Assembly (NCBI GenBank): GCA_000091205.1
Contig: AP006493.2
DNA: 64,000 nucleotides
Strand: one strand, 5' to 3'
DNA from: Cyanidioschyzon merolae
Lineage: Eukaryota
The notes below the pieces were generated by a model. That model saw nothing but the letters and a program-made list of their open reading frames with translations. It had not been told where the DNA came from and made no database searches. Below are positions 1 to 64,000 of this stretch, piece after piece. The number at the start of each line of letters is the position of its first letter. Position 1 is the first letter of the stretch. Both the position numbers and the translations under genes were made by a program.

Positions 1-2299
1 CCCCAGGTTAGATCTTGCATATCCACCCCGATTGGTGAGTAGGGGCAGGAGAGCTCGCGCTTCAGATCATCAGCAACGCTGCGACAGAGGGCATCACGTG
101 CCTGACACCGTTCCCATGCATCTGCTGGCGGCTGATCAACGAATCTCGAATGATTCTGGAACATCGGCTCACAGGTACCTCCCTGTGAACGCTTCGCCTC
201 ATCAACCAACACCGATTCAGGGATTTGTGTAGCCCGAGCGGATGACGCGGATCCCAAGCAAGGCTCCTCTCGTGAGGGATGCTGTCCACTGGACTCGGTG
301 TCTGGCGAGCTGGCGGATGCGTCGGCGCGCGGCGACTCGGTTTGTTCAGGTGCGGTTGCGTCCACAACGCTCAAGCGCGGTTCTGTCGTTATCTGGTCAC
401 GAATTGGAGATGCTTCGGCTGGCACTTTCGATGCACCCGCTTCGTCCAAAGGTGCTGGCTGGTCTACGTGAACAACCGTACCGTCCGGCACATCTTCCAC
501 CAGTTCTGACCCGAGCACAGCGAGATGTTTCGTCACAGTGTCGACATCCCCTTGGACGGCAACGTTCGCTGCATGCTCGCTCTCTAAAACGACTGGCACC
601 TTGGGGTCGGTGGCGGCGTCTCCCGAGTGAGCGTCCGAGCGCGCGCTCGTTCCCGGCGTGACGACGTTGAGCCAACGCTTACGATCGCTGGGCAGGTGCA
701 CACCCGACTCTTTCGGGATCTCCCTGGTACCCAGGAGCGAGCCCAGTGCCCAGCCTTCTGCGTTGAGCTGCCGGTGAACTCGCGCAACGTCACTCTGACA
801 GGCTGACTTGTCGAACGGAGACGCCCATCTAGGCAGTGCCTCTGTACGTATTCGGCTGCTGGGCAGCGGTCGGGGCCCTACACTGTCAAACGGAGGACGC
901 GTCTCAGTGTCTGCTACCATACCTGCCTAGGCAGCTGACTAGATAGACAAGGTGCTACGTCGCGCGCAGAGAACCCCCGGATGCCGATGCTGCGTTCCCG
1001 TCTCGCTAGCCTCGATGCGTGACGTGGCAGCGGACAGCACCCTGGACAAAAGTTGCACGCACGACGCATCGGCGATGCGATCTGGGTGTGTGCGCAGTGC
1101 CTGCGCCTCGGCGGGTGCATGCCCTGCGCGCGTCGCTGCGGCAGCGGGAATTCGCCTGTGAACGGAACGCAGGTAGCGTGCCCAGGAACGGGTGTTTACG
1201 GAACGCTGCTTTTGGCGCTGTGCTGAATGATGTGCTATCGGGGGTCCAGCCTAAAACGGAAGATTTCCAAATGGATGTGCGTTCTTCATTCAGCGTCTCC
1301 ATCGAGTCAGGAGAGGTGGATGCTCATGGAGCCATTCCCAGGGGCCCATCGGGCGGGATAAAAATCTCATGGAGCGAGTGCAGCATCCATCTAGAGCAGG
1401 TGCGTGATCTAGAGAGGGCATGTACAACCGGGCGGGGATTTCAGCGACTGATGCATCAGGAGCCGCGTGTTCGGCTACGCTTCGTAACCTAAGCTTCTAG
1501 AAACACAAAGTTAAGCGATCAAGGCAAGGGCTATTCTGCCACGGTGAGGCGTCTGCGCTGCATGCCACCCCAAGTCAGATCCGTCATATCGACTCCAGTA
1601 GGCGCGTAAGGTGCACGCAGCTCCGACGTGCACGCATCGTCATAGCTGCCGTCTACTTTCACGATAAGGACATGTTTCGTCTCATGACCAGCTCGGTTGA
1701 TGGTACCGAAGTTGGACTGAATGGGAAGCTCGCGCGAGGCCTTACGAGACGGTATCAACGAGGGCCTTGCAGTCTGCTGCGTCACTTCTGCTGAGGGCGT
1801 CGAAGCTCGTACTGTTTGGACTCGAGCGCTTCCAGGCCTTGCGGGCGTATTGCGAAGGCGATTCGACGGAAAAGGCTTCGGGGGTGAGCACACCCCCAGG
1901 TCCACATAATCGTTACCTGAAGAGACCATCCCGGGAGCGAGGCAGCGAGTCGTGGTCGAAATCCTCAAGCGCAGAAGCTATCGAACGAACGATATGGGCG
2001 ACGGCTTCTGGCCTCACAAACGCAGACTCGGTTTCAGAAGACGACGGAACCCGTTCTGTTCAAGGATACGGAGCCAGCGCCACGAACGAGCGACAGCACC
2101 ACAACAAAAAGTCCAGTTCGAACTGCTGAGCTGCGTTTGCGAGCTCGAGACACCGTCCCTCGCTAAGCGCGATTCGAATTCGTCGACGATGCTCAAGACG
2201 TCGCTGCAGCGACGCACGAGCACGATCCCCGGCGGACAGCACGAGAGAACGTGTCTATCTAGGAACAATCTGGACTAGAACGCTACGGGCAATCGACAC

Positions 2300-2490
2300 C
2301 GGGGCCGCCGTCCGTCCATTCCTCGATCACAAGGAATTTACTGAACTATAAGGGAATTTTCTTTGAGAGAGGTCCGGCCCGATGTAGAACGCGCCAGGCA
2401 ATCGTCACGCCGAGCAGCCTTCCGTCCCTTGCTTTGCAAGAAGGAATTTACTAAACATTAAGGGAATACCTTTAGTGAGTTTCTCCCGCG
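2300..2490. repeat. Two diverged tandem copies (~112 bp period) of an element with core 'AAGGAATTTACT-AAC-ATAAGGGAAT', 330-500 bp upstream of the PDI-like gene start
   Basis: Direct reading: copy 1 at ~2306-2376 and copy 2 at ~2416-2488 share the same ordered blocks (CCGTCC..., AAGGAATTTACT, TAAGGGAAT). Confidence 0.6.
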
Positions 2491-2819
2491 ATCGGTGTGA
2501 AGTGGCGCCCCAAAAGCGCATCAACGCCACTTCGCCAGCCGTTTCATCGCCAGCGCGTGACAAATCAAAATAAACGCGCGCATCCAAACATGGCATCCCG
2601 CCGTCTCAGGGCGCGCTGACTTCAAGTTTATGTTGTTTGCGTTGTGCGTCCTACTCGGTGCGCGACCGTAGTACTGGCAACAGAACACAAGCAAAACTCT
2701 CCGTAACATCCAAGTACCAGCGTCTATTGACCTTATTCTCTGTATCAGTGCTTCTATAGGATAGGTCTGGTAAGTCGTTTGTGCAACGTTCTGTTTTCTA
2801 GAACAGATCAGAGAAGAAA

Positions 2820-5654
2820 ATGTCACGCGGGGGACACTGGCGCCAGCCAGCTATCGGTTTGTGTCTATGGCTGGTGATCGGCGTTGTGCTCAGCGGTCAG
2901 ACGACAAGAGCACTGTTTCTACCGGATCTGTCTCCGACCGGCTTTCGCAACTACATCGAGAATCGCGGCAACGACACGATTGCCGCTGTCAAAGTTTATG
3001 CGCCCTGGTGCCACCACTGCCAGGATATGGAAGACGATTGGAATATCCTCGGTAATATCTTCGCAGACTTGTCGAACGTGGTCATCGCCAGCATCAACGG
3101 CGACAAGCATGTGAAACTTCGCGAGTCTCTGGGTGTGACAGGCTATCCCACGATATTCCTCTATGACAAGGGAGCGGAGAAGCCACGTGACTGGAAGTAC
3201 GCTCGCAACTGGGGTCTCCTGGCCATGGAGATGAAGCGAATGGCACAGGAGGCCGGCGGCAGCACCGCCAGCGAAGTCGAATCCGTCGCTATACCGCAGT
3301 CGCCCACGTTGCTCACGGAGTATCGAGCGCGCTATGCCCGAGTGACGAAACAGTCGCCGATCATCAAGCTGGATGAGAAGTCGCTGACGGCAGTGGCATT
3401 CGATCGCAGTCGCGACGTTGTGCTGGCGGTTACGAAACAAGGCGCTCCCCAGATGTCCTCGTTCATGAAAGCGTTTGCGGAAGCGGGGACGTCTTTTGTG
3501 GTAGCTGGTCATTCGCCGAACGAAATCGTGTTTGCCGAAGTCGATGCCGCGACCTACAATCAAATCCAGGAAAAGGAGAAATTGCCTCCTTTGAAATCAG
3601 CACCTGCTGTGCTGTTCCTGCCACAGGGTCCCGACAAGAGAACCAAGATCGACACACTCGTGAGCGACGCTGGAGCAGCCTCGAAGATGACCGCTGCTGC
3701 GCTCATCGATCTCGTTAACGCGAAGGCCGGTACAGAGATCACAGTCGGGGGCGCACTGCACCCGCAAGCTGGCCGCATTCCGCAGCTAGACAGCATCATA
3801 GCAGCGTGCTTCAACGACGCTGCGTTTCGAGCAAAGTACCCCAGTTATGATGAGGCGCGCCGCGCAAACTTCAGTGGCGTAAGTGACCTCATCAAACAGA
3901 CCGACCAAAAGTTGGAGGATAAGGTTTACGAACTCTCTGGAGATGGAACGCTTTCAGCGGTGCAAGGAAACTTTTATCTGAAGACGTTCGAAAAGTTTGT
4001 GGATCCAACATCGGAAGGCCTCAAAGAGATCGTTCAAATGATCGGCAGATACGAACACACACTGGAAGAGGCGCCCCTGAAAAAGTCCATGCAGGCATCG
4101 CATTTGCGCGAGTTCGCTCGAATGCGGAACCTGATGCGCATTTTCGAAGAACACTCCGAGGAGCTGCGCCAAGAAGTCGAAAAGCTCACTCGTCGAGTGA
4201 AGTCGCTAGTAGCAGACTCAGTGACGATCGACATTCTCGATGACAAGTTCCGCGGCGATGACGAGACTCGCGAGCGCTTCGCCGAGCGAGTTCGCACGCT
4301 CAGCGAGGCCCGCGCCGAGGCACTCGCGGCGGCCTCGCGTGGACAGCCGTACAGAGCTCGCGAGGCGGTCGTCGCTCAGGCAGTTGCAGGCATTCGCGAC
4401 AAGCACGTCTGGGTCGTTCCAAAAGGCAGCATCATTCCGAACGAGGTGGTCTTCAAAGTTGCTGAGCAAAAGCTCCCCGACCTCGTCGTTGTGCTGGGCC
4501 CGGCCGCACAAGAGCAGGCCCCCCAAAAGCCCGCATTTTATTCGAAACATGATAAGATGTCGTCAGGGCCGAACGCTGCACCCGCAGAGCCGCTCGAGTA
4601 CACCGAGAATGCAACCGACCTCGCAACAGTCACCCGTTACCTTGAGCGAGCGATGCTGCCGCCGCCACCGAGCAGCGTTGTTGAGCTCACCGACAAGACT
4701 TTTGCAAAAGTCGCTCTCGATAAGGGCAAGACTGTGATGGTGGCGTTTGTGGCCAGCTGGTGTGGCCACTGCAAGCGTCTCAAGCCCGAGTACGAAAAAG
4801 CGGCTGCGATTATTGGGCGCAGGGGTCTGGATCCCGACCGAGTCGTCATGGCAATGATCGATGCGGACAAGTACGACCGCATTCGCGACGAATACGCCAT
4901 CCAGGGTTTCCCGACGATCAAGCTCTTCCACGCCAGCGACAATCTGGTGGAAGACTACCAGGGAGGTCGCTCCGCAGCCGAACTGCTCTCCTATCTTGAA
5001 TCCAAGGCCCAAGAAGACGCAAGCGGCAAGCGTCTACAGACTGTTGACGACGAGTCGAAAGGCGGACGCAAATTCGTCCAGGAGCTGACACCCGAAACCC
5101 TGGACGCTCTGCTGGAGCAACCCGACAAAGCGGTGCTGCTCATGCTGTACGCTCCATGGTGTGGCGCCTGTCAGCGCCTCAAGGCCTCCTACGAGAAACT
5201 CGCGGAATACTTTGCTTCGCGTCGCGAGGATGTGGTGATCGCCCGTCTCGATGCCGACAAGCATGCGTCGGAGGTCGAGCAACGCATCAAGATCGAACAC
5301 TACCCGACGTTCCGCTTCTGGCGCAAGGGCGGTCCAGAGAAACGGGCTATGGATGAATCACTCGATGAGCTGCGTTACGACGTGGACCTGGTCGCGCTAC
5401 GCCACTTTGTAGAGGAACACGCTGGTACACCCAAACCGGTACCGCTGGGGAGACGTATTTTCAGGCGGCTGCTCACCAGCGCCAGCGACCTGCTCGGGTA
5501 CCTGTCGCACCGGATGCCGTTCCAGGTGACGACGCCCTGGTACCTCGCGATGCTATCGCTATCAACCGTGTTCTTGGTGTACGGTCTGATTCGCGTGCTT
5601 CCGACTCGTGCTCGCAAACGAGCGTTGCACACATCAACGAAGAAGACCGAGTAA
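2820..5654 (+). CDS. Multi-thioredoxin-domain protein (PDI family), ER membrane-anchored. N-terminal signal peptide, Trx-like domains with CHHC, CGHC and CGAC motifs, long helical/coiled-coil insert, C-terminal TM helix and KKXX-like tail (…TKKTE)
   Basis: Motifs WCHHCQ (res ~63), WCGHCK (~656) and WCGACQ (~782), each in a thioredoxin-like context (YAPWC / FVASWC / LYAPWC, then ...YPT/FPT...). Hydrophobic N-terminus, hydrophobic stretch near the C-terminus, and a terminal dilysine. Confidence 0.8.
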   Translation: MSRGGHWRQPAIGLCLWLVIGVVLSGQTTRALFLPDLSPTGFRNYIENRGNDTIAAVKVYAPWCHHCQDMEDDWNILGNIFADLSNVVIASINGDKHVKLRESLGVTGYPTIFLYDKGAEKPRDWKYARNWGLLAMEMKRMAQEAGGSTASEVESVAIPQSPTLLTEYRARYARVTKQSPIIKLDEKSLTAVAFDRSRDVVLAVTKQGAPQMSSFMKAFAEAGTSFVVAGHSPNEIVFAEVDAATYNQIQEKEKLPPLKSAPAVLFLPQGPDKRTKIDTLVSDAGAASKMTAAALIDLVNAKAGTEITVGGALHPQAGRIPQLDSIIAACFNDAAFRAKYPSYDEARRANFSGVSDLIKQTDQKLEDKVYELSGDGTLSAVQGNFYLKTFEKFVDPTSEGLKEIVQMIGRYEHTLEEAPLKKSMQASHLREFARMRNLMRIFEEHSEELRQEVEKLTRRVKSLVADSVTIDILDDKFRGDDETRERFAERVRTLSEARAEALAAASRGQPYRAREAVVAQAVAGIRDKHVWVVPKGSIIPNEVVFKVAEQKLPDLVVVLGPAAQEQAPQKPAFYSKHDKMSSGPNAAPAEPLEYTENATDLATVTRYLERAMLPPPPSSVVELTDKTFAKVALDKGKTVMVAFVASWCGHCKRLKPEYEKAAAIIGRRGLDPDRVVMAMIDADKYDRIRDEYAIQGFPTIKLFHASDNLVEDYQGGRSAAELLSYLESKAQEDASGKRLQTVDDESKGGRKFVQELTPETLDALLEQPDKAVLLMLYAPWCGACQRLKASYEKLAEYFASRREDVVIARLDADKHASEVEQRIKIEHYPTFRFWRKGGPEKRAMDESLDELRYDVDLVALRHFVEEHAGTPKPVPLGRRIFRRLLTSASDLLGYLSHRMPFQVTTPWYLAMLSLSTVFLVYGLIRVLPTRARKRALHTSTKKTE

Positions 5655-6117
5655 GCACATTCGAAGCGTAACGTCAGGTTGTAGCGATCGAGGAAGCAAG
5701 TGCCCAGGCGTTCCTGAGCTGTCCTCGCAGCACCGTTTGTCGACTGGTACGCACCGCGTCCAGTTCAGGTGTCTGCTGCCGTGGCGAACAGAGTTGCGCT
5801 GCTTGTTGCGGTGGCAGCGGCAGGCGCTTGTCAGCATCTGGATTGTCCTCGACTCGGAGTCATCGAGCGTTTATAAAGGATCCTGAACCGAGACTGCACA
5901 TTTTCGAACACGACCTAGGCGGCAGCTTGCACTGCACAACACATACTCCGATACACATTCATTCGTTCATGTATTCATTCGTGGGGTGCGTTTTGCGTGA
6001 TTCACGGCATTCGTAGACGATCCGTATCAACCTGTCGTGGAGAGGTTTCCAATCAAGTCACGCCACGCATCAGACCGCTGAAGGGCGACTGGCCTGGACG
6101 ACACTGCGCGTTCTTTT

Positions 6118-7341
6118 CTAGACCAGCACTTGAACACCGCGATACCGAAAATGGGGTTTGGGCGGAAACGTACACCCCGGCTGGCGGATGACAACGTTTG
6201 CCGCATAGTTGCCTGCTGCAACGCACTCCACAATCGGTCGACCGAGTGCCATCATGGCCAGGAAGCCACCCACAAACGCATCACCCGCCCCATTGGTATC
6301 GACAACGTCGTTGTCGGGGCAGGGAATCACGCCGTATTCGCTGGTGCTCCATAGCCGTTCACCATCACCAATGACAAGGACAATGGGATCGGCACCGCAG
6401 GTAAAAACGACGGTGCGAGGTCGACTCGTCCGTTTTGGAGTTTTCGTCGCCAGTGCAGTGGCAACCTCAAACAGTTGCGCTCGAGTCAGGGCCTCGCAGG
6501 CAGCATCGTCGATGAGACCCATGCGTTTCGCGAGCGCACACGCCTCGGTTTCGTTCCCAAAATACACATCGACAAACGGTTGCACTGCACAAAAGTGATT
6601 CCAGTACTCTGGCACCTGTAGTAGAAACGGTGCCGATAGGTTCATGCAGAACGTTTTGTCGGCGTTTTGAGCAACGTGTTCACCGATGGCTAGCGCAGAC
6701 TCCACCGAAACCGTGAGAAAGAATCCCGCGATATAGAATAGCTTTGCTGCTTCCACGAGCTGCCATTGGTCCGGGTGCCGCAGGTGCTCTATTTTGTAGG
6801 TGTTGGCTGCGCCAAGATCAGCGACCAATGATCGACACTGACCGTTACTGGTGACCAGCACTGCACACGTGCCGGTGGGCTCGTGCTCGTCCACCCGGTA
6901 CTGCACGTGCACGCCGTCTCGACGAGCGGCTTGTCGCATCCGTTCCGCAAAATCGTCGTTGCCCACCGCGCCGAAGTAGGCCGTGCTTCCAGGCCGCTGG
7001 AGCATCCACTGCGCAACCCGAATGGCGTTCTGGGTTGCACCACCTGCGACATAGTCGGCTGCATAGGCGTCTCGTAGTTCGCGAACGAGCGGCCGGTGTC
7101 GTTGTTCAGCCAGGATCGCGTTATTCGGCTCCAGTCCGTACTTGGTGAGCAGGGTGTCAGGAACCGAAGCGGAAACGTCAAGAAGGGGATTCCCCATCCC
7201 GAGAATGCGCACGGTGTCACGAATGCCCATTAGAGAAGCGAGTCGACGTCGGACGAGTTGCCAAGGTCGAATAAACGCCGCAGCGCTGTAGTCGAGGCCG
7301 CCGCAGCCGCCAAACCACCGCCACATGGCAAGCGCAAGCAT
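6118..7341 (-). CDS. ADK: Adenosine kinase (PfkB family). Probable true start is the internal Met at ~7233 (MGIRDTVRILGMGNPLLD...)
   Basis: GMGNPLLD N-terminal motif, AGGATQNAIRVAQWM, YFGAVGNDDF, PTGTCAVLV, YIAGFFLTVS, DTNGAGDAFVGGFL and RQPGCTFP. Colinear with adenosine kinases. Confidence 0.9.
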   Translation of the reverse strand: MLALAMWRWFGGCGGLDYSAAAFIRPWQLVRRRLASLMGIRDTVRILGMGNPLLDVSASVPDTLLTKYGLEPNNAILAEQRHRPLVRELRDAYAADYVAGGATQNAIRVAQWMLQRPGSTAYFGAVGNDDFAERMRQAARRDGVHVQYRVDEHEPTGTCAVLVTSNGQCRSLVADLGAANTYKIEHLRHPDQWQLVEAAKLFYIAGFFLTVSVESALAIGEHVAQNADKTFCMNLSAPFLLQVPEYWNHFCAVQPFVDVYFGNETEACALAKRMGLIDDAACEALTRAQLFEVATALATKTPKRTSRPRTVVFTCGADPIVLVIGDGERLWSTSEYGVIPCPDNDVVDTNGAGDAFVGGFLAMMALGRPIVECVAAGNYAANVVIRQPGCTFPPKPHFRYRGVQVLV

Positions 7342-8045
7342 CTTCGTGTCAACGCAGATTCACTTCATGAATGCATCGATTCCTCCTTGTCGCAAAGCGA
7401 CAGCTTGCCCAGCACGAACCATGCATCGATTGATCAATGCATAATAGATGAAGCAGTGTCCAGCGCATCACCCAGGCTCGTGTCCATTCCCTAGATAGCG
7501 CTGCGATCGACGACAACAACCGCTCTAGACCGTCATGATGATCTAGAGGGAGCAAGCGCGCTCGTAGCTGCTCGTAACGACGGCATCACAAAGCTGTGTG
7601 CATTCGTGGGCGATTTGGCAGCGAGCGTTCGCAACTTGTTGATCTGCAACTGACGTGCGCTTGACGCTTATCATGGACCAGTGCGCGACCACCAGTGATA
7701 TCTTTATTGTGGGTATTGCGGAGCGAGCAGCTCCCGCTCGTTGTCTCGGACGCACGCGTTCCGTGATGCGCTCCTCATCGCCCTGTCCGCTGTTCGCACA
7801 GGCGCTACTTGTTCGCCTGGCGTCGACGCGGCGAACATGCAGGCGCAGACGTGCCATGTACGGCACCGTTCGCACCGCGCACATCCCATATGTCACGCGC
7901 AATGCGACCAGTGCCCAGCGATAAACGCCATGAGAGGGTCGTATTCGCGCGCACCTTGACACATCGTCGAGGTGCGCGCGAATACGTTTCGGTACTTTCA
8001 CTGAGGATAGCGCCCGACGACGACAAGCACTGACGATCAAGCCAA

Positions 8046-11000
8046 CTACCCAGTCCCGGGAGGCAACGACTCGCCCGACAGACGCTCGATCTGGTGCTGC
8101 ATATACGAGAGCCGACGGAGCCAGGGCTCCTCCTCAGAGCCGATCGCAAGACCTGCTGCTGAAGCCAGCGGTATCGTGGACCCATGCGCAGGTGCCGATG
8201 ATACGGAGCTCGTCGCCATGCTGCTGCGATAACCTGCGATAGCGCGGCATCCACAGAGCGTATCCGCATGAATAGCGGCAAGTCGCAGCAGGAACGCAGC
8301 TGCTCCCGTTCCGCACACCATGCACGGTCCGGGTACGCGCCACGGACCGCTGCGAGGCATACCGCTCCGGTGCCAGTGCGCTTCGGCAAGGAAGAGTGAC
8401 GATTCGGTACCATCGGCGGCTTCGTTGGTGTTTCCGTCCCTAGTGGAAAGCGGGGCGATCGTAAAGTGCACCGAATTGAATGCACCAGGCAAGACATCGG
8501 GCGTCGCAGCGATCCGAGCCTCGGTTCGTCGCGCACACCAAAAGATCTTGACGTGATCGTTCCCGACGTGGCGCTTCTTCCGAATCAGGCTTTTGCGCTC
8601 CGAGGAGGATCCTCTGGTCGCTGCCGCGAAGCGAACAGCAGGATTTGTTGGTGTCCCAGCTGGCTCCGGAACTGAGTTGCCAGGATCCGTGGCGAGTCGA
8701 GCTCCTTCCGTTCCGAGCTCAGCGGGCATCAGGGTAGTGGTGTGGAAGATAAGCTGTGTAGCGGCGTCGCGATAGTAGAGTGCAAAGGCACCGTCCGCTT
8801 GGCGCTCGCTGTAATCGAGCCCGCCGGTGTAGCCAAACATCCAGTGGTCCGTGAGTCTCAGGAAAACGCCAAGATTCGTACAGAAATCGTCGTACTGCGA
8901 ATCGCCGGCGACGTTTGCAAGAATCTCGGACTCTGTCTGCTGACCTGTGCCCACGTACATCAGACCTATACGATGAATATCCTCTGGTGGCATGCGATCG
9001 AGCACCTGCCAGACCTGTCGATCGAGTACAAGGCGTCGCCACGCTTCCAGTGGCTGCCTGTGCATGAACTGGGCGAGGACGCCCCGCAGATGTGCATCGA
9101 GTTTTTTCTCAACGGCGGAGTCGACAAGCTCCGGACCATTGGGGCTTTTCTCAGTCGGTATAGCGTTGTCAACAACAGCAACACCACCGCCACCAACAAC
9201 AACAGATGATGATAATGATGATGATGATGATGGAGCCGGCTGTTCCGCTGCGAACGGTAATCGAACGGACGACCGATCCGTCGACGCCGCTGCCGTGCCC
9301 TCCACCTGGACCCTTCGAGGCGCTTCTGCAAAAGTTGCGGCCCGGGCACTCGAGGACTCGGTCGCGTATCGTCGCTCGGGATACCAAGTCCAGGGCGGTT
9401 CGTGCAGCCTCAATTGCATTCGGCTGGATCCGGTCACTCTTCGTATCGCCAGGGTCAATTCGTATCCGTTGCGATAGGCGTTGATCACGACGGGAAGTGC
9501 GTCGGTGCCCGCCAGCGCCCAGCTGGCTACCAAAGGAGCCTGTTGTAGCGCCTTGTCCAGAAGCGTACTCGGTCCGCGGTCAACGAGACGAACGCCGCCG
9601 AAGCAGTATGTGAATTCAGCGGCAACTGCGGCGAACAGGGTGCAACCATGTTTTCGGCAGCGCTCTTCCAGGGCCTCCAGATACGGCCGCAATACGGTGA
9701 CATCGTGAACCAGCGAAGCCCAGTTGCACCATGCGCTCATCGCGAGGCGCCGTAGCTGGGCGCCCTGGCTCTGAGCGACTGCTGGTGACGCACCTTGGAG
9801 ACTAGCGCCAGTGGGTGCAAACAAAGGCACCAACGTAATCACGATGCTGAAGGCGATATGCGCATAGGTTGCGTTCCGTCGCGTCGCCAGACCCGCAACG
9901 ACACCGCCGTCCACACCGATGGAGGCCGTCTCGAACGCCGCCAGCAGGCCGACATCCGCCGGGCCGGAGCCCGACTCGGGGTCAGCGCCAGCGCTCTGAA
10001 CGCCATCGGCGTAACGCACGCGAGGAGACAGCGCAGCCTGCATCGCCACATCACTGCAAACAAACGAGCCCGTCTCTGGTGCAGTCGCCTGAGCGCTCGG
10101 AACCAACTCCCGAAAACATAGCGCCACGCCATGAAGGCTCTCCAGGATCGCTGCCGCCTCATTCACGCAGTCCGCCAGGTGACGAGCATGCTCTACGCAT
10201 GTGCGTGGCCGCTCGCCCGACACGGCGACCAGACGCCCCGCAAAGACCTGCAGCGCGACCAAATACGCCGCAGTGATCGACTGTAAAGCCACCGTCGGCT
10301 CGCGGTCTTTGGCCATGCACCAGCCCTGTACCAGAAGACGCAGTGTGAAATCCAGCATGGGGGGATACAGAGGCAGACGCTCGGCTTCCGCCACAAGCCA
10401 ATACAACTCTGCGATCACCATATCCAGAAGGTGCTCTATGTGCTGCGCCCACGACATTGGTGCGCTGCGGGCCAGCTCTCGTAACGTTATCGCAGCCAAT
10501 ACCTCGAGCGCAAGATGGCGCGCCGCCAAGCTCAGATAGCTACCAGATTTGTCGGTGGCGAGCTTCCGCGAGCGCTCGAGCCACTGACCCAGCAGGTCGT
10601 AGGTCTGCAGCGCCGGCACCAGCGCAATCGGCCCGAAACCCGGGTCCGTGACCAAATGCACAAGACAAGCCATAATGCTCTCCAGTTCGGGGGGTTGGAA
10701 AGCTTCTGTAGTACCGTCGACTGCCGGCGGTGCTGCCGTTGCATACGCTGCGTCGTCCATGGTAGAATGCAGAAGCCTCCCGAGCAGGTGATGGTACCAG
10801 GCTGCGACAGGAACGAGTACACCAGCTCCGAACACGTCCGTATGCGCAGGAATCGTAGGCTTCACCGAGGGTTGATCAGCGGGAGCGGATGATTCGCCTG
10901 TTGCCGGTGCTGGTGCATCGCTTCCGTCTGCGTGGCGCTCCAGCGCCTCGCCCGTTCGCGCTGATACCGACGCGCCCCGCGTGCGCTCGGTGCGACACCA

Positions 11001-14000
11001 GACCCCGCTTGATGCCGTATCCACGGCTATGCCAGGCGGCAGTGAGTAGGCGCTGCGTTCACCATCACCAGAGACGGCTCTTGCATCCGGCACATCGCCA
11101 AGTCGTACCGGACACGGAAGCGTTTTCCCGTCTAACTGCAGAAACGGTGAGTGCGGCAGATCTTTGCTTAGTCGGCAGATAAAGCCACAAAATGCCAACA
11201 GGTGTCGGCGGCTCTGTGCGTGCCCGCCTGGGGCGTCGTTCTCGCCAAGCGACCCAGCGTGCGCAGTGCGCCATTCGAGACAGTGATCGGTGAGAAGCGC
11301 GAACAGCACCGAGGCCCGTGGCGCCTCGTGCTCGCGCAGGTACGTCTCGAGAGCAGCCAACAAGGTTGTCAGGACCTCGTCGCCCAGATCAAGCAGTTCC
11401 CGCGCGAAACGCTCAAACACGGCTAAGCTCGTTGGGGCACTCAGCGCAACCGCCACTGTATGAACAAGCTCCTCTGTGAGTTCTGCATCCAAGCCATATT
11501 CGCTAGGCGTTGACGGGCGACTCTGTGCGGACTGACGCAGCTCCTTCCATGCGCCCAGCAACACCGGTTGCACCACTTCCGTCACAAACAGATCCGCATA
11601 GAGACCCTTCCAGACGGTAAATGTATCGCGGAAAAACCGCACTGCTCGCAGTCGGACCGCCTGCCTGGGCTCATCTCGTAGGTACACCGTCAGCACGTAC
11701 TGAAGTCGATCGACCCATGTCTCGAGGCCGAAGAAAGGTTGCGCGAGACGCTCGCGCAGCGCCAGCATTCGCAAACGCTCTGGTACTCTGGTAAGAGGGC
11801 CGACCCTCTCCAGGAACGAGAGAATCTCTGGGCCATCACCAAAAGACTGAGGCGAGGTTCGTTCAACATAATCGAGCACCGATTCAATAAAGCGATGTGC
11901 GACTTGCTCCCAAAACGCGGCCATATCCGCGATGGATCCGGCCTCCGGCGTCGACTGTGCGCGTACATCGGGCGCCGCATCCAGGCTTCTGACGGTCATC
12001 GCGCCGGTTTCGGCTGCGAGACTCGCGTTCGCAGAGGCTCGGTAGTCGTCGCTCTGAATTCTGTGAGCAAGTGTGCCCGTCGAATCATTGGAAGGAACGA
12101 AACGAGCGATTGTGGCACGAACGCTACTCGTCGGGATCGCTCTCGAGCCGGTGCCGCACAGCATTAGCTCGTTGCCGGCTCCGGTGGAGATTCCAGTACT
12201 CGAAACATCTCCGAATCTCTGCAGAAGAGCCCGGGTGGCCACTTCGACCAGGAGCGTAAGCGCTCCGTCGTCAAACTGCGAAACACAGTGGCTCACGCGT
12301 ACCAGACGATGAAGCGCTGCGACCAGCTCCATCGTAAAGAACGGAGATTTTTCTGCCCATTGAGCGGCACTCTCGCTAACTCGTATGATGAGCGCGCTGG
12401 CGAAAGCAAATCCATCAGCCTTTTCAAAGATGCTCCCCTGCGCGAGCGTCATCAGTAAACAATGCATTGCACCGAGCGCAGCCGCTTCGATAAGCATCTC
12501 GTCGGTTTCCGGGGAATTCGCCACAACACTCGGCCGTGTCCCGCACGAAGCCTCGATATTGGCATGCTGCCGCCCCAACGCCTCCGTCGCTGGAGCAGCA
12601 GTGCCACCACTGGCAAAGGAAAAAGGCTGGCGGTATGATTCTCCCGACAGTGATTCCGGCAAACTTGACAACGCTGGTAGACGCTCAGCCTCGCCAGAAG
12701 CCAGAAGAGTACTAGCTGGTACCGGAAACATTTCACCTGCTAATAGGCGGCTAGCACTCTCTAAAACGCGATAAACCCAAGGCGTCTCCAGAAGCTGCAA
12801 GAAAAGCGCAGTGGCAGCATGCGCGGCGCTCGGCGCACGCAACACGCAAAGACACGCACCCGTCGCTAATGCGTGCACCAGCACGGACACGGATTCCGCG
12901 TGCACGCATCGCCCGAATTCCCGCCAAATCACATGCTGCACGGTACCCGAAGCGCAGACGAGGATACAGAGCGCGCCTAGCACCTCGCAACACTGCGTAT
13001 AGAGACAAACCGAATGGATTCGTGCTCCCCGAGTTGTGAGCGCTCTCCAGCAGGCGCCAAACACATGTATCACCACAGGCCGGGTGAGCAGTGTCCAGTC
13101 AGCGGATGTTAGGGATTTCTTGGTGCGCCCATTGACGAGAGCAGTCCCCTTGACGGTCGTCCACAGGAGGGAAACGTAAGCGCGCCCCAAACATGTGAGA
13201 AGTGCATCAAACCCGCCGGCAAACGCAGCGTGCAGCTCTAGTACGGATACAAGCCACTGTCCCAGGCATTCCATGGCGCGTGCGTCCACCTCGCCGGGAG
13301 CATCCCGACGCGCCTCCCTACGGCGTTCTGTAGAGCAAATGCCGATCGAGTGGGCTAAGTGTACCACGGTACAGGCTGCATCAATATCAACAGAACATAA
13401 CCACGCCCAGTCGAGCATTTCGAGCAGATCCAGCATCTTGTCCAAATCTGCTCCGCGTAGCGCTCGCGCAGCCGCATCGGACCAAGTTTGCTGAATCCGG
13501 TTCGTGAGTAGATGCCCCATTGGCGACGAGTCGGCTCGTCTGCGCTGGGACTCTTCTGGGTATTTCGCTGTCGCCCCGTCGTCCGTGGTCCAGCGATCCC
13601 ACAGATACTCCAGTAGCTCCAGATCAGTCTGAAGAGCGCTCTCTACATCATCCGCATACTCTAGTTTCTGTTCATTGTGAGCTCGCGCAGTGCCACTCAG
13701 GTCCGCAATCAGTACACTCGCGAGCGCACAGAATTTTCTGTGGACCTCACAGGCATTCTTGTCGTCGCTGTCCCTGCGTGGTTCTCCTACTAACGCTGGG
13801 GGCAGGACATTTGTCGCATTCTTCGCAGTCAGTATCCTTGTCGCCCCGGAGTTGATGGATACGAGCCAAAGGGCCGGCGACAAGGTCGCCTGCGCGTGCA
13901 GGCAGGCGGTCAAAGATTCCAAGCGTATGCCAGGTTTCCCGTGCGACGCCTCCGCACTCGTCGAGCTGCCGGAGACAGGTGACACCCTCTCTGCGTCATC

Positions 14001-14576
14001 ATTTCGGTCACTACCGCTTTCGGTCTGTGCTACATGCCTCAGTAGGATCCACTGCTGCTTCATCGTTTCGAAGCTGCGAGCCCGAGTCGCACCGGAGAGC
14101 ACTACTGCCAAAGTGCCCAGTACCTGCACCAGGCTCTTGTCGCTTCGCAACGACTCTCGTGCGATTTGCTCTAGTTCTGGGGACGGTGACGCTGCTGGTA
14201 GATTTAACTGCGTTGAGGTGCCATGGTGCGGCGAACTTGTCAAAACAGGCGAAGATTCCGTGTCTAGAACGTGTACTTCGCGAGTCGCAAACGCACGTTG
14301 CTCCGAGCGACTCGCGTCGACACCAGCAGACCTGCTCGTGGTGGCGTCCACCGCGCTCTCAAGCTTGGAGTCGGTTTGCGTGCCGTTTCTCGGTTCAGCA
14401 TGGGAAAAAGGCGCTCTCGTCGCGGCGTTCATTGCAGAACCGTCCAGCTGGGATCCTGAAAATTCGGAAGAGCTTGGTTCGAGGCCCAGCGTTCTCTGGA
14501 AAGCCCGCCAAAGAGCGAGACTCGATCCAACGGAAGCGTGTTCCTTTCCATCCATAGCTTCAACATCTACAGCCAC
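8046..14576 (-). CDS. TSC2: Tuberin (TSC2)-like giant protein with C-terminal Rap/Rheb-GAP domain
   Basis: C-terminal region (...IGLMYVGTGQQTESEILANVAGDSQYDDFCTNLG...GGLDYSERQADGAFALYYRDAATQLIFHTTTLMP...RKKRHVGNDHVKIFW...FNSVHFTIAPL...) follows the tuberin RapGAP domain block by block (HIGxxYVGxGQ, GGLD, FHxATLMP, KRHxGND, FNFVHxxVTPL). A long mostly helical N-terminal region is consistent with a tuberin N-terminus. Confidence 0.7.
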   Translation of the reverse strand: MAVDVEAMDGKEHASVGSSLALWRAFQRTLGLEPSSSEFSGSQLDGSAMNAATRAPFSHAEPRNGTQTDSKLESAVDATTSRSAGVDASRSEQRAFATREVHVLDTESSPVLTSSPHHGTSTQLNLPAASPSPELEQIARESLRSDKSLVQVLGTLAVVLSGATRARSFETMKQQWILLRHVAQTESGSDRNDDAERVSPVSGSSTSAEASHGKPGIRLESLTACLHAQATLSPALWLVSINSGATRILTAKNATNVLPPALVGEPRRDSDDKNACEVHRKFCALASVLIADLSGTARAHNEQKLEYADDVESALQTDLELLEYLWDRWTTDDGATAKYPEESQRRRADSSPMGHLLTNRIQQTWSDAAARALRGADLDKMLDLLEMLDWAWLCSVDIDAACTVVHLAHSIGICSTERRREARRDAPGEVDARAMECLGQWLVSVLELHAAFAGGFDALLTCLGRAYVSLLWTTVKGTALVNGRTKKSLTSADWTLLTRPVVIHVFGACWRALTTRGARIHSVCLYTQCCEVLGALCILVCASGTVQHVIWREFGRCVHAESVSVLVHALATGACLCVLRAPSAAHAATALFLQLLETPWVYRVLESASRLLAGEMFPVPASTLLASGEAERLPALSSLPESLSGESYRQPFSFASGGTAAPATEALGRQHANIEASCGTRPSVVANSPETDEMLIEAAALGAMHCLLMTLAQGSIFEKADGFAFASALIIRVSESAAQWAEKSPFFTMELVAALHRLVRVSHCVSQFDDGALTLLVEVATRALLQRFGDVSSTGISTGAGNELMLCGTGSRAIPTSSVRATIARFVPSNDSTGTLAHRIQSDDYRASANASLAAETGAMTVRSLDAAPDVRAQSTPEAGSIADMAAFWEQVAHRFIESVLDYVERTSPQSFGDGPEILSFLERVGPLTRVPERLRMLALRERLAQPFFGLETWVDRLQYVLTVYLRDEPRQAVRLRAVRFFRDTFTVWKGLYADLFVTEVVQPVLLGAWKELRQSAQSRPSTPSEYGLDAELTEELVHTVAVALSAPTSLAVFERFARELLDLGDEVLTTLLAALETYLREHEAPRASVLFALLTDHCLEWRTAHAGSLGENDAPGGHAQSRRHLLAFCGFICRLSKDLPHSPFLQLDGKTLPCPVRLGDVPDARAVSGDGERSAYSLPPGIAVDTASSGVWCRTERTRGASVSARTGEALERHADGSDAPAPATGESSAPADQPSVKPTIPAHTDVFGAGVLVPVAAWYHHLLGRLLHSTMDDAAYATAAPPAVDGTTEAFQPPELESIMACLVHLVTDPGFGPIALVPALQTYDLLGQWLERSRKLATDKSGSYLSLAARHLALEVLAAITLRELARSAPMSWAQHIEHLLDMVIAELYWLVAEAERLPLYPPMLDFTLRLLVQGWCMAKDREPTVALQSITAAYLVALQVFAGRLVAVSGERPRTCVEHARHLADCVNEAAAILESLHGVALCFRELVPSAQATAPETGSFVCSDVAMQAALSPRVRYADGVQSAGADPESGSGPADVGLLAAFETASIGVDGGVVAGLATRRNATYAHIAFSIVITLVPLFAPTGASLQGASPAVAQSQGAQLRRLAMSAWCNWASLVHDVTVLRPYLEALEERCRKHGCTLFAAVAAEFTYCFGGVRLVDRGPSTLLDKALQQAPLVASWALAGTDALPVVINAYRNGYELTLAIRRVTGSSRMQLRLHEPPWTWYPERRYATESSSARAATFAEAPRRVQVEGTAAASTDRSSVRLPFAAEQPAPSSSSSLSSSVVVGGGGVAVVDNAIPTEKSPNGPELVDSAVEKKLDAHLRGVLAQFMHRQPLEAWRRLVLDRQVWQVLDRMPPEDIHRIGLMYVGTGQQTESEILANVAGDSQYDDFCTNLGVFLRLTDHWMFGYTGGLDYSERQADGAFALYYRDAATQLIFHTTTLMPAELGTEGARLATDPGNSVPEPAGTPTNPAVRFAAATRGSSSERKSLIRKKRHVGNDHVKIFWCARRTEARIAATPDVLPGAFNSVHFTIAPLSTRDGNTNEAADGTESSLFLAEAHWHRSGMPRSGPWRVPGPCMVCGTGAAAFLLRLAAIHADTLCGCRAIAGYRSSMATSSVSSAPAHGSTIPLASAAGLAIGSEEEPWLRRLSYMQHQIERLSGESLPPGTG

Positions 14577-15699
14577 CGCTTTATTCGACTTGTCAACAAC
14601 TCTTAGTCTCGTCGAAATTTCATTTCGCCTGCATACACTCTGCGAGGAGACACCAAAGTCTTCAAAAGCGCAGTCTTTCCGGAAAGCGCTGCAGGTACTC
14701 GATGAAGCGGCCGCAGGCGTGCCTTTGTAAACGAAGCAGCAGCAGCAGCAGCAGCAGCGCCGACTGTGCCAATTCGTGATCTTGGCGCAGATACACTACA
14801 GCCGCTTTTCGGGGAAGCGCGTGCACGGAACGAAAAGTCCTCGGAAGGAATGAGCGCTACGGACCCGCGGGCCGGCATCTGGAAAGCCAGTGGCAGGGAT
14901 CAGGTGCAGGCTGATTGGTCAGGCGTGGGTCCAAGGTGCACCGGGTAACTAGCACTGCCTGTTTTGGTCCTTGAGCGCTACCCAGTTCGTTTGAGAGCGC
15001 TCGCTGCACCCGGAGTCGCAGTACCCTCTCGAAAGTTTTTTCAGATTTATAGGTGAAAGATTAACGAAATCGATCAACCAAGGAAAATTACATCGCACTT
15101 TGGCACGAAAGAGTTGACAAGCAATTGAGAACCGCCGGCGGGAGGCTTTCCTAGCTGCTTTCTCAGGCAGCCTTGCGACGCGCGCGGAACTGCTGTGGCG
15201 GGAATTAGTTCTTCATAGAGGGTGTGACGACGACGAACACGCGAGATGCGGCGTCCTGGAATCGCGGATTCCCCGACGACCGATGTGTTCATCGTCGAGC
15301 GGGCTCCGCCCCAGTGGTATCCTGTGACGGAGCCATCCTGTCTCCGTCTGGCGTCTGCGCGAGTCTCAACATACATTCACACACACACACACAGACGGAC
15401 AGAATCGCAGGATCAACCGCGCTGTCATATCGTACCTGTTCTCTGTGTTCAGTCTGGTGACCATATCCCCATGTCAGACAGACATGGAACGGGTCCACTT
15501 GGCTCACTCGGGTATACATGGTTCATTTCCGGTGCCTCCAGGGTATCATCAAGGCCAGCCTGTACTTGCTTCTTCGCGAACGACTTCCTCATCCTCGCTC
15601 TTAACTCCGGCTTTGAATACGCCTGTCTCGACTTTACCTTCAGCCCCGTCGTCAGCAGTAGAAGGATGTTGATGGCAGCGGTATTGTGCCAAGTGCGCA

Positions 15700-16510
15700 G
15701 CTGCCAGCAGTTGCTGGCGCATTTCGCGCTCAGCAAATAGCTGCGATCTCCGGTTCACTTGCCACGTTCATCTCCTTTGGATGCAGCCTCGGTGCGCCAT
15801 TCGCAGTGGTGACACTTGCGTGTGGTCAGGACCTTCTATACGCCCGTTAAACCTCCTGCGCTTCCTCTGAGCGCCGCCCTTTGGCACGTGAACGCCTGCT
15901 TCGGCGCTCGGTACACGCCCTTGACTGCTACAGAGGATTTCCCTCAATGCCCTCTTGCGTTTGCGAGCCTGGTTCCGTACGCTTCCGTCCGAGGCGTCTC
16001 CTGGTCGATCCGCTCAGCGAGGACTCTCTCCGGTGCACGTGCCAGCGTATGCGCTTCCATTCGATAGGGGGGTTTTGGAACGCGATTTTGACCATGACGA
16101 AACAAGTTCCAGAGGGAAAATTCAGGCCGGAGAACAAGTCGAGAAAAACCGATCTGTCTACGACTCCTTCTCGCAAAGCGGTGACGCATTCTCTTTTGCA
16201 GGCAATCGCTGCGATAGCACAAGTCCGAGTCAACCACCTTTTCCATTTAAAAAGAGAATACGCGAGCCTCTGGGGGCATATCTTTGGCCGGCATTAAGCT
16301 GCTACTGACGAATGCCGTTTCTTCGACGGCCGCAAACAGAAGAAATTTTCTCTCTCGAACGGAATCGATGATTTGGCGTGACAAGTTCAGTGAATATCGG
16401 CATGAACTTGTGAACAAATCTTCAAGGAAGGATGTCGAGTCTGCTCTTCACCGTCAATCCAGCGTTGCGGATTTGTGCGCCAGCTAGTTGCCTTTAAACA
16501 GAAAACTTGA
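15700..16510 (+). pseudogene. Copy 1 of a diverged ~0.8 kb repeat/gene family (frameshifted: the CGQ... block and the HDETS...SGDAFSFAGNRC block are in different frames)
   Basis: Block homology at nucleotide and protein level with 28560-29340(-), 39740-40460(+) and 53225-54020(+). Examples: 'ccatgacgaaacaagttccagagggaaaattcagg', 'gcaaagcggtgacgcattctc', 'tcgaatgccgtttc...ttcgaacggaatcg...tgaacaa...gttgcctt-aaac'. Confidence 0.45.
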
Positions 16511-17221
16511 AGACTGCGTAATTCGAGCATGCGAAGCGGTGACCATTTGCATCTTATATCCATACACTGGACGATGGCATCGGTACTTTGACAAACCCCG
16601 AATGGATGGCGCTATGGATCATCCTTAATCTGTTGACGTTTCGAGTTCCAGCGAGACAACCTCAAACGAGCGACTCCAAGACGACGAACGAAACCAGTAG
16701 AATGAACAGATGAATCCGTGAGCCCTTCGTGCTGCACGTCGAATCTCGAGCGTATACATCCAAAAGCATACTCGGGAAAATCTCCAGGCGGGAACAGAGC
16801 CAGCAGTTCAGTGATCCATTTGAATCTGACAAGGATGTAGCAGCCTCTGGAGAGGCGTCGACATTGAAGCTCCGCTGAACGCCAGCAGTCGCGCACCCCG
16901 ATAGACCTCATCCGAATCGTCAATCCAACACCGTACACAACACAAGATACAGCGAGCTCCACTGGAGGCCGCTCCGAACCAAACAACCCCAAAGCGCATC
17001 CAAACGCTGAAATGTGCCCGCAAGGGTCATCTCGGGCACTTATCATGCCTCTTGAGCCGAGCGCGGGTACGCAGGCGGCATACTGTCGTGTCCGCGTGGC
17101 GTCCGGTGAGTCGCCCGTGCACCACCGCTGCAGAGGCATTCCCATCAGTTGACAAATGCGCACACGTACACAACATGTCGTGCATCCCAGCATCGCTCAC
17201 GAGCGCAAGAAGGCTCCGCGG

Positions 17222-19681
17222 CTACCTCCTGAACGCGGAGCGATCGGTCTGAATGGAGCGCGAACGACGACGTTCCAGCGCCTGCAGATGTAACGTCGGA
17301 CGCAATAAGGACGACTGCGTGATATCCATCATATTTCGATCGAAGCGGAACCGCGCTGCCTCGTCGCTGCTCTGCGGAATCGATCGAATCCTCCCACCGT
17401 ACATGGTCGCGATGATCACGAGTTTCGAAAATACGGAAAACTTCCCCGACAAGCTATAGTCTGCGTTATTGACCCCTATAGAGTAGCCAACGTTGCCGTA
17501 GGCGCTAGCGATTTCAAAAAGAATGTCGAAAACCGTGACTGTGCCGAGCGTTTGAACCTCGCGTATTGAGTTGCGAAGCAAGTAATTCTCTGCAATGCAG
17601 ACGACAAAAAGCGCTAGGAAAAGCCAAGCAATGTCGAAGACAAGCAAATTCTCGAAGGTTTTCCCCAGTTCACGGAGCACGGGAGCGGCCCCAGCGGCCG
17701 CATTCGCTGCTGCAGACTTGGAACTCAGCGAAGCGTACGCCGCATCGTTGAGTTGAGCAGGTTCGACACGCTTCCTCTGCGAGGCTGTCGAAGGCATAGA
17801 GGTGCGCAGCGTCAACACATACGGAACCGGCGACAAATACATCAGAACTGCATACAGAACGAGCAGCGCAGGCGAAATCGCGCGAAAGCTGACGACTTGA
17901 AAGCCAGCGTTTCTGGTGCAAACGCTCTGGAAGGCTCCAAGATAAACCAAACTCCCTGCCGAGTAGGAGGCTAGGAGCTCGGTTCGATCCAGATTCAGCG
18001 CTAAAAATGCAATGAATTGAACAAGTAACAGAATCACGAGGATGATACCGAGCACAAATGTTTGGGCGCCATTAAAGAGAAAAATGGAAAACTTACGACC
18101 GTGAAGCAGCAAGTACTCCCAGGGCGCCTTGTCGCGTGCCAGACGACGCCCGAGCAAGACCAGCAGGTAGAGCGCTACGGGTAGGCCAGTGTTGCCTATG
18201 ATGATCAGCACACCCAACAAGAACAATGCTCCTGGCTGGTTGGCAAGTGGCGCTAAGCTCGCGTTAAGCAGCGTGAGACCACAGTTATGCAGCGCTGAAA
18301 CACTTGTGAACACTGAAAACCAACCCGTTGTGGCGCCGCTCTGGGCAATCGCTGGAGAGGGACCCGGCGGGGTCACCACAGCTGCAAAGACCAGCGGTAA
18401 GAAAATCGCTAGTAAGCCGACGTAGAAGATGGCGTTCAACAGAATGAGTTTGCCCATGGCTTCAAACTCCAAAACCGCGTTGCGCGCAAATTCGTTCCCT
18501 TCTAGGCATATGCTTCGCCGCTGGTAGACAACACTTCTCCCTGCCAATTCTCGAGACATCGAGCGTCCGATTGAGTTGGCGCGAGCTTCTCGCTCTAAGG
18601 AGTGAATCGTTGACTCTCGTGCGAGAAACCTGCTGCCATCACGAAAACGGTTTGTGACCATGTCCGGCGAAGCGGCTCCATTGCCCGAATGTTTTGCACC
18701 ATACACGTTCACCTGACCTGAGGATAACGAACGTTCGGGATCGCCATACGTGTTCGCCTTCTGTACGGGCTTTGGCGGCTCCGGCACATGCAGCTGTGAG
18801 AGGCTGGCGTAAATACTTACCGGTCGATCATGAATGCTCTCATCCAAGCCATAGATGCTCTCTTCATCGTCTGCACCGAGATCGTCCTCGCCTTGTGCAG
18901 CGTGGCGCGACAGCTCCGACCGAAGATGGCGCTCTCGGCGGATGAGCGCACCATACCAGTGCCAGTAGAGCCGCCGCTTGATGAGTGGCGGCAGAAAAAC
19001 GGTGAAAATTTGGCTCCCGATGATGATCATGATGAATAGCAGTGCAAGAAACCCATTATTCATGGCCGACATATTCACGGAATTGAGACCCGTTTCCGTG
19101 AAGGCTGAGACGACCATGTAGTACGTGTCGATGAAGGCGATTTGCCCATGGAGAATAGCTGCTCCAACACCTGCCGCGATAATTGGAATCAACACCACGT
19201 AGGCAACAAAGATGTAGCGGTAATTGAGATTATGGAGAAGCCATCTCATAAAACGCCGATACCATGGAATAACCACGGTCCGCGAGTAGGGCCTTCCCGA
19301 GGATTGCACGGTTTCCGCAGGTCCGCTCTGGTACGTCGCTTCATAGCCTATAGACTCCCGGTCAGGCTGGTCTGGGTACCAGTCGTACGCAACGCCTTCT
19401 GTGCGACTTAAGCGCGCGCGTGCTCTGAGCGACGGCGACGCAGCGTCGAGCCGGTACCCGCCCTGCGGGTCTTCAAAGAGGCCCTCGTAGCTGCCACCGC
19501 CAGGACCTGGTGTAGCGGCTACAGGAATAGTATACACTGCCAGTTCAGTGTCGTCAGAGCTTCTCCCGGGCTGCGCGATAGTGTGCGACGCTAGAGAGCC
19601 GTTTCCCAGCCTTGGTGACGTCGACACATCCGCCTCCGCTTCAGTACTTAAGGAACCAGGGAAGTCCTCTGTAGGGGCCAT
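17222..19681 (-). CDS. Trk/HKT-family cation (K+/Na+) transporter
   Basis: Multiple membrane-pore-membrane repeats with glycine-containing selectivity motifs (NAGF, NCGL, YGNVGYSIG, GLNSVNMS). Overall TrkH/TRK1 architecture. 819 aa. Confidence 0.8.
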   Translation of the reverse strand: MAPTEDFPGSLSTEAEADVSTSPRLGNGSLASHTIAQPGRSSDDTELAVYTIPVAATPGPGGGSYEGLFEDPQGGYRLDAASPSLRARARLSRTEGVAYDWYPDQPDRESIGYEATYQSGPAETVQSSGRPYSRTVVIPWYRRFMRWLLHNLNYRYIFVAYVVLIPIIAAGVGAAILHGQIAFIDTYYMVVSAFTETGLNSVNMSAMNNGFLALLFIMIIIGSQIFTVFLPPLIKRRLYWHWYGALIRRERHLRSELSRHAAQGEDDLGADDEESIYGLDESIHDRPVSIYASLSQLHVPEPPKPVQKANTYGDPERSLSSGQVNVYGAKHSGNGAASPDMVTNRFRDGSRFLARESTIHSLEREARANSIGRSMSRELAGRSVVYQRRSICLEGNEFARNAVLEFEAMGKLILLNAIFYVGLLAIFLPLVFAAVVTPPGPSPAIAQSGATTGWFSVFTSVSALHNCGLTLLNASLAPLANQPGALFLLGVLIIIGNTGLPVALYLLVLLGRRLARDKAPWEYLLLHGRKFSIFLFNGAQTFVLGIILVILLLVQFIAFLALNLDRTELLASYSAGSLVYLGAFQSVCTRNAGFQVVSFRAISPALLVLYAVLMYLSPVPYVLTLRTSMPSTASQRKRVEPAQLNDAAYASLSSKSAAANAAAGAAPVLRELGKTFENLLVFDIAWLFLALFVVCIAENYLLRNSIREVQTLGTVTVFDILFEIASAYGNVGYSIGVNNADYSLSGKFSVFSKLVIIATMYGGRIRSIPQSSDEAARFRFDRNMMDITQSSLLRPTLHLQALERRRSRSIQTDRSAFRR

Positions 19682-21209
19682 GCAGCGCAGTGGCTACAAA
19701 AGCAACGGCCCCTTCGGCCCAAACTTAAGGTTTGTTACACTGTTACTGGAAAAGGAAAGGCCAAACACCGTCCAGGGTATGCGTAACTAGTTTCCAGAGC
19801 TTCACTGGTGTCGTGGAAACGACGCAACTGACTGAGACTTGCCTAACCGCACGAATAGCCGCACATGATCGTCGTGCAATCGAAGCCGCGTGCTTCAAGA
19901 GTACCAGTTAGAACTTAAAGATACCTATTTGTTCCAAAAATATCTATTTTTGTCAGATCTGTTCAGAAATCGTCGGATGACGTTGGTTCAATAAGCGCAA
20001 GCCTACAAGCACTGAGCATCTGCTGGCGTGTACCCTCGATCCACTCAAGCGCTGAACTTGTGAGGGATGTGCCTATCCTGGACTCTCGCCGTAGCGCTGG
20101 ACTATTAGGCCACCGCTGCAAGCGCCATACAAAGAGGGAATGGCACCACGGTACCTTTATTGCCGTTTACACGAAACTCGCTCGTGACTTCTTGGACCAG
20201 CGGCGGTCGAAAACCTCAGAATCGGACTCCTTGGATCGCGAACTCACCGTCGTTCAGGAGTTGCGTTCTGAACCTATCTCGTAGGCGCAATTTAATTGCT
20301 GCGCATTTGCGGAGAGTTTCGTCTTGCATTGTATACAGTCAAGTTGCACGATAGACTGCGCTCTCTGTGTGTTTTGAAGCACAGATCCCGCCGCAAGTCT
20401 CGCGAGATTATGTTGAAGAGATGCGTGCTTAGAGAACACTGTTACGGGAAAGCGCACGTCACCTGAGTATCTTTGAACATTTTCCAGTGAATTGCGAGAT
20501 TGCTTCCACTGAATACGGAGAATGCGATTTCCAGTGCAGCAGCAGAACATCGAACAATCGAGTCTGTCGGGTCCAAGATGCGCGCTTTTTACAGCACGCG
20601 CGCCATTCTCTGGTTCAATATTCGTTCTCGAACAATAGTTGCAACAGCGTTGAGTTAGTCTACTGGTTCACTATATCCGCGTTGTACTAAAACGTAACAC
20701 TAGAGTGCAGGCCCTGTTCCTGGGTGTCTATTTTTTCGCAATTTTTTCAAATGTCCAGCCTCGACATTCGAAGTTCAACAGTAAGCGCTTCCGGGATCAT
20801 TGGTTCGTTTTGCGGTTTTCAGAGGTCTTTCTCGGAGGGGGTCATTCGAGGTTGTGGCGCTGGAATTCGATACGTTACCCGAATGAAGATGCTTCACAAC
20901 GATTTGCAAGAGAGATGTGTTACACTGCAGATATCATGAATTAATCTGCCCGTGCATGTACCCGTTCTTCTCCTTTCCTTACGTGTAGCATGCTCAAATT
21001 CAATATGCTTCAAATTTTGGATCTTTGTGGTTCAAGCTAGCTCATGGGTGCAGCCATTCGAGCCGCTGCGTTGACGAGCAAAAATACGCGACGTTGTCCA
21101 TTGTCGACTAGTTCATGAGCTCATGCTGGGCGTTCACTGGCTCCATCACGTCAAGCTATCGATTCCTTTCGAAAGATGAAATCATCCTCTCTGTATATCC
21201 ATCGACGAA

Positions 21210-21415
21210 ACATTATTCGACAGCAGCGTGACACCGCTTCCGGGATATGCCCCCAAGGGCTCCCGTCCGTTCTGTATCCATGGAAAAAGGGGTTAGTCTC
21301 GGACATCAGTCATCGCGGCGATTTTCTCAAATGGAGAGTGTCTCACCACTTTATACGAAACGAGCGTGGATGGATTGGAATTCCTCGACTTGGTCTCTAG
21401 CCTGGATTTTCCTTC
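21210..21415 (+). repeat. Copy A of a ~200 bp dispersed element (candidate Pol III small RNA gene or SINE-like repeat)
   Basis: About 80% identical to 61672-61874, same orientation. Conserved blocks 'caagggctcccgt...ttctgt.t.catggaaaaagg', 'ggacat.agtcatc', 'ggattggaattcctcgacttg.tct.tagcctggatt'. Ends in a TTTT run. Confidence 0.45.
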
Positions 21416-22199
21416 AGGTACTTGATTCCTGATGAACAATATCAGGTTCAACTAGTCCTGGATCGAATGGGACAGCGTTCGTTAGCATTTGCAGAACAAG
21501 CAGTTTTCGCGGAGGGGACCGCCAAGGACAAGTCAGTGTTCGTAAGCTATAGCACCGGGTCCGGAAATGGAGGAGGGTATCGAGTTGAGCCCTCTGTATC
21601 CGTCAAGGGCCTGTACCGAGCGAAGATGCGAGGCAACGCGCGGAATAAAGCGGATCGGGATGGAGGAGATATAACGGACATACACAGGAACTCTTGAGCA
21701 TGACCAAGTTTCACCGCAGCTAGGTGCGCATCGAATCTATATAGAATGCAGACGGAAACGGCAAGCAGAGCGTAGATCGCGTCTTCCGCGTGTGCATGAA
21801 AAGAGATGGCAAAAGCCGTTCGATGCGAAAACGGCAGATGAACACTGCCAGCAACATCAGCCGACTGCTGATAAAGAACCTGGCGAGACAAGCGCGACCG
21901 GTGTATTTAAAGCCAGGTACAAGAGACAGAAAAAGGAATCATTCAAGGAAAAAGTCTGCAAACCCGGCGTTGATGACAATGGGAACAGATCCAACCTTTA
22001 TAAAGTATGCCCCTGTTCGTGAACCTGTTTCGATTTATTCTTCTATGGGTGCCTGTCGGGTGCTGCAGTGAATGACGCGCGCACATGCCTGTCTCGCGGT
22101 GTCTCGGTTCCTAGAGCGCACTTGCCCGCAAGTACTGGCATGCTCGTATGCATTCCACATGCGATGCGCTGAGCCTCAGAACAGAGCACCTCGATGCAG

Positions 22200-24125
22200 C
22201 TACGGACTGCGCAACTGGTGCCGAGTAGATGGTGCTGCAGCTGACCCAGGCGTGTTCGTCACAGGAAGACGAGGCGTATGCGTGGGGGAATCGGTCAGTA
22301 GTACGGCCGTTGGATTCTCGCGCGACAACTCGGAGAAGAACGCGGCAAGTTCAGAGTCGTCAGGGGCAGCGTTGAGACTGCGGCTGCGAGCCCGTTCGCG
22401 CTCCGCTATGAGTGCCCCTTGACGGGCCCAGAGAAGCACCAGATGCGCATATGTTGCGTTCAAGCCAATAAGATAGAACGGGAGACAGGCTAAAAGGCCG
22501 AATATCTTGGCGAAGAAGGAGCTCCAAGGAATGTGCCAGGCAATGCCAAAAACAATGGGCGGAGCACTCGCATCTGCGAGTGCGTAACAGAGCAACCGGA
22601 AAAGCACACCACCACGTGCGTGCTTCCCATCCGAGAGTCGATGCCTTCGCATACACATCGTTCCGAAACATATCATCCAGAAGAATGTAAAAAGCACTTT
22701 GAAGTGAATATAGATCGCGACCGCCAAGTACGGAGTCGCCAACATGGGGATGCAAAGTGCTGCCGCCAACGTAGTGCACAACCATCCGGTCATGCCTACG
22801 ATCACCATCACGTAGAGGTACAGACGATCATCAAGCCCGAAAAAATACCGCATAACTCGAGTTTGTGCAAACCAATTCCCCAGCCAGAGAAACGGAGCTC
22901 GGCGGCGACGGTTTGGTGGAGCGAAACCCAGTGGATTCGACATCGACCACCAGAGCACGTACATTCCCAGATAGACACCCAGAAACCGCAAAGCAACCCA
23001 CTTCCAGTTAAGGCTGTAGTCCGGGGGATACGGATCCGACAGCTGAGATCGCATCGCGTGCCAGGCCCAGGAAAGGTCCATGACTGGGTACGTCCACCAT
23101 TGCCACGGTTTGAAGAGCGGTACACCCATGAATTCCATGATACGAAGACCACCACAGCGAGCTGGAACCTCCCACTGTAGCCGTGGATAGTACACAATAT
23201 GGTCCAAATGGTATCCAAAGGGCAATCGACGCAAGGGACCCCCGCGATGCGCATCGTCTGGCCCGAAACCTGGCGCGTAGAACAGCTCCGAGAAGTAGAC
23301 GTTGAGGAAGCCCTGGTCGCCTCCATCGTAGGATTCTGTAACGGCCAGTTTTTCGAGCATACTCTGGAAAAGAGCCTGTGATGGCCGTATAACCATAACT
23401 CCCGAATTAAAATGACAGGGATTGATAAATGCAGCGCAAAAGTCGCCACACTCGAACATGTCTTGAACATCACCTAACACCAATGTATCCGCGTCAACGT
23501 ATACGACTTTTTCGAACTGTTCAAGAGCGAAAACTTGCAGTTTTGCGAGTACATCATCAAAGCGATGATTGTAGTGTTCGCCCCCCGTGTACGGGTTCCG
23601 TACTCGACGAACCTCCAAGGTGTAAACTCCGTCACGGTGAAGCTGAGCGCGTGCTTTCGCGGAAACGTCAGCAGTCACCATGGACAGGAGGATAGCTTGT
23701 GGTTGCTGCAGGTCGTGCCCAGCTCGCGCCGCGCTCGCCGCTTCCAGCGTTCGTTCGTCAAGCTCGCCCGCCGTGCCACCAGCTGGCTCGAAGAGCACAC
23801 CTCTCTGCTGGTGAACGCGCAGCGAATGGAACATAACACGCGCCGGGAGTACGTACGTGTCACCATATAGAAAAGTAACGTACGCCAGGGGGCGCGGACG
23901 CACCACATTCGCTTGTTTCCCCCCGGGTAGCTCCTGCGTTCGTACGTGCTCGCCTCCAGCGAGCGTCTGATTTTCCGTGCTGGGAAGACTGGCACCCGCT
24001 GCACGTCTAAAAGCCGGCCAACCAGGCGGGTTTTCCAGTGACGATGATCTCAACGATGTCTGCGATGCATCCAGAAATACATATGCGCTGATGACGATAA
24101 TGAGTGCAAAAAACTTGAGCCTCAT
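22200..24125 (-). CDS. Glycogenin-like GT8 glycosyltransferase with C-terminal multi-TM domain (PGSIP6/IPUT1-like architecture)
   Basis: GT8 motifs KVVYVDADTLVLGDV (DxD), HFNSGVMVIRPS and GGDQGFLNVYF. N-terminal signal-anchor. C-terminal ~270 aa with ~6 hydrophobic helices. Confidence 0.8.
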   Translation of the reverse strand: MRLKFFALIIVISAYVFLDASQTSLRSSSLENPPGWPAFRRAAGASLPSTENQTLAGGEHVRTQELPGGKQANVVRPRPLAYVTFLYGDTYVLPARVMFHSLRVHQQRGVLFEPAGGTAGELDERTLEAASAARAGHDLQQPQAILLSMVTADVSAKARAQLHRDGVYTLEVRRVRNPYTGGEHYNHRFDDVLAKLQVFALEQFEKVVYVDADTLVLGDVQDMFECGDFCAAFINPCHFNSGVMVIRPSQALFQSMLEKLAVTESYDGGDQGFLNVYFSELFYAPGFGPDDAHRGGPLRRLPFGYHLDHIVYYPRLQWEVPARCGGLRIMEFMGVPLFKPWQWWTYPVMDLSWAWHAMRSQLSDPYPPDYSLNWKWVALRFLGVYLGMYVLWWSMSNPLGFAPPNRRRRAPFLWLGNWFAQTRVMRYFFGLDDRLYLYVMVIVGMTGWLCTTLAAALCIPMLATPYLAVAIYIHFKVLFTFFWMICFGTMCMRRHRLSDGKHARGGVLFRLLCYALADASAPPIVFGIAWHIPWSSFFAKIFGLLACLPFYLIGLNATYAHLVLLWARQGALIAERERARSRSLNAAPDDSELAAFFSELSRENPTAVLLTDSPTHTPRLPVTNTPGSAAAPSTRHQLRSP

Positions 24126-24576
24126 CGCACGGCTTGCGTACTGGGGTGCTCACACGCGCCGGTGGCATTCACACACGCTCAGACAGACAGCGGCGCATGG
24201 CGTAGACGGCTGCATCTGCAGCAGGGCGCGTTGGATGGCGCGCTGCTGGTGCGCCACAGGGTGTCGATAGCGAGGCATCCAAGGATGTTTCCCTAGACGC
24301 TGTCATATCGGATCATGGAAAGCTATTATCGTTCACCAATGACAGATGATAATCAATCCTAGTGTGGATTCAGGGCGCTGCAGTTTTCCTGGATGCCTAT
24401 TTCATACCGTACCAGTATCCCGCTCCAGGACGCAATCGAAATGCCGCACCTCCGGATCGCTAGGATTCTTCTCACTGAAAGTCTGCAACGTTTCAATAAG
24501 AGGCGCATACAGTGTACGACACGATTTACCTGAATGATCGCGCGACACATAAAGCCACTGGACGCTCCGAAATCAT

Positions 24577-25030
24577 GAGATCGTTCCCAGAGATCTCGAA
24601 TGGGGGTTTTCCAACGCTCGATAGACACAGTACATGCATGTGTTCTTATTGAAGAAATGTAAGCACGAGATCGTTCCCAGAGATCTGGAATGGGAGCTTT
24701 CCAACGCTCGATAGACACAGTACATGCATGTGTTCTTATTGAAGAAATGTAAGCACGAGATCGTTCCCAGAGATCTCGAATGGGGGTTTTCCAACGCTCG
24801 ATAGACACAGTACATGCATGTGTTCTTATTGAAGAAATGTAAGCACGAGATCGTTCCCAGAGATCTGGAATGGGGGTTTTTCCAACGCTCGATAGACACA
24901 GTACATGCATGTGTTCTTATTGAAGAAATGTAAGCACGAGATCGTTCCCAGAGATCTGGAATGGGGTTTTTCCAACGCTCGATAGACACAGTACATGCAT
25001 GTAAGCGCTCTTATTGAAGAAATGTAAGCA
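24577..25030. repeat. 90-bp tandem array, ~5 copies, inside IR arm 1
   Basis: Unit 'gagatcgttcccagagatctcgaatgggggttttccaacgctcgatagacacagtacatgcatgtgttcttattgaagaaatgtaagcac' recurs at 24577, 24667, 24757, 24847 and 24938. Confidence 0.9.
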
Positions 25031-26117
25031 TAGCGAGCTTCTCAGCTTTGATTACTTCGTGATCTGCCGTTTGCGCGGCTGACAGTGCACCATCTCGCGC
25101 ATGCAGCTCTGTTTCGCACCGTTCTTGTCTGTCGGTTTTTCAGCATGCACCCGCACTCGTAGCGCATGTACGTCGTGCTGAACGCACCGACAGGAAGCGT
25201 GCGGCATAGGCACCTGAGCTTATTGGACACTCCCGTCGAAGCATGAGCAGGTCCGCGTCCTTTGCGCGCTTCTGAACGTCCAGCGTCATAGGCTGCCGCC
25301 AGGAAACGATTGGACCTGCCGGGGATTTTCGCTTGGAATTCACCGATAATGCCGGTGAATGCGAGTTTCCCGCCTCTGTAGAAGCGACACCGTTTGCGAC
25401 CTCAGCGTAGTACCAAGGACGCCCACCAAAGACCCTCCACACGATGCATTTGGTCGCTCATGGACGCTCGGAATAAATTATAGGAAGCATAACCCTCGGC
25501 TCCATACGGTGCCTGGAGCGTCGACTTGGGTCCTGATGCCGCCACCGCTCCCCTTGCTGTTCGTATGCCTTCTAGCGCCCATCACGTCCGACTGCCGCTC
25601 ATACCGAGCGATTGAAGAGGTTGAACAGGTTCATCCGCTTTCCGTTCAGGTTGTGACCTCCGCCATCTTTCAATAGATAATCGGTGGCGGTGATGATTTC
25701 CCCCCAGCGGGGATCGACGCACGGCACGTGACCTTTCCCTTCATGTGCCCGGATCCGTTGGATATGCGTTTCGTGGCTCGACGCAGGTTTCGGATTCACA
25801 AGCGTCACAAAGACCGTCGAGCTTGGTATCCCGTCGGTCGCCGTCGTCCCTGGAAACGAGAAATCTTGAACGAGCGCCGCCAGTGCTCTTCGTGTGGCTG
25901 CTCGGACGCTTCAGGCTTACTCGCAGAGAGCAGCGGCACCGCACAGAGGAGGCCATCCAGTACACAAGTGTCTACTGACGCGCGATTCACCTTGATCTGG
26001 CATACCGAGACCACGTCGAATAGACGCGTGACGTGCACCGGACGGTCGGATCCCGAGATGGGGGCTGCTCAGCTCTGGAAGCACCTGTCCAGAGAAACGT
26101 GGTAGCACAGGAGCCAA

Positions 26118-26121
<4 letters not shown>

Positions 26122-26182
<61 letters not shown>
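26122..26182. repeat. (CAGG)n microsatellite, ~15 units, inside IR arm 1
   Basis: Direct reading: aggcaggcaggcagg... run. Confidence 0.9.
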
Positions 26183-28671
26183 TGCGCTTCAGCCACTTTT
26201 CGGATACGATATCTGCAGGTGCGACGCCGAGCACTAAACGATATCGTCGGGCGATCTGGGGCGATTCTGGCTCTCGTTGCTGCATTTTTTTTCGAAGTCG
26301 ATACCAGTTGGAGCTCTTGCGTATCCAGCTCGTCATTTGCCTCCATCGATATCCAAGAATCCCGTCAACCTATCTCCCCTGTTCTGGACCACTGAGGTGA
26401 GGCTGCGACATGCAGAGGGCGCGCTGCATGGGGCGCTCGACATTGGCCGGCATGTGGTTTTTGAGGTTGGCCCCAGACATGCCGGCACCTGCGCTGCGGA
26501 CGTTCTCATTACAGACGCCGGCCTACGAAGCGTCACGGCATGCTGGGTGGCGTGTTCTCAAACCCTGGATGCCACGACCAGGCCGTATTGCATCTTGTTT
26601 TCTGGCCATCTGTTGTCGCACGAACGTTTCATCGAAAGGTTATGAGAGGAATGTAGACAACTGGCGGCCGTGCGTCCAGCCCTCCGATGAGCAGATGCTT
26701 GACGAGGCGCGTCTGGGCGAGCGCAGCTGGGCGAGCCTTCGTTGAGTACGAAGCTGCGCGATCCTGAATGGCGTCTCGCATCTCACGGCTTGACAGATTC
26801 TCGCGGGTGGTGCATTTCTTGGGGAAGCGGTGGCATCGCTTTGAGACAGATCTTGTCGCTCCGACATCTGTTCCTCCCCGTCGCTCCTTACCCTATTCTC
26901 GGAAGGCTCTTTCTCTGGTTCGCCCGGTGGTCGCTTTTCTTTCTCTAGTTCCTGGCAGGCGCCCTGCATTCCATCTCTATCGAGCATATCTGTATGTCGT
27001 TCTCCCAGTGGAGACTCAGGCGCACTGGGTGGAAGGTTGCACTGAAACTCGCCCTTTCTATGTATGTATCGACTACTCCTCAAGCACCTCTCCATCGTCG
27101 TATCCGCCGAGAGCTCGCCCACGGACGGAAGCGCGCCTCTCAGCTCCCGTCCGGGCACGAGCAGCGCGGCGACGCATCAGCTCATGGCTTGCAAAGGTGG
27201 AGAATGGCTTCTCCAAGAACGGTGTCACAGATGCGGACGGCTCGTCGAATGAGTCGTGAGCATCCATCCATGGTTCGACAAACTGAGCAGGCTCCTTCAG
27301 CTGGACGGAACCAGGACGAATAGGCTCACGCAAACATCAGCTCAATGCCAAGCTCAGCTGCACAATCCGTGGCCGCTCTTGCGTGACAGAGGGCGACCTT
27401 GTCCAAGAGCGTATCAGAAGAATGTGGAAAGGAGAAGCCGAAAAGCGCTTCGACGCATCGTGAGGAGTTGAGTGATCACGGCTCTTTTGCTATTTGGTGT
27501 TGGCGACACCGAAGCCTCGCACCCAGGCCAGCTGGTGCCGTCCTGCTCGCTAATCTCCTTTGTAGGAATAGCGATTTGTCCCTCTTTGAGTAGGCATTCA
27601 CAGGTGTACCATCCCTCCAGATTCGAGTCTCAGCGATTGAGACGAACACCTCACGCTCCGGTAACAAACGTCCACGCGTCCATACGAGATCAATAGAGTG
27701 TTGTTTATTGCACGACAGTCTTCACGACGAGCGTTTTTCTCCTGTGTCTATCAGCGTGTCTTCATCAGCATTCGTATGAACCACACGGAAGCCTCACATC
27801 CTATGGCTTCCTTCGCCGTGTTCCTAGTAGAATGCATGGAATTCAATGGATTATCCAGGACACAGTCGTCTTGGTGGCGTTCGGTGACTTCTGTTTCGGG
27901 TGCACGATGCTCAGGACAGAGACGAGAACAGGAGCGCTTCATCCACTTGCGTATTAAAAAGTATCCGACATGTACGAGAATGACGATTTTTCGCAAACTA
28001 GCAGTCACAGCACCAAGTGTGCACGAGATTCTACTCCAATGTACAAAATATATTCCTTTTATAGTATACCTGCGAGAAAGACAATCAAATACGAATCAGG
28101 CGCTCTGGCACTAGAATCTCAGACTTCGATACACTTTGTCACAGAATACTAGGAGAGATGCATGCGATGACGTTTCCCCACGCACACAGAGATTATCATT
28201 CGAAGCAAGTGCCAGATTAAAATTCGAGACTGGGGTGTCCACGCTGTCTTGCCATTCGATTTTTCCAGCCATTTTTCAGAGGCACAGCCTCGGCATTCGA
28301 GGTGCAACGATGACGGCATGGGAATTCATACGTAGAGTTAGAATTCTCAGTCGTTATTTAGGAGAAGCATCTTCTACGCTGCGTCATGGGAATTCGTCAC
28401 GACACCGGACTGTCTATCTTTCGCGAAGCCTTCGAACAAGTTTTCATAGCATGACCGATGCCATTATCCAGTTCGTACGTACAGGTCCCTACTATTCTTC
28501 TTACCTCACATGCAATATGGTCAAACCACGCATTACTCAAGTTTTCGATTTTTCTGTTCGACGGCTACTCGTGGGCGCAGCATTACACGCAGGGGCATCG
28601 CTGACGAAAGCGACTCGGCGTCGTCACTCGAAGACTTGCTCACAAGCTCATGCCACAATTCACGTTACGTC

Positions 28672-29448
28672 TCACGCAGAGTAATCGATGCCAGTCGGAA
28701 CACAAATCCTCCTCTCTATTTTGCCATTCGCTAAACGGGATTCGATCGCAGCATGGTGCCTCCGACTAGCTACGCTCTCAGAGGATCCCGTCTCTTCACT
28801 TTCCTCAGAGAAGCTTTGTAGAGTCTGACATGAGTCATTACGGCGATTATTTTTCGTGAATCGCGCGTCACTGCTTTGCACGAAGGGGTCATACGAGGTT
28901 AGAAATATCCCAACGTGTCCTCCTGCCTGAAGTTTACTTCCTGCATTTGTTTCATCATGGAAAAACATCGCATGCCACAAATCCTCCTTCAAATGCAGCA
29001 GCATGCGCTTCCATATGCAGCTGACGGCATACTCTCCGAGCGAATTGCCTAGAAAAAGCCAGTGATCGTGGGGTCCAGCACTGGGCGCGGAAGCAGAGCA
29101 GGGTATCGAGCGGAGCCGTCTGTACCGGTCAGCCGCACACCCCGAGCAGAGATGCATGTCTAAAAGAGCCACAGGGCGATCATCGTAGTGCCCGGTGCGC
29201 TGGGCGTTCGGGAACACCTGACCGCAACCAAGCTCCATCGTTACGAAAGGCGTATCGAGACAGGTTGCGAAAAAGATGATCATGGCAAGTGAAGCGTAGA
29301 CCACAATTTCCGCCCGTGCATGAACTGTGTCGACAGCTTCTGGAAGCTGCGTGATTGGGACTTGAACGCCGCCATCAACATCATTCGACTGCTGACAACG
29401 GATCTGGAGAGACCGGAGAGACCAACGTGTCTGAGGGCAGAGATACAA
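28672..29448 (-). CDS. Hypothetical 258-aa protein. The only copy of the ~0.8 kb repeat-gene family with one uninterrupted reading frame; lies in the IR spacer
   Basis: A continuous ORF contains all conserved blocks found split across frames or stops in the other three copies (…LGCGQVF…HDHWLFLGNSLGEYAV…FFHDETNAGSKLQAG…QSDARF…ANGKIERRICVPTG). Function unrecognised. Confidence 0.35.
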   Translation of the reverse strand: MYLCPQTRWSLRSLQIRCQQSNDVDGGVQVPITQLPEAVDTVHARAEIVVYASLAMIIFFATCLDTPFVTMELGCGQVFPNAQRTGHYDDRPVALLDMHLCSGCAADRYRRLRSIPCSASAPSAGPHDHWLFLGNSLGEYAVSCIWKRMLLHLKEDLWHAMFFHDETNAGSKLQAGGHVGIFLTSYDPFVQSSDARFTKNNRRNDSCQTLQSFSEESEETGSSESVASRRHHAAIESRLANGKIERRICVPTGIDYSA

Positions 29449-30096
29449 GAGATAGGGAAAGGAAGCAATGACAAAAAATGACTGATATGCGTAGTATTTA
29501 TTTCAGCAAAACGAGACCCACACTTTAGCTTGTATACCTGTGTTCGTCGACCTTTTCCATGAAACGCTGATGTACGTGTAAAGGGCCGCTCTAAAGGCGG
29601 GAAAGAACCAAGGGCGCAAAGCATCTCTTTGGAGTCGAGAGCGCCGAATCCACTCATACATGAAATGTTTGTATTCGAGGCTCGGAGCGACTCGGTCTAG
29701 TCGAACAGAAGAAACCGATGCGTTATAGGGAAACTTTTTGGAGTTACGTTTGATATTTCTTGTCAGAGAATACTTTGTGTTGATTGCCATACAAGTGCAT
29801 CGGGCTCTCAGCTGAACGTACGCGATCCAGCTGCCGAGCATCCAACGGAACAGACAACGCAGTTTGTCGACAGAAGCCACTATACGCCGGAATCGGGCGC
29901 AGCGGCTGTGTAATCAACCTTTTGAGACTCCGCTTGGGAAACCGAGTGTCCTCCGAAGTACGACGCGCTGCTACTTGCTTCTGGGGCCGCTTCAGGAAAA
30001 ACTGCCCCCTAGCTGACGGCGACGCGACCTGGGCTCCAAACTTCAGCGTTCCCTGGGAGCGTTTCGGCTAGACGATCCTCATTCGCCCACAAGCCC

Positions 30097-30339
30097 ATGG
30101 ATCTTCTGCCTGTGCTGCGATCCCAGGTTCACGTTCAAACGACCGACGGGCGCCTCCTAGCGGGCAAGCTGTTAGCGTTCGACGCTCATAGCAATTTATT
30201 ACTCAGCCACTGTACAGAACGTCGCGGGGAATCAGCGAAACGCTACTTGGGCATGGTGCTGGTGCGCGGGGAGCATGTGCTCGCAGTTATCACGCCCAGA
30301 ATCACGGAAACTGAACAGAAAACTGCCGCATCTGAATGA
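30097..30339 (+). CDS. Sm-like protein (LSm8/SmB-type Sm fold)
   Basis: Sm1 motif (TTDGRLLAGKLLAFDAHSNLLLSHCTE) and Sm2 motif (RYLGMVLVRGEHVLAV). 80 aa. Confidence 0.7.
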   Translation: MDLLPVLRSQVHVQTTDGRLLAGKLLAFDAHSNLLLSHCTERRGESAKRYLGMVLVRGEHVLAVITPRITETEQKTAASE

Positions 30340-31410
30340 ACGTAGTCATAGCATAGCCTCAGCGCGTTGATGTCTTCTCCGGTCGTATTGCTTTGAGGCA
30401 ACAGACCACCCGAACGGATTCCAAGCGCTTGGTATCTCGATGCGGACTTTGCATAGCACGGAGGACTTGTTAGGGGGCACGAATCGAGATTCAAAAAGGA
30501 ATAGCTGCTCAGAATCGTTAGGGCGTGAGCTGCCACGCAAACCAGCATGGTTAGAGACGTACTCTCTAGCGTCGATGCACACTCGCACGCAATCTACGAT
30601 GCGTACTCTCAAGTAGACCAGCTCTGAAACCGGTTGTATCGAGACTGAGGCATGAACAATACCAGGGCGGCCCTGAAAGTCGTCGTAGAGATGCCGACGG
30701 TTACGGGAAAGTCTCTGCGAGCGGTATGTCCGCCAGATTTTCCGCGGCTTCATCGTGGCTCGCAAGCCCTTGTGAACTACGACTGGCATGGTTTAGTTTT
30801 CGTTGCCCATGCACCACACAAATACTGCTTGGCCCCACATCCAGAAATCGGAGCAACACGGGTTCGAGCACTGCGTCTGAAGAGGGCATCATACAAGGCG
30901 GGTACAGCTTGCGCGGAGGCGAAACTGCCGCTGATCTCGGTTTGCTGTTCTTGGCGGCAACCAGTATATATAGCAACGCACTGGGCGACGTTCAATGCCT
31001 CATGCTATGCTGGGCATCCTTCTGGACCTGGAGTCGGCAAGTTCGTTCGGGATAGGCTTTTCTTTCATCAAAAACCACAGCAGTGACGCGAAAGAGAATG
31101 TTTACGAATGTACATGCGATATGACGAGTCTTCAACGAAGCGTTAGCGGTGTCCGCTGCACTAGTCGCGTCCAGGGCACAGCGATCGCGGACGTGGCAGC
31201 GGTGATCGTGTGGGCCTGCACCCCTTTTGCGAAAGATGCAAATTGGTCATGTTGATGTCGGTTCCCGGCACATCACTTACACGGCTCTACACGATCGCAC
31301 AGGAACTGCCGATTATTTTCTGCTGCTGCCTCATCAGACGAAGACACATCCCTGATCCTGCGGCGCCTGGCCTCATCGACGTTCGTGCTACAGGTGCACT
31401 GCGCAGAGGC

Positions 31411-33027
31411 CTAAAATCCCAAAGATTCCGGTGGCAACGCATTACCTGTACTCGATAGGGCGCTTACCAGATACAGAAACAGGGCGAGTCCGCCCAGCGC
31501 CAAAAACGGTATCCAGTCCTGCATACCGTTATCCATGAGTGCATCGTTCCAGTCGTCAACCATGTCTTCCTCATCAGGGAACGCCTGGGCCTCCTTGGAG
31601 CGGAACGCACTGCGCCTCCCGCTACTGCTACCAGCACGCCATCGAGTGCCCTGACTTGCTTTCCGGTAGGCTTCCTCCTCTTCAAAGCGAAGGAGCTGTT
31701 CAAGGTACGGGTCTCGATTCTGTGCAGTTTCCCGATCCTCCGCTCCGCGTCGGCGACCACGCGGCCCGTCGTACTCGTTCGGCATTGCAGGAATGCCGCT
31801 AATAAGCGGACGGTCGCTACGGACACCACCGTGCTTGTCGCGAACGCGAACCCGCAGCGACTCGTCCGCAAGCACGCCCGTGGGTAGCGGCACGCTCTGC
31901 CCGATGAACACGCGCACCAGACGGTGCCACCAGTCGTCACCGTTGGCCACGCTTGCGGGTTCATATTCATCAAATGCGTCTGCCTCGCCCTCTTCATCAA
32001 AAACGGCCCGCCGGACTGTGCGATAACGTCCGAAGCGCCGTTCTCTATCTGCAGCGCCGCCTTCGTCACCGCGAGGTGCTGCACGTTGTGCGCCTATTCG
32101 TTCGTTCGGCACATCCCTGCCCATCGGTGCATACTCTGGAGAGTCATTTTCCGTATCGGAGAGGGACCTGGGCGATGGCATGGACTCCCAGCGGTCCAGC
32201 TGGTAGTTTCCGCTTGGAACGCGACCGTTTTCCCTGATCCAGTCACACAGCACCGACTCCAAAACGTCTGGTGTAGCTTCTTGCGAGCCACGAGTCGGGA
32301 AATACGTTTTAAAATAGCGGCAGAGGGACGGTTGCAACTTTCGATGCACTTGCAGCTTCGCGAGGACGTTTTTTGTGTAACCAACATACCGAAGCGTGCG
32401 TTCTTCATCGAATACTGCGTAAGCACCAGTGCGCTCCCAACGCTCGGGTTTCCTCGAAAGTTCCTGAACAGACAGCAGCGGAAGATCCGCTAAATATACG
32501 CGTTCTTCAACCTCCTGCTCGGAAAACGGAGGCGGTTCCCGAGCGCGTTCGTCCTGCGACCGAGGTTCCTCCGCCGAAGCAAGCGCTACCAAGCAGCCAC
32601 AGCCCCGGTGGGCAAGCTGCCGAAGGCGAGGCGCTCGCTGGTCAACGAAACCCAAGTATTGCCTTGCGCGTGCTCGCCTACTCGTTGTACTGTAGCGCCA
32701 AACACACGGCTGCGTCCACATACACCCGAGTATACACGCTCGTTCGCCACGAAGCGAATGCGTAGTAAGATTCGTACGAGGACGTGCACAGAACACCGCC
32801 TTCACGCCAGTACACTTTGTCATGTATTGTACAACACACACTAGGACGATTGCCCCCGTCGACAGATGCCATGGTGCACACATCGGGCGACGTCTCCGCG
32901 GGACGCACGCCCCGTCGGCGTCGGCGGTGGCCGCTCGCCTACCTATCATTCGCTGCGCGCTGCGTGCGTTGCCGGTGCCGGGGCATCGTATGATTTCCGC
33001 CCGCTTCGCTCGGCACGTGAAGCGCAT
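31411..33027 (-). CDS. Hypothetical protein with a possible GIY-YIG-like nuclease motif and a C-terminal TM tail anchor. True start is probably an internal Met, since the N-terminal ~150 codons look non-coding
   Basis: …TGAYAVFDEERTLRYVGYTKNVLAKLQVHRK…ESVLCDWIRENG resembles GIY…YIG(S/T)…R…H…E. C-terminal WIPFLALGGLALFLYLVSALSS is hydrophobic. The remainder is acidic and Arg-rich with low complexity. Confidence 0.3.
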   Translation of the reverse strand: MRFTCRAKRAEIIRCPGTGNARSAQRMIGRRAATADADGACVPRRRRPMCAPWHLSTGAIVLVCVVQYMTKCTGVKAVFCARPRTNLTTHSLRGERACILGCMWTQPCVWRYSTTSRRARARQYLGFVDQRAPRLRQLAHRGCGCLVALASAEEPRSQDERAREPPPFSEQEVEERVYLADLPLLSVQELSRKPERWERTGAYAVFDEERTLRYVGYTKNVLAKLQVHRKLQPSLCRYFKTYFPTRGSQEATPDVLESVLCDWIRENGRVPSGNYQLDRWESMPSPRSLSDTENDSPEYAPMGRDVPNERIGAQRAAPRGDEGGAADRERRFGRYRTVRRAVFDEEGEADAFDEYEPASVANGDDWWHRLVRVFIGQSVPLPTGVLADESLRVRVRDKHGGVRSDRPLISGIPAMPNEYDGPRGRRRGAEDRETAQNRDPYLEQLLRFEEEEAYRKASQGTRWRAGSSSGRRSAFRSKEAQAFPDEEDMVDDWNDALMDNGMQDWIPFLALGGLALFLYLVSALSSTGNALPPESLGF

Positions 33028-33472
33028 CGGGGCGGCTTTCGGGGACGACGAGGCTTCCCGCGCAGCGGCGACGCTGGCGGTACAAATTGGAATAGGCTTC
33101 GGCGGGCGTCGCTGCGATCACGAGCGTTCGGCGGTGATCCGTGACGGCACCGGAAATTGCCAGGAGGCGCTCCAGACGCATTCGCTCGTGATGGCAAATC
33201 GCCGCGTCGGCGATCACCGGCGCTCGTCGGCGGCACTGCGCCGCAATCTCGCAACGCACGTGCGTGCGCTATCCTCGCGGCGAAAACAATACCGTGCGTG
33301 GACAAGGCCACTATCTTGTCGAGGCTCTACACAATGAATGGGGAAACTAGTTTATGACTTTTCCAATCAAAAGAGCTTTCCTTGGAGTTTCCAGAACCGT
33401 TCGAGCCAACGTCAGAAACCGAACCTAAACCAGCAAGCCTCCTTAACAGCGACGCACTATGTACTCGAACGT

Positions 33473-33991
33473 TTACGCCTCCGCACGTTCAGTGTCTGCC
33501 TCACCGACATCATCCGAACTTCCTTTCTGTCCCCGCTCTACCGCAAGAGTGACTATCAGTGCAAAGAGGAGGAGCGCGAAATCAATCCACGAGAAGCCGA
33601 GCACTGCGTTCTCCTTCTTCGAACGACTGCCTCCGATTCTCGCACTCACAACAATGGCCCAGATCATTGCCCAGATAGTATTGAAGCCGTTCACAGCTAC
33701 TTCGAAAATGAATATGTGCGGTTCAAGGCTAGATACGAAACTCCCGATAAGCACGAACATAAACGTGAAGAGCGCAAATACGAACATGATCACGTTGTCC
33801 GCAATACCAAAGTTACAGATACTCACTGACGTACCAACTGTTCCTGTTGTATAGAAATGAGGGAAGCAGTACCGCTTACCATTGATGATGGGCTTCAAGT
33901 CGTGCACAATAAGCGCAAACGACGCGATAGACAGTGCGATAACCACGAAATAGCAAAACAGGCGAAAGCCGCGAGCGATATCGAGCGCCAT
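33473..33991 (-). CDS. Small 4-TM membrane protein (MARVEL/CASP-like topology)
   Basis: 172 aa with four evenly spaced hydrophobic helices and a charged C-terminus. No catalytic motif. Confidence 0.35.
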   Translation of the reverse strand: MALDIARGFRLFCYFVVIALSIASFALIVHDLKPIINGKRYCFPHFYTTGTVGTSVSICNFGIADNVIMFVFALFTFMFVLIGSFVSSLEPHIFIFEVAVNGFNTIWAMIWAIVVSARIGGSRSKKENAVLGFSWIDFALLLFALIVTLAVERGQKGSSDDVGEADTERAEA

Positions 33992-36360
33992 AATGATTCG
34001 GCTTATTACGAATGTTCAGAACGTAACACGTTATAGTAACGTAACCAGAGACTCTACGCTTTGCACGCTATGACAGTCGGGAGCGGAGCACTTGTAAAAC
34101 CGCTTATGCACAACTCGAAGCGAGCTTTAAATTAAAACCGTCGTGATCACCAGGCGATGGCCGCACGCGTCGCGAACCATCCTTCAAAAGATGGAGCTCG
34201 TCGCGCCTTCGCCGCGGCGTCCAGGCGACGGCTCGAGATCGACCATCGACATCTGGATCGCCCGTGTGGATCTTCATTGAAGCAGGTGGCGCCACGTGGC
34301 CCCGTCGCCGCGACTCAGTCGAAATCGGCAACGCTGCGGCGCCCTGCCGCGGTGGCCCCGTAGCGCGGGAGATTGCTTCAGCGCTCGACTGTGTCGCGGC
34401 ACGTGCTGTAGACGGAGCAGTGATCGCTAGAAACCCTGCATCAGAACGGCCTTTTTGTTGTTATTTGTTTTTCTCAGGGTTATTGAACAGAGGGATTGTA
34501 TGATGGAGGTTGGAGAAACGTTGTGGAAAGTCTTGATACTATCACAGCTAGTTTGCCATGCTGGTTTTCGTTGTACGAGTTCAGGTATGCTCTGGCTAGC
34601 TCGTGGATGAAGCGCTCCTGTTCTCGTCTCTGTCCTGAGCATCGTGCACGCGAAACAGAAGTCACCGAACGCCACCAAGACGACTGTGTCCTGGATAATC
34701 CATTGAATTCCATGCATTCTATTGGGAACACGGCGAAGGAAGCCATAGGATGTGAGGCTTCCGTGTGGTTCATACGAATGCTGATGAAGACACGCTGATA
34801 GACACAGGAGAAAAACGCTCGTCGTGAAGACTGTCGTGCAATAAACAACACTCTATTGATCTCGTATGGACGCGTGGACGTTTGTTACCGGAGCGTGAGG
34901 TGTTCGTCTCAATCGCTGAGACTCGAATCTGGAGGGATGGTACACCTGTGAATGCCTACTCAAAGAGGGACAAATCGCTATTCCTACAAAGGAGATTAGC
35001 GAGCAGGACGGCACCAGCTGGCCTGGGTGCGAGGCTTCGGTGTCGCCAACACCAAATAGCAAAAGAGCCGTGATCACTCAACTCCTCACGATGCGTCGAA
35101 GCGCTTTTCGGCTTCTCCTTTCCACATTCTTCTGATACGCTCTTGGACAACGTCGCTCTCTGTCACGCAAGAGCGGCCACGGATTGTGCAGCTGAGCTTG
35201 GCATTGAGCTGATGTTTGCGTGAGCCTATTCGTCCTGGTTCCGTCCAGCTGAAGGAGCCTGCTCAGTTTGTCGAACCATGGATGGATGCTCACGACTCAT
35301 TCGACGAGCCGTCCGCATCTGTGACACCATTCTTGGACAAGCCATTCTCCACCTTTGCAAGCCATGAGCTGATGCGTCGCCGCGCTGCTCGTGCCCGGAC
35401 GGGAGCTGAGAGGCGCGCTTCCGTCCGTGGGCGAGCTCTCGGCGGATACGACGATGGAGAGGTGCTTGAGGAGTAGTCGATACATACATAGAAAGGGCGA
35501 GTTTCAGTGCAACCTTCCACCCAGTGCGCCTGAGTCTCCACTGGGAGAACGACATACAGATATGCTCGATAGAGATGGAATGCAGGGCGCCTGCCAGGAA
35601 CTAGAGAAAGAAAAGCGACCACCGGGCGAACCAGAGAAAGAGCCTTCCGAGAATAGGGTAAGGAGCGACGGGGAGGAACAGATGTCGGAGCGACAAGATC
35701 TGTCTCAAAGCGATGCGACCGCTTCCCCAAGAAATGCACCACCCGCGAGAATCTGTCAAGCCGTGAGATGCGAGACGCCATTCAGGATCGCGCAGCTTCG
35801 TACTCAACGAAGGCTCGCCCAGCTGCGCTCGCCCAGACGCGCCTCGTCAAGCATCTGCTCATCGGAGGGCTGGACGCACGGCCGCCAGTTGTCTACATTC
35901 CTCTCATAACCTTTCGATGAAACGTTCGTGCGACAACAGATGGCCAGAAAACAAGATGCAATACGGCCTGGTCGTGGCATCCAGGGTTTGAGAACACGCC
36001 ACCCAGCATGCCGTGACGCTTCGTAGGCCGGCGTCTGTAATGAGAACGTCCGCAGCGCAGGTGCCGGCATGTCTGGGGCCAACCTCAAACACTACATGCC
36101 GGCCAATGTCGAGCGCCCCATGCAGCGCGCCCTCTGCGTGTCGCAGCCTCACCTCAGTGGTCCAGAACAGGGGAGATAGGTTGACGGGATTCTTGGATAT
36201 CGATGGAGGCAAATGACGAGCTGGATACGCAAGAGCTCCAACTGGTATCGACTTCGAAAAGAAAAGCAGCAACGAGAGCCAGAATCGCCCCAGATCGCCC
36301 GACGATATCGTTTAGTGCTCGGCGTCGCACCTGCAGATATCGTATCCGAAAAGTGGCTGA

Positions 36361-36387
36361 AGCGCACTGCCTGCCTGCCTGCCTGCC
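36361..36387. repeat. (CCTG)n microsatellite, ~7 units (mirror of the arm-1 CAGG run, contracted)
   Basis: ctgcctgcctgcctgcctgcctgcctcg. Confidence 0.9.
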
Positions 36388-37479
36388 TGCCTCGTTTGGC
36401 TCCTGTGCTACCACGTTTCTCTGGACAGGTGCTTCCAGAGCTGAGCAGCCCCCCTCTCGGGATCCGACCGTCCGGTGCACGTCACGCGTCTATTCGACGT
36501 GGTCTCGGTATGCCAGATCAAGGTGAATCGCGCGTCAGTAGACACTTGTGTACTGGATGGCCTCCTCTGTGCGGTGCCGCTGCTCTCTGCGAGTAAGCCT
36601 GAAGCGTCCGAGCAGCCACACGAAGAGCACTGGCGGCGCTCGTTCAAGATTTCTCGTTTCCAGTGACGACGGCGACCGACGGGATACCAAGCTCGACGGT
36701 CTTTGTGACGCTTGTGAATCCGAAACCTGCGTCGAGCCACGAAACGCATATCCAACGGATCCGGGCACATGAAGGGAAAGGTCACGAGCCGTGCGTCGAT
36801 CCCCGCTGGGGGGAAATCATCACCGCCACCGATTATCTATTGAAAGATGGCGGAGGTCACAACCTGAACGGAAAGCGGATGAACCTGCTCAACCTCTTCA
36901 ATCGCTCGGTATGAGCGGCAGTCGGACGTGATGGGCGCTAGAATGCATACGAACAGCAAGGGGAGCGGTGGCGGCATCAGGACCCAAGTCGACGCTCCAG
37001 GCACCGTATGGAGCCGAGGGTTATGCTTCCTATAATTTATTCCGAGCGTCCATGAGCGACCAAATGCATCGTGTGGAGGGTCTTTGGTGGGCGTCCTTGG
37101 TACTACGCTGAGGTCGCAAACGGTGTCGCTTCTACAGAGGCGGGAAACTCGCATTCACCGGCATTATCGGTGAATTCCAAGCGAAAATCCCCGGCAGGTC
37201 CGATCGTTTCCTGGCGGCAGCCTATGACGCTGGATGTTCAGTAGCGCGCAAAGGACGCGGACCTGCTCATGCTTCGACGGGAGTGTCCAATAAGCTCAGG
37301 TGCCTATGCCGCACGCTTCCTGTCGGTGCGTTCAGCACGACGTACATGCGCCACGAGTGCGGGTGCATGCTGAAAAACCGACAGACAAGAACGGTGCGAA
37401 ACAGAGCTGCATGCGCGAGATGGTGCACTGTCAGCCGCGCAAACGGCAGATCACGAAGTAATCAAAGCTGAGAAGCTCG

Positions 37480-37690
37480 CTATGCTTACATTTCTTCAAT
37501 AAGAGCGCTTACGTGCATGTACTGTGTCTATCGAGCGTTGGAAAACCCCCATTCCAGATCTCTGGGAACGATCTCGTGCTTACATTTCTTCAATAAGAAC
37601 ACATGCATGTACTGTGTCTATCGAGCGTTGGAAAGCCCCCATTCCAGATCTCTGGGAACGATCTCATGATTTCGGAGCGTCCAGTGGCTT
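37480..37690. repeat. 90-bp tandem array in IR arm 2 (reverse complement of the arm-1 unit), ~2.3 copies
   Basis: tgcttacatttcttcaataaga...ccagatctctgggaacgatctc appears twice plus a partial copy. Confidence 0.85.
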
Positions 37691-39739
37691 TATGTGTCGC
37701 GCGATCATTCAGGTAAATCGTGTCGTACACTGTATGCGCCTCTTATTGAAACGTTGCAGACTTTCAGTGAGAAGAATCCTAGCGACCCGGAGGTGCGGCA
37801 TTTCGATTGCGTCCTGGAGCGGAATACTGGTACGGTATGAAATAGGCATCCAGGAAAACTGCAGCGCCCTGAGTCCACACTAGGATTGTGTATCCTTGGT
37901 CATTGGTGAACGATAATAGCTTTCCATGATCCGATATGACTGACTATATGGCCTCCATTTGTGTGCTGGTATCCCGCACCAACCCTAATCTGAGCATGCG
38001 CCGGCATCCGCATACTGAGACAACGGTCTTCTGTCCGTGAGCAAACCTTACAGAAGAATATTCAGGGAATGTTCAAGTAGAGGACAGTCCTCCTGCACTT
38101 GGCAATCCGAGTTGCATACGAAGGGAGCGAACGCCAAGGCCAACGCGGCACCCCCTGCAGGAAAATTCAAAGCTGAACATATGCGCAGAGTTTGTGGACA
38201 AAATTTTTCCCGGATCCGCGTCCAAGCTTTGCATCCCCTACTCATCGTGATCGCTGGGTCGGCAGCTTTGCATAACGATAAGCTGGTAGGTAGCCCCGTT
38301 GGACCGCCGTGCCGTAACAGCGCTGAAGCTGACGGCATCAGCAGCGGCGGTGGCAGGCCTACCAAAAACCCAACCTCGAACTACTGATGATGATGATGCA
38401 AGCACAGAGCTTGGCATCTGGGACAGCGTCACTTTCGAATGTGTCCCGATGGCAACCGCCTGCCCACATGTGTTGACGTACCTTGCAACCGATTACAGTA
38501 ACAGTCGTGGAGACGCACGTCCAGGAGTCGTATGCGTTGACGCTCTCGGCGTTCAACGCAGGGCGTCCACCGCGCTACGAAACGCTGTTGCTTGCCATTG
38601 CATGGTAACGGAGTGCCGCTCCCGGAACCCGGCAACCGTATGATTTCTGGCGACTCTCCGAGTTCGGTTTCTATTCAGACGCTCGCTGACAGCGGGAGTA
38701 GGGGTGAGCTGAGGTGCGCTCGGCAGCCACGAAGCGCTCTCTCAGTGAAGGACCCTCCGTGTACGCGTATGCGAGTTCGTTTCGGGTAGACCGATTCGAT
38801 CGAGGCGGACTTTAGAACTCCGGATACACACGGCAGCATCCGACGACACGGATCGGAGATTTAGATTACCGTAACCCCAAGGACCGTTGGATCGAGGCAG
38901 AGTTTTCTGGATGCCTTGACCCTACCGAATTCCAGGAAAGAGATCTCAGTTCCATCACAGACGCTTTGTCGATGCAGCAGGCCCTAGTCTGTCCTCCGCA
39001 CTCTAATACAAGTATGACGGGTTCCATGACCGAGCGACACTGGATGGACAGCTGTCGCCGCGGACGCCGCACAGAGACAGCGTGGTGGTTTGGCGATGCT
39101 TGCGCGGGTGCCTTCTCACGGCATGCATCGGGAACTACAAAAAACGACTCCGAGCGAAGTCGTGAAATGCGAGACGGGAATTTGCAAATGAGTGCTGTAC
39201 CAGCATCGTCATGACGCAAAGGGTGAGCAGCATTTGAGCTGCTTCAGATTCTAAGCACCGTAGAAAACGCAGATGAAATCAGAAGCGAGTATGAAACACT
39301 ACCGGGCGTGCAGCGCTTTCCCCAGACGCGAAGAAACTCGGATCCATTAACGTCAAATTGTAACAAGTCCTTGCAGCGCATTGCGTCTCACATGCACCCC
39401 GAGCACTGCACGGCGGAACAGCCATAGCGCGCCCCTTTTAAACCCGTGCCAGAATAACATACACCAGGTCGTCAGCGACGAGCGTACACACTGACCTTTG
39501 GGGACTCCTTAACAGTATCGTCAGGTTGTTGCCGGCTTTTTCTGTGACGGCTTCATAATCCTCTCTCTTATTCCCGACTTTGAACATAGTGGTCTCTCTT
39601 GTCACTCTGGCAGCGTTGTCAGCGGCCGACGGATGTTGACCGCTGCCGTAAAGTCGAGACTACGCCGGTTAAGGCTGTTGCCAATGCGTTTTATCGATGG
39701 ACGGAAGTTGCGATCTATGCTTTGATTGCCATGCTCACC

Positions 39740-40460
39740 ATCTTTGTATCCAGCCTGGTTGCGCCCCGCACACCGCTGACACTCGACTGTGGTCAGGTGT
39801 TCCAGTACGTCTATCGCGCATCTCATCTGCTGAGCACCGCCCTGTGATACGAGAACGCTCGTTTCATCGCGCGGCACGTGCCCTTTGACAGGGACAGAGG
39901 GCATCACTTGATGCATTCCTCCATTTCCCTGCCGAGCGCCGTACACCACGATCACGGACCTATTCTGGGCGACAATTTAATTGACAGGTACGCTGTCCCA
40001 TTCCATGGAGGATTCGTGGAACACAATAATGTCCATGATGAAACAAGTACCGTAAGGAAACTCCAGGCTGTTCATCAACTCGAGACATTTCGATCCGCCT
40101 CTGGCCGCTCCATGCAAAGCGGTGACGCATTCTCCACTGCGGGCGATCGCTGCGTTGACTAGCGTCCGAATCCAAGACGTTTTCGCATGGAAACACGAGA
40201 CAGGAGAGCGTCTGGAAACGTATCTCGTGACACGTATGATGCTGCTGTGGGATGCTGCTTCCTGAAGAACCATAAAAACGAACGGATTTGTATTTTAAAC
40301 ATTAACAAGTTTAAGACGTGGGAATTCCAGGGAAATCTCGGCGTGAGCTTGTAAACAAGTTGTCAAGTGACAACGTCCAGGTTTTTTCGTCGATCATGTA
40401 GAATCGCGAGTGGCTGCACCCTCGTGTTGCCTTGAAAAAGAGAAATAGAAAACTCGAGAA
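39740..40460 (+). pseudogene. Copy 2 of the ~0.8 kb repeat/gene family (in-frame stop after ...LDCGQVFQYVYRASHLLSTAL)
   Basis: Protein-level blocks CGQVF, SAVHHDHGPILGDNLIDRYAV, HDETSTVRKLQA and QSGDAFSTAGDRC in the same frame as the intact copy. 3' nucleotide block 'gttgccttgaaaaagagaaatag'. Confidence 0.45.
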
Positions 40461-41051
40461 ATCAATGATCTGAGCATGGTACACGTAAGAAAAGGTCAAG
40501 AGCGGAGGCTCATACGTATGAAATGGAACGTGATATCGGTAATTTTACGAACCCTTGTTCCGCGACATCGTGAATCATATCGACTCTGGTGACGTATCGA
40601 ACTCCACCGGCAAACCGTCGAAGCAGGCGCTCCATCAAAGCGGCCGAGCATCCCCATAAGACGTCTCCATTGGTAAGCGCTCATTCCTGCACCAGGAATG
40701 TCGTGACTGTCCATCTACACAGAGTTCGGAAACAAGATCGACGTTCAGGAAGAGAGCGAGTCGCTCAGTGTTCTGTGCCAGTCTGAAACGGGTGCAGGAG
40801 TTCACGCATGCACACATATCGATACCAGCTGCTGCTAACTAGCGCAGAAGGAATGCCCTCGACTGCGCCACGAAGCCGGCATCGCGTGGAAACCTTTTCC
40901 TTGCCATGTCTGAGCATGGGTACGATTTCATCTACGCGAGTCGCGTACGCCATACGGCACTGACCGGCAGGGTCTCTAGGTTTGCTCAGTTTACAGAGTC
41001 TTTCGCGAGAAGCTTCTTGGATGGCGATCGCCAGTGACGACATAGACGCCT

Positions 41052-42305
41052 CTACAACATATCACTGATGTCGACCGGCATTTCCTGGATTTCACAGTTG
41101 TAATAGGCCTCTATCTCGCGTAGCGTCCGCACATCCTCATTGGCAAGGAAGTTGATCGCAACACCTTTGCGACCGAAGCGCCCGGAACGGCCCACACGAT
41201 GAATATAGTTCTCCCTGTTTGACGGTAGATCGTAGTTGATCACGAGACTCACCTGCTGCACGTCAATACCGCGAGCGAGCAGATCCGTCGTGATCAACAC
41301 GCGCGACGAGCCTGAGCGAAACTCGCGCATGATCAGATTTCGCTCCTCTTGGCTCATGTCTGCATGGATAACTGAGACCGTAAAGTCGCGTTCACGCATA
41401 CGTTCACTGAGCCATTCAGCCTTACGCCGGCTGTTCACGAAGATAACGGTCTGCGAAGCAGAAATGGTTTCGTACAAATCAATCAGAGTCTCTAGCTTCC
41501 ATTCTTCCTTCTCTACCATGATGTAAAACTGTCTAATACCCTGCAGTGTCAATTCATCTTTCCGAACCAGGATACGTGCCGGATCCCGCAAAAATTTTTC
41601 GGCCATTTCGACGATCTCGGCGGGAATCGTGGCGCTGAAAAGCGCCACCTGACAGTTTGCCGGCATGTATTGGAAGACCATGTAGATTTGCTCCTTGAAA
41701 CCACGAGAAAGCATCTCGTCTGCTTCGTCCATCACAAAACACTTGATAGTCGTCGTATCCAACGCTCTTCTCTGGATCATATCGTACACTCGCCCGGGTG
41801 TTCCGACGATCACGTGCGGCGTGTCCTGTTCCAGCGTCCGCAGGTCGTCTACAACCCTTGTACCGCCGATGCACGCGTGAACTTTAACGCCCATATAGTC
41901 GCCTAGAGCCAGCGCCACTTTTTGGATCTGTTGCGCAAGTTCGCGCGTCGGTGCCAGAATCAGACCCTGAACTTTGCGCACCGAGGTATCCACGTTCTGG
42001 AGCATGCCGATGACGAAGCACCCAGTCTTCCCGGTGCCAGACTGGCTCTGCGCGAGCATGTCACGCCCTTTCACCATTGGTACAATGCCACGTTGCTGGA
42101 TGGCCGACGGCTTCTCAAAACCATACGCGTAGATGCCTCGCAAAAGCTCATCGCGCAGCCCCATGTCGTCGAAGGACTCGTAGACCTCTGTCACGTTGGA
42201 GTCGATTTCCCCTGCGCTCTCTACGTTTTCAACATGCTCAGCATCATTACTGTAGCCGGTATCTCTCGAAACAGCAACCGAACTTGTGCCGTTCGCTTCC
42301 GCCAT
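41052..42305 (-). CDS. EIF4A: Translation initiation factor eIF4A (DEAD-box RNA helicase)
   Basis: [43 protein letters not shown]. 417 aa. Colinear with eIF4A. Confidence 0.95.
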
Positions 42306-42894
42306 GGTTCACAGAAAGGCGACGTAACTTGTGTACACGTATCCACAGATACGACAGCGTCAAGACTTGGGTCCACTTGGACAGACGCGTCGCACACCAG
42401 ACATATGGACGGCGGGTTCGCCGTCGTCGGCGCGCCGTCGCGCCGGCCACCGCCCTGGTTCACGCAACGCAGTGCCTTGCCTTGCCTAACATGGATCAGA
42501 ATGGAATTTATGGGACATAATGGAAATAGAAGGATTTTTTGGGATGTTTCGGCCATTGAGCAACCGCTGCTGCCTGCTGCTTCTTGATTGCTCGTGGACA
42601 TGCCGGTACGCAGGCTGCGCTCCAGTCGATGGTCGAGGCTGAAGTCACCCGACTCCATGCTGACCTGGTTCGTTTCCTACCTGCGTACTTGCTGAGGCGA
42701 CAGTGTTTCAGTAGTGCTGTTCGGAAGTGCCGAATGCACCGTGTTGAACAACCGGCTCACTGCTTATGGGCTTGTATCAGAACGATACTTGACGCGACTA
42801 CTCGTTCTGGTGTGGCCGCTCTGGGCGAACTGTAACGGACAAAGGCGTAACTGCAGCGCGCACAAAACTTAGACGGCGTACTGGTACTGCTTTC

Positions 42895-45051
42895 ATGTCC
42901 GTGTCGAGGGACGTCTGTGAGCCGGCTCCGCCTCGGACGGGCGTTAGTGAAAGCTCGCTTTGGGACTGCGCACTTTACCTTTACAAGCGCGAGAATGTTC
43001 TTCTTGTGCTCACTGCCAACGACCGACGGCCCGGCGCACTTGGTCTTGAGCGTCGACAACGTTCGCAGGGCGCCGGGGCGCCAGCTGCGGACACTGGTGG
43101 TCACGCCGAGTCCTCTACAGCCTCCGTCTGGGTGTTTTGGGCACCCTATGAACCCAGCACAAAGCATAGAGAGCTTTGTCAAACGGACACTGCTCGCGTG
43201 AGCCCGGAGGACAAGGCGACGTTCAGCCGCCGCCATGGAGCGTCGCAGCCACTCGACAGAGGCGACCCGCATGCGTTCAGTGTATGCGTCGGGGACTTGC
43301 TCGCGCTGCGACGGCACCTACCCGCAATTGGCAGCCCTAGAGTATGCTTTACCAAGAAAGGCGGCGAAATGTTGCCCGAACTAGCTTTCCAAGAGGGAGG
43401 ACTTCGCGACTTTCTCAGCGCACTTCGGAGGCATATTGAACTCGAGCCGGACTCCACGGATCCGGACCTATTCTATGTACGGGCTGCAATCGCCGATGAC
43501 TGTCCACGCTCGAGGAAAGCATCGAATGTGCAGATTTCCAACAAAGGGTTTCGGGTGCAGCCCCGTACCAATCGACGGTTTTCGGCATCACCGGCTGCGA
43601 TCGCGATGCTCGTCCAGGAGCAGCCTTCACACATCCAGAGCGGCCCGGTGGTCATCCCGCAGGCGCCATCAGCGAACCCACGACTTTGCGAGCAGCAGCA
43701 CCGGCATGCCTCGGAGGCCTCGAGCCCCTCCGCAGTCTCCGGCAGTTCCAGAGAAGACTCCATATTCGGTACCACACTGGCTGCCGAAGAAGAGCTCACG
43801 TTTCATTTGCTGGAGCGATTCGCGCAGATCACACGCCTCGCACGAACAGCGACCAGCTCGCTCAGCGCAGCGTACCGTCAACGAAGGACACGCGGTCGGC
43901 GCACGGCATCGTCTACGGTCACCGACGACGCCAACCCTAACGCCGCTTCGAAAGATAATGAATACCCAGCGGTCAGCGAGGACGCGACCTCGGATGAGCC
44001 GCTCGCCTCCGTCACCGTTCAGTATGAAAATGGGGAAATCATACCCCCGCTGCGAACCCTGGATCGGGACTTTGCCCGGTATCGACCGCTGCGGGCGGCA
44101 GCGGGTGTGTCTCGGGAGGCGTTCCAGCGCGGACGTCGCCTCGATCCGCTTGCGATGCGACGTGCGATTTTCGCTGGCGGCCTCGAGGAGGATGCACGTG
44201 CCGATGCATGGCCTTATCTTTTGGGTGTTTTCGACTGGACAATATCACCAGAGGAAGAGCAGGAGCAGAGGTCTCGTCTCGAGAAAGAGTACGTGGTACT
44301 TCGCGAGCAGTGGCGCAGTATCAGCGAGAAGCAGGAGCGACGTTTCACGAAATACCGGGATCGTCGTGCCCAAATCGAAAAAGATGTTGTGCGCACAGAT
44401 CGTAACGTTGATCTCTTCCGCAACGACGACAGCGTAGCCCTATCCCAGCTCTTCAACATTTTGCTCACGCATGCGTTTTTTAACTTTGATTTGGGCTACT
44501 GTCAGGGGATGAGCGACCTCGCCGCTCCCATTGTATATGTGCTTGGCGCGAAGGATGAGGCCTTAGCGTTCTGGTGCTTTGCAGCGCTGATGGATGTGCT
44601 CGAACGCAATTTCCGCAAAGATCAATCGGGCATGAATGAGGAGCTCGCACGTTTGGCGATCATCACGAAACACATTGATGGTGGACTGTACGAGTATTTG
44701 AAACAACAGCAAGCAGACAATTTCTATTTTTGTTATCGCTGGCTTCTCGTTCGTTTTAAGCGCGAGTTCCCCTTTGAACAAGTGTTGTATCTCTGGGATG
44801 TCATGTGGGCTGCGCCTGGTTCTGTTGGTGGCGGTCTGTTCCACCTCTATGTTGCTGCGGCGCTTTTGGAGCTCCACCGCGACGTCATCCTCCAGTACCG
44901 ATTATCTGCTGACGAGCTTTTTTCGTATGCGAGCCGCATGGCCATGCGGAATGATGCAGAGCTAGTCATCGCCAAGGCGGAAACTCTTTTCAAAGAGTTC
45001 GGGCTACCAGCGGAGATTGAACTCCAGCTTACCCAGAAGCGCCTGATTTAG
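42895..45051 (+). CDS. TBC-domain Rab GTPase-activating protein (Gyp7/TBC1D15-like)
   Basis: IEKDVVRTDRNVDLF (arginine finger IxxDxxR) and YCQGMSDL (glutamine finger YxQ) with surrounding TBC helices. 718 aa with an N-terminal extension. Confidence 0.85.
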   Translation: MSVSRDVCEPAPPRTGVSESSLWDCALYLYKRENVLLVLTANDRRPGALGLERRQRSQGAGAPAADTGGHAESSTASVWVFWAPYEPSTKHRELCQTDTARVSPEDKATFSRRHGASQPLDRGDPHAFSVCVGDLLALRRHLPAIGSPRVCFTKKGGEMLPELAFQEGGLRDFLSALRRHIELEPDSTDPDLFYVRAAIADDCPRSRKASNVQISNKGFRVQPRTNRRFSASPAAIAMLVQEQPSHIQSGPVVIPQAPSANPRLCEQQHRHASEASSPSAVSGSSREDSIFGTTLAAEEELTFHLLERFAQITRLARTATSSLSAAYRQRRTRGRRTASSTVTDDANPNAASKDNEYPAVSEDATSDEPLASVTVQYENGEIIPPLRTLDRDFARYRPLRAAAGVSREAFQRGRRLDPLAMRRAIFAGGLEEDARADAWPYLLGVFDWTISPEEEQEQRSRLEKEYVVLREQWRSISEKQERRFTKYRDRRAQIEKDVVRTDRNVDLFRNDDSVALSQLFNILLTHAFFNFDLGYCQGMSDLAAPIVYVLGAKDEALAFWCFAALMDVLERNFRKDQSGMNEELARLAIITKHIDGGLYEYLKQQQADNFYFCYRWLLVRFKREFPFEQVLYLWDVMWAAPGSVGGGLFHLYVAAALLELHRDVILQYRLSADELFSYASRMAMRNDAELVIAKAETLFKEFGLPAEIELQLTQKRLI

Positions 45052-46435
45052 GGTCCATCGTCTGTGGCCGTTGCCGTCGCCAAATGAGCGCCACTGCGAA
45101 CGCTGACCACAAAAAGGCGTATGACATAATCGTACGGTGAAACCATACGAGTCCGAAGCGGCTCATGAAGATGCCCACGATCCATGGGAGAAGCGCTTCA
45201 CCAAGCGTCGATCCAATTGTGCCCCAGGTTGCAACTTCGGAAGCGCAGCGTTCGCGGTCTCCAAAAATCTCAACTGCAATGCTCATCTGCGCTGCATAGG
45301 CTGGTCCCATTGCGAGTCCAAGACATGCAGCTAGGACACGAAGCGAGCGAAGCCGCCACAGCGTGCACAGCCAAGCAATCAGCGACTCGATCACACAGCA
45401 CGTTAGAATGGTCGTGGCGCTGAACCAGACCGACACGACGATCGCCAGTAGCCGGCTGCACATGATTGCCGCCCAGAACAGCGCCGACACCATGTCCGCC
45501 TGAGCGAGCTCCTTGCTTGCACCGTCTGCCTCGTGGGCATAAACAGCGAGCCATGCGCCGAGGGAAACCTCGTAGCCAGCGTAACTCGCGAATACGACGA
45601 CCACGAGCGTGATGCGCGCCATGCGAACCAGGCGTTGACGGGTGGTGCTGATGACGGCCTTGGCTTCGCTCGCGACGACCGGGCCTAGTTGGGTCTTGTC
45701 GTCGACAGCCCGGTTGCCTGTTGGACAGCTGGATATGTTTCTCTCTGCATATCTACGCAGCATCGCAGTGTACATAAACAAGAGCACCAAGGAGAACACC
45801 ACGAAAACGGCATAAGTAGCAAAGCCGAGGTACAACCCATACGCGGACGTGCGGAGCCAAAACGCCAAGATGAGCGGTGCGAGATAAGCACCCACGCTGA
45901 AGCACGCGTGCAGACACTGCATCCAAGACGTTGCCACGCTGCCCGATGCGGCGATGATACTATTCCCGCTAACATCCAGCGACCCGGCGCCGAGACGAGT
46001 GATGAAGAGCAGACCCCCAAGCTGCCAGCGCTTTCGACAGAACGGAAGCATCGCTTGTGACACACCTGACACAACCAAGGACACGGTTAAAAGCAAGCTT
46101 TCTAGAAGCATCGCTTCAAAACTCCGATCAAGCGTGCCGTTTAAACCGGCCCCGATGAAGTACGCGATGCCACCCAGCGAGAACAACCACCCGTCTTTCG
46201 TGACGCCGCCTCGCTCCGACACGAGCTCGTGCAGCGCAGGCAAACTCGGCCCGAGGAAGGCCACGGAAACCCCCAAACACACAAAAGCACTGCATGTCGC
46301 TACATATAACAGATGCTGGATATGATTAGCTGCAGGCATGGAGGTGCACTGCGGTATGCCTCGCGGGCATGTCGCATGCGTCGAGCGCTTGCGATAAGCC
46401 GCACCGCCGCTCTCTGGTATCGCTCCTGAGTTCAT
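45029..46435 (-). CDS. Major facilitator superfamily transporter (~12 TM)
   Basis: 468 aa of alternating hydrophobic helices with a central loop. Substrate not assignable. Confidence 0.6.
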   Translation of the reverse strand: MNSGAIPESGGAAYRKRSTHATCPRGIPQCTSMPAANHIQHLLYVATCSAFVCLGVSVAFLGPSLPALHELVSERGGVTKDGWLFSLGGIAYFIGAGLNGTLDRSFEAMLLESLLLTVSLVVSGVSQAMLPFCRKRWQLGGLLFITRLGAGSLDVSGNSIIAASGSVATSWMQCLHACFSVGAYLAPLILAFWLRTSAYGLYLGFATYAVFVVFSLVLLFMYTAMLRRYAERNISSCPTGNRAVDDKTQLGPVVASEAKAVISTTRQRLVRMARITLVVVVFASYAGYEVSLGAWLAVYAHEADGASKELAQADMVSALFWAAIMCSRLLAIVVSVWFSATTILTCCVIESLIAWLCTLWRLRSLRVLAACLGLAMGPAYAAQMSIAVEIFGDRERCASEVATWGTIGSTLGEALLPWIVGIFMSRFGLVWFHRTIMSYAFLWSAFAVALIWRRQRPQTMDPKSGASG

Positions 46436-46691
46436 TCAATCCATTGTCATGTTGTTTGAACAGTGCTGTTTCTTATCAGCTCATCTAATTATATACATCT
46501 ATATACTGACTTGTTTCATTTCAGATCATTCAAGTCCAAAATCATCCGAGCGCATGCCATCCGATGCGTCCGTCTGGCAGTAGGCGGCATCGCGTGGCGG
46601 AGGCAGCGCGTTTCCTCAGCGCTTCGTCACACGGGTATCTGCGCAGTCCGAGTTTCCCTAGTGCTTTCGCAGCGAAGCGCACTGGAACGAA

Positions 46692-47045
46692 ATGGGTCGG
46701 CTCGCAGACCTGGTGTTGAGTGTGCCTGGTACTCGACCACTTGTAACCGCGCTGGCTCGTTGGTACCGTCGCGAGGTCGAGCAGGAGCTGCGCAAGTTCG
46801 GCCTGCGCTACGATGACCTGCTTCTTGAGACGGATCCTGAGGTGAGCGCCGCGCTTGAGCAGTTACCGCCCGCCGAACAGGAACTGCGCTGGAAACGCAT
46901 CAAACGAGCCCTTGACCTATCGATGAAGAAAACGTACTTGGCAGAGAATATTGCGCAACAGGAAGACGTGTGGAACCCTTACTTGCGTGAGCGCGTCTCC
47001 CTGATAAAGCAGAAGAGGCAGGAGCTGATTGAGTCCGGTGAATAA
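46692..47045 (+). CDS. QCR7: Cytochrome bc1 complex subunit 7 (QCR7, 14 kDa subunit)
   Basis: 117 aa. WYR...GLRYDDLL...EALxRLP...E...R..R.KRA.DLS.K...LP...Q....Y..P pattern typical of QCR7. Confidence 0.75.
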   Translation: MGRLADLVLSVPGTRPLVTALARWYRREVEQELRKFGLRYDDLLLETDPEVSAALEQLPPAEQELRWKRIKRALDLSMKKTYLAENIAQQEDVWNPYLRERVSLIKQKRQELIESGE

Positions 47046-49111
47046 TAGCGCGGGGACACGGGTCTCCCTATTCAGACAAGGTGGGATACCACGCCATTTC
47101 AAACGCATCGGGTGCGTGTTGGGCTCTCCTGTTGGCCAGAGCAGTGCACGGTTGTGACGTGCGATTCTCTTCCAGCGGATAACGGCTAGGTGATGCGACG
47201 TGCTCTGATAGCGCCGCCCTGTATCCTCGTGGAGTGCTGCCTCGGGTAGCAACCGTTGAATCACGACCGGGTCGGGCCAGTGCCCGTTCCGTGTATCCGC
47301 TGGACGGTGCCCGGCGGTGTTCATGCAGGCTCGAACGTATCTCAGTGAAAGTGGTCGTATGGCTGGCGCCCTGCCCGCCGAGACCCGTTCCTAAGCACTG
47401 CGGAGCTGAGACGCGACTGGTAACGATGCATCCTGGATATACTCAAGCTGCTGGGCTGCGTTCCACGTTCTTAAGCAGTACTGGTTCGGCTTCGGCGAAA
47501 GCAGTGACTTTGAGTACAGCGAATAGCGTTAGATGCGCAAAATCGGGAACTTTCATTTGGAACGGACAGAAGCACACGAACTGTCAACACATGGATTCTC
47601 TCCGTGCGATATATGCTCTGTTCGAAAATCGCCTTTGATTAGAGATCCCGTCTGCTCGAATGCCGCGCTACGCTGTAATGCCTCGACGGGGTTCGGCTTC
47701 ACTCGGGCTCGCTGGGAGGTTGCATCCAAACTCTTGCGGAGCCGTTCCGTGGCAGTCATCAGCCGCTGCGATGCACAAAGCGATCAGTGTCTTCCTCAGC
47801 ACGCTGATGTAGAAACATGTAATCTTTTCTACGCACAGAAACGAGCTTGAATGAATCTGTTTCCTAAAATATATGCAACAACGGGCAACGTTGGCATTCG
47901 TAGCATGCTCGCCATTCCTAAAGTGTTCGTTTCGTACGGAAGCGCTCTAAAATGTCTGGCCGTGCATGTGTACAGCAGCATGCATATCGCTCACTGCTGG
48001 CTATCGCATTCGAATGGATCCGCCAGGCCAAACCACCGGGTCACGGTGAACACCGCAGAAAAGCGGCTCTACGGAGCATTCAGACGCGAATACCTGCTGA
48101 GCGCATCCACTTGTCAGGCGTTTGCGCGCAAACTTGATACCAGATCTGGAACTCGGAATTCGATTCGAACGCTTAACTGGCTCCGGATGCGCGCAGGCTG
48201 GTGCGAGGCAGTGTCCGACCGAAGAGTTGCGCAGTGAAAAGGACGACGACGCAGGTAGCGCGTGAGAAAACATGCGGTGCGGGAACAGATGAGCGATCCA
48301 GGCACCGCGGAAGGACGATCGTTGATAGCGCCCCTGTCGAGCCGGTTTCCCATTCATGCGTTTGCATCGATGATCTCCAGCGAGACGGAGCACGAGCTAG
48401 TATGAGTTTTGCTCAATCGGGGTGCCGTTGTACCAATGTACGAAACGGAAAATTGCCTACAAATACGCAAAACCATCTAGAGGAGCCCAGTGGACGTGTT
48501 CGGAGGGATTCATATACCCCCGGTGCTGAGACCTCGACACTAGACTGCAACGACCGCAACGACGGTCAGCTGCTTGAGTGCACCCGTCAGCAATTAGCTT
48601 AATTAGCCCGAGACCATCTGGGCATCAGAACTTCGTCCAGCAGGCCGCACCGTCTATCGTAATACGAAAACATGCAACGGACCGGAGCGTACGCACTTTT
48701 CTTAGGCAAATCGAGGCTCATTCAGCGCAAATACCCTTCACCTATTGCTGACAGCGCGTTGTCCGTGTCTTCGCTTCAAGCTTAGAGAAGCCGGCAGTCC
48801 ACTATTGTTGCTGCATGGATGAGCATTACTAGAGTCCTCTGTCTATGCAGAAAACGGCACATGGCATGGCCTGGGAACCTGCATCTCCCACAGATGATTC
48901 AGCATTTCACCCGCTCGATTCTCGAATACCTTCAACGACATAGCGACATACTCGGATTCGCTGCCCCGCGTGTGCCGAGCCCACTTGCAGGAGCTCGCTT
49001 CAACGCTGGACGCGTCACCTCAGGTGACGTACAGAAACGCGATAGCGCCATCGTCGCACCCGTAGTGAGTAGTAGCAGCAGCAGCAGCAGCAACTCAGAG
49101 CGCCACCTGTG

Positions 49112-49335
49112 ATATCTGTCTGATCTGCGATCATTGAACCGCACCACAAATCCGCAATTGCGCGTGTACCACCAGCAACGCAGACCGCCACATGCGTTTC
49201 TTTGATAGATCGGATCATTGAATTGTAGCAGGTACCCGCAAGTGCGCGTGTACACCAGCAACGCAGACCGCCACATGCGTTTCTTTGATAGATCGGATCA
49301 TTGAATTGTAGCAGGTACCCGCAAGTGCGCAAGTG
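49112..49335. repeat. ~83-bp tandem repeat, ~2.6 copies
   Basis: Unit 'cagcaacgcagaccgccacatgcgtttctttgatagatcggatcattgaattgtagcaggtacccgcaagtgcgcgtgtacac' at 49166 and 49249, with a partial copy upstream. Confidence 0.85.
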
Positions 49336-49619
49336 ATTTGCCAGCTGGGTATGCTGCCTGCGATGCCCTGCTCCGTCGCCCTTACGCTGAGCGCTACGCC
49401 TTGACTCCACCAATAAAGTAGGCCCCTGAACGACCTCTGCGTTACTCTGTGGATCGCAAGCAATAACAGGTACATCCGTGTAGAAGTATCGGTAATGGAA
49501 TTCGAAAGCAGCATGAAGAAAAATGGACGATTCCCCGAATACCCATATTCATCCCGCAGTCTTCGGCCCATAGTCCCTGGAAACGCTCTATCGAACAAGA
49601 AACAAAAATCAAGGGCCTC

Positions 49620-51809
49620 TTGGTGCATCCCAATATAGGACATATAGGTACATACTGCCCAAGGATGGATGCACCTCCCGCAGCGCATTTGACGCGCGAT
49701 GCGCGTGGCGATTTGAATCAGCGGCTGGCAATCCGCGCGGGTCATCCGGCAAGCTACGCGCGCTGCTCCAGCGGTGCACAACGCAGGCGACGGCACCGAC
49801 AGACGGTTCGCCACCTCGGCTTCGGATTGTCGGGAATGAGCGGCATCCGTGGTACAGCCGAGCGACGAGTGGAGAAGCGGAACCTCCGGAAACAGGGCTC
49901 TTTCAGCTATCATGCTTTGCAAAATCGTCGAGCGAGCGAGCTCGGTTTCTGGTTACCTAGCAGTGCAGCAAAGACGCTATTCGGCTCTCCGCTGTCTCGG
50001 CGATGCTCTCTGGACACGCATCAGGCACCTGTACGATATAACGACCGCTTCAGGAATGATGCGTGGCAACCAGAACTTATCCAAGCACGCGGGGCAGGCG
50101 GAGCGGGGCTACCCACTTGCTCTGAGGCGCAGCGTGCTGCAACGCGTGAGCTGCAGCCTTCGGACACAGGTCGGTCAGGTGGCGACGCTGGTGCGAGTTC
50201 AGCCAAAGCGGGCGACAAGCACCGAACGATAGATGAAAAAGAGTCCAAAAAGCTGTCCAGAAAGGCAGCCGATGACGCACTCGCGGCGCGCAACGTCTCC
50301 GATGCAGCCTACGCCCGTATTTGTGTTGCGGAGCTTCGCAGTGCACTGGATGCGATCCAGAAACGCTGCTTTTTCGCGCGGAAACCAGAGAGCGCACTCG
50401 GAACAGGAGCAACTGAGTTCTGTGCTCGCCTCGCAGCGCGGATTGGAATATGCGTCAGCCAGCCAGACTGTCGATGCCTTGATGTTGGTGCTGTGAGTGC
50501 GGAAAGACCTGCCCAGCACGAGCACCATTCGTCGCGAAACGAAAACGGTGGACGAACAGAATGCGAGAACTGGGCGCTTCTGGTGCGGCGCTTTCACAGA
50601 CTCATCCGCGAGTGGCTCGCAAGGCGAGTCGAAACGGCGCCACTGTCTGCGCACACCGAAGACGGCGCCTGTGGACCAACTGACTCCATGCATCCAAGCC
50701 GTGGCTTGATGCGGTTCCAGAGCGACGCCCTTACAGATGCATCGGATCCAGACAATGGTGATGAGCAGGAAAACGCCACGACGCCTGGCTTGCATCCGAT
50801 TTTCCATGCCTCATCGCTGTCCAGTAAAGCGGCATTGTCGCAGCGATCGATGCCTGCGGAGCCCGAGATCATTCGGCACACTCTCGCCGTCGAAGCGGAT
50901 ATCCAAGATCGTCGAAAGAGAATACTCCAGGACGTATACCGCGAGCGTGAAAGGTCCGCTGCTTTCCCGAACGATGTGTTGCCCGCATCCAGATCATCTT
51001 TACGTAAGGGTTCGCAGCAGGGTGCATACGCAACTGCCGAGCATGAGGATGAGCTGATCCACGCTCTGGAGTTTCTGAGATCGTCCATTAGCGAGAGGGA
51101 AGCTGAGCTCGAGATGCTCACCAACGAGCAGAGTCAGCTGGAGGCGATGCTCCAGGAGCTCCTCGCCAGCTGCGCCCCTGTTACGGCGGCAAGAGTGCGA
51201 GCCAACATCGATTCCAACGGAGTTTCGAATTCAACAAGCGAGTCGCGACCTCGTCGCCCAGTGTCCAGCCCACAGACGAGCGTGCTGGACCCTGCTGACA
51301 CGATCGAATCCAACGATCGACGACGAGCGACGTGCTCCGCGGCTGCCGAACTGGAGCGCCAGGCTTGCGTACCGACGAGCAACACGCGCCAGGACGACAG
51401 CGACTGCCCTGAATCCGCTGATCGTAACAGATTGCATCCACGATGTTTCAGCGAGCCCGGCCCTGAAGAGCTCGTGTCGCAACATTTGGAACGCGAAAAG
51501 GCAGAACAGCGAGCTGCAATGATGTTGCAACTTCTATTCGCTTCATCGACCTCGCCGAGTAAGACCGTTCATCGTCGACGACATGTTGAAATGGTGGCGA
51601 TCGAACTCGTTACTTCAATGCTCGCATTGAAGCCCTCTGGAGCGATCCAGCTCTCGGGCGATGACGACGAAATGATAGCCATTGAGTTCCTCGAGATGCA
51701 CGGTCTCGTTCGTTCTCAGCGTTCGAATCGATGCCTCGCTTCGCCTACGGCAACTCCAGACGGCACCGCGAAAGAGTATTTCTTTACCGAACCTGCGAGC
51801 AACGCGTAA
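49620..51809 (+). CDS. Hypothetical low-complexity/coiled-coil protein (start uncertain, likely downstream of 49620)
   Basis: 729-codon open frame in GC-rich DNA. Ser/Ala/Arg-rich with a predicted coiled-coil segment (…EAELEMLTNEQSQLEAMLQELL…). No recognisable domain. Confidence 0.3.
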   Translation: MVHPNIGHIGTYCPRMDAPPAAHLTRDARGDLNQRLAIRAGHPASYARCSSGAQRRRRHRQTVRHLGFGLSGMSGIRGTAERRVEKRNLRKQGSFSYHALQNRRASELGFWLPSSAAKTLFGSPLSRRCSLDTHQAPVRYNDRFRNDAWQPELIQARGAGGAGLPTCSEAQRAATRELQPSDTGRSGGDAGASSAKAGDKHRTIDEKESKKLSRKAADDALAARNVSDAAYARICVAELRSALDAIQKRCFFARKPESALGTGATEFCARLAARIGICVSQPDCRCLDVGAVSAERPAQHEHHSSRNENGGRTECENWALLVRRFHRLIREWLARRVETAPLSAHTEDGACGPTDSMHPSRGLMRFQSDALTDASDPDNGDEQENATTPGLHPIFHASSLSSKAALSQRSMPAEPEIIRHTLAVEADIQDRRKRILQDVYRERERSAAFPNDVLPASRSSLRKGSQQGAYATAEHEDELIHALEFLRSSISEREAELEMLTNEQSQLEAMLQELLASCAPVTAARVRANIDSNGVSNSTSESRPRRPVSSPQTSVLDPADTIESNDRRRATCSAAAELERQACVPTSNTRQDDSDCPESADRNRLHPRCFSEPGPEELVSQHLEREKAEQRAAMMLQLLFASSTSPSKTVHRRRHVEMVAIELVTSMLALKPSGAIQLSGDDDEMIAIEFLEMHGLVRSQRSNRCLASPTATPDGTAKEYFFTEPASNA

Positions 51810-51907
51810 GCGCTGGACACATACCCGACTCGTACTTGCATAGAGATCTGTCATGACCAATCGGTTATGTATGCATCCCGCTGACATGGTTCGCTACATA
51901 CAGGAAC

Positions 51908-52525
51908 TTAGTGCCTATTCGTTTCTGAGCTTGCCGAGCTTGACACAGTCGCAGCGTCCAGCACGTGCTGAACTTTATCAGCAAATGCTCGTTCCTCCAG
52001 AGCCCGCAGAACCAGATCCGCGCCACCGTCCTCCGCAGTGCCGGACTCGGTGGTCTTTTGTGCTGCTGGCAACCGCCTCCGCGGCCGATAGCTCTGCACC
52101 ATAGCCGTCGGCAGCCGCACCTGGGCCATGGGCGTTGCCGCATTCCACTCCCGCCGCAGCAAGATGCGGAGCTGACGCAGCTCCGCCGCGCTCTCCTGCA
52201 GCTCTCTGTGTAGCTGAAACGCGTTCACATGCTTCTCTGGCGAAGCGCCTTGCCTGCTAGCTTTTGCACTGACGCCGCCCTCCTCTTCCTCGACAAGACG
52301 TGCGAGCTGCGTGGCGCCCTGTCGAAGCTCCCTCACCAGCGCCACTGTTCTACCGCAGAGACGCCCAACAAAGTGCGCAGCCCTCGGGAGGTCCTGCGGT
52401 TTTAGTACCAAGCCGATTCCCAGCGCGAGCACGAAAAGCTGCGTGAACCCACCGTCGTTATACATCAAGCGCGCGACTCCTGGCTCGGTGCCGTACGCTG
52501 CGCTAGAAGCGCATCCGCTTGACAA
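51908..52525 (-). CDS. TatB/Hcf106 (MttA)-family protein, probably a mitochondrial TatB-like twin-arginine translocase subunit. Likely start at the internal Met (MYNDGGFTQLFV…)
   Basis: GFTQLFVLALGIGLVLKPQDLPRAAHFVGRLCGRTVALVRELRQ matches the TatA/B signature (short TM helix with G, then GPxxLP, then amphipathic helix …GRxxGR…). An acidic low-complexity tail follows. Confidence 0.5.
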   Translation of the reverse strand: MSSGCASSAAYGTEPGVARLMYNDGGFTQLFVLALGIGLVLKPQDLPRAAHFVGRLCGRTVALVRELRQGATQLARLVEEEEGGVSAKASRQGASPEKHVNAFQLHRELQESAAELRQLRILLRREWNAATPMAQVRLPTAMVQSYRPRRRLPAAQKTTESGTAEDGGADLVLRALEERAFADKVQHVLDAATVSSSASSETNRH

Positions 52526-52680
52526 GCCAACGAGGTGGTGTGGTTTCGAAGTTGAGAGTGCGCGGTCACAGCACTGTCACCGAACTTTGAAAGCCAGATC
52601 GCTGAAGCAGTGCATCCGCATACCCGCAGATAACCGTCTACGGCACCGTGCAGTGCCTTGTGCAGCTCTCTCGAACGCCT

Positions 52681-52704
52681 CGAGCGCAGCAGCAGCAGCA
52701 GCAG
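52681..52704. repeat. (CAG)n trinucleotide run; similar runs at 14737-14760, 49076-49098 and 62757-62840, and (GCC)n at 57056-57074
   Basis: Direct reading of cagcagcagcag... tracts. Confidence 0.8.
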
Positions 52705-53224
52705 CAGCAGCTCAGTTGATAAAAGCAGAGCGATTTATCGATGCAAACGTTGCTGCGGAGGCTGCGGGTGTGCCGCGGTACCTGCCGAGGTCTCGCTGGC
52801 CGTGCTCACACACGAGCAGATCCCTCCAGCGTCCGCTTGGAACGACGAAAGCTTTCCACCAAACTGGGCATACCCGAGTGCATGGCGGTTATCAATATCC
52901 GGGAAACTGTGCATCATGCGGCACCAGAGCGGCGCTTGTCACCGGCCATTACCCGCAGGTTCCTGCTGGATCGCTCGATACGGCATTCATGTCAGCATAA
53001 AATGGAACAAGCGCTCTAACTCGAGCCTGCACACGAAATCTTGGGACGCTCGTTCCACTGTGATCAACAACCGCCGTTGCATACATTTCTCCTGTTTCGT
53101 TTTTCGCTCTCTAATTTCCGGCTCTAGATCCATTGGTCACTCTTTATCGTCCGGCTCTGCTGCTGGCATTCAGTGGATGATGCTGGTATGGTGCTAGTTC
53201 AGATTTCGCGATAATCCGATGTTG

Positions 53225-54020
53225 GTCACGCGTTTCACGCACAGGGAGTAGTTGCAATCTACGATTCGTTTCCCATTTTGGACGTTCTTTGCATGCAGCT
53301 TCGGTGTGGCATGCCCAGCTGTGACATTTGACCGTGGAACGGTGCTCGGGCATTTGCATCCTATCTGCTTTTCGAAGCGCTGCAATGAAGCGCGTGAACG
53401 ATTGCTTCTTCGCTCGGTACATGCTCTTGACAAGCACAGAAGGTAGCCGTCGATGTGCGCTTCCGTTTCCGCGCCCAGTGCGGTTCCCTAGGATCAAAAA
53501 TTTCTCCAGGGGGAATGCCCGCAGCGAATTCCCTTTCTGCTGCATGCGTAAGCGCACGCTGATCCGTTCCATGGAGGAGGTTTGGAGCAGGTTATTTTCC
53601 AGGATGACACGAGTATCGGAAGGAAAATTCAGGGTGGCTAACAAATCGAGAAAATCGATTCCTTAGCACATTCTCCGTACAGATCGCTGGCGGGCGCTCC
53701 ACTGGAAGCGATGCCAGTGACGATCAGAGTCCATTACTCGCTTCCACGCGAACAGATGAGACGTGAGTCACTGGGAGCGTATCCCCTGTGTGGTATCATG
53801 CTGCTGTCGAATGCCGTTTCAACGATGTTTACAATGAGCGGAGGATTTGTATTTCGAACGGAATCGCTTATTAGACGTGACATGTTCAGCCAACATTCGA
53901 CATGAGCGTATGAACAAGGCGTCATGCGATGCTGTCGAAATATATATTTCCGCCATCAATCATGCAGTGCGACTAGCTTCGCCCAAGCGTTGCCTTGAAA
54001 CGAAAAAATCGGAAATATGA
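53225..54020 (+). pseudogene. Copy 3 of the ~0.8 kb repeat/gene family (premature stops)
   Basis: Shares 5' block 'tttgcatgcagcttcgg...gcgcgtgaacg...cgctcggtacatgctcttgac', middle 'gacacgagtatcggaaggaaaattcagg', and 3' 'gtcgaatgccgtttc...ttcgaacggaatcgcttatt...tgaacaaggcg...gttgccttgaaacgaaaaaatcgg' with copy 1. Confidence 0.45.
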
Positions 54021-55079
54021 AGCATGCATGCCCTGAACGTATCACGAGTACGGAAAGCTGAGGCATGCAGACTCGTACGTTTGAATCAGAAAGAACTATC
54101 GGTTAGTTCACGAGCCCTGGTTCGAATGCGTACAGCGGTATCTCGATCGAGACAACGTGGTAAATTTCAGCAGCAAAGCGTCGAAGCAGCCACTGCGCAA
54201 ACACGACCGAGAACTCCTTGGACTACGTAGATATCCTTCGGCCCCTATTGCTGTTCTGAGAACATCGAGCAGTTCCTCAGTAAAAAGTTCGGGGAAAAGC
54301 GCAGGCCAGGATGAACACGAGCTATGCTGAGTTCCATTTTCATCCGAGACAGGTGTGCAGGTGGTAGGGTGTCGAGCCATCAGCGCAGTGCACACACCGC
54401 ACATCGTAAATGAGAAATCCGCTTCGAGCGACCACAAGCGTGTATCGTGACGCGCCTTCCGCACAACCTGTGCCTCGCGTCGTGCGCGGTTAGCTTCCAG
54501 AAAAGCGCGGGTCCGACACCCGCGATGTTCGATGCTCGCTTTGCCGCGAACGCTTCCTGGGTCGGTATGCGGACTTTTGCCGAAGGCCAAGGTGCGCCGT
54601 CGCGACTGGCGCACAAGCCTACAAACAAGTATCGGATGTTGCGTGGATTAGCGGTTTCCGAAAGATATAACCTTCATCATCGGAGCACTTCGCAGAGGGC
54701 CGATCCTGATAAAGGTGCACAAACTACTCGGCTATGCGCCGCAGCGAGCATGCTGCCACGCGGAAACGCTGCCTCTCGTTCAGGTTCTTGCAGTGTGCTT
54801 CCAGAGCGTCCACAGAGACGCAACGCCCGCCACTCGTCACAGACTGTAACTGGCATCAACTCGTCGTCGATCAATGTGGCATGCACCCTTTTTGAGAAAA
54901 ACCCCTTTGCCAAGAACTGCTGTGGATTCGCATGCACACGCTTTGGCTGCGAAACGTACCTGGTGCATGGTCTGGCTGCCTGAGGCGGCACGAGTCTGCA
55001 ACCACTGCGTTGTGCATGCCATGAGCGCAAGCGCCGCGGTCTGGTCCAGTTCGCTCTGGTCGCACCGAGGAACCGGACA

Positions 55080-56228
55080 CTACCTGCAATGATGTCGAAG
55101 CACGATATGCTCCGGTTTGTACTGCGTGATGTCAGGCGACGATACGCCGTATTTTTTTGCAACGAAATTAGCAACTTCCAACTCTTGCAAGCGCGTTTTC
55201 AGCGCTGCGACATTGGCTTCCAGGGAACGGATGTATTCGGCAGCACCCTCGAGGATCGTGGCCCGGTCTGGTTTCCGACCAAACCTGGTTGCATACCCGC
55301 GTACTGCCGGCACCAGACACATGAGCGCGTCTACGCGTGAGGAGATCATGCGGCGACGTTTCTGCTCATGCATCCGATGCGTTTGCCGTGCAGAGTCCCT
55401 TAACCTCTCTCGGTCATTCACAAGCAACGCTTTCGATGATGATCCCGATTCGCCTCGGGATTCATCAGCGCAAGACGTGCTGACCTGTTTCGTCGTCACG
55501 TGATTCGCACAACTGGGGAATGGTCTGTCACTTAATGCATCGCCATCGCATGCAGATGAACCCGACGCTGCAAACGATCCGCGAGTGCCGGTCTCAGAAA
55601 CGCAGTCTGGAGCAGCGATGCCGGCTCTCTGCGTCGCCGACGCCGCACCAGATGCCTGACAGACTTCATTCGTTTCGTTCGGAACGCGCCAAAGATTCGC
55701 AGCACTCTGGCGCTCGCCCGTATGCAGTTGCTCCGGCCAGGTAGAAAGCGCATCCCGCTTTGAAATTCCGCCATTGGTTTCACGCCCGTGTTCCTGAACA
55801 ACATCTTCGTTACTCGGTTGATTCATTACGCCTTCAGCTTCAAGGAGACGAGCTTTCGCGGAGCGCTGCGGACCGTTCTCTGTCCTGTATATCAGTTTCG
55901 GCTCTTTCATAGCCAACGCCGATGCATCTAGCAACAGCTGAAGACTGCTACGTGTCTCGCCGAGACTCAGAGAGCAGGGCTCTACTTCAATGTCTGGCAC
56001 CGAGGAGTCAGAGACTATTGGACGCCACCTTCCCGGAAAGCCCCCAAGTCCAGCCTGACAATGGACACATGTGGCCGCTACATGGGTAGCACCTGTTGAC
56101 GGAGACGACTTGGGCTGAGGCACGGAACTGTAGCTGCGCCAAGCGGGTCGCCCGTCTGGCTCCAACGGCTTTGTCAGGCACGAGACTAGCACACTCGCTT
56201 GCTTGCCTCCCATAACGTGTGACGTCAT
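55080..56228 (-). CDS. bHLH-leucine zipper transcription factor (Myc/Max-type basic region)
   Basis: RQTHRMHEQKRRRMISSRVDALMCLVP aligns with Myc/Max basic region plus helix 1 (H..xE.xRR…L…P). After the loop, helix 2 plus zipper …RATILEGAAEYIRSLEANVAALKTRLQELE. Confidence 0.65.
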   Translation of the reverse strand: MTSHVMGGKQASVLVSCLTKPLEPDGRPAWRSYSSVPQPKSSPSTGATHVAATCVHCQAGLGGFPGRWRPIVSDSSVPDIEVEPCSLSLGETRSSLQLLLDASALAMKEPKLIYRTENGPQRSAKARLLEAEGVMNQPSNEDVVQEHGRETNGGISKRDALSTWPEQLHTGERQSAANLWRVPNETNEVCQASGAASATQRAGIAAPDCVSETGTRGSFAASGSSACDGDALSDRPFPSCANHVTTKQVSTSCADESRGESGSSSKALLVNDRERLRDSARQTHRMHEQKRRRMISSRVDALMCLVPAVRGYATRFGRKPDRATILEGAAEYIRSLEANVAALKTRLQELEVANFVAKKYGVSSPDITQYKPEHIVLRHHCR

Positions 56229-59067
56229 ACCACAGAAACGAGGCTCCCGGCAACCGAGGGGTGCTCTCGCCTGCCTCAGTACTCGTTAGCGTATACGCAA
56301 ACCCTAGAAACGCTATTCCGCTGTGGCCGTCTCTCACTTGATCGGAAACACAAGCCTCAAACAGCTCCGAGACAAACACAGACACGAAAAATAGTACGCA
56401 CCGCACAGAGGAGGCGCAGCCGACGAGCTCGACAACACTTCGAAAAAACCTACCCTCGTCTCCCTAGTCAAGAAAAACTTTCCTCTCCACCGACTTTACC
56501 TCGCTTGCAACGGCCGCACAACACCCACATATCTCCTTTGCATCGTTCTGCAAGCGTTCCACTGCACAGATGCGGTGCTTCTACCGTGAACGCGGGGATT
56601 TCGTTGCGCGGGGATGTCGGAGGCGACGTCGCGGGGCTCACCGGCGCCGTTCCCCGCACGATAGACATCCACGCGGCGGTGGCGCACCAGCGTCGACCAC
56701 CAGTTGCGAGCACGAGCGGCGACGGCGCGTGTTTGCCGTCCCAGCCTCCGATGACGTTTCCGATTGCACGGTGGGGCGGCACGTGCCGCACGCAATCTGG
56801 TGGACGCGAACTGCTGAACACGCTGTTGCATCTCGGTGCAGCGACACGCAGCGCGCTGCAGCCGCGCACGCATCAAAGGATCGCGCGCGCAACGCGGCGG
56901 CGGACACATCGAACGCACCGGCACGTCGGATCGCTGCGGCCTGGCGCGCCGCGATCTCTCGCAGGGCGCGGGCGTCCACGAGGCGCCACCCGCATCACCC
57001 CCGGACTTGGCCTGATCGTCGACCATAGGGGGCCGGGCGACGAGGGCGTACAACGCCGCCGCCGCCGCCGCCGCTGCTGCGAGACGGTGCAACGCATCCT
57101 CCAGTCGTGATTCGAGGCGGCGGGTTGCATGTCCGAAACGCGCGCGCTGTAGCTGGCAGATGGAGCCGTTGCGTGGTACGTCGTTTCTGCGGCCTAGCGC
57201 AGGTAAGCAGCGCTTACGGGATTTGCATTCGGTTACGCTGGCATTGACTCGTGGTTGCATGGCCGTCCGTGCCGGATGAGAGGCGGATTTCGTTTATCGC
57301 GCCTCTAATAGTGGTGGCTACGGGGAACGTTGCCTGCCTCTGGGGCTCTCGGGTCGGGCCGCCACACGAGCAGGACGTGTGGGTACCGTGCATCCGGGGC
57401 AGGCGCCTGTAGATCAAGTCATCGGGTCTACGAAAACAGTTGTTATGTGACAGCTACGTTTGTTTCGGGTACGCACAAGCTCAAGTGCGGGCGAGGTCAT
57501 CGATTCCGAAAAGGCGAATGCTAACGATCGCACACGACAGCTCTAGATTGTGTCATTGAATCCGCGCTTCTGGAGCTGATTGCTTCCAGCCATCATGGAC
57601 CAGCACATGCCTGATGTAAACAGCAGTGTCAGTATGGCCAGTCGCCCAGGAGCTGCATCACTAGCGGTTTGTACTCCCTGATTCAAGCGCCTCCGTCGAG
57701 ATGCAATCCTTGGAGGAAACCGGGGAGACATGGACATGAGGTCGGTGTTGCATCGCCGCCGCGATGCGATCTTCGAGAAAAAAACACCAGGGAAATATGC
57801 GCATCGTGTTTGTTTAGAAGCAATACGTGCCGTTGAGGTCACCGCGCAGCCTCCATCAACCTGCCGTGCCGTGCGCAAACCGGCTCGAAACGCAGATTTC
57901 TTGCCTTACATTGTCCACTGACGATCCTACGCTCGCTCAGAGTCGGCATCTTCACTCCATACGACAACACAGAGCTTTCGCTATCTCTTTTTGTTCGCGT
58001 TTTTGCGCCTCGTGCCACAGGTACCAATATCATGCATCGCTGGATTCCGTGGCGATGGCTTTCGCGTTCTCTGCTGACGCCGATTCCGCACGAGTGATGG
58101 GTCTGTAACTCGGTCCACTAGGCCTGTTTCCAACAGAGCGATCATGATCTGCGGCTGGTGCAGAGCGCGTAAGCTGGTCCCAGCCAGGTGACACATTTCC
58201 GAACCGCGCGCCTTGTAAAAAAATCGGTCCTGATCCCAAGCAAATGCCAGCCAATGGTTGTCATCCCCAAAGAACGAGCAACGCTGAGTGTAGAGCGTCA
58301 TCACAGAAGAACATATGCTCGCGTACTCGTCTCAAGTTTGGCCAAACGCCACATACCATATTTTGAGGATCCGATGGTTTTCTGCAGTCCAAATAGATCC
58401 ATCTCACATCAATTTGGCACGATAAAAAGATCGGGTGCACCTGTTCACGGCACGTGATCGTTGTGTCGAATCAGCTACCTCTGGATACATGCGTACATTA
58501 CGGGCATCGCGTTCGCAATGCCGAGCTTTCGGTGCCGGGGACTCTAGTACATCCGGAACGCGGTCCCTGAGTCGCATCGATCTTGTGCGCTTCCCAACGG
58601 TGCCGGCCTGCTATCGATCCAGAGCGGTAACGCGTTCAGACTAGCCGCAGCGTTCAGCATGTCTGCGACAGGCCATAGCACAGCAGCTTCACTCACGAGC
58701 GTAGCCACATGTCGTATGAAGAGGTCCGCCACTAGATTCTCGCTTGCGTCACCAGAGCAGCGGAACTAGTCTCTTGCAACAGCGACGGCATGTGTAGACC
58801 GGCTGCATCCCCAGAGTCCCACGGGTCGTCTACCGTGTTAGCGAATTCGAAGGACGGTACGATCCCCGGAATCATAGTGCAAATCAACGATGCGGATGCA
58901 GCGAAGCGCCGAGAAAATCCTATCGAAGAGCTGACCAGTGGAGGTATCGGCAAAGCACCACGGGTAAACACATTCCGGGATCGTTGCTGACGCGTGCCTC
59001 GGAGGTGTTGCGAGATGCACCTCGGCAAAAAATGAGCCTACTTTCATCGCGGCATGCATCCATTGCC

Positions 59068-60588
59068 TCAAAAGTCTAGATCTAGTCGAAAATCGTTCTC
59101 TCCAACACCAGATGGCTGGAAAGTCATCACACCCGCCTTTTGGTATTCGCCGACTCTACGTTCGAAGAAGTTGGTTTTCCCATTAAGGGAAATCAGTTCC
59201 ATCCAGTCAAACGGATTTTCTACTCGATACACAGGATCTACATGCAGCGCCACTAATAATCGATCAGCGCAGAACTCTATGTATTGCTGCATCAGCGTGC
59301 TGTTCATCCCAATGAGATTCACCGGAAGTGCTTCCCGAACAAAAGCCCGTTCCTGCTCGACAGCATCGCATATTATAGCGCGGATCAGAACATCCGGCGG
59401 CTTGTATCGCAACATGTGGAACACATGACACGCAAAGTCGCAGTGAAGGCCTTCGTCCCTACTGATGAGCTCATTGCTGAACGTTAAACCTGGCATGAGG
59501 CCTCGTTTCTTCAACCAGAAGATTGCACAGAACGATCCACTGAAAAATATGCCTTCAACGGCGGCAAAAGCGATCAGGCGTTCCGCGAAAGAGGCGTCGC
59601 TCCCGACCCATCGGAGCGCCCATTCAGCCTTTCGTCGAACGCACGGTAGCGTATCAATTGCGCGGAAGAGTCGATCCTTCTCAGTCGTTTCTTTGATGAA
59701 AGTGTCGATCAACAGGCTGTACATCTCTGAGTGAATGTTTTCCATCGCCATTTGGAACATGTAAAAGGACCTTGCTTCCGACAGTTGCACCTCTGTACTA
59801 AAACGTAGTGCCAAGTTCTCATTCACGATGCCGTCTGATGCAGCGAAGAACGCGAGAACGTAGGTGATGAAATGTTTCTCACCCGACGTGAGCCTAGACC
59901 AGTCCCGCAAATCCTGTTGTAGATCGACTTCCTCCACTGTCCAGAACGAAGCGACAGCGCGCTTGTAAAAGGACCAGGTTTCCGGATAGCGTATGGGAAA
60001 AAGTACGAAGCGATTGGTGCTCGCCATGAGAAGCGGCTCTGACTTCTCGCAGGTGCGCAACCATTCGCGAATCTTCAAAAGCTCCTTCCGCGACACAAGG
60101 AAGCTCCGCGCTTCCCCTTCCTCGCCACGAAAGTGCGTTTCCGATTTTATCAAATCCGAATGCATTTCAGCGTCCACGAAACTTTCGAGCACCTCTTCTG
60201 TTGCGTTCCGAGGCGACACCGGTGCCTCTGCGCTACTCTCCGCTGGAAGACTGCGCCCGGACGAACCAGCAGCAGCACCAGCAGCAGCGCTGTTCGCCTC
60301 GGAACTCAAGTTCCACTTACTTGCACCTTTCAGCTGCGCTTCAGAAGCTGCGTGAACATGCGCGTTTTGTCCCAGTGAAAAGTGCTCCTTGGTGAGCGCG
60401 GCCGCCGTTCTTGATCCTAACGCTGCGTCGTAGCGCAGTGAAGTCGCCATAAGCGGAGACTCGCTGGCGGATGACGTTCCAGATTCGCAGTCTGAGGTTG
60501 ACGCCGACTCAAACAGCACCATGCAGCACCGCTGCGAAGAAGCTGCTCGTGTTGAGTCTCCCTCGCGCACGCGTCCGCGGGAGAACAA
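59068..60588 (-). CDS. RNR2: Ribonucleotide reductase small subunit (R2) with a ~110-aa Ser/Ala-rich N-terminal extension (true start may be internal)
   Basis: [62 protein letters not shown]. Di-iron/tyrosyl radical site residues are colinear with R2 proteins. Confidence 0.95.
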
Positions 60589-61671
60589 TGCTTCACTCGA
60601 CTGGGCAGGCGTCGTACGGTGGTGCGCAGCGCCTCGCCCGGCGACTCATGCCGGCGTCGGCATGATTTGCGACAAATCGAACTTGCATCCACAATGGCTC
60701 TGCCACGCTGCGGGTTGTTTTCTCTTTCGTTGGCAAAACGTATCCTAGGTCCATGGAAACGTGTTGTCATCGAAAAAAATCGGCGGCTGCGACTGCCTCA
60801 GTGCCTGATGTGTTGTGCGTCGATCATGCGCTGCGCGAAAAGCTCGGCTCTAGCGCAAACGGTGCTGCAACTCGCTAGCTGGGACTGTTTCCATATCGGG
60901 TGTTGACATGCGGTTCAGTCATCAGCAGTGCCATTACCTCCTACTGGTCTTTTCTGGTGTACGATCGACTGATATCATTAGTGTCCGTTGGGTGGTCAAT
61001 TGCGATCACCGTTGAGAAAGCAGAGCCCCGCGCTCCTTTCCCGAGTTCATTCTGAATTCCGATAACCCCAGATCAAATTTCCAGTCAGGCGGCGGGGTAA
61101 GATCCGGCGATCCGTCGGGTGACTGCTCCTCCACTCTAATCGGACGGGAGCAACGCACTGAACGAATCGGTCTGATCCGGCCTGTCTGTCTTTCTCCAAA
61201 CTTTGCCTGTGATGTGCAGCATCGACAATTGAAATGCAGAGAACAGGGCTTATCAACGAAGATGCAGTTTTTGCATTTTCAGTCGTGTTTTCGCAAGTGT
61301 GCCTTCGGCGCTTTGTCTGTGGAATGCGGTACGTCACCAGAGTCATGATGGCTTGCAACGTCATCGAACAAGCGCATGTAGAACAACAGCTATCATGATT
61401 CATTTCGTAATCAGAAGCTTCCACTCCTCTCCTAACCTAACGTGGAGCATGTTCAAATCACGCATGCTTTCCAGTTCTCGGTCTTGCTGGCTCAAAGCGA
61501 AGCGCGGGCGCAGCACTTGGCGCCGCTGAACTGGCGACGAAAAAAATCGATGGCTCTCCTTGACGGCCTGTTTACACGCTCTTTCTGAAACTTTGCGAGG
61601 CTTGACATCTCAAATAATTGAATCATTCCAAAGCACATATCTTCCTCTCTTGTTGGCCGTCCGAGGGGCTG

Positions 61672-61874
61672 CATTCGACAGCAGCATCGTGCCTTGCTAC
61701 GTATATACGCGCAAGGGCTCCCGTATTTTCTGTTTGCATGGAAAAAGGTCTTAGACCCGGACATGAGTCATCACCACAATTGTCTCAAGTCGAACGTGTG
61801 CCACCGCGTTACACAAAACGGACGAAGAGTGATTGGAATTCCTCGACTTGATCTGTAGCCTGGATTCTGCTTCC
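61672..61874 (+). repeat. Copy B of the ~200 bp dispersed element, followed 6 nt later by a T8 run (61881-61888)
   Basis: About 80% identical to 21210-21415, same strand. Conserved 3' block 'gattggaattcctcgacttgatctgtagcctggatt' and a downstream oligo-T. Confidence 0.45.
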
Positions 61875-62242
61875 GATACGTTTTTTTTCTGACGGAAAAC
61901 GTCGACTTACTCAAATTCTGTATCGAATCGAGACGCCTACGCATGCGCTTGCAAAGAACAGCCTACTCGCCGAGCAGGTCGCCAAGAAGCGTCTGATCGA
62001 AGGGCACGGCACCGGGCGCGCAAACGCCGAAGGACATCAATCGCAGGCTTCTGTACTCCTCAAGGCCATGACCCGAGCAATAAAGCAAGCATTCGCCCAG
62101 GATGAAACCGATTTTGGAGGAGGAGAACAGGTGAATATATGGGAACAACTGATCTCATTCAAGAACAACCGCTGCAAAGGTCGCCTTGTCGTCGAATGCA
62201 CGTGCGAAGAAAATCGCATGCCATTCTTAGACCGCAAGCATC

Positions 62243-62470
62243 GCCTGTGCATCGGATACGTCAACAACAACAGCTCTACTAGCAGAATCGGGACGTGAAC
62301 ACCGCCTTCCACATCCGCTGACTACGAACAACGGAGCTGCATAGATAGGAAAGACCACCATACGGCCTGTGCATCGGATACGTCAACAACAACAGCTCTA
62401 CTAGCAGAATCGGGACGTGAACACCGCCTTCCACATCCGCTGACCACGAACAACGGAGCTGCATAGACAG
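62243..62470. repeat. ~123-bp tandem duplication, ~1.85 copies
   Basis: 'cctgtgcatcggatacgtcaacaacaacagctctactagcagaatcgggacgtgaacaccgccttccacatccgctga(c/t)(c/t)acgaacaacggagctgcatag' at 62243 and 62366. Confidence 0.85.
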
Positions 62471-64000
62471 GAGAGCCTGGCACATGGAAATTCAGATAGA
62501 TGCGACAAAACAACCATGCAGTCATGGCAAGTATACCCGCAAAGGCAGGCGCTGATGACACTCGGAAGAAACCCAAACTCTAGTGTGCACAGCCGAGTCA
62601 GCAGAGTCGACCCATTCCACGTTGGGCGGACAAGAATGTACCGCAGGCGCTCGTTCCATCACTGGATGCGCTGCTGCCGCAGTCGCTAAGAGAAGTGCGC
62701 GCCCAGCCCGCAGCGCACATCGATGAATACAGCGCTGTTGCGCCGCCGTCGATCGACGGACACGGCGTTGCGTCGACAGCCGCAGCAGCACCCGCAGCAG
62801 CAGCAGCACCCGCAGCAGCAGCAGCAGCAGCAGCCGTTACGCGTACGCAAGCGCAATTGCTGCTGCCATTACGTCTGCCTCTCCAGCGCTTTTCTAAACC
62901 GCTGTTGCACCTCGGTCAACAACGATTGTCCTCCTACCATCAAACAGGTAGCACCTTTGCTGCTCGGGGAACTATATATCATAAGATTCTGTTGTGAATA
63001 AACAGAAGTTGGGAGCACTCGAGCAGCACCTGGGATACGGGTTCGTTGAGCGGTGCTGCGGCATAACCGCAGGAACGGAGCACGTATGAGTGCGACCAAA
63101 GTCGAGCCAAACCCGGCTGCGGACTCTTCGCGATCCCTCGTAGTCATGGGGAGGCTACCTAGTGACGCTGATGCGGGGTCGCGCTCAACGCAATCGCTGC
63201 GTTCGGCCGAGGGGCGGCGGAAGGTGCTCCGCTGGCTCCAGGCGTCCGGTTGGTGGCACCCCGTAGACAAGCGCTGGGATAGCACGGCGAGCACGCTCGA
63301 CGACGTCGATGAACGTTACTTGTCTCCGTGTTGTTCTTCACGGAAAGTTGCTCGTGTGGAAAACGAGAAACTTACGCAACCGGGCAGTGGCGCAGAGGAC
63401 AATCCTCTTCAGCGTCATCTTTGCAAAGACGGTGCCCTGTCACCGAACTCGAGACCTTCAAACTGGGAAACACTGGATTTCCCGCAGCTGCCAGCGCACA
63501 TACTATCGATTTTATCGCGAGCGGAGGAGGAGCTGATGAAGAGCAGCCATAAGAACAAGAGCGTGGAAATCGGAGACACCGTATCACTGGACCCTGATGA
63601 TGCTGACTGTCGATGCCGCGATCAATCCGCTCAATCCACGACTGAAAGCCAAACACCAGAGAAAGCGAAATGCACGGCGTTGATACCACTAGACCATAAT
63701 TCCGAGGCCTTCGATCCTGAAGGCGATCTCGGTCACACATCAAAAGCGGTTGAAAACGAGGCATGCCCTGCGTACTTGCCGGACGCGAGCTCACGGGTAT
63801 CAACACCAGCCCAACCGCGAAGGCGTTTAACAGGTGCACAGCGACGGCGATTCGATCGGGCATGTGAAGCTGCCCAGCAACTCTTGTTTCGACACGATTG
63901 GAAGTCTGTATCACAACAAACGAAAGAAACCGCCATGATATCAAGAACCGAGGTATCTCCGCAGACTCCGAATCTGTCGCCGTTGTCTGCAGACCGCCTG

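Follow-up and report, generated by a model that had tools for sequence, protein, structure and literature searches.

A 13.6-kb palindrome on chromosome 11 of Cyanidioschyzon merolae: evidence for exchange between non-coding arms around a spacer of resident genes

The 64,000-nucleotide stretch of C. merolae 10D chromosome 11 analysed here (the window), which spans genes CMK020C-CMK028C, contains a palindrome of 13,639 bp, its limits taken from the junction sequences, in which two nearly identical inverted arms enclose a unique spacer. We consider it probable that this structure is a lineage-specific inverted segmental duplication whose arms are homogenised by general recombination and whose spacer can invert, and that it is likely neutral. 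C. merolae has been presented as the simplest genome of a free-living eukaryote, with about 0.7% transposons (PMC1955436). A palindrome of 13.6 kb is conspicuous in such a transposon-poor genome, and no earlier description of it was found in the literature searched.

Structure of the palindrome

A repeat search of the window recovered three collinear inverted blocks (1790 nt at 99%, 1274 nt at 99% and 441 nt at 96% identity). Comparison of the window with itself by blastn aligned a core of 3106 columns (34603-37671 against 27946-24841) with 27 mismatches and 2 gap openings, corresponding to 97.9% identity with gaps and about 99.1% by substitutions alone, and an outer block of 458 columns (37483-37940 against 24755-24302) at 96.1%. 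A reading made from the sequence only had described two near-identical inverted arms around a spacer of about 6.66 kb and had estimated their identity at about 99%. Both searches confirm the former, and the latter agrees with the substitutions of the core, the outer block being lower. Judged from these alignments, 3 kb at 99% identity cannot have arisen by chance. The coordinates of all features are collected in Table 1.

Table 1. Features of the palindrome and its flanks (window coordinates; TRF, repeats found with this program)
Feature	Position	Strand	Description
CMK020C, glycogenin-like (GT8), left flank	22200..24125	-	Start codon 176 bp from left arm
Left arm	24302..27946	+	3645 bp; inverted match to 34603-37940; edges from junction sequences
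Outer-edge block, left arm	24302..24456	.	8 left/right differences; mirror in right arm at ~37786-37940
90-bp satellite, left arm	24577..25030	.	5.0 copies, number variable; TRF
AGGC microsatellite, left arm	26121..26182	.	15.5 units; TRF
Unique spacer	27947..34602	.	6656 bp; 3 resident genes plus one member of a dispersed, lineage-specific family
258-aa ORF	28672..29448	-	Only intact-looking family copy in the window; unannotated in 10D
CMK022C, Sm protein B-like	30097..30339	+	Pfam LSM, E=2e-16; exact match BAM80420
CMK023C, conserved hypothetical protein	31411..33027	-	GIY-YIG-like region and hydrophobic C-terminal segment
CMK024C, 4-TM protein	33473..33991	-	Exact match BAM80422; UniRef name MARVEL domain-containing
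Right arm	34603..37940	-	3338 bp; limits from inverted match to left arm and junction sequences
Microsatellite, right arm	36367..36392	.	CTGC (= AGGC, other strand), 6.5 units; TRF
90-bp satellite, right arm	37483..37665	.	2.0 copies; TRF
CMK028C, eIF-4A, right flank	41052..42305	-	3.1 kb past right arm

The 307-bp difference in arm length corresponds to the two tandem repeats, the 90-bp satellite (5.0 versus 2.0 copies) and the AGGC microsatellite (15.5 versus 6.5 copies). The copy number of the satellite varies not only between the arms but also among wild contigs, and three of the five left-arm copies carry AATGGGGG, which is the 9-nt telomere repeat minus one G. Logan contigs break at the AGGC microsatellite. 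The outermost ~155 bp, with 8 substitutions, are clearly more diverged than the remainder of the arm, the edge alleles of 10D being AGTATTCA on the left and CAGCACTG on the right. The arms had also been characterised as GC-rich non-coding sequence; they are non-coding, as detailed below, but at 54.5% and 55.4% GC against 55.6% for the window they are not GC-rich by the standard of this genome, whose average they match.

The gene content proposed for the spacer from its sequence (an LSm gene, a GIY-YIG-like ORF, a four-transmembrane protein and an intact ORF of a dispersed family) holds, the LSM match being strong and the Pfam match to GIY-YIG weak (E=0.11, below threshold). The longest ORF of CMK023C encodes 538 aa and is called as 436-591 aa in wild contigs; its residues 184-275 match PDB 2LWF (E=5e-6). 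CMK024C has in Pfam only a sub-threshold match to DUF6632, and four transmembrane segments and very high expression are listed for it (Plant Cell 2026 supplement). The 258-aa ORF has five degenerate relatives elsewhere in the window by tblastn; a protein search outside the window returned no relative except its own orthologue cluster, and neither Pfam nor the sister-species locus yielded a match.

Origin of the arms

Comparison with orthologous loci, which had been proposed as a check, bears directly on the origin of the structure. At two sister-species loci (L011 and L012), where genes are 70-80% identical, eIF4A, MARVEL, the CMK023C orthologue, LSM and the glycogenin-like gene lie within about 10 kb in the order and orientation of 10D, with neither an inverted repeat nor any similarity to the arms. 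Since the sister locus is syntenic but armless, the arms were gained around resident genes: non-coding copies of 3.3-3.6 kb were added on both sides of a CMK022C-CMK023C-CMK024C block that was already present between the glycogenin-like gene and eIF-4A.

The claim that the arms hold no protein genes was borne out. None of ten arm ORFs matches Pfam, and their codon scores range from -0.10 to +0.03, as against about 0.13-0.24 for nine of the ten training genes, in a model trained on the genes of the window (n=10). The sole arm ORF predicted by a gene caller has a single cluster, ~98% identical to it, among 5.8 billion proteins, and the 2026 re-annotation places no CDS in the arms. The arms match no Rfam family even at E up to 1, lack internal terminal repeats and show no similarity to the rest of the 64-kb window. 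The outer junctions of the unit as a whole show no direct repeat of at least 3 bp, and junction sequences inspected by eye show no target-site duplication around either single arm. Pfam searches of the spacer genes and the flanking genes searched revealed no recombinase domain. The arm sequence has the look of non-coding DNA, with no transposon feature among those tested. Divergence between lineages is about 1.6% in the arms, 0.5-1.8% in unique intergenic DNA and 0-0.7% in coding DNA, a comparison that shows the arms evolving apparently without constraint.

A mobile element, either a foldback or long-TIR transposon or a composite formed by two insertions of one element, would account for long inverted termini and for the 90-bp satellite tandemly repeated towards their outer ends, reminiscent of foldback elements; the sister species is without arms, and a copy of a lineage-specific repeated family adjoins the left arm. 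We consider this origin improbable, however. Because the spacer genes are syntenic residents of the sister species, the unit cannot have come in by a single insertion; target-site duplications, terminal repeats within each arm and a second copy in the window are all lacking; no transposase, integrase or Pfam match was found; the arm ORF is confined to one protein cluster; and transposons make up only ~0.7% of the genome, in 34 elements (PMC1955436). The earlier argument for a host inverted segmental duplication rather than a TIR transposon or Polinton is therefore upheld by the want of a transposase, Pfam match, target-site duplication or further copy in the window, and by the synteny of the spacer genes.

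Nor do we assign more than a small probability to a functional chromosomal element, whether two non-coding RNA genes, an insulator around CMK024C or a centromere flanked by inverted repeats. The geometry, with a core and inverted repeats each measuring a few kilobases, does recall the centromeres of fission yeast and Candida tropicalis. The lowest-GC 2-kb stretch of the window (48.7%) falls at 27801-29800, within the spacer, and the centromeres of C. merolae reportedly measure 2-3 kb with about 48% GC (bioRxiv 10.1101/096016). The structure is, in addition, retained in every wild lineage sampled, and locus tags CMK021 and CMK025-027, which are skipped in the protein tables of the 2026 re-annotation, are unaccounted for; they could represent non-coding transcripts located in the arms or next to them, in which case the claim that the arms have no function would be weaker. 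However, C. merolae centromeres are described as patternless apart from their low GC (bioRxiv 10.1101/096016), whereas the spacer contains expressed genes, one of them very highly expressed, and with 54.0% GC overall it is not a low-GC, largely non-transcribed, locally unique core. The window includes four or more equally low-GC patches, which coincide with copies of the dispersed family, and against a functional role for the arms stand both their rate of evolution, which is no slower than that of unique intergenic DNA, and the absence of an Rfam match.

Exchange between the arms

All wild sequences come from short-read assemblies, made from metagenomes or from runs. In them, all four arm junctions (outer and inner, left and right) are crossed by independent ENA, JGI and Logan contigs; unitig-like contigs end exactly at the arm boundaries, and two Logan contigs (L009 and L010) consist of the spacer alone, terminating at the arm edges. 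The palindrome has identical boundaries in three wild lineages whose arms are ~1.5% diverged from those of 10D, and the repeat therefore predates their split.

Over about 2840 interior sites, the left and right arms of 10D differ at 22, the arms at opposite spacer ends of one wild lineage (lineage X) at 3-7, and 10D and lineage X at 40-47, the counts for lineage X coming from short-read assemblies, in which near-identical arms may collapse and so inflate similarity within a lineage, except at sites near unique DNA. The routing of whole arms by short-read assemblers is untrustworthy. In these comparisons the arms cluster by lineage and not by side. Four substitutions (27844, 27853-4 and 27872), each at most 103 bp from each unique spacer end, are present in both arms of lineage X and in neither arm of 10D. 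About 12 of the left/right differences in 10D are private to a single 10D arm. At the outer edge, in allele blocks 43-155 bp from the unique flank, the same alleles are found on either flank (L028 and L070 versus L050), and mosaics form a ladder (L023 and L071) with switches within 5 bp. At the inner edge, alleles are swapped in one contig (L006) and homogenised in another (L007). The endpoints of exchange are scattered along the arms.

The grouping by lineage, the substitutions anchored near the spacer ends and the edge alleles show ongoing arm-to-arm exchange rather than a recent origin. The sequence-only reading had left these two as alternatives: exchange stands and recent origin does not, given the grouping by lineage, the anchored substitutions and the edge mosaics. 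The agent is probably homologous recombination. General recombination between the arms would repeatedly copy or swap sequence, by which substitutions would reach both arms; such copying and swapping would therefore leave the arms more alike within a lineage than are same-side arms between lineages. Exchange may be least effective in the outermost ~150 bp, hence the highest divergence there. Sexual crosses that followed one conversion event could, alternatively, have contributed part of the diversity of the mosaic edge haplotypes through allelic recombination.

It is very unlikely that the arms belong to a recent, static inverted duplication and are alike merely because they are young, with neither exchange nor inversion. 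In 10D, core divergence between the arms is only about 0.8-0.9%, and the differences private to one 10D arm would represent independent drift since the split from the wild strains. Yet the three wild lineages share the boundaries, so that the repeat is older than their split, while divergence within a genome is below that between lineages; the four read-anchored substitutions are common to both arms of one lineage, and edge alleles occur on both flanks together with mosaics that switch within 5 bp. Finally, the chance that one arm was duplicated or misjoined in the 10D reference is negligible: although the 2004 draft was misassembled in places and the sequence of 13 gaps, once filled, was 99.4-100% identical to that of other regions (PMC1955436), the 10D arms differ at 27 core sites and in two variable repeats and must therefore have been resolved separately, and since the four junctions recur in independent assemblies from many samples, the palindrome is not an assembly artefact, a caveat raised earlier that is hereby refuted.

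Inversion of the spacer

In a duplication homogenised by general recombination, crossovers arising from this exchange would invert the spacer, and both orientations would be expected in populations. Two short-read metagenome contigs (L002/L015 and L070), from different samples, carry a flipped junction, in which an arm links the glycogenin-like flank with the spacer end next to the MARVEL gene; three contigs (L001, L003 and L023) carry the reference junction. All come from short-read assemblies, in which misjoins are possible: an assembler may take an arbitrary path through a repeat of 3.3 kb, and L024, a contig from the same project series, resembles a chimera. No wild contig examined carries the reciprocal flipped junction, from the eIF4A flank to the 27947 end. 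Inversion of the spacer is therefore only suggested. That both isomers coexist within clonal C. merolae populations through frequent ordinary homologous recombination is a tentative proposal, and we lean against it; if true, a nuclear chromosome would behave here as plastid genomes do, and the locus would report naturally and without markers on recombination between inverted repeats, on conversion versus crossover and on mitotic versus meiotic events, in a minimal-genome eukaryote in which gene targeting is efficient and a sexual cycle has newly been discovered.

It had been predicted that a flip would swap the strand from which the spacer cassette is read relative to its neighbours. The idea that flipping matters for expression found no support. 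Identical arms would shield the spacer genes from change in their surroundings. Because the arms are unconstrained and the spacer genes buffered, the structure is most likely selectively neutral.

These results extend arm-to-arm concerted evolution, best known in mammalian sex chromosomes and organelles, to a small non-coding nuclear repeat. As C. merolae has efficient homologous recombination and can be crossed, rates of conversion and inversion could be measured directly at this locus. In practical terms, ambiguity is to be expected in short-read assemblies and in gene-targeting constructs near CMK020C-CMK028C.

Comparison with known systems

The closest counterparts are the palindromes of mammalian sex chromosomes (human Y P1-P8, and those of the X), which likewise have inverted arms of ~99% identity or more around a unique spacer, arms that evolve in concert by gene conversion and group by lineage rather than side, and microsatellite or variable-repeat differences inside the arms. 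Spacer inversions are known for palindrome P6 (PMC3723533). However, mammalian arms measure 9 kb to 1.45 Mb as against 3.3-3.6 kb here, those of the Y are at least 99.9% identical as against about 99.1% in 10D, and they contain testis-expressed genes, whereas in C. merolae the arms are non-coding and the genes lie in the spacer; coding genes in the arms are typical of mammalian palindromes and not strictly defining. The host is, moreover, a haploid unicellular alga and the chromosome an ordinary one. The mating-type region (CMK076-078) does, however, share this chromosome, some 50 genes away.

The plastid inverted repeat is also large, subject to copy correction and associated with inversion of single-copy DNA by general recombination without a dedicated recombinase. 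Unlike it, the palindrome is nuclear and single-copy per genome, with no rRNA or other genes in its arms, and coexisting isomers, known in plastids, are here only a tentative proposal. Centromeres flanked by inverted repeats in Schizosaccharomyces pombe, Candida tropicalis and Komagataella phaffii share the geometry and the homogenisation of repeats within a chromosome, but the core described here has expressed housekeeping-type genes and C. merolae centromeres are described as short and low in GC, with no further pattern. Foldback, long-TIR and composite transposons resemble the palindrome in their long inverted termini, outer tandem sub-repeats and gene-bearing middle; they differ in that no target-site duplication, transposase or other copy was found in the window and the genes in the middle are syntenic residents in the armless sister species. 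The FLP/FRT system of the yeast 2-micron plasmid and bacterial invertase switches similarly have a segment bounded by inverted repeats with two possible orientations. In contrast to these, no recombinase lies in or next to the unit (CMK023C is merely GIY-YIG nuclease-like and has an orthologue in the armless sister), and the repeats are kilobases long with exchange points spread along them, which fits general homologous recombination. No new mechanism is indicated, and the C. merolae palindrome is a smaller, non-coding version of the sex-chromosome palindromes with its genes in the spacer.

Structure and gene content of the locus

A repeat search of the window returned three collinear inverted blocks (24291-27946 versus 34603-37951) of 1790 nt (99%), 1274 nt (99%) and 441 nt (96%), and blastn of the window against itself gave a core alignment of 3106 columns (34603-37671 versus 27946-24841) with 27 mismatches and two gap openings, together with an outer block of 458 columns at 96.1%. 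Both searches bear out the inverted repeat that a sequence-only reading had placed here; the limits of arms and spacer were taken from the junction sequences. The arms differ in length because the copy numbers of a 90-bp satellite and an AGGC microsatellite differ between them. They had also been called GC-rich, which is not so for this genome, as their GC contents are 54.5% and 55.4% against 55.6% for the window.

Features of the palindrome and its surroundings (window positions)
Feature	Position	Strand	Size, copies or remark
Whole palindrome			13,639 bp
Left arm	24302-27946		3645 bp
Spacer			6656 bp
Right arm	34603-37940		3338 bp
90-bp satellite, left arm	24577-25030		5.0 copies
90-bp satellite, right arm	37483-37665		2.0 copies
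AGGC microsatellite, left			15.5 units
AGGC microsatellite, right			6.5 units
CMK020C	22200-24125	minus	glycogenin-like
CMK022C	30097-30339	plus	Sm protein B-like
CMK023C	31411-33027	minus	conserved hypothetical protein
CMK024C	33473-33991	minus	4-TM protein, MARVEL per UniRef
CMK028C	41052-42305	minus	eIF-4A
Dispersed-family copy	15638-16525	plus	
Dispersed-family copy	21180-21941	minus	
Dispersed-family copy	28672-29448	minus	258-aa ORF
Dispersed-family copy	39590-40605	plus	
Dispersed-family copy	53128-53871	plus	
Dispersed-family copy	61634-62476	minus	
Short tandem duplication	49152-49330		83 bp x 2.1
Short tandem duplication	62243-62472		122 bp x 1.9; within a dispersed-family copy

Exact-sequence look-ups placed the window on chromosome 11 (852,849 bp) of C. 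merolae 10D. The five genes of the locus, with tags from the supplement of PMC13353863 (CMK020C-CMK028C), occupy consecutive rows of the 2026 re-annotation table, and therefore neither arm has an annotated protein-coding gene. The protein tables skip CMK021, which falls between CMK020C and CMK022C (~24126-30096), and CMK025-027, between CMK024C and CMK028C (~33992-41051). No mention of these tags was found in the literature searched, and they may be non-protein features, such as hypothetical transcripts, in or beside the arms.

The LSm gene of the spacer was confirmed by Pfam (E=2e-16). The GIY-YIG-like assignment of CMK023C fared less evenly: its Pfam match is weak (E=0.11, below threshold), whereas residues 184-275 match PDB 2LWF, the N-terminal domain of chloroplast GRXS16 (monothiol glutaredoxin S16), at E=5e-6. 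We take this domain to have the GIY-YIG endonuclease fold. The protein has a hydrophobic segment at its C-terminus, and its true start is uncertain since wild contigs call it at 436, 490 or 591 aa. The normalised expression of CMK024C is ~7,000-9,400, against tens to hundreds for its neighbours, and its counterpart in Cyanidium caldarium is present in three tandem copies whose expression varies strongly among the tabulated conditions (Plant Cell 2026 supplement).

The C. merolae telomere repeat is the 9-nt AATGGGGGG (PMC1955436), which does not occur in full within the window; AATGGGGG, the same 9-mer minus one G, is found in both copies of the 90-bp satellite in the right arm and in three of the five in the left arm. 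At the right outer junction (37937-37944; ...GATATGAC/TGACTATA..., the slash marking the end of the arm), the terminal 4 bp of the arm, TGAC, recur directly in the flank. This repeat could be microhomology from the event that placed the right arm copy; nothing like it is present at the left outer junction.

The palindrome in wild populations

Protein look-ups for the spacer, the flanks and the arms, together with one pattern scan, yielded ~70 loci from wild Cyanidioschyzon assemblies (ENA, JGI and Logan; L numbers below denote such loci or contigs), which were mapped onto the window at 97.5-99.3% identity. Wild contigs independently cross all four junctions: the outer left (L001, L025, L026, L029, L049), the inner left (L001, L006, L063, L064, L067, L069), the inner right (L002-L005, L008, L023, L068, L070-L072) and the outer right (L003, L023, L050, L061, L062). 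An assembly artefact, which had been raised as a possibility, is thereby ruled out. Three unitig-like contigs (L009, L010, L076) end exactly at arm boundaries, the behaviour expected of a two-copy inverted repeat, and contigs from look-ups with the glycogenin-like, eIF4A, MARVEL and arm-ORF variant proteins mostly end there too. None of the four loci from the metagenome pattern scan extends to the spacer, and the arm ORFs of 10D had no exact match.

Exchange between the arms

Every available arm copy was aligned and differences were counted over ~2840 interior sites. The left and right arms of 10D differ at 22 of these. In lineage X, a wild Cyanidioschyzon lineage, arms at the 27947 end of the spacer (L064, L063) differ from those at the 34602 end (L003, L005) at 3-10 sites, whereas any 10D arm differs from any lineage-X arm at 37-47. 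In a second wild lineage, nearer 10D, the count is 7 between L001 and L061 and 15-17 between either of these and either 10D arm. Differences are thus fewer within lineages than between them, and the arms group by lineage rather than by side.

A collapsed assembly could mimic such grouping, and we therefore turned to sites close enough to unique DNA for one read to cover both. At the inner edge, both arms of lineage X carry T at 27844, GA at 27853-4 and A at 27872, within 103 bp of the two different spacer ends, and neither 10D arm does so; relative to 10D, allele pairs there are swapped in L006 (a single contig) and homogenised in L007. Eight sites near the outer edge, 43-155 bp away from unique flanking sequence, read AGTATTCA in the 10D left arm and CAGCACTG in the right. 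Most wild contigs keep this arrangement, but the right-type block was found at the glycogenin-like flank in L028 and L070, the left-type block at the eIF4A flank in L050, and mosaics in L023 and L071, with one switch within 5 bp. Exchange most often misses the outermost ~155 bp, where the arms show 8 differences.

About 12 of the differences between the 10D arms are private to one arm, so at the split of 10D from the wild strains the two arms were all but identical. The repeat boundaries are identical in all lineages sampled, and arm divergence is 0.1-0.8% within genomes against ~1.5% between lineages, which together argue for continuing exchange. Gene conversion or a very recent origin had been offered as alternatives; this pattern of divergence upholds the former and speaks against the latter.

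Orientation of the spacer

Five distinct contigs span an entire arm from flank into spacer, all from short-read assemblies, which are unable to bridge 3.3 kb. Three show the reference orientation, running from the glycogenin-like flank to the 27947 end (L001, ENA) or from the eIF4A flank to the 34602 end (L003 and L023, JGI). The other two are flipped, joining the glycogenin-like flank to the 34602 (MARVEL) end (L002/L015, JGI 3300050377; L070, JGI 3300050748). Both junction states are expected if crossovers in the arms invert the spacer. Most wild assemblies break at the arm, however, and the complementary flipped junction was not recovered among wild contigs. A further contig, L024 (JGI 3300050386, Ga0506592_001174, 1-930), switches at window position 34095, just upstream of CMK024C, to an unrelated ORF whose translation, as we read it, resembles a sterol glucosyltransferase. 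It was rejected as an alternative structure and is most likely a chimera; it comes from the same project series as the flipped contigs and is a warning of misjoins in such assemblies. Spacer inversion is accordingly likely but unproven, and no evidence of consequences of flipping was found. A single inversion has been reported between 10D and strain MS1 Ha3, with chromosomes 3 and 19 as the illustration (PMC13353863); it is uninformative about this locus, and a 6.7-kb flip is below what a whole-genome dot plot would show.

Origin and nature of the arms

At the orthologous loci of a sister species (L011, a 163-kb JGI contig, and L012, NCBI GCA_041825655.1), whose genes are 70-80% nucleotide-identical to the window, eIF4A, the MARVEL gene, the CMK023C orthologue, LSM and the glycogenin-like gene lie within ~10 kb in the order and orientation of the window. 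Neither locus has an inverted repeat or any sequence resembling the arms. The gene numbering of Cyanidiococcus yangmingshanensis is consistent with this order (Plant Cell supplement). The gene orientation of the window is therefore ancestral, and it was in the Cyanidioschyzon lineage that the arms were gained, on either side of three genes already in place.

A host structure rather than a transposon had been proposed, and this stands: the spacer genes are resident in the sister species and no mobile-element signature was found. There is no target-site duplication around either arm or the entire unit, no terminal repeat within an arm and no further arm copy in the window. None of ten arm ORFs searched matched Pfam, and just one cluster, ~98% identical, was found for an arm ORF among 5.8 billion proteins. 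Under a codon model trained on window genes, arm ORFs score -0.10 to +0.03, resembling non-coding DNA, against ~0.13-0.24 for nine of the 10 training genes. No tRNA was found, and Rfam gave no match at the gathering score or at E up to 1. Between 10D and the wild lineages, the arms differ by ~1.6%, unique intergenic DNA by 0.5-1.8% and coding DNA by 0-0.7%; the arm sequence appears unconstrained.

The dispersed ORF family

The 258-aa ORF of the spacer does belong to a dispersed family, as had been suggested, with five degenerate relatives in the window. The six copies in 64 kb, spaced roughly 6-13 kb apart, share 25-34% amino-acid identity, and five show frameshifts or degeneration. Each seems to lie between genes. 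Local minima in the GC content of the window fall on at least four of them, and a number of JGI contigs end at a family copy. Outside the window, the sole relative of the 258-aa ORF is its own orthologue cluster; the family has no Pfam match, no homologue beyond Cyanidioschyzon metagenomes and no match at the locus of the sister species, and it is unannotated in 10D. The idea that the original duplication was larger and took in a family copy was rejected, as the two nearest copies are asymmetrically placed and only 28% identical in amino acids.

Discussion

The best-supported reading of the locus is a nuclear palindrome in which general homologous recombination maintains the likeness of the arms. 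It would act by gene conversion and probably by crossovers as well, the latter inverting the spacer. Two observations fit this reading: exchange endpoints are scattered along the arms, and C. merolae is known to be recombination-proficient, with targeted integration via homologous recombination and recombination between direct repeats (PMC13353863). The earlier interpretation largely holds as to what the structure is and as to gene conversion.

Judging by the sequence tests run for each, the palindrome appears to be neither a recombinase switch, a transposon nor a centromere; the low-GC stretch of the spacer is one of a number of comparable patches associated with the dispersed family. A mating-type link was set aside, the mating-type region lying elsewhere on the same chromosome (CMK076-078).

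Although this reference genome is much studied, no earlier description of the palindrome was found in the literature searched. The closest known systems are the palindromes of mammalian Y and X chromosomes, with which it shares concerted evolution of the arms, paralogous variants in swapped and homogenised states, and arms that contain variable repeats. The largest of these palindromes exceeds it in size roughly a thousandfold. Unlike them, it has its genes in the spacer while its arms are non-coding, and it lies on an ordinary chromosome of a haploid algal host. In the way it works, the C. merolae palindrome is like the plastid inverted repeat.

Follow-up and report, generated by a model that had tools for sequence, protein, structure and literature searches.

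A family of diverged repeats in the nuclear genome of Cyanidioschyzon merolae 10D most probably (we put the probability at close to 0.9) represents a non-autonomous, internally deleted transposon of the mariner+Fanzor1 type, which belongs to a kind already described (Bao & Jurka 2013). The DNA analysed was a stretch of 64 kb, referred to here as the window. Each copy joins the beginning of a transposase gene to the end of a gene for a Fanzor1/TnpB-like protein, and the consensus is bounded by terminal inverted repeats with TA at both flanks. A 258-codon open reading frame present in one of the copies, which a sequence-only reading of the window had taken for an intact gene, runs on the opposite strand and is an antisense shadow of the transposon sequence, not a gene.

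Copies and ends of the repeat family

Searches of the region against the window with blastn and tblastn recovered the family far above chance. Six full-length copies (c1 to c6) of about 1.38 kb each were found, all of them intergenic and sharing 63–75% pairwise nucleotide identity. The sequence-only reading had described four regions of about 0.8 kb at 65–75% identity. The repeat is real, the range of identity agrees with ours and all four intervals lie inside copies, but the copies number six rather than four, and the actual unit is about 1.38 kb long with sharp ends. A consensus (cons13) was derived from 13 copies, i.e., the six of the window and seven from metagenome contigs, and the window copies are about 72–75% identical to it. 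With the 13-copy profile, nhmmer gave E=0 for all six window copies, the exception being the split 3' segment of c6 (8.8e-48). Architecture and length were uniform in all 14 copies seen.

External proteins matched individual window copies on what we call the sense strand, i.e., that of the transposase and Fanzor frames; they were the intact 317-aa DDE_3 protein P0031 and the Fanzor-like proteins P0038 and P0041. Copy c1 (15466..16839, - strand; nhmmer hmm 1-1377, E=0) is full length and decayed, 74.7% identical to cons13, matched on the - strand by P0038 and P0041, and 99% identical to its orthologue L011. Copy c2 (20673..22051, + strand; hmm 2-1377), also full length and decayed, had been overlooked in the sequence-only reading; it is matched by P0031 at 20813-21452 (E=2e-8) and by P0041 at 21419-21622 (E=8e-15). 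Copy c3 (28203..29580, + strand; hmm 7-1378) lies in the spacer of an inverted repeat and carries the 258-codon frame on its antisense strand. Its net indels relative to the 13-copy profile are almost nil in the nhmmer alignment, and its + strand is matched by P0031 at 28454-28585, by P0041 at 28951-29148, and by P0038 at 29068-29241 and 29299-29442. Two further full-length, decayed copies are on the - strand: c4 (39440..40795; hmm 2-1378), where residues 18-230 of P0031 match 40657-40010 (E=1e-10), and c5 (52984..54356; hmm 2-1377), where P0038 and P0041 match 53279-53506. The second overlooked copy, c6 (61131..62639, + strand), is full length and was aligned in two segments (hmm 2-1229 and 1113-1378); it contains an internal tandem duplication of 122 bp (62243-62353 and 62365-62475; direct-repeat family D6, 97%).

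In the 13-copy alignment, every copy has the same two boundary columns, at which conservation rises abruptly from about 0.55 to about 0.72. The ends are thus sharp and common to all, while the flanking contexts are unrelated. In cons13 they form terminal inverted repeats of 26 bp, with 23 of the 26 positions matching between ends and an alignment score of 16, whereas the best of 5000 internal controls scored 3. The inverted repeats are degraded in the individual window copies and best kept in c5 (...AAAATGGAAC at both ends). At the right end, TA follows directly in 7 of 13 copies; the left end is preceded by TA in 3 of 13 and by CA in 4 of 13. The TA flanks have decayed in the copies; in the majority consensus, TA stands on both sides. 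On the contig carrying P0031, TA is likewise followed by a similar inverted repeat.

A transposase fragment joined to a Fanzor1-like fragment

Read on the strand opposite the 258-codon frame, cons13 consists of two joined gene fragments, a transposase at the 5' side and a Fanzor1/TnpB-like protein at the 3' side. The transposase part matched Pfam DDE_3 with 39 bits (cutoff 28.6; E=9e-10), the match ending at position 117 of the 146 in the profile. Pfam HTH_33 (E=1.3e-4) and HTH_Tnp_Tc3_2 matched as well, and NCBIfam IS630 gave E=8e-18 with 64.9 bits, under the family cutoff of 100. The same part is 32% identical to P0031 over 98% of the consensus length, and blastp aligned it to the mariner transposase of PUl-1 (3e-6). 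The motifs DE(T/S) and DNxxxH are present, and the first and second catalytic Asp are retained. The region of the third catalytic residue (PPYDPDANPIE in P0031) has no counterpart downstream in cons13. A reading of 'EYSPRGSP' as the remnant of this third motif was rejected, since DNA homology to the Fanzor gene already spans those bases. From these sequence matches, the transposase is classed as IS630/Tc1-mariner type and as a truncated gene, cut off just past the second Asp and predicted to be non-functional. The helix-turn-helix (HTH-HTH-DDE) layout, the inverted repeats of about 26 bp and the TA flanks of cons13 resemble those of the IS630/Tc1-mariner (ITm) superfamily, from which cons13 differs in that its transposase ends ahead of the third catalytic residue.

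The Fanzor fragment comprises the last ~180 codons, with the RuvC-II Glu, a C4 zinc ribbon and the RuvC-III motif NRDLNAAINI. It matched Pfam Cas12f1-like_TNB (PF07282) with 27.8 bits (cutoff 26.3; E=2.9e-6), the NCBIfam TnpB model matched its C-terminal end (E=0.0018), and blastp gave 2e-7 against the Fanzor1 of PUl-1 and 9e-6 against CMe-1. The C-terminal signature of Fanzor1/TnpB, [TS][TS]xxC4-zinc-finger...RD (Bao & Jurka 2013, PMC3627910), is found in cons13 as 'WEHLTTTKCHRC...CMKC...NRDLNAAINI'. The fragment is 83% identical to P0041, a protein that has a RuvC-I motif (GLDPG) upstream, at residues 66-70; only residues from 153 onward match any copy. By this comparison, the RuvC-I Asp and the N-terminal/WED-REC half are missing from every copy, and DNA homology to the P0041 gene begins abruptly at cons13 nt 791, 18 nt past the second-Asp motif. 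Cons13 thus shares with TnpB/Fanzor nucleases the C-terminal signature, in the form 'HLTTTKCHRC...CMKC...NRD', and a PF07282 score above the cutoff; unlike them, it has the last third only, and the copies are pseudogenes. A phmmer search with the consensus and the Fanzor-like protein of locus L025 against PDB sequences gave no meaningful match and did not reach a solved Fanzor structure; it is the sequence motifs that assign the fragment to Fanzor. An initial view that the sense strand derives from Fanzor over its full length was dropped after the 13-copy consensus revealed the transposase frame.

Taken singly, the window copies have decayed too far for Pfam: of their stitched translations, that of c2 alone scored (DDE_3, E=0.003), and the domain calls therefore rest on the consensus and on external homologues. 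Remnants can nevertheless be placed in c3. Its transposase-derived part, mapped from cons13 84-790, occupies approximately 28282..28985 (+ strand) and includes HTH remnants and remnants of the first Asp (near 28726-28742) and second Asp (CFIM.., near 28948-28965). The Fanzor1/TnpB-like 3' part, placed by motif remnants and homology to cons13, extends over approximately 28986..29526 (+ strand) and includes 'REHLTATK' with the RuvC-II Glu (near 29211-29228), a zinc-ribbon remnant and the RuvC-III remnant 'RDWDLNAAINI' (29350-29382). The + strand open reading frame 29320-29481 reads ...RDWDLNAAINIIRLL.

We infer that a mariner+Fanzor1 composite gave rise to the family through an internal deletion, and that the family was mobilised in trans. 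As reconstructed, the element would start with a TA flank and the 26-bp terminal inverted repeat (CACCCGTGTCAGATTAAAATGGAACA), followed by the first 700 nt of a transposase gene of the IS630/Tc1-mariner type, with two HTH motifs and the first and second catalytic Asp. The deletion junction would lie about 10-30 nt past the second Asp (cons13 nt 774-790), and beyond it would come the last ~180 Fanzor1 codons, the inverted repeat of the other end and again a TA flank. Because the third catalytic residue of the transposase and the RuvC-I half of Fanzor are absent, such an element could encode neither enzyme. A full-length relative would have supplied the transposase, which would have recognised the terminal repeats and inserted the element at TA sites through a cut-and-paste reaction, each copy drifting after insertion to about 72–75% identity with the consensus. 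A full-length parent, with a complete transposase and a complete Fanzor within these inverted repeats, was not found among the loci examined: L024 ends 300 nt past the transposase gene, and L025 has a Fanzor-like gene without an upstream transposase.

One could also suppose that the 1.38-kb unit is the complete element, its master having encoded a short transposase and a TnpB-like zinc-ribbon/RuvC-III protein, as a fusion or in tandem, and having perhaps been autonomous. Classic mariner elements measure 1.3–1.4 kb, a single architecture and length is indeed seen in every copy, and in cons13 both halves have nearly uninterrupted frames of their own. The truncated DDE_3 match, the lack of a third catalytic region, the absence of the RuvC-I that the close relative P0041 possesses and the abrupt start of the Fanzor homology all speak against such a master, as does the fact that the two halves are in different frames, and we consider it very unlikely. 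The frame difference itself fits a deletion, but may also be due to an indel error in the consensus. Still less probable is an origin outside transposons, in which segmentally duplicated intergenic modules (regulatory or non-coding RNA) would be kept for a host function. All six copies do lie between genes, and interspersed repeats of C. merolae are reported to be transcribed (Nozaki et al. 2007, PMC1955436), but ends, inverted repeats and TA flanks common to all copies in unrelated surroundings argue against it; divergence is uniform and neutral-looking, and the density of variants in c3 equals that of its surroundings. Rfam and tRNA scans of the window gave no matches, and the 3' 224 nt of the consensus folded no better than shuffled sequences in a guide RNA analysis (z=-1.14), neutral decay making covariation uninformative.

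The antisense open reading frame

The frame at 28672-29448 (- strand) is open over 258 codons from a TTG start, or 203 aa from the first ATG, as had been reported; a coding signal is what it lacks. Pfam returned nothing for it, in agreement with the earlier remark that no domain could be recognised, and it is not in the NCBI annotation of strain 10D. Among 5.8 billion proteins, there were no homologues beyond strain orthologues that are 97% identical. Mismatch rates were equal across codon positions 1, 2 and 3 (0.38-0.44 at each; majority fractions 0.754/0.756/0.756), which contradicts the claim that the similarity between copies is strongest in one frame. Codon periodicity was also tested over windows of 255 columns, every copy serving in turn as the reference; nominal p<0.01 occurred a few times, in phases that did not agree, and there was no overall signal. 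Population variants in the frame were 13 nonsynonymous and 1 synonymous changes, and their density (1.8%) was in the range of the flanking non-coding DNA (0.9-2.1%); the corresponding values were 0% for the neighbouring LSM gene and 0.7% for a 538-aa gene. With equal mismatches and a 13:1 ratio of variants, purifying selection in the proposed frame was not observed.

The antisense strand of cons13 contains an open stretch of 250 codons (485-1234), whose codons are in phase with those of the Fanzor part, and residues 8-162 of the 258-aa sequence are 58% identical to it. Antisense 'shadow' open reading frames occur opposite GC-rich coding sequence. The present frame resembles them in being a long stop-free stretch that is the codon-aligned complement of a former open reading frame; it differs from them in that the sense frame is a dead transposon gene fragment, so that neither strand now codes. 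For the most part, the frame is the codon-for-codon complement of the Fanzor frame and meets few stops, the sense codons TTA, CTA and TCA being rare; in c3 it stayed open by chance. The conserved 3' tail, supposedly non-coding, is made of antisense images of transposase motifs, as can be read from cons13: tcgaatgccgtttc is the reverse complement of the (D)ETAFD codons, and gttgccttgaaa that of the codons for 'SRQL' in the HTH.

The sequence-only reading had proposed a lineage-specific family of genes for proteins of about 258 aa, of which the one in the inverted-repeat spacer would be intact and the others decayed paralogues. We regard this as exceedingly improbable. The frame is open not only in c3 but also in the five metagenome alleles examined; these were found via proteins derived from the frame, so that their openness is partly an effect of ascertainment. 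In tblastn, the other copies match the 258-aa sequence with an amino-acid identity of 25-34%, a level expected in any frame at 65% nucleotide identity, and this with codon positions that diverge equally. The predominance of nonsynonymous variants at the density of flanking DNA, the restriction to 97% orthologues and the absence of both a domain and an annotation argue in the same direction, as do the transposase and TnpB-like motifs that can be recognised on the other strand. Two observations that the proposal itself had named as counting against it, namely uniform nucleotide conservation and a match to the internal sequence of a transposon, were both made. What holds of it is that the repeats descend from protein-coding sequence, although the coding strand is the opposite one, and its passing mention of an unrecognised mobile element was borne out; that strand encodes a transposase fragment and a Fanzor/TnpB-like one.

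Relation to known elements and to the genome of C. merolae

[quoted passage not shown] The two parts of cons13 align to the two proteins of PUl-1 (E=3e-6 and 2e-7) with an identity of 22-27%. In contrast to these three transposons, the present element is 1.38 kb long and has both genes truncated and joined at a single junction, which makes it non-autonomous; the family is multi-copy, old (about 25% from the consensus) and has a red-algal host.

C. merolae itself has a Fanzor1 family, CMe-1A, which is 3169 bp long, encodes a 734-aa Fanzor1 and is without terminal inverted repeats or transposase (Bao & Jurka 2013, PMC3627910); it is probably the 'novel interspersed repetitive element' or 'WSV486 repeat' of this alga (Nozaki et al. 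2007, PMC1955436). CMe-1A and the six-copy family share the genome, a dispersed distribution, old age and a Fanzor1-type C-terminus (NRDFNAAINI in CMe-1A). We first assumed that the family was CMe-1A (the 'WSV repeat') and rejected this by direct comparison: blastn with CMe-1A (word size 7, E<0.01) gave no match to the six copies, its sole match in the window being 49470-49585, and at the protein level the identity between the copies and CMe-1 is just 23-25% over 145 aa. Each of the two arms of the window's large inverted repeat is taken up by a diverged CMe-1 relative. The WSSV Fanzor1 SWv-1 (from the supplement of Bao & Jurka), which would correspond to WSV486, matched CMe-1 with 2e-22; in tblastn it gave nothing below E=2 in the window and E>=0.07 with the family consensus. 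A search for repeat annotations in the supplementary data of the H3K27me3 paper gave nothing of use.

C. merolae is cited as nearly transposon-free; the published repeat census lists 0.7% transposons and 5% 'WSV repeats', and MITEs are reported absent. Fanzor-linked elements, i.e., the six-copy family and two CMe-1-like Fanzor1 elements, make up about 24% of the window and most of its long intergenic spacers. As the six-copy family is undetectable with the WSSV protein that appears to define the published class, the census may undercount old DNA transposons. That a numerous class of transposons is missing from it altogether seems to us rather unlikely, and it would be more speculative still to suppose that the element, which kept the Fanzor 3' end and the terminus next to it, is a guide-RNA-only hitchhiker. 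In TnpB/Fanzor systems, the guide RNA is encoded at the Fanzor 3' end and the adjoining terminus, and a Fanzor acting in trans could conceivably protect or home a non-autonomous element that retains them. If the missing class were real, the 'simplest eukaryotic genome' could be much more transposon-derived than stated. The main value of the present finding is as a correction: the apparently intact orphan frame in these diverged repeats should not be annotated as a gene. The family also offers a red-algal example of the capture of Fanzor by mariner-type elements, whose interest for the natural history of RNA-guided nucleases in eukaryotes is modest.

Copies and termini of the repeat

Searches of the window with blastn and tblastn gave six related regions. 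The sequence-only reading was right that a repeat family is present, but had counted four copies in a 0.8-kb unit; a six-way alignment showed homology across about 1.4 kb. Pairwise nucleotide identity between copies, put at 65-75%, was measured at 63-75%. In a profile search, with a profile built from the later alignment, every window copy was full length: c1 (16839-15466, -), c2 (20673-22051, +), c3 (28203-29580, +), c4 (40795-39440, -), c5 (54356-52984, -) and c6 (61131-62639, +), the strand quoted being that of the transposase/Fanzor sense described below. c6 contains an internal 122-bp tandem duplication (62243-62353 and 62365-62475, 122-bp period, 97% identical), which covers the RuvC-III-like region, 'QNRDVNTAFHIR' being present twice. 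When metagenomes were scanned with the consensus protein, 15 loci were recovered. They included the c1 orthologue and gave seven more paralogues, which share about 65% identity with the window copies; an eighth was found by profile search 2 kb from one of the seven. On one metagenome contig (L017), two copies (2004-3382 and 5395-5829) lie 2 kb apart, which echoes the high local density of the 1.38-kb family in the window.

In an alignment of 13 copies (six from the window and seven from metagenome contigs), conservation shifted abruptly at the same two columns. The consensus termini are inverted repeats (CACCCGTGTCAGATTAAAATGGAACA and CACCCATGTCAGCATAAAATGGAACA, agreeing at 23 of 26 positions), an agreement far exceeding that of internal controls. 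The consensus has TA at both flanks, and TA is found 3' of the right end in 7 of the 13 copies, as a putative target-site duplication.

Transposase and Fanzor sequences in the consensus

On the strand opposite to the proposed gene, the six-copy majority consensus translates as '...KCHRCEG...CMKC...NRDLNAAINIRRLL', which is, judged by its motifs, the zinc ribbon and RuvC-III signature of TnpB/Fanzor proteins; it matched Pfam PF07282 (Cas12f1-like TNB) over the curated cutoff. In the 13-copy consensus, the frame from the ATG at nt 84 ('...FGVAPSTLCRW...VSRQLVGAAIRAAGLTTKK...LFMAIDETAF...CFIMDNIAFHK') reads as an IS630/Tc1-mariner transposase. It matched Pfam DDE_3 (E=9e-10, 39 bits, profile positions 4-117 of 146), HTH_33 and HTH_Tnp_Tc3_2 as well as NCBIfam IS630 (E=8e-18). 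A second frame, from nt 791 to a stop near nt 1328, contains 'YRMEQRALARAADRVLAEGIAQKKPVIVGYGTGRGNGGGHRGEPSVPVKGMYRAM...VDIWEHLTTTKCHRCEG...CMKCVDNSRKLRNRDLNAAINILRLL...'. The individual copies were too decayed for Pfam matches.

Independent proteins supported both halves. P0031, an intact 317-aa DDE_3 transposase (E=2.7e-25), is 32% identical to the transposase consensus across 98% of the latter, and P0041 shares 83% identity with the Fanzor part. Both halves also aligned to the two proteins of PUl-1, an oomycete mariner+Fanzor1 element (E=3e-6 and 2e-7), whose sequence was taken, like those of CMe-1, SWv-1 and the CMe-1A consensus, from the supplement of Bao & Jurka 2013 (PMC3627910). The external proteins P0031 and P0041 matched individual window copies directly, on the sense strand every time. 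DNA homology between the 13-copy consensus and the P0041 gene starts at nt 791, 18 nt past the second-Asp motif (759-773), and the RuvC-I motif of P0041 (GLDPG) lies upstream, about 90 residues before the earliest residue that any copy matches.

P0031 is encoded on a 65%-GC contig (L024, 1-1380, ENA ERZ1793633) that starts with TA and CACCAGTGGCAGCTCAAAATGACAAC, an inverted repeat resembling that of the window family, followed by the IS630-like transposase gene and a second ORF running off the contig end. The closest fuller relative of the consensus Fanzor half is a short Fanzor-like gene (L025, 5001-6200, JGI 3300031217; about 380 aa, single frameshift) with GLDPG, WEHYTT, a zinc ribbon and NRDFNAAINI. 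Its neighbours are genes for Skp1 and peptidase M16, and no transposase gene precedes it. No full-length parent (transposase plus Fanzor) was found around these two homologues.

The 258-codon open frame

The open frame at 28672-29448 (-), antisense within c3, does exist, with 258 codons from a TTG start or 203 aa from the first ATG. It had been proposed as the intact member of a gene family, for which database, divergence and population tests gave no coding signal. Among 5.8 billion proteins it matched a single cluster, 97% identical and consisting of strain-level metagenome orthologues; as this cluster had no NCBI member, the ORF was not called in the reference annotation. A Pfam search of the ORF gave no domain. 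The constraint claimed at the protein level was also absent, since mismatch rates between copies were indistinguishable at ORF codon positions 1/2/3 (for example 0.376/0.405/0.388 and 0.44/0.401/0.444). Windowed codon-phase tests between copies gave no consistent phase.

The population sample consisted of five metagenome contigs orthologous to window 27.7-32.3 kb (99.0-99.7% identical). The ORF had 14 segregating sites, 13 nonsynonymous (598 sites) and 1 synonymous (179 sites), and its variant density was 1.8% versus 0.9-2.1% in flanking non-coding stretches; that of a 538-aa gene was 0.7%. As a built-in control for selection, we used an 80-aa LSM-domain gene (30097-30339, +) in the spacer of the large inverted repeat: 0 of its 243 sites varied among the five alleles, in surroundings with 1-2% segregating sites. 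Because the contigs were reached via ORF-derived proteins, stop-bearing alleles would be missed. The gene hypothesis fails despite this bias in its favour.

Each of the conserved blocks that had suggested a protein mirrors a sense-strand motif in antisense. 'CGQVF' is the complement of 'EHLTT' (RuvC-II), 'HDH' that of 'VIVG', 'HDET' that of 'CFIM(D)' (second Asp) and gttgccttgaaa that of the HTH 'SRQL'. 'LLSNAVS' and tcgaatgccgtttc, the latter a block formerly assigned to a non-coding 3' tail, are both complements of '(I)DETAFDSS', the first-Asp motif of the transposase. Antisense to the consensus, 250 codons (nt 485-1234) are free of stops, in codon phase with the Fanzor frame; ORF residues 8-162 align to this stretch with 58% identity. 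Openness is thus largely inherited from sense-ORF codon usage, and the frame survived in c3 by chance; the longest frames in this direction in the other copies have 104-148 codons.

Other Fanzor remnants and the nature of the element

Two published descriptions of C. merolae repeats are relevant: a 3.2-kb interspersed element (253 copies) whose truncated ORF weakly resembles WSSV WSV486 (Nozaki et al. 2007, PMC1955436), and the Fanzor1 family CMe-1A (3169 bp, about 150 copies, without inverted repeats), reported in a study that lists Fanzor1 in WSSV too (Bao & Jurka 2013, PMC3627910). That the six copies are this CMe-1A/WSV486-type repeat was ruled out, as the CMe-1A consensus did not match them at the nucleotide level, nor did SWv-1, the WSSV Fanzor1, which itself matches CMe-1 at 2e-22. 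They thus represent a different family.

The CMe-1 protein matched the arms of the large inverted repeat (24291-27946 and 34603-37951, about 3.66 kb each, 99% identical), and not the six copies. Both arms are copies, inverted relative to each other, of a Fanzor1 element that has decayed: in each, residues 117-272 and 474-618 of CMe-1 find matches at 25-32% identity, with in-frame stops, and the CMe-1A consensus finds none at the nucleotide level. If the arms share the same stops, this would point to an element that was dead before it was duplicated. Tandem arrays of a 90-bp unit (24571-25061, five copies, left; 37511-37671, two, right) occupy their outer ends, the expected place of the 3' end of a Fanzor1-like ORF. 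Elsewhere, a 116-nt stretch (49470-49585) is 74% identical to CMe-1A consensus nt 12-126, the part common to CMe-1A and TE-N2_CMe, and adjoins an exact 83-bp tandem duplication (49170-49330). Fanzor-linked remnants make up about 24% of the 64 kb (about 8.4 kb in the six copies and 7.3 kb in the arms); published figures for the C. merolae genome are 0.7% transposons and 5% interspersed repeats.

The long ORFs of the window encode ordinary eukaryotic proteins (PDI-like thioredoxin, adenosine kinase, Rap-GAP, TrkH, eIF4A, TBC, MFS), with adenosine kinase (BAM80416) and eIF4A (BAM80423) matching the C. merolae 10D chromosome record exactly. The genes have few introns and are separated by 2-7 kb spacers. 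Long CAG/GCA runs recur (52671-52711, 62764-62837 and others; direct-repeat families D2 and D5), some of them inside ORFs of more than 200 aa.

The element most likely arose by internal deletion from a mariner-type transposon that carried a captured Fanzor1 gene, the arrangement of PUl-1 and PGv-1 (Bao & Jurka 2013, PMC3627910) being the one proposed for its parent. With neither the third transposase catalytic residue nor the Fanzor RuvC-I half, the element is non-autonomous. It may have been mobilised in trans, and the uniform length and intact termini of 14 of 14 copies fit such cut-and-paste mobilisation. RNA folding of the consensus 3' end detected no guide-RNA-like structure. The distance of the copies from the consensus (25-28%) and a divergence without codon phase are what long neutral decay would leave. 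In sum, the repeat family exists and the proposed gene does not; the element belongs to a known kind of transposon, of which it is probably a new or unreported member.

Follow-up and report, generated by a model that had tools for sequence, protein, structure and literature searches.

The open reading frame on the minus strand at positions 51908..52525 of a 64,000-nucleotide stretch of Cyanidioschyzon merolae DNA (the window) raises the question of whether a red alga encodes, in its nucleus, a TatB subunit for a mitochondrial twin-arginine translocase. Mitochondrial Tat translocases are patchily kept relics of the bacterial ancestor. To our knowledge, the one function for which they have experimental support is the insertion of the Rieske Fe-S protein by TatB together with TatC, known from land plants. 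A nucleus-encoded mitochondrial TatB of plants (mTatB) was reportedly described by Carrie and colleagues in 2016, the Arabidopsis protein being At5g43680. The term "eTatB" has been applied to proteins of oomycetes, ochrophytes and cryptophytes (Petru et al., 2018; PMC6251230), and the insertion of Rieske in plants needs mTatB together with mTatC (PMC5855863; PMC13456617).

Published surveys place nuclear TatB in plants, oomycetes, ochrophytes and one cryptophyte, and by implication leave the red algae with TatC only. The TatA/B of C. merolae was recorded as "not identified" (Delage, 2011; PMC3097184), and no red alga stands among the nuclear-TatB-positive species of Table S1 in a later survey (Petru et al., 2018; PMC6251230). 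A first-pass annotation, made from the letters of the window, had called nuclear TatB-like partners of this kind poorly catalogued, which is a fair description in light of both surveys; yet the protein already carries the automatic name "TatB" in UniRef, while NCBI lists it as a "hypothetical protein" and the JGI pipelines give it the generic label "TatA." Our search of the literature found no paper naming the gene, CMK033C.

The CMK033C Gene and Its Start Codon

Translation of the window gave an exact match to CMK033C (BAM80428.1; M1VHN1) of C. merolae 10D. The complete coding sequence occupies 51908..52465 on the minus strand and specifies 185 amino acids and a stop codon, identical to the reference protein. 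The longer form of the frame, 51908..52525 on the same strand, comes to 205 amino acids if counted from a TTG at 52525, and within it lies the stretch GFTQLFVLALGIGLVLKPQDLPRAAHFVGRLCGRTVALVRELRQ that the first-pass annotation had quoted. Inspection of the reading frame revealed an in-frame TGA at 52577..52579 (minus strand), 38 codons 5' of the ATG at 52465, and no second ATG between the two; the eukaryotic protein is therefore 185 residues long and begins MYNDGGF, and there is no space for an N-terminal presequence. This is the start that had been preferred over the upstream one from the letters alone, and it equals that of the CMK033C reference. The 20 residues running from the TTG to this methionine were considered as part of the protein and rejected: a TTG start is unexpected in a eukaryote, the segment is non-hydrophobic, and both the reference and the orthologs begin at the methionine.

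The gene is encoded in the nucleus, with ordinary nuclear genes around it in the window, and lies, in C. merolae 10D, on a contig of 852,849 bp. Orthologs in Cyanidiococcus, Cyanidium and other eukaryotes begin at the corresponding position and have all three blocks conserved, and synteny with a bHLH gene is kept at orthologous loci. Against near-identical metagenomic alleles the coding sequence shows one difference, and the flanks differ by indels. The region is GC-rich and holds many overlapping spurious reading frames.

Architecture of the Protein

A TatA/B signature had been read from the sequence, consisting of a short N-terminal transmembrane (TM) segment followed by GFTQLFVLALGIGLVLKPQDLPRAAHFVGRLCGRTVALVRELRQ, an amphipathic helix and an acidic tail. 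The TM segment, the hinge, the amphipathic helix and the acidic tail are all there, the last with a net charge of -4 over the C-terminal 45 residues of CMK033C, but no separate TM segment precedes GFTQLF; rather, FTQLFVLALGIGLVL is itself the TM. This short helix spans residues 7-21 (52403..52447, minus strand), with a Kyte-Doolittle value of 2.29 over its 15 residues, and corresponds to a helix at residues 5-20 of the AF2 model. Within it, Q9 stands where bacterial TatB has E8, the alignment showing Glu at this polar site in bacterial and plant TatB and Gln in the cyanidiophytes. The hinge, K22-P23 (52397..52402, minus strand), is apparent in the alignment and as a helix break at residues 21-22 of the AF2 model; P23 does not vary among cyanidiophyte, plant and bacterial TatB, nor do the columns of G34 and G38, while Lys stands in CMK033C instead of the usual Gly, one bacterial TatB-like match also reading K-P.

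Behind the hinge lies a basic amphipathic helix, QDLPRAAHFVGRLCGRTVALVRELRQGATQLARLVEE, at residues 24-60 (52286..52396, minus strand). Its hydrophobic moment is 0.56-0.74 and the net charge over residues 22-50 is +4; hhalign and the TIGR01410 alignment identify it as the block held in common with bacterial TatB (block 1), and in it LVLKPQDLPRAAHF.GR.CGRTV is invariant in three cyanidiophyte genera. An acidic, Ser-rich linker is inserted in CMK033C between this helix and the second one, FQLHRELQESAAELRQLRILLRREW, which covers residues 82-110 (52136..52222, minus strand) and was recognized by hhalign, by alignment and as an AF2 helix with pLDDT 78-86. This second block is common to plant and green-algal mTatB (QVHKELQDTMAQLDAIRHEIR) and missing from bacterial TatB. 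The third, a conserved C-terminal motif at residues 148-162 (GADLVLRALEERAFA; 51980..52024, minus strand), was found in the alignments, falls inside the AF2 helix 149-179, and is common to plant mTatB (GSDIVLEAILEAEVA) and to further eukaryotic relatives. The AF2 model as a whole consists of separate helices, 5-20 and 23-69 among them, and is of moderate confidence (pLDDT 64.8, pTM 0.24); a Foldseek comparison of the model with the PDB returned only uninformative long-helix matches at E>2.

Similarity to Bacterial TatB

Curated models do not recognize CMK033C. The first-pass annotation had proposed a check against Pfam MttA_Hcf106, and this proved negative, a scan for TatA_B_E (PF02416) with both the 205- and the 185-residue forms giving no match even at E<=10; the only matches in the Pfam scan were noise (HIP1_clath_bdg and Gag_p12). 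The TIGR01410 tatB model aligned to residues 25-74 with 20.9 bits (E=3.8e-4), far under its cutoff of 56.5. Scanning with NCBIfam nevertheless drew TatB-type models only, and no TatA/E or cyanobacterial-type model; in a sequence search of the PDB the top two matches were TatB, neither of them significant (E 0.48 and 0.78).

Profile searches reached further. A profile built from the three cyanidiophyte orthologs only (A1; a broader profile is called A2) was run against 1.84e9 proteins and gave 14 matches at E<1e-3, comprising Cyanidium and other eukaryotic relatives and, in addition, five short bacterial proteins (E 4e-5 to 1e-3). All three of these five that were scanned pass the TIGR01410 cutoff, at 67.7-81.9 bits. 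With either A1 or A2, hhalign against these bacterial TatBs (set A3) reported a probability of 97.9% and E ~3e-13 over residues 3-71, E-values which are optimistic because A3 was picked from the profile's own matches; the library-wide values of 4e-5 to 1e-3 are the fair ones. A bacterial-TatB HMM scored CMK033C at 49.1 bits, whereas none of 2000 shuffled versions with the same composition exceeded 6.0; the similarity lies far above chance. These comparisons support homology of CMK033C to TatB, visible by profile-based methods only, and agree with the family membership first proposed for it. The genome loci bearing the matched type of TatB all belong to Alphaproteobacteria or unclassified Pseudomonadota, which fits a mitochondrial, not a cyanobacterial, ancestry.

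Relationship to Plant Mitochondrial TatB

The plant "TatB-like" sequences used for comparison are real database entries, mostly truncated gene models; they were fetched with a string for At5g43680, which served as bait only and is in none of the profiles A1-A5. A word-indexed search with an alignment of 11 sequences recovered no plant proteins. Comparison of profiles by hhalign aligned the cyanidiophyte-only A1 with the plant set over residues 16-104 at 96.2% probability (E 2.6e-9), and the broader A2 at 98.7% (E 2e-16), both alignments taking in the eukaryote-specific second helix. Conversely, a plant-only mTatB HMM scored CMK033C at 28.4 bits, where 2000 shuffles that preserve its composition reached 12.5 at most. 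The eukaryote-specific blocks that CMK033C and the plant proteins have in common read HRELQ..L.ELR.LR for the second helix and G[AS]D[IL]V..A..E for the C-terminal motif. Taken at the level of sequence, this supports the placement of CMK033C with the plant mitochondrial TatB family, and bears out the close parallel with plant proteins that had been drawn from the window. Copies from stramenopiles and cryptophytes score nearer the red-algal type than the plant type; further relatives with the eukaryote-specific blocks are probably stramenopile-like.

A Probable Partner for Mitochondrial TatC

We consider it likely that CMK033C is a protein of the mTatB family which partners the TatC encoded in mitochondrial DNA in the translocation of the folded Rieske protein. 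Its mitochondrial location, import route, partnership with TatC and substrate are inferences. A published survey scores TatC as 1 for C. merolae (Table S1; PMC3097184), and tatC has been lost from the mitochondrial DNA of Galdieria, by implication being kept in C. merolae (PMC4316638); in our searches for relatives of CMK033C no match was named as Galdieria. Mitochondrial TatC is present in all species known to have a nuclear TatB (PMC6251230).

The protein would be synthesized in the cytosol with no presequence to be cleaved off, and may be imported into the mitochondrion by means of its N-terminal TM helix and the adjoining basic amphipathic helix, acting as an internal signal. It would then take up an anchored position in the inner membrane, its N-terminus facing the intermembrane space and its helices on the matrix side, where it could join the mitochondrially encoded TatC (ymf16/orfX) in a TatBC receptor and translocase. 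During assembly of complex III, this TatBC would pass the folded Fe-S domain of Rieske from the matrix to the intermembrane-space side, as in plants. Such an arrangement is a known system in a new lineage, not a new kind of system.

Two other roles within or near this setting have to be weighed. It is unlikely that CMK033C is a single TatA/B-type protein for both organelles, or a bifunctional mitochondrial TatA and TatB, that is, part of a minimal two-component translocase. The Gln of the cyanidiophyte TM, where bacterial and plant TatB have Glu, would suit this role, E. coli TatA also having Gln at the polar position. No mitochondrial TatA is known in eukaryotes of the TatBC type (PMC6251230), a bifunctional plant mTatB has been proposed, and plant TatA has been shown to be dually targeted (bioRxiv 10.1101/2020.04.06.026997). 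Against this, CMK033C has no N-terminal targeting peptide, and hence no ambiguous one, and the length of its amphipathic helix and its hinge Pro are TatB-like.

Quite unlikely, too, is the suggestion that CMK033C is a TatB-derived relic outside Tat transport, for example a structural or assembly factor of the inner membrane independent of TatC. The divergence of signature residues (E to Q, G to K), the failure of the curated models and the eukaryote-specific nature of blocks 2 and 3, which lack a bacterial counterpart, all speak for a relic, and several mitochondrial TatC-only machineries failed to complement E. coli Tat (PMC6251230). However, block 1 has been strongly conserved over some billion years of cyanidiophyte divergence, the family and mitochondrial TatC co-occur in every listed species (PMC6251230), and in plants the ortholog is linked in function with TatC and with the insertion of Rieske (PMC5855863; PMC13456617). 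A TatB acting with mitochondrial TatC remains the reading that we prefer.

The N-Terminus and the Plastid

The plastid genome of C. merolae, like other red-algal plastid genomes, encodes tatC (PMC5217408), so that a plastid role for CMK033C had to be excluded by argument: the nuclear genome must hold TatA/B-type partners for the plastid protein, and the generic "TatA" label of the JGI pipelines could be taken to mean that CMK033C is one of them, as a thylakoid Tat receptor subunit equivalent to Hcf106/TatB. The N-terminus argues otherwise. At all six loci checked there are in-frame stops 2-38 codons upstream, with no upstream ATG, and there is consequently no space for a transit peptide; the TM of CMK033C begins at residue 7, without any extension before it, and every ortholog likewise starts at its TM. 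In the one plastid-type sequence compared, the TatA of Ectocarpus (Esi0067_0034), the TM by contrast comes after ~80 residues, and A1 gives this protein only 2.9 bits. With this single plastid-type control, CMK033C is not closest to cyanobacterial or plastid TatA/B. Its best bacterial matches are TatB of the alphaproteobacterial type and not cyanobacterial TatA-like proteins, NCBIfam contributes no TatA/E or cyanobacterial model, and two of its blocks are common to plant mitochondrial TatB and missing from bacterial TatB. We regard the thylakoid role as very unlikely.

That CMK033C is a chance reading frame, or resembles TatB by chance, might be entertained given its GC-rich surroundings with their overlapping spurious frames, the empty Pfam result and the low information content of small TM-plus-helix proteins, but is scarcely credible in view of the start and three blocks conserved in Cyanidiococcus, Cyanidium and other eukaryotes, the synteny kept with the bHLH gene, and HMM scores above the best of 2000 shuffles (49.1 versus 6.0 and 28.4 versus 12.5 bits), and is effectively refuted by the library-wide search, the hhalign comparison with plants and the shuffle controls.

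Evolutionary Implications

With CMK033C in the mTatB family, the TatBC type of mitochondrial translocase extends to the Rhodophyta, and the sequence links alphaproteobacterial TatB with the divergent plant proteins. We suggest, tentatively and with more doubt than conviction, that CMK033C is the least-diverged nuclear TatB known, in which an alphaproteobacterial-like N-terminal domain is joined to two eukaryote-specific blocks. If this is true, a proto-mitochondrial tatB moved to the nucleus once, long ago, and gave rise to every nuclear mitochondrial TatB, and the stramenopile and cryptophyte copies may derive from the red-algal endosymbiont. The uncertainty that has been stated over the origin of nuclear mTatB would then be settled, and the red algae would pass out of the "TatC-only" class and into the "TatBC" one.

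Each cell of C. merolae contains one mitochondrion and one plastid, and its genes can be targeted by homologous recombination; the alga offers a genetically tractable unicellular model for the mitochondrial Tat pathway; Galdieria, with its mitochondrial tatC lost, provides a natural contrast for a comparative test. The advance is incremental, not conceptual.

Comparison with Known Systems

The thylakoid proteins Hcf106 (cpTatB) and Tha4 (cpTatA) belong to the same superfamily as CMK033C and follow the same plan of TM, hinge and amphipathic helix, and the cell also has a TatC encoded in its plastid; the plastid proteins, however, carry N-terminal transit peptides and CMK033C has none. A likeness of another sort is found in Bcs1, the AAA protein by which yeast and mammals translocate Rieske in its folded state. 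The job proposed for CMK033C is likewise the topogenesis of the Rieske Fe-S domain, and Bcs1 is imported by means of an internal signal made up of an N-terminal TM and, after it, a basic amphipathic segment, the same architecture as in CMK033C. The two are nevertheless without relationship in sequence or fold, CMK033C has no AAA domain, and its mechanism would be of the Tat type and not ATP-driven.

Alphaproteobacterial TatB aligns with the N-terminal ~70 residues of CMK033C at ~40% identity, with the TM, a P-[KQ]-D-L-P-R hinge and a G-R...G-[RK] amphipathic helix common to both. CMK033C differs in having Q for E8 and K for G21, in adding two conserved helices known from eukaryotic proteins only, and in being located in a eukaryotic nucleus, not adjoining tatC.

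The comparison with mTatB/eTatB shows differences of degree and of detail. Overall identity to CMK033C is only ~24-30%; Gln takes the place of Glu in the TM of CMK033C, and K-P that of G-P in its hinge; CMK033C has 185 residues versus 232 in Arabidopsis and possesses the acidic, Ser-rich linker between helices 1 and 2; its N-terminal domain scores 49 bits against alphaproteobacterial TatB, versus 36-42 for the plant proteins; and the eTatB-positive species of the literature include no red alga. The likenesses are a nuclear gene; a short TM at the very start, without a presequence, in CMK033C and the plant proteins; the hinge Pro and basic amphipathic helix with P.DLP..A...GR..GR; a second helix with H[KR]ELQ..L.[EQ]L..[IL]R and the C-terminal G[AS]D[IL]V..A..E; and a host whose mitochondrial DNA, for C. 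merolae according to the literature, retains tatC.

Gene structure and genomic context

The open reading frame placed by the first-pass annotation at 51908..52525 (−) is present and contains the sequence quoted there. Its 205-residue form, read from a TTG, is spurious, a product of calling ORFs by bacterial rules; the suggestion that MYNDGGF is the likely start proved right, the eukaryotic product being 185 residues from the ATG at 52465. An in-frame TGA at 52577..52579 (−) lies 38 codons upstream of this ATG, with no ATG in between. The 185-residue sequence exactly matches CMK033C from Cyanidioschyzon merolae strain 10D (BAM80428.1, UniProt M1VHN1), named “hypothetical protein” at NCBI and “TatA” by JGI pipelines; UniRef auto-names both CMK033C and its Cyanidium ortholog “TatB.” A substitution count against near-identical alleles was uninformative.

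Elsewhere the window carries ordinary nuclear genes (a PDI-like thioredoxin protein, pfkB kinase, RapGAP, TrkH, DEAD-box helicase, RabGAP, MFS transporter and bHLH protein), its GC content is 50-61%, and no tRNAs were found in it. CMK033C (51908-52465, −) has the bHLH-domain protein (55080-56228, −; PF00010, E 1.6e-9) on its upstream side, and this neighborhood is kept in five related cyanidiophyte contigs (L001-L005). Convergent with CMK033C is a TTG-called ORF of 729 residues (49620-51809, +), the two stop codons being 98 bp apart; metagenomic relatives have a gene of 657-714 residues called at this position, without a Pfam match. Just upstream of this plus-strand ORF, an 83-bp unit is repeated in 2.1 tandem copies with 97% identity (49152-49330), and a perfect (GCA)8.7 trinucleotide repeat (52686-52711), (GCT)n on the strand of CMK033C, occupies the intergenic or 5′ region some 220 bp ahead of that gene's ATG. 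ORFs of 80-229 residues overlap CMK033C on both strands (52311-53000, +; others around 51850-52450) and look like by-products of GC-rich composition.

Homology to TatB

By curated models alone, CMK033C fails TatB membership. Pfam TatA_B_E, proposed as a check in the first-pass annotation, gave no match even at E ≤ 10, and the tatB equivalog model TIGR01410 gave 20.9 bits (E = 3.8e-4) against a cutoff of 56.5. The NCBIfam matches are to TatB-type models only, TatA/E models being absent, and the top two hits of a PDB sequence search are TatB chains with non-significant E-values.

A profile of CMK033C and its two close orthologs, from Cyanidiococcus (54% identity) and a third cyanidiophyte (52%), was searched exhaustively in 1.84 billion representative proteins, of which just 14 matched at E < 1e-3. 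The eukaryotic matches are the query member from Cyanidiococcus (P0002), a Cyanidium caldarium ortholog, another relative and a handful of full-length eukaryote-like relatives; the bacterial ones are five short proteins (E 4e-5 to 1e-3), and the three of these that were scanned all pass the TIGR01410 cutoff (67.7-81.9 bits) and match Pfam TatA_B_E. One match of this search, the 1129-residue P0015, aligned in six separate stretches to profile positions 33-70; its sequence is probably repetitive or coiled-coil, and not that of a Tat relative. Alignment of the cyanidiophyte profile to bacterial TatBs with hhalign gave 97.9% probability and ~40% identity across the transmembrane segment, hinge and amphipathic helix, but since the bacterial set was picked from the profile's own matches, the strength of the similarity is more fairly judged by the library-wide E-values. 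CMK033C scored 49.1 bits with a bacterial-TatB HMM, and the best of 2000 shuffles reached 6.0. Because of the library search, the hhalign result and this score, homology to TatB is well supported, though CMK033C lies outside curated thresholds.

The TatA/B-type anatomy claimed in the first-pass annotation holds overall, except for a separate transmembrane segment before GFTQLF: there is none, because the GFTQLF stretch is itself the transmembrane segment. Residues 7-21 (FTQLFVLALGIGLVL) form the sole hydrophobic helix of the protein, 15 residues long (Kyte-Doolittle 2.29), followed by a helix break at K22-P23 and a strongly amphipathic helix at residues 24-60 (hydrophobic moment up to 0.74); net charge is +4 over residues 22-50 and −4 over the last 45. 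An AlphaFold2 model built from an 11-sequence alignment has helices at 5-20, 23-69, 82-110 and 149-179 with low-confidence linkers between (mean pLDDT 64.8); a fold search with this model was uninformative. In all cyanidiophytes aligned, the polar transmembrane position holds Gln, as opposed to Glu in bacterial and plant TatB, and the hinge Gly is replaced by Lys or Arg in the cyanidiophyte proteins; these changes could reflect altered or dual TatA/TatB-like behavior, or have no meaning.

A mitochondrial or plastid partner

Two TatC partners come into consideration: red algae encode one in the plastid (PMC5217408), and C. merolae is scored as having a mitochondrion-encoded TatC (TatC = 1; Delage et al., 2011, Table S1, PMC3097184). 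Four lines of evidence favor the mitochondrial partner, namely plant homology, the lack of a presequence, ancestry and co-occurrence. CMK033C begins at its transmembrane segment. At all six checkable orthologous or related loci, in-frame stops lie 2-38 codons upstream with no alternative ATG, and members of the plant TatB-like family likewise start at the transmembrane segment. Tat subunits of the plastid have transit peptides. In the Ectocarpus protein Esi0067_0034 (Delage et al., 2011, supplement), the sole plastid-type sequence compared, ~80 residues precede the transmembrane segment, and the cyanidiophyte HMM gives it 2.9 bits. The bacterial TatBs ranked highest by the cyanidiophyte profile are of the type found in Alphaproteobacteria; the best 80 genome loci with this type are all from Alphaproteobacteria or unclassified Pseudomonadota, and none is cyanobacterial. 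Mitochondrial TatC is present in every species positive for a nuclear TatB in Petru et al. (2018; PMC6251230). The mitochondrial genome of Galdieria lost tatC after the split from other Cyanidiophyceae (Jain et al., 2014; PMC4316638), and no match named as Galdieria appeared in the family searches, which is absence of evidence only, some matches being of unassigned origin.

Beyond homology and gene structure, what is said of CMK033C we infer. Judged by its homology to the Arabidopsis system, it most likely resides in the inner mitochondrial membrane, its helices lying in the matrix, and would pair with the TatC encoded in mtDNA as a TatBC complex that serves to translocate the folded Rieske Fe-S domain while complex III is assembled. 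The import signal would probably be internal, consisting of the transmembrane segment and basic amphipathic helix, by analogy to Bcs1. The Arabidopsis proteins mTatB and mTatC co-migrate, and both the insertion of Rieske and the biogenesis of complex III depend on mTatB (PMC13456617, PMC5855863, PMC8662606).

Relationship to known mitochondrial TatB proteins

A nucleus-encoded mitochondrial TatB family was reportedly established in plants by Carrie in 2016. It has been extended to oomycetes, ochrophytes and one cryptophyte (Petru et al., 2018; PMC6251230), with no red alga positive, though the proteomes of C. merolae, Galdieria, Chondrus and Porphyridium were in the set (Table S1); C. merolae TatA/B was “not identified” by Delage et al. 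(2011; PMC3097184), and we found no mention of CMK033C in the literature searched. CMK033C is thus a new lineage of a known family. Speculatively, the comparatively undiverged red-algal protein would link every nuclear mTatB to one common origin in Alphaproteobacteria, and may point to where the copies in stramenopiles and cryptophytes came from. Eukaryote-like relatives score 25-41 bits with the red-algal HMM versus 14-28 bits with the plant HMM. On two eukaryotic contigs, a nuclear TatB-like gene (P0022, L006:1730-3766; P0009, L008:4213-6591) and one for a UbiE/COQ5-type methyltransferase are arranged head-to-head, so that two putatively mitochondrial genes form a divergent pair that is conserved.

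A bait sequence was used to retrieve proteins that carry the name “sec-independent protein translocase protein TatB-like” from plants, and one from a green alga; the bait was left out of later comparisons, which used database sequences alone. Against the plant profile, the cyanidiophyte-only profile matched at 96.2% (E 2.6e-9) and an 11-sequence eukaryotic profile at 98.7% (E 2e-16), and a plant-only HMM scored CMK033C at 28.4 bits versus a shuffle maximum of 12.5. Bacterial TatBs lack two features that CMK033C and plant mTatB have in common: a second helix beyond the generic TatB core (FQLHRELQESAAELRQLRILLR in CMK033C, QVHKELQDTMAQLDAIRHEIR in plants) and a C-terminal motif (GADLVLRALEERAFA and GSDIVLEAILEAEVA, respectively). 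The profile matches and these shared elements support the parallel to plant mitochondrial TatB drawn in the first-pass annotation.
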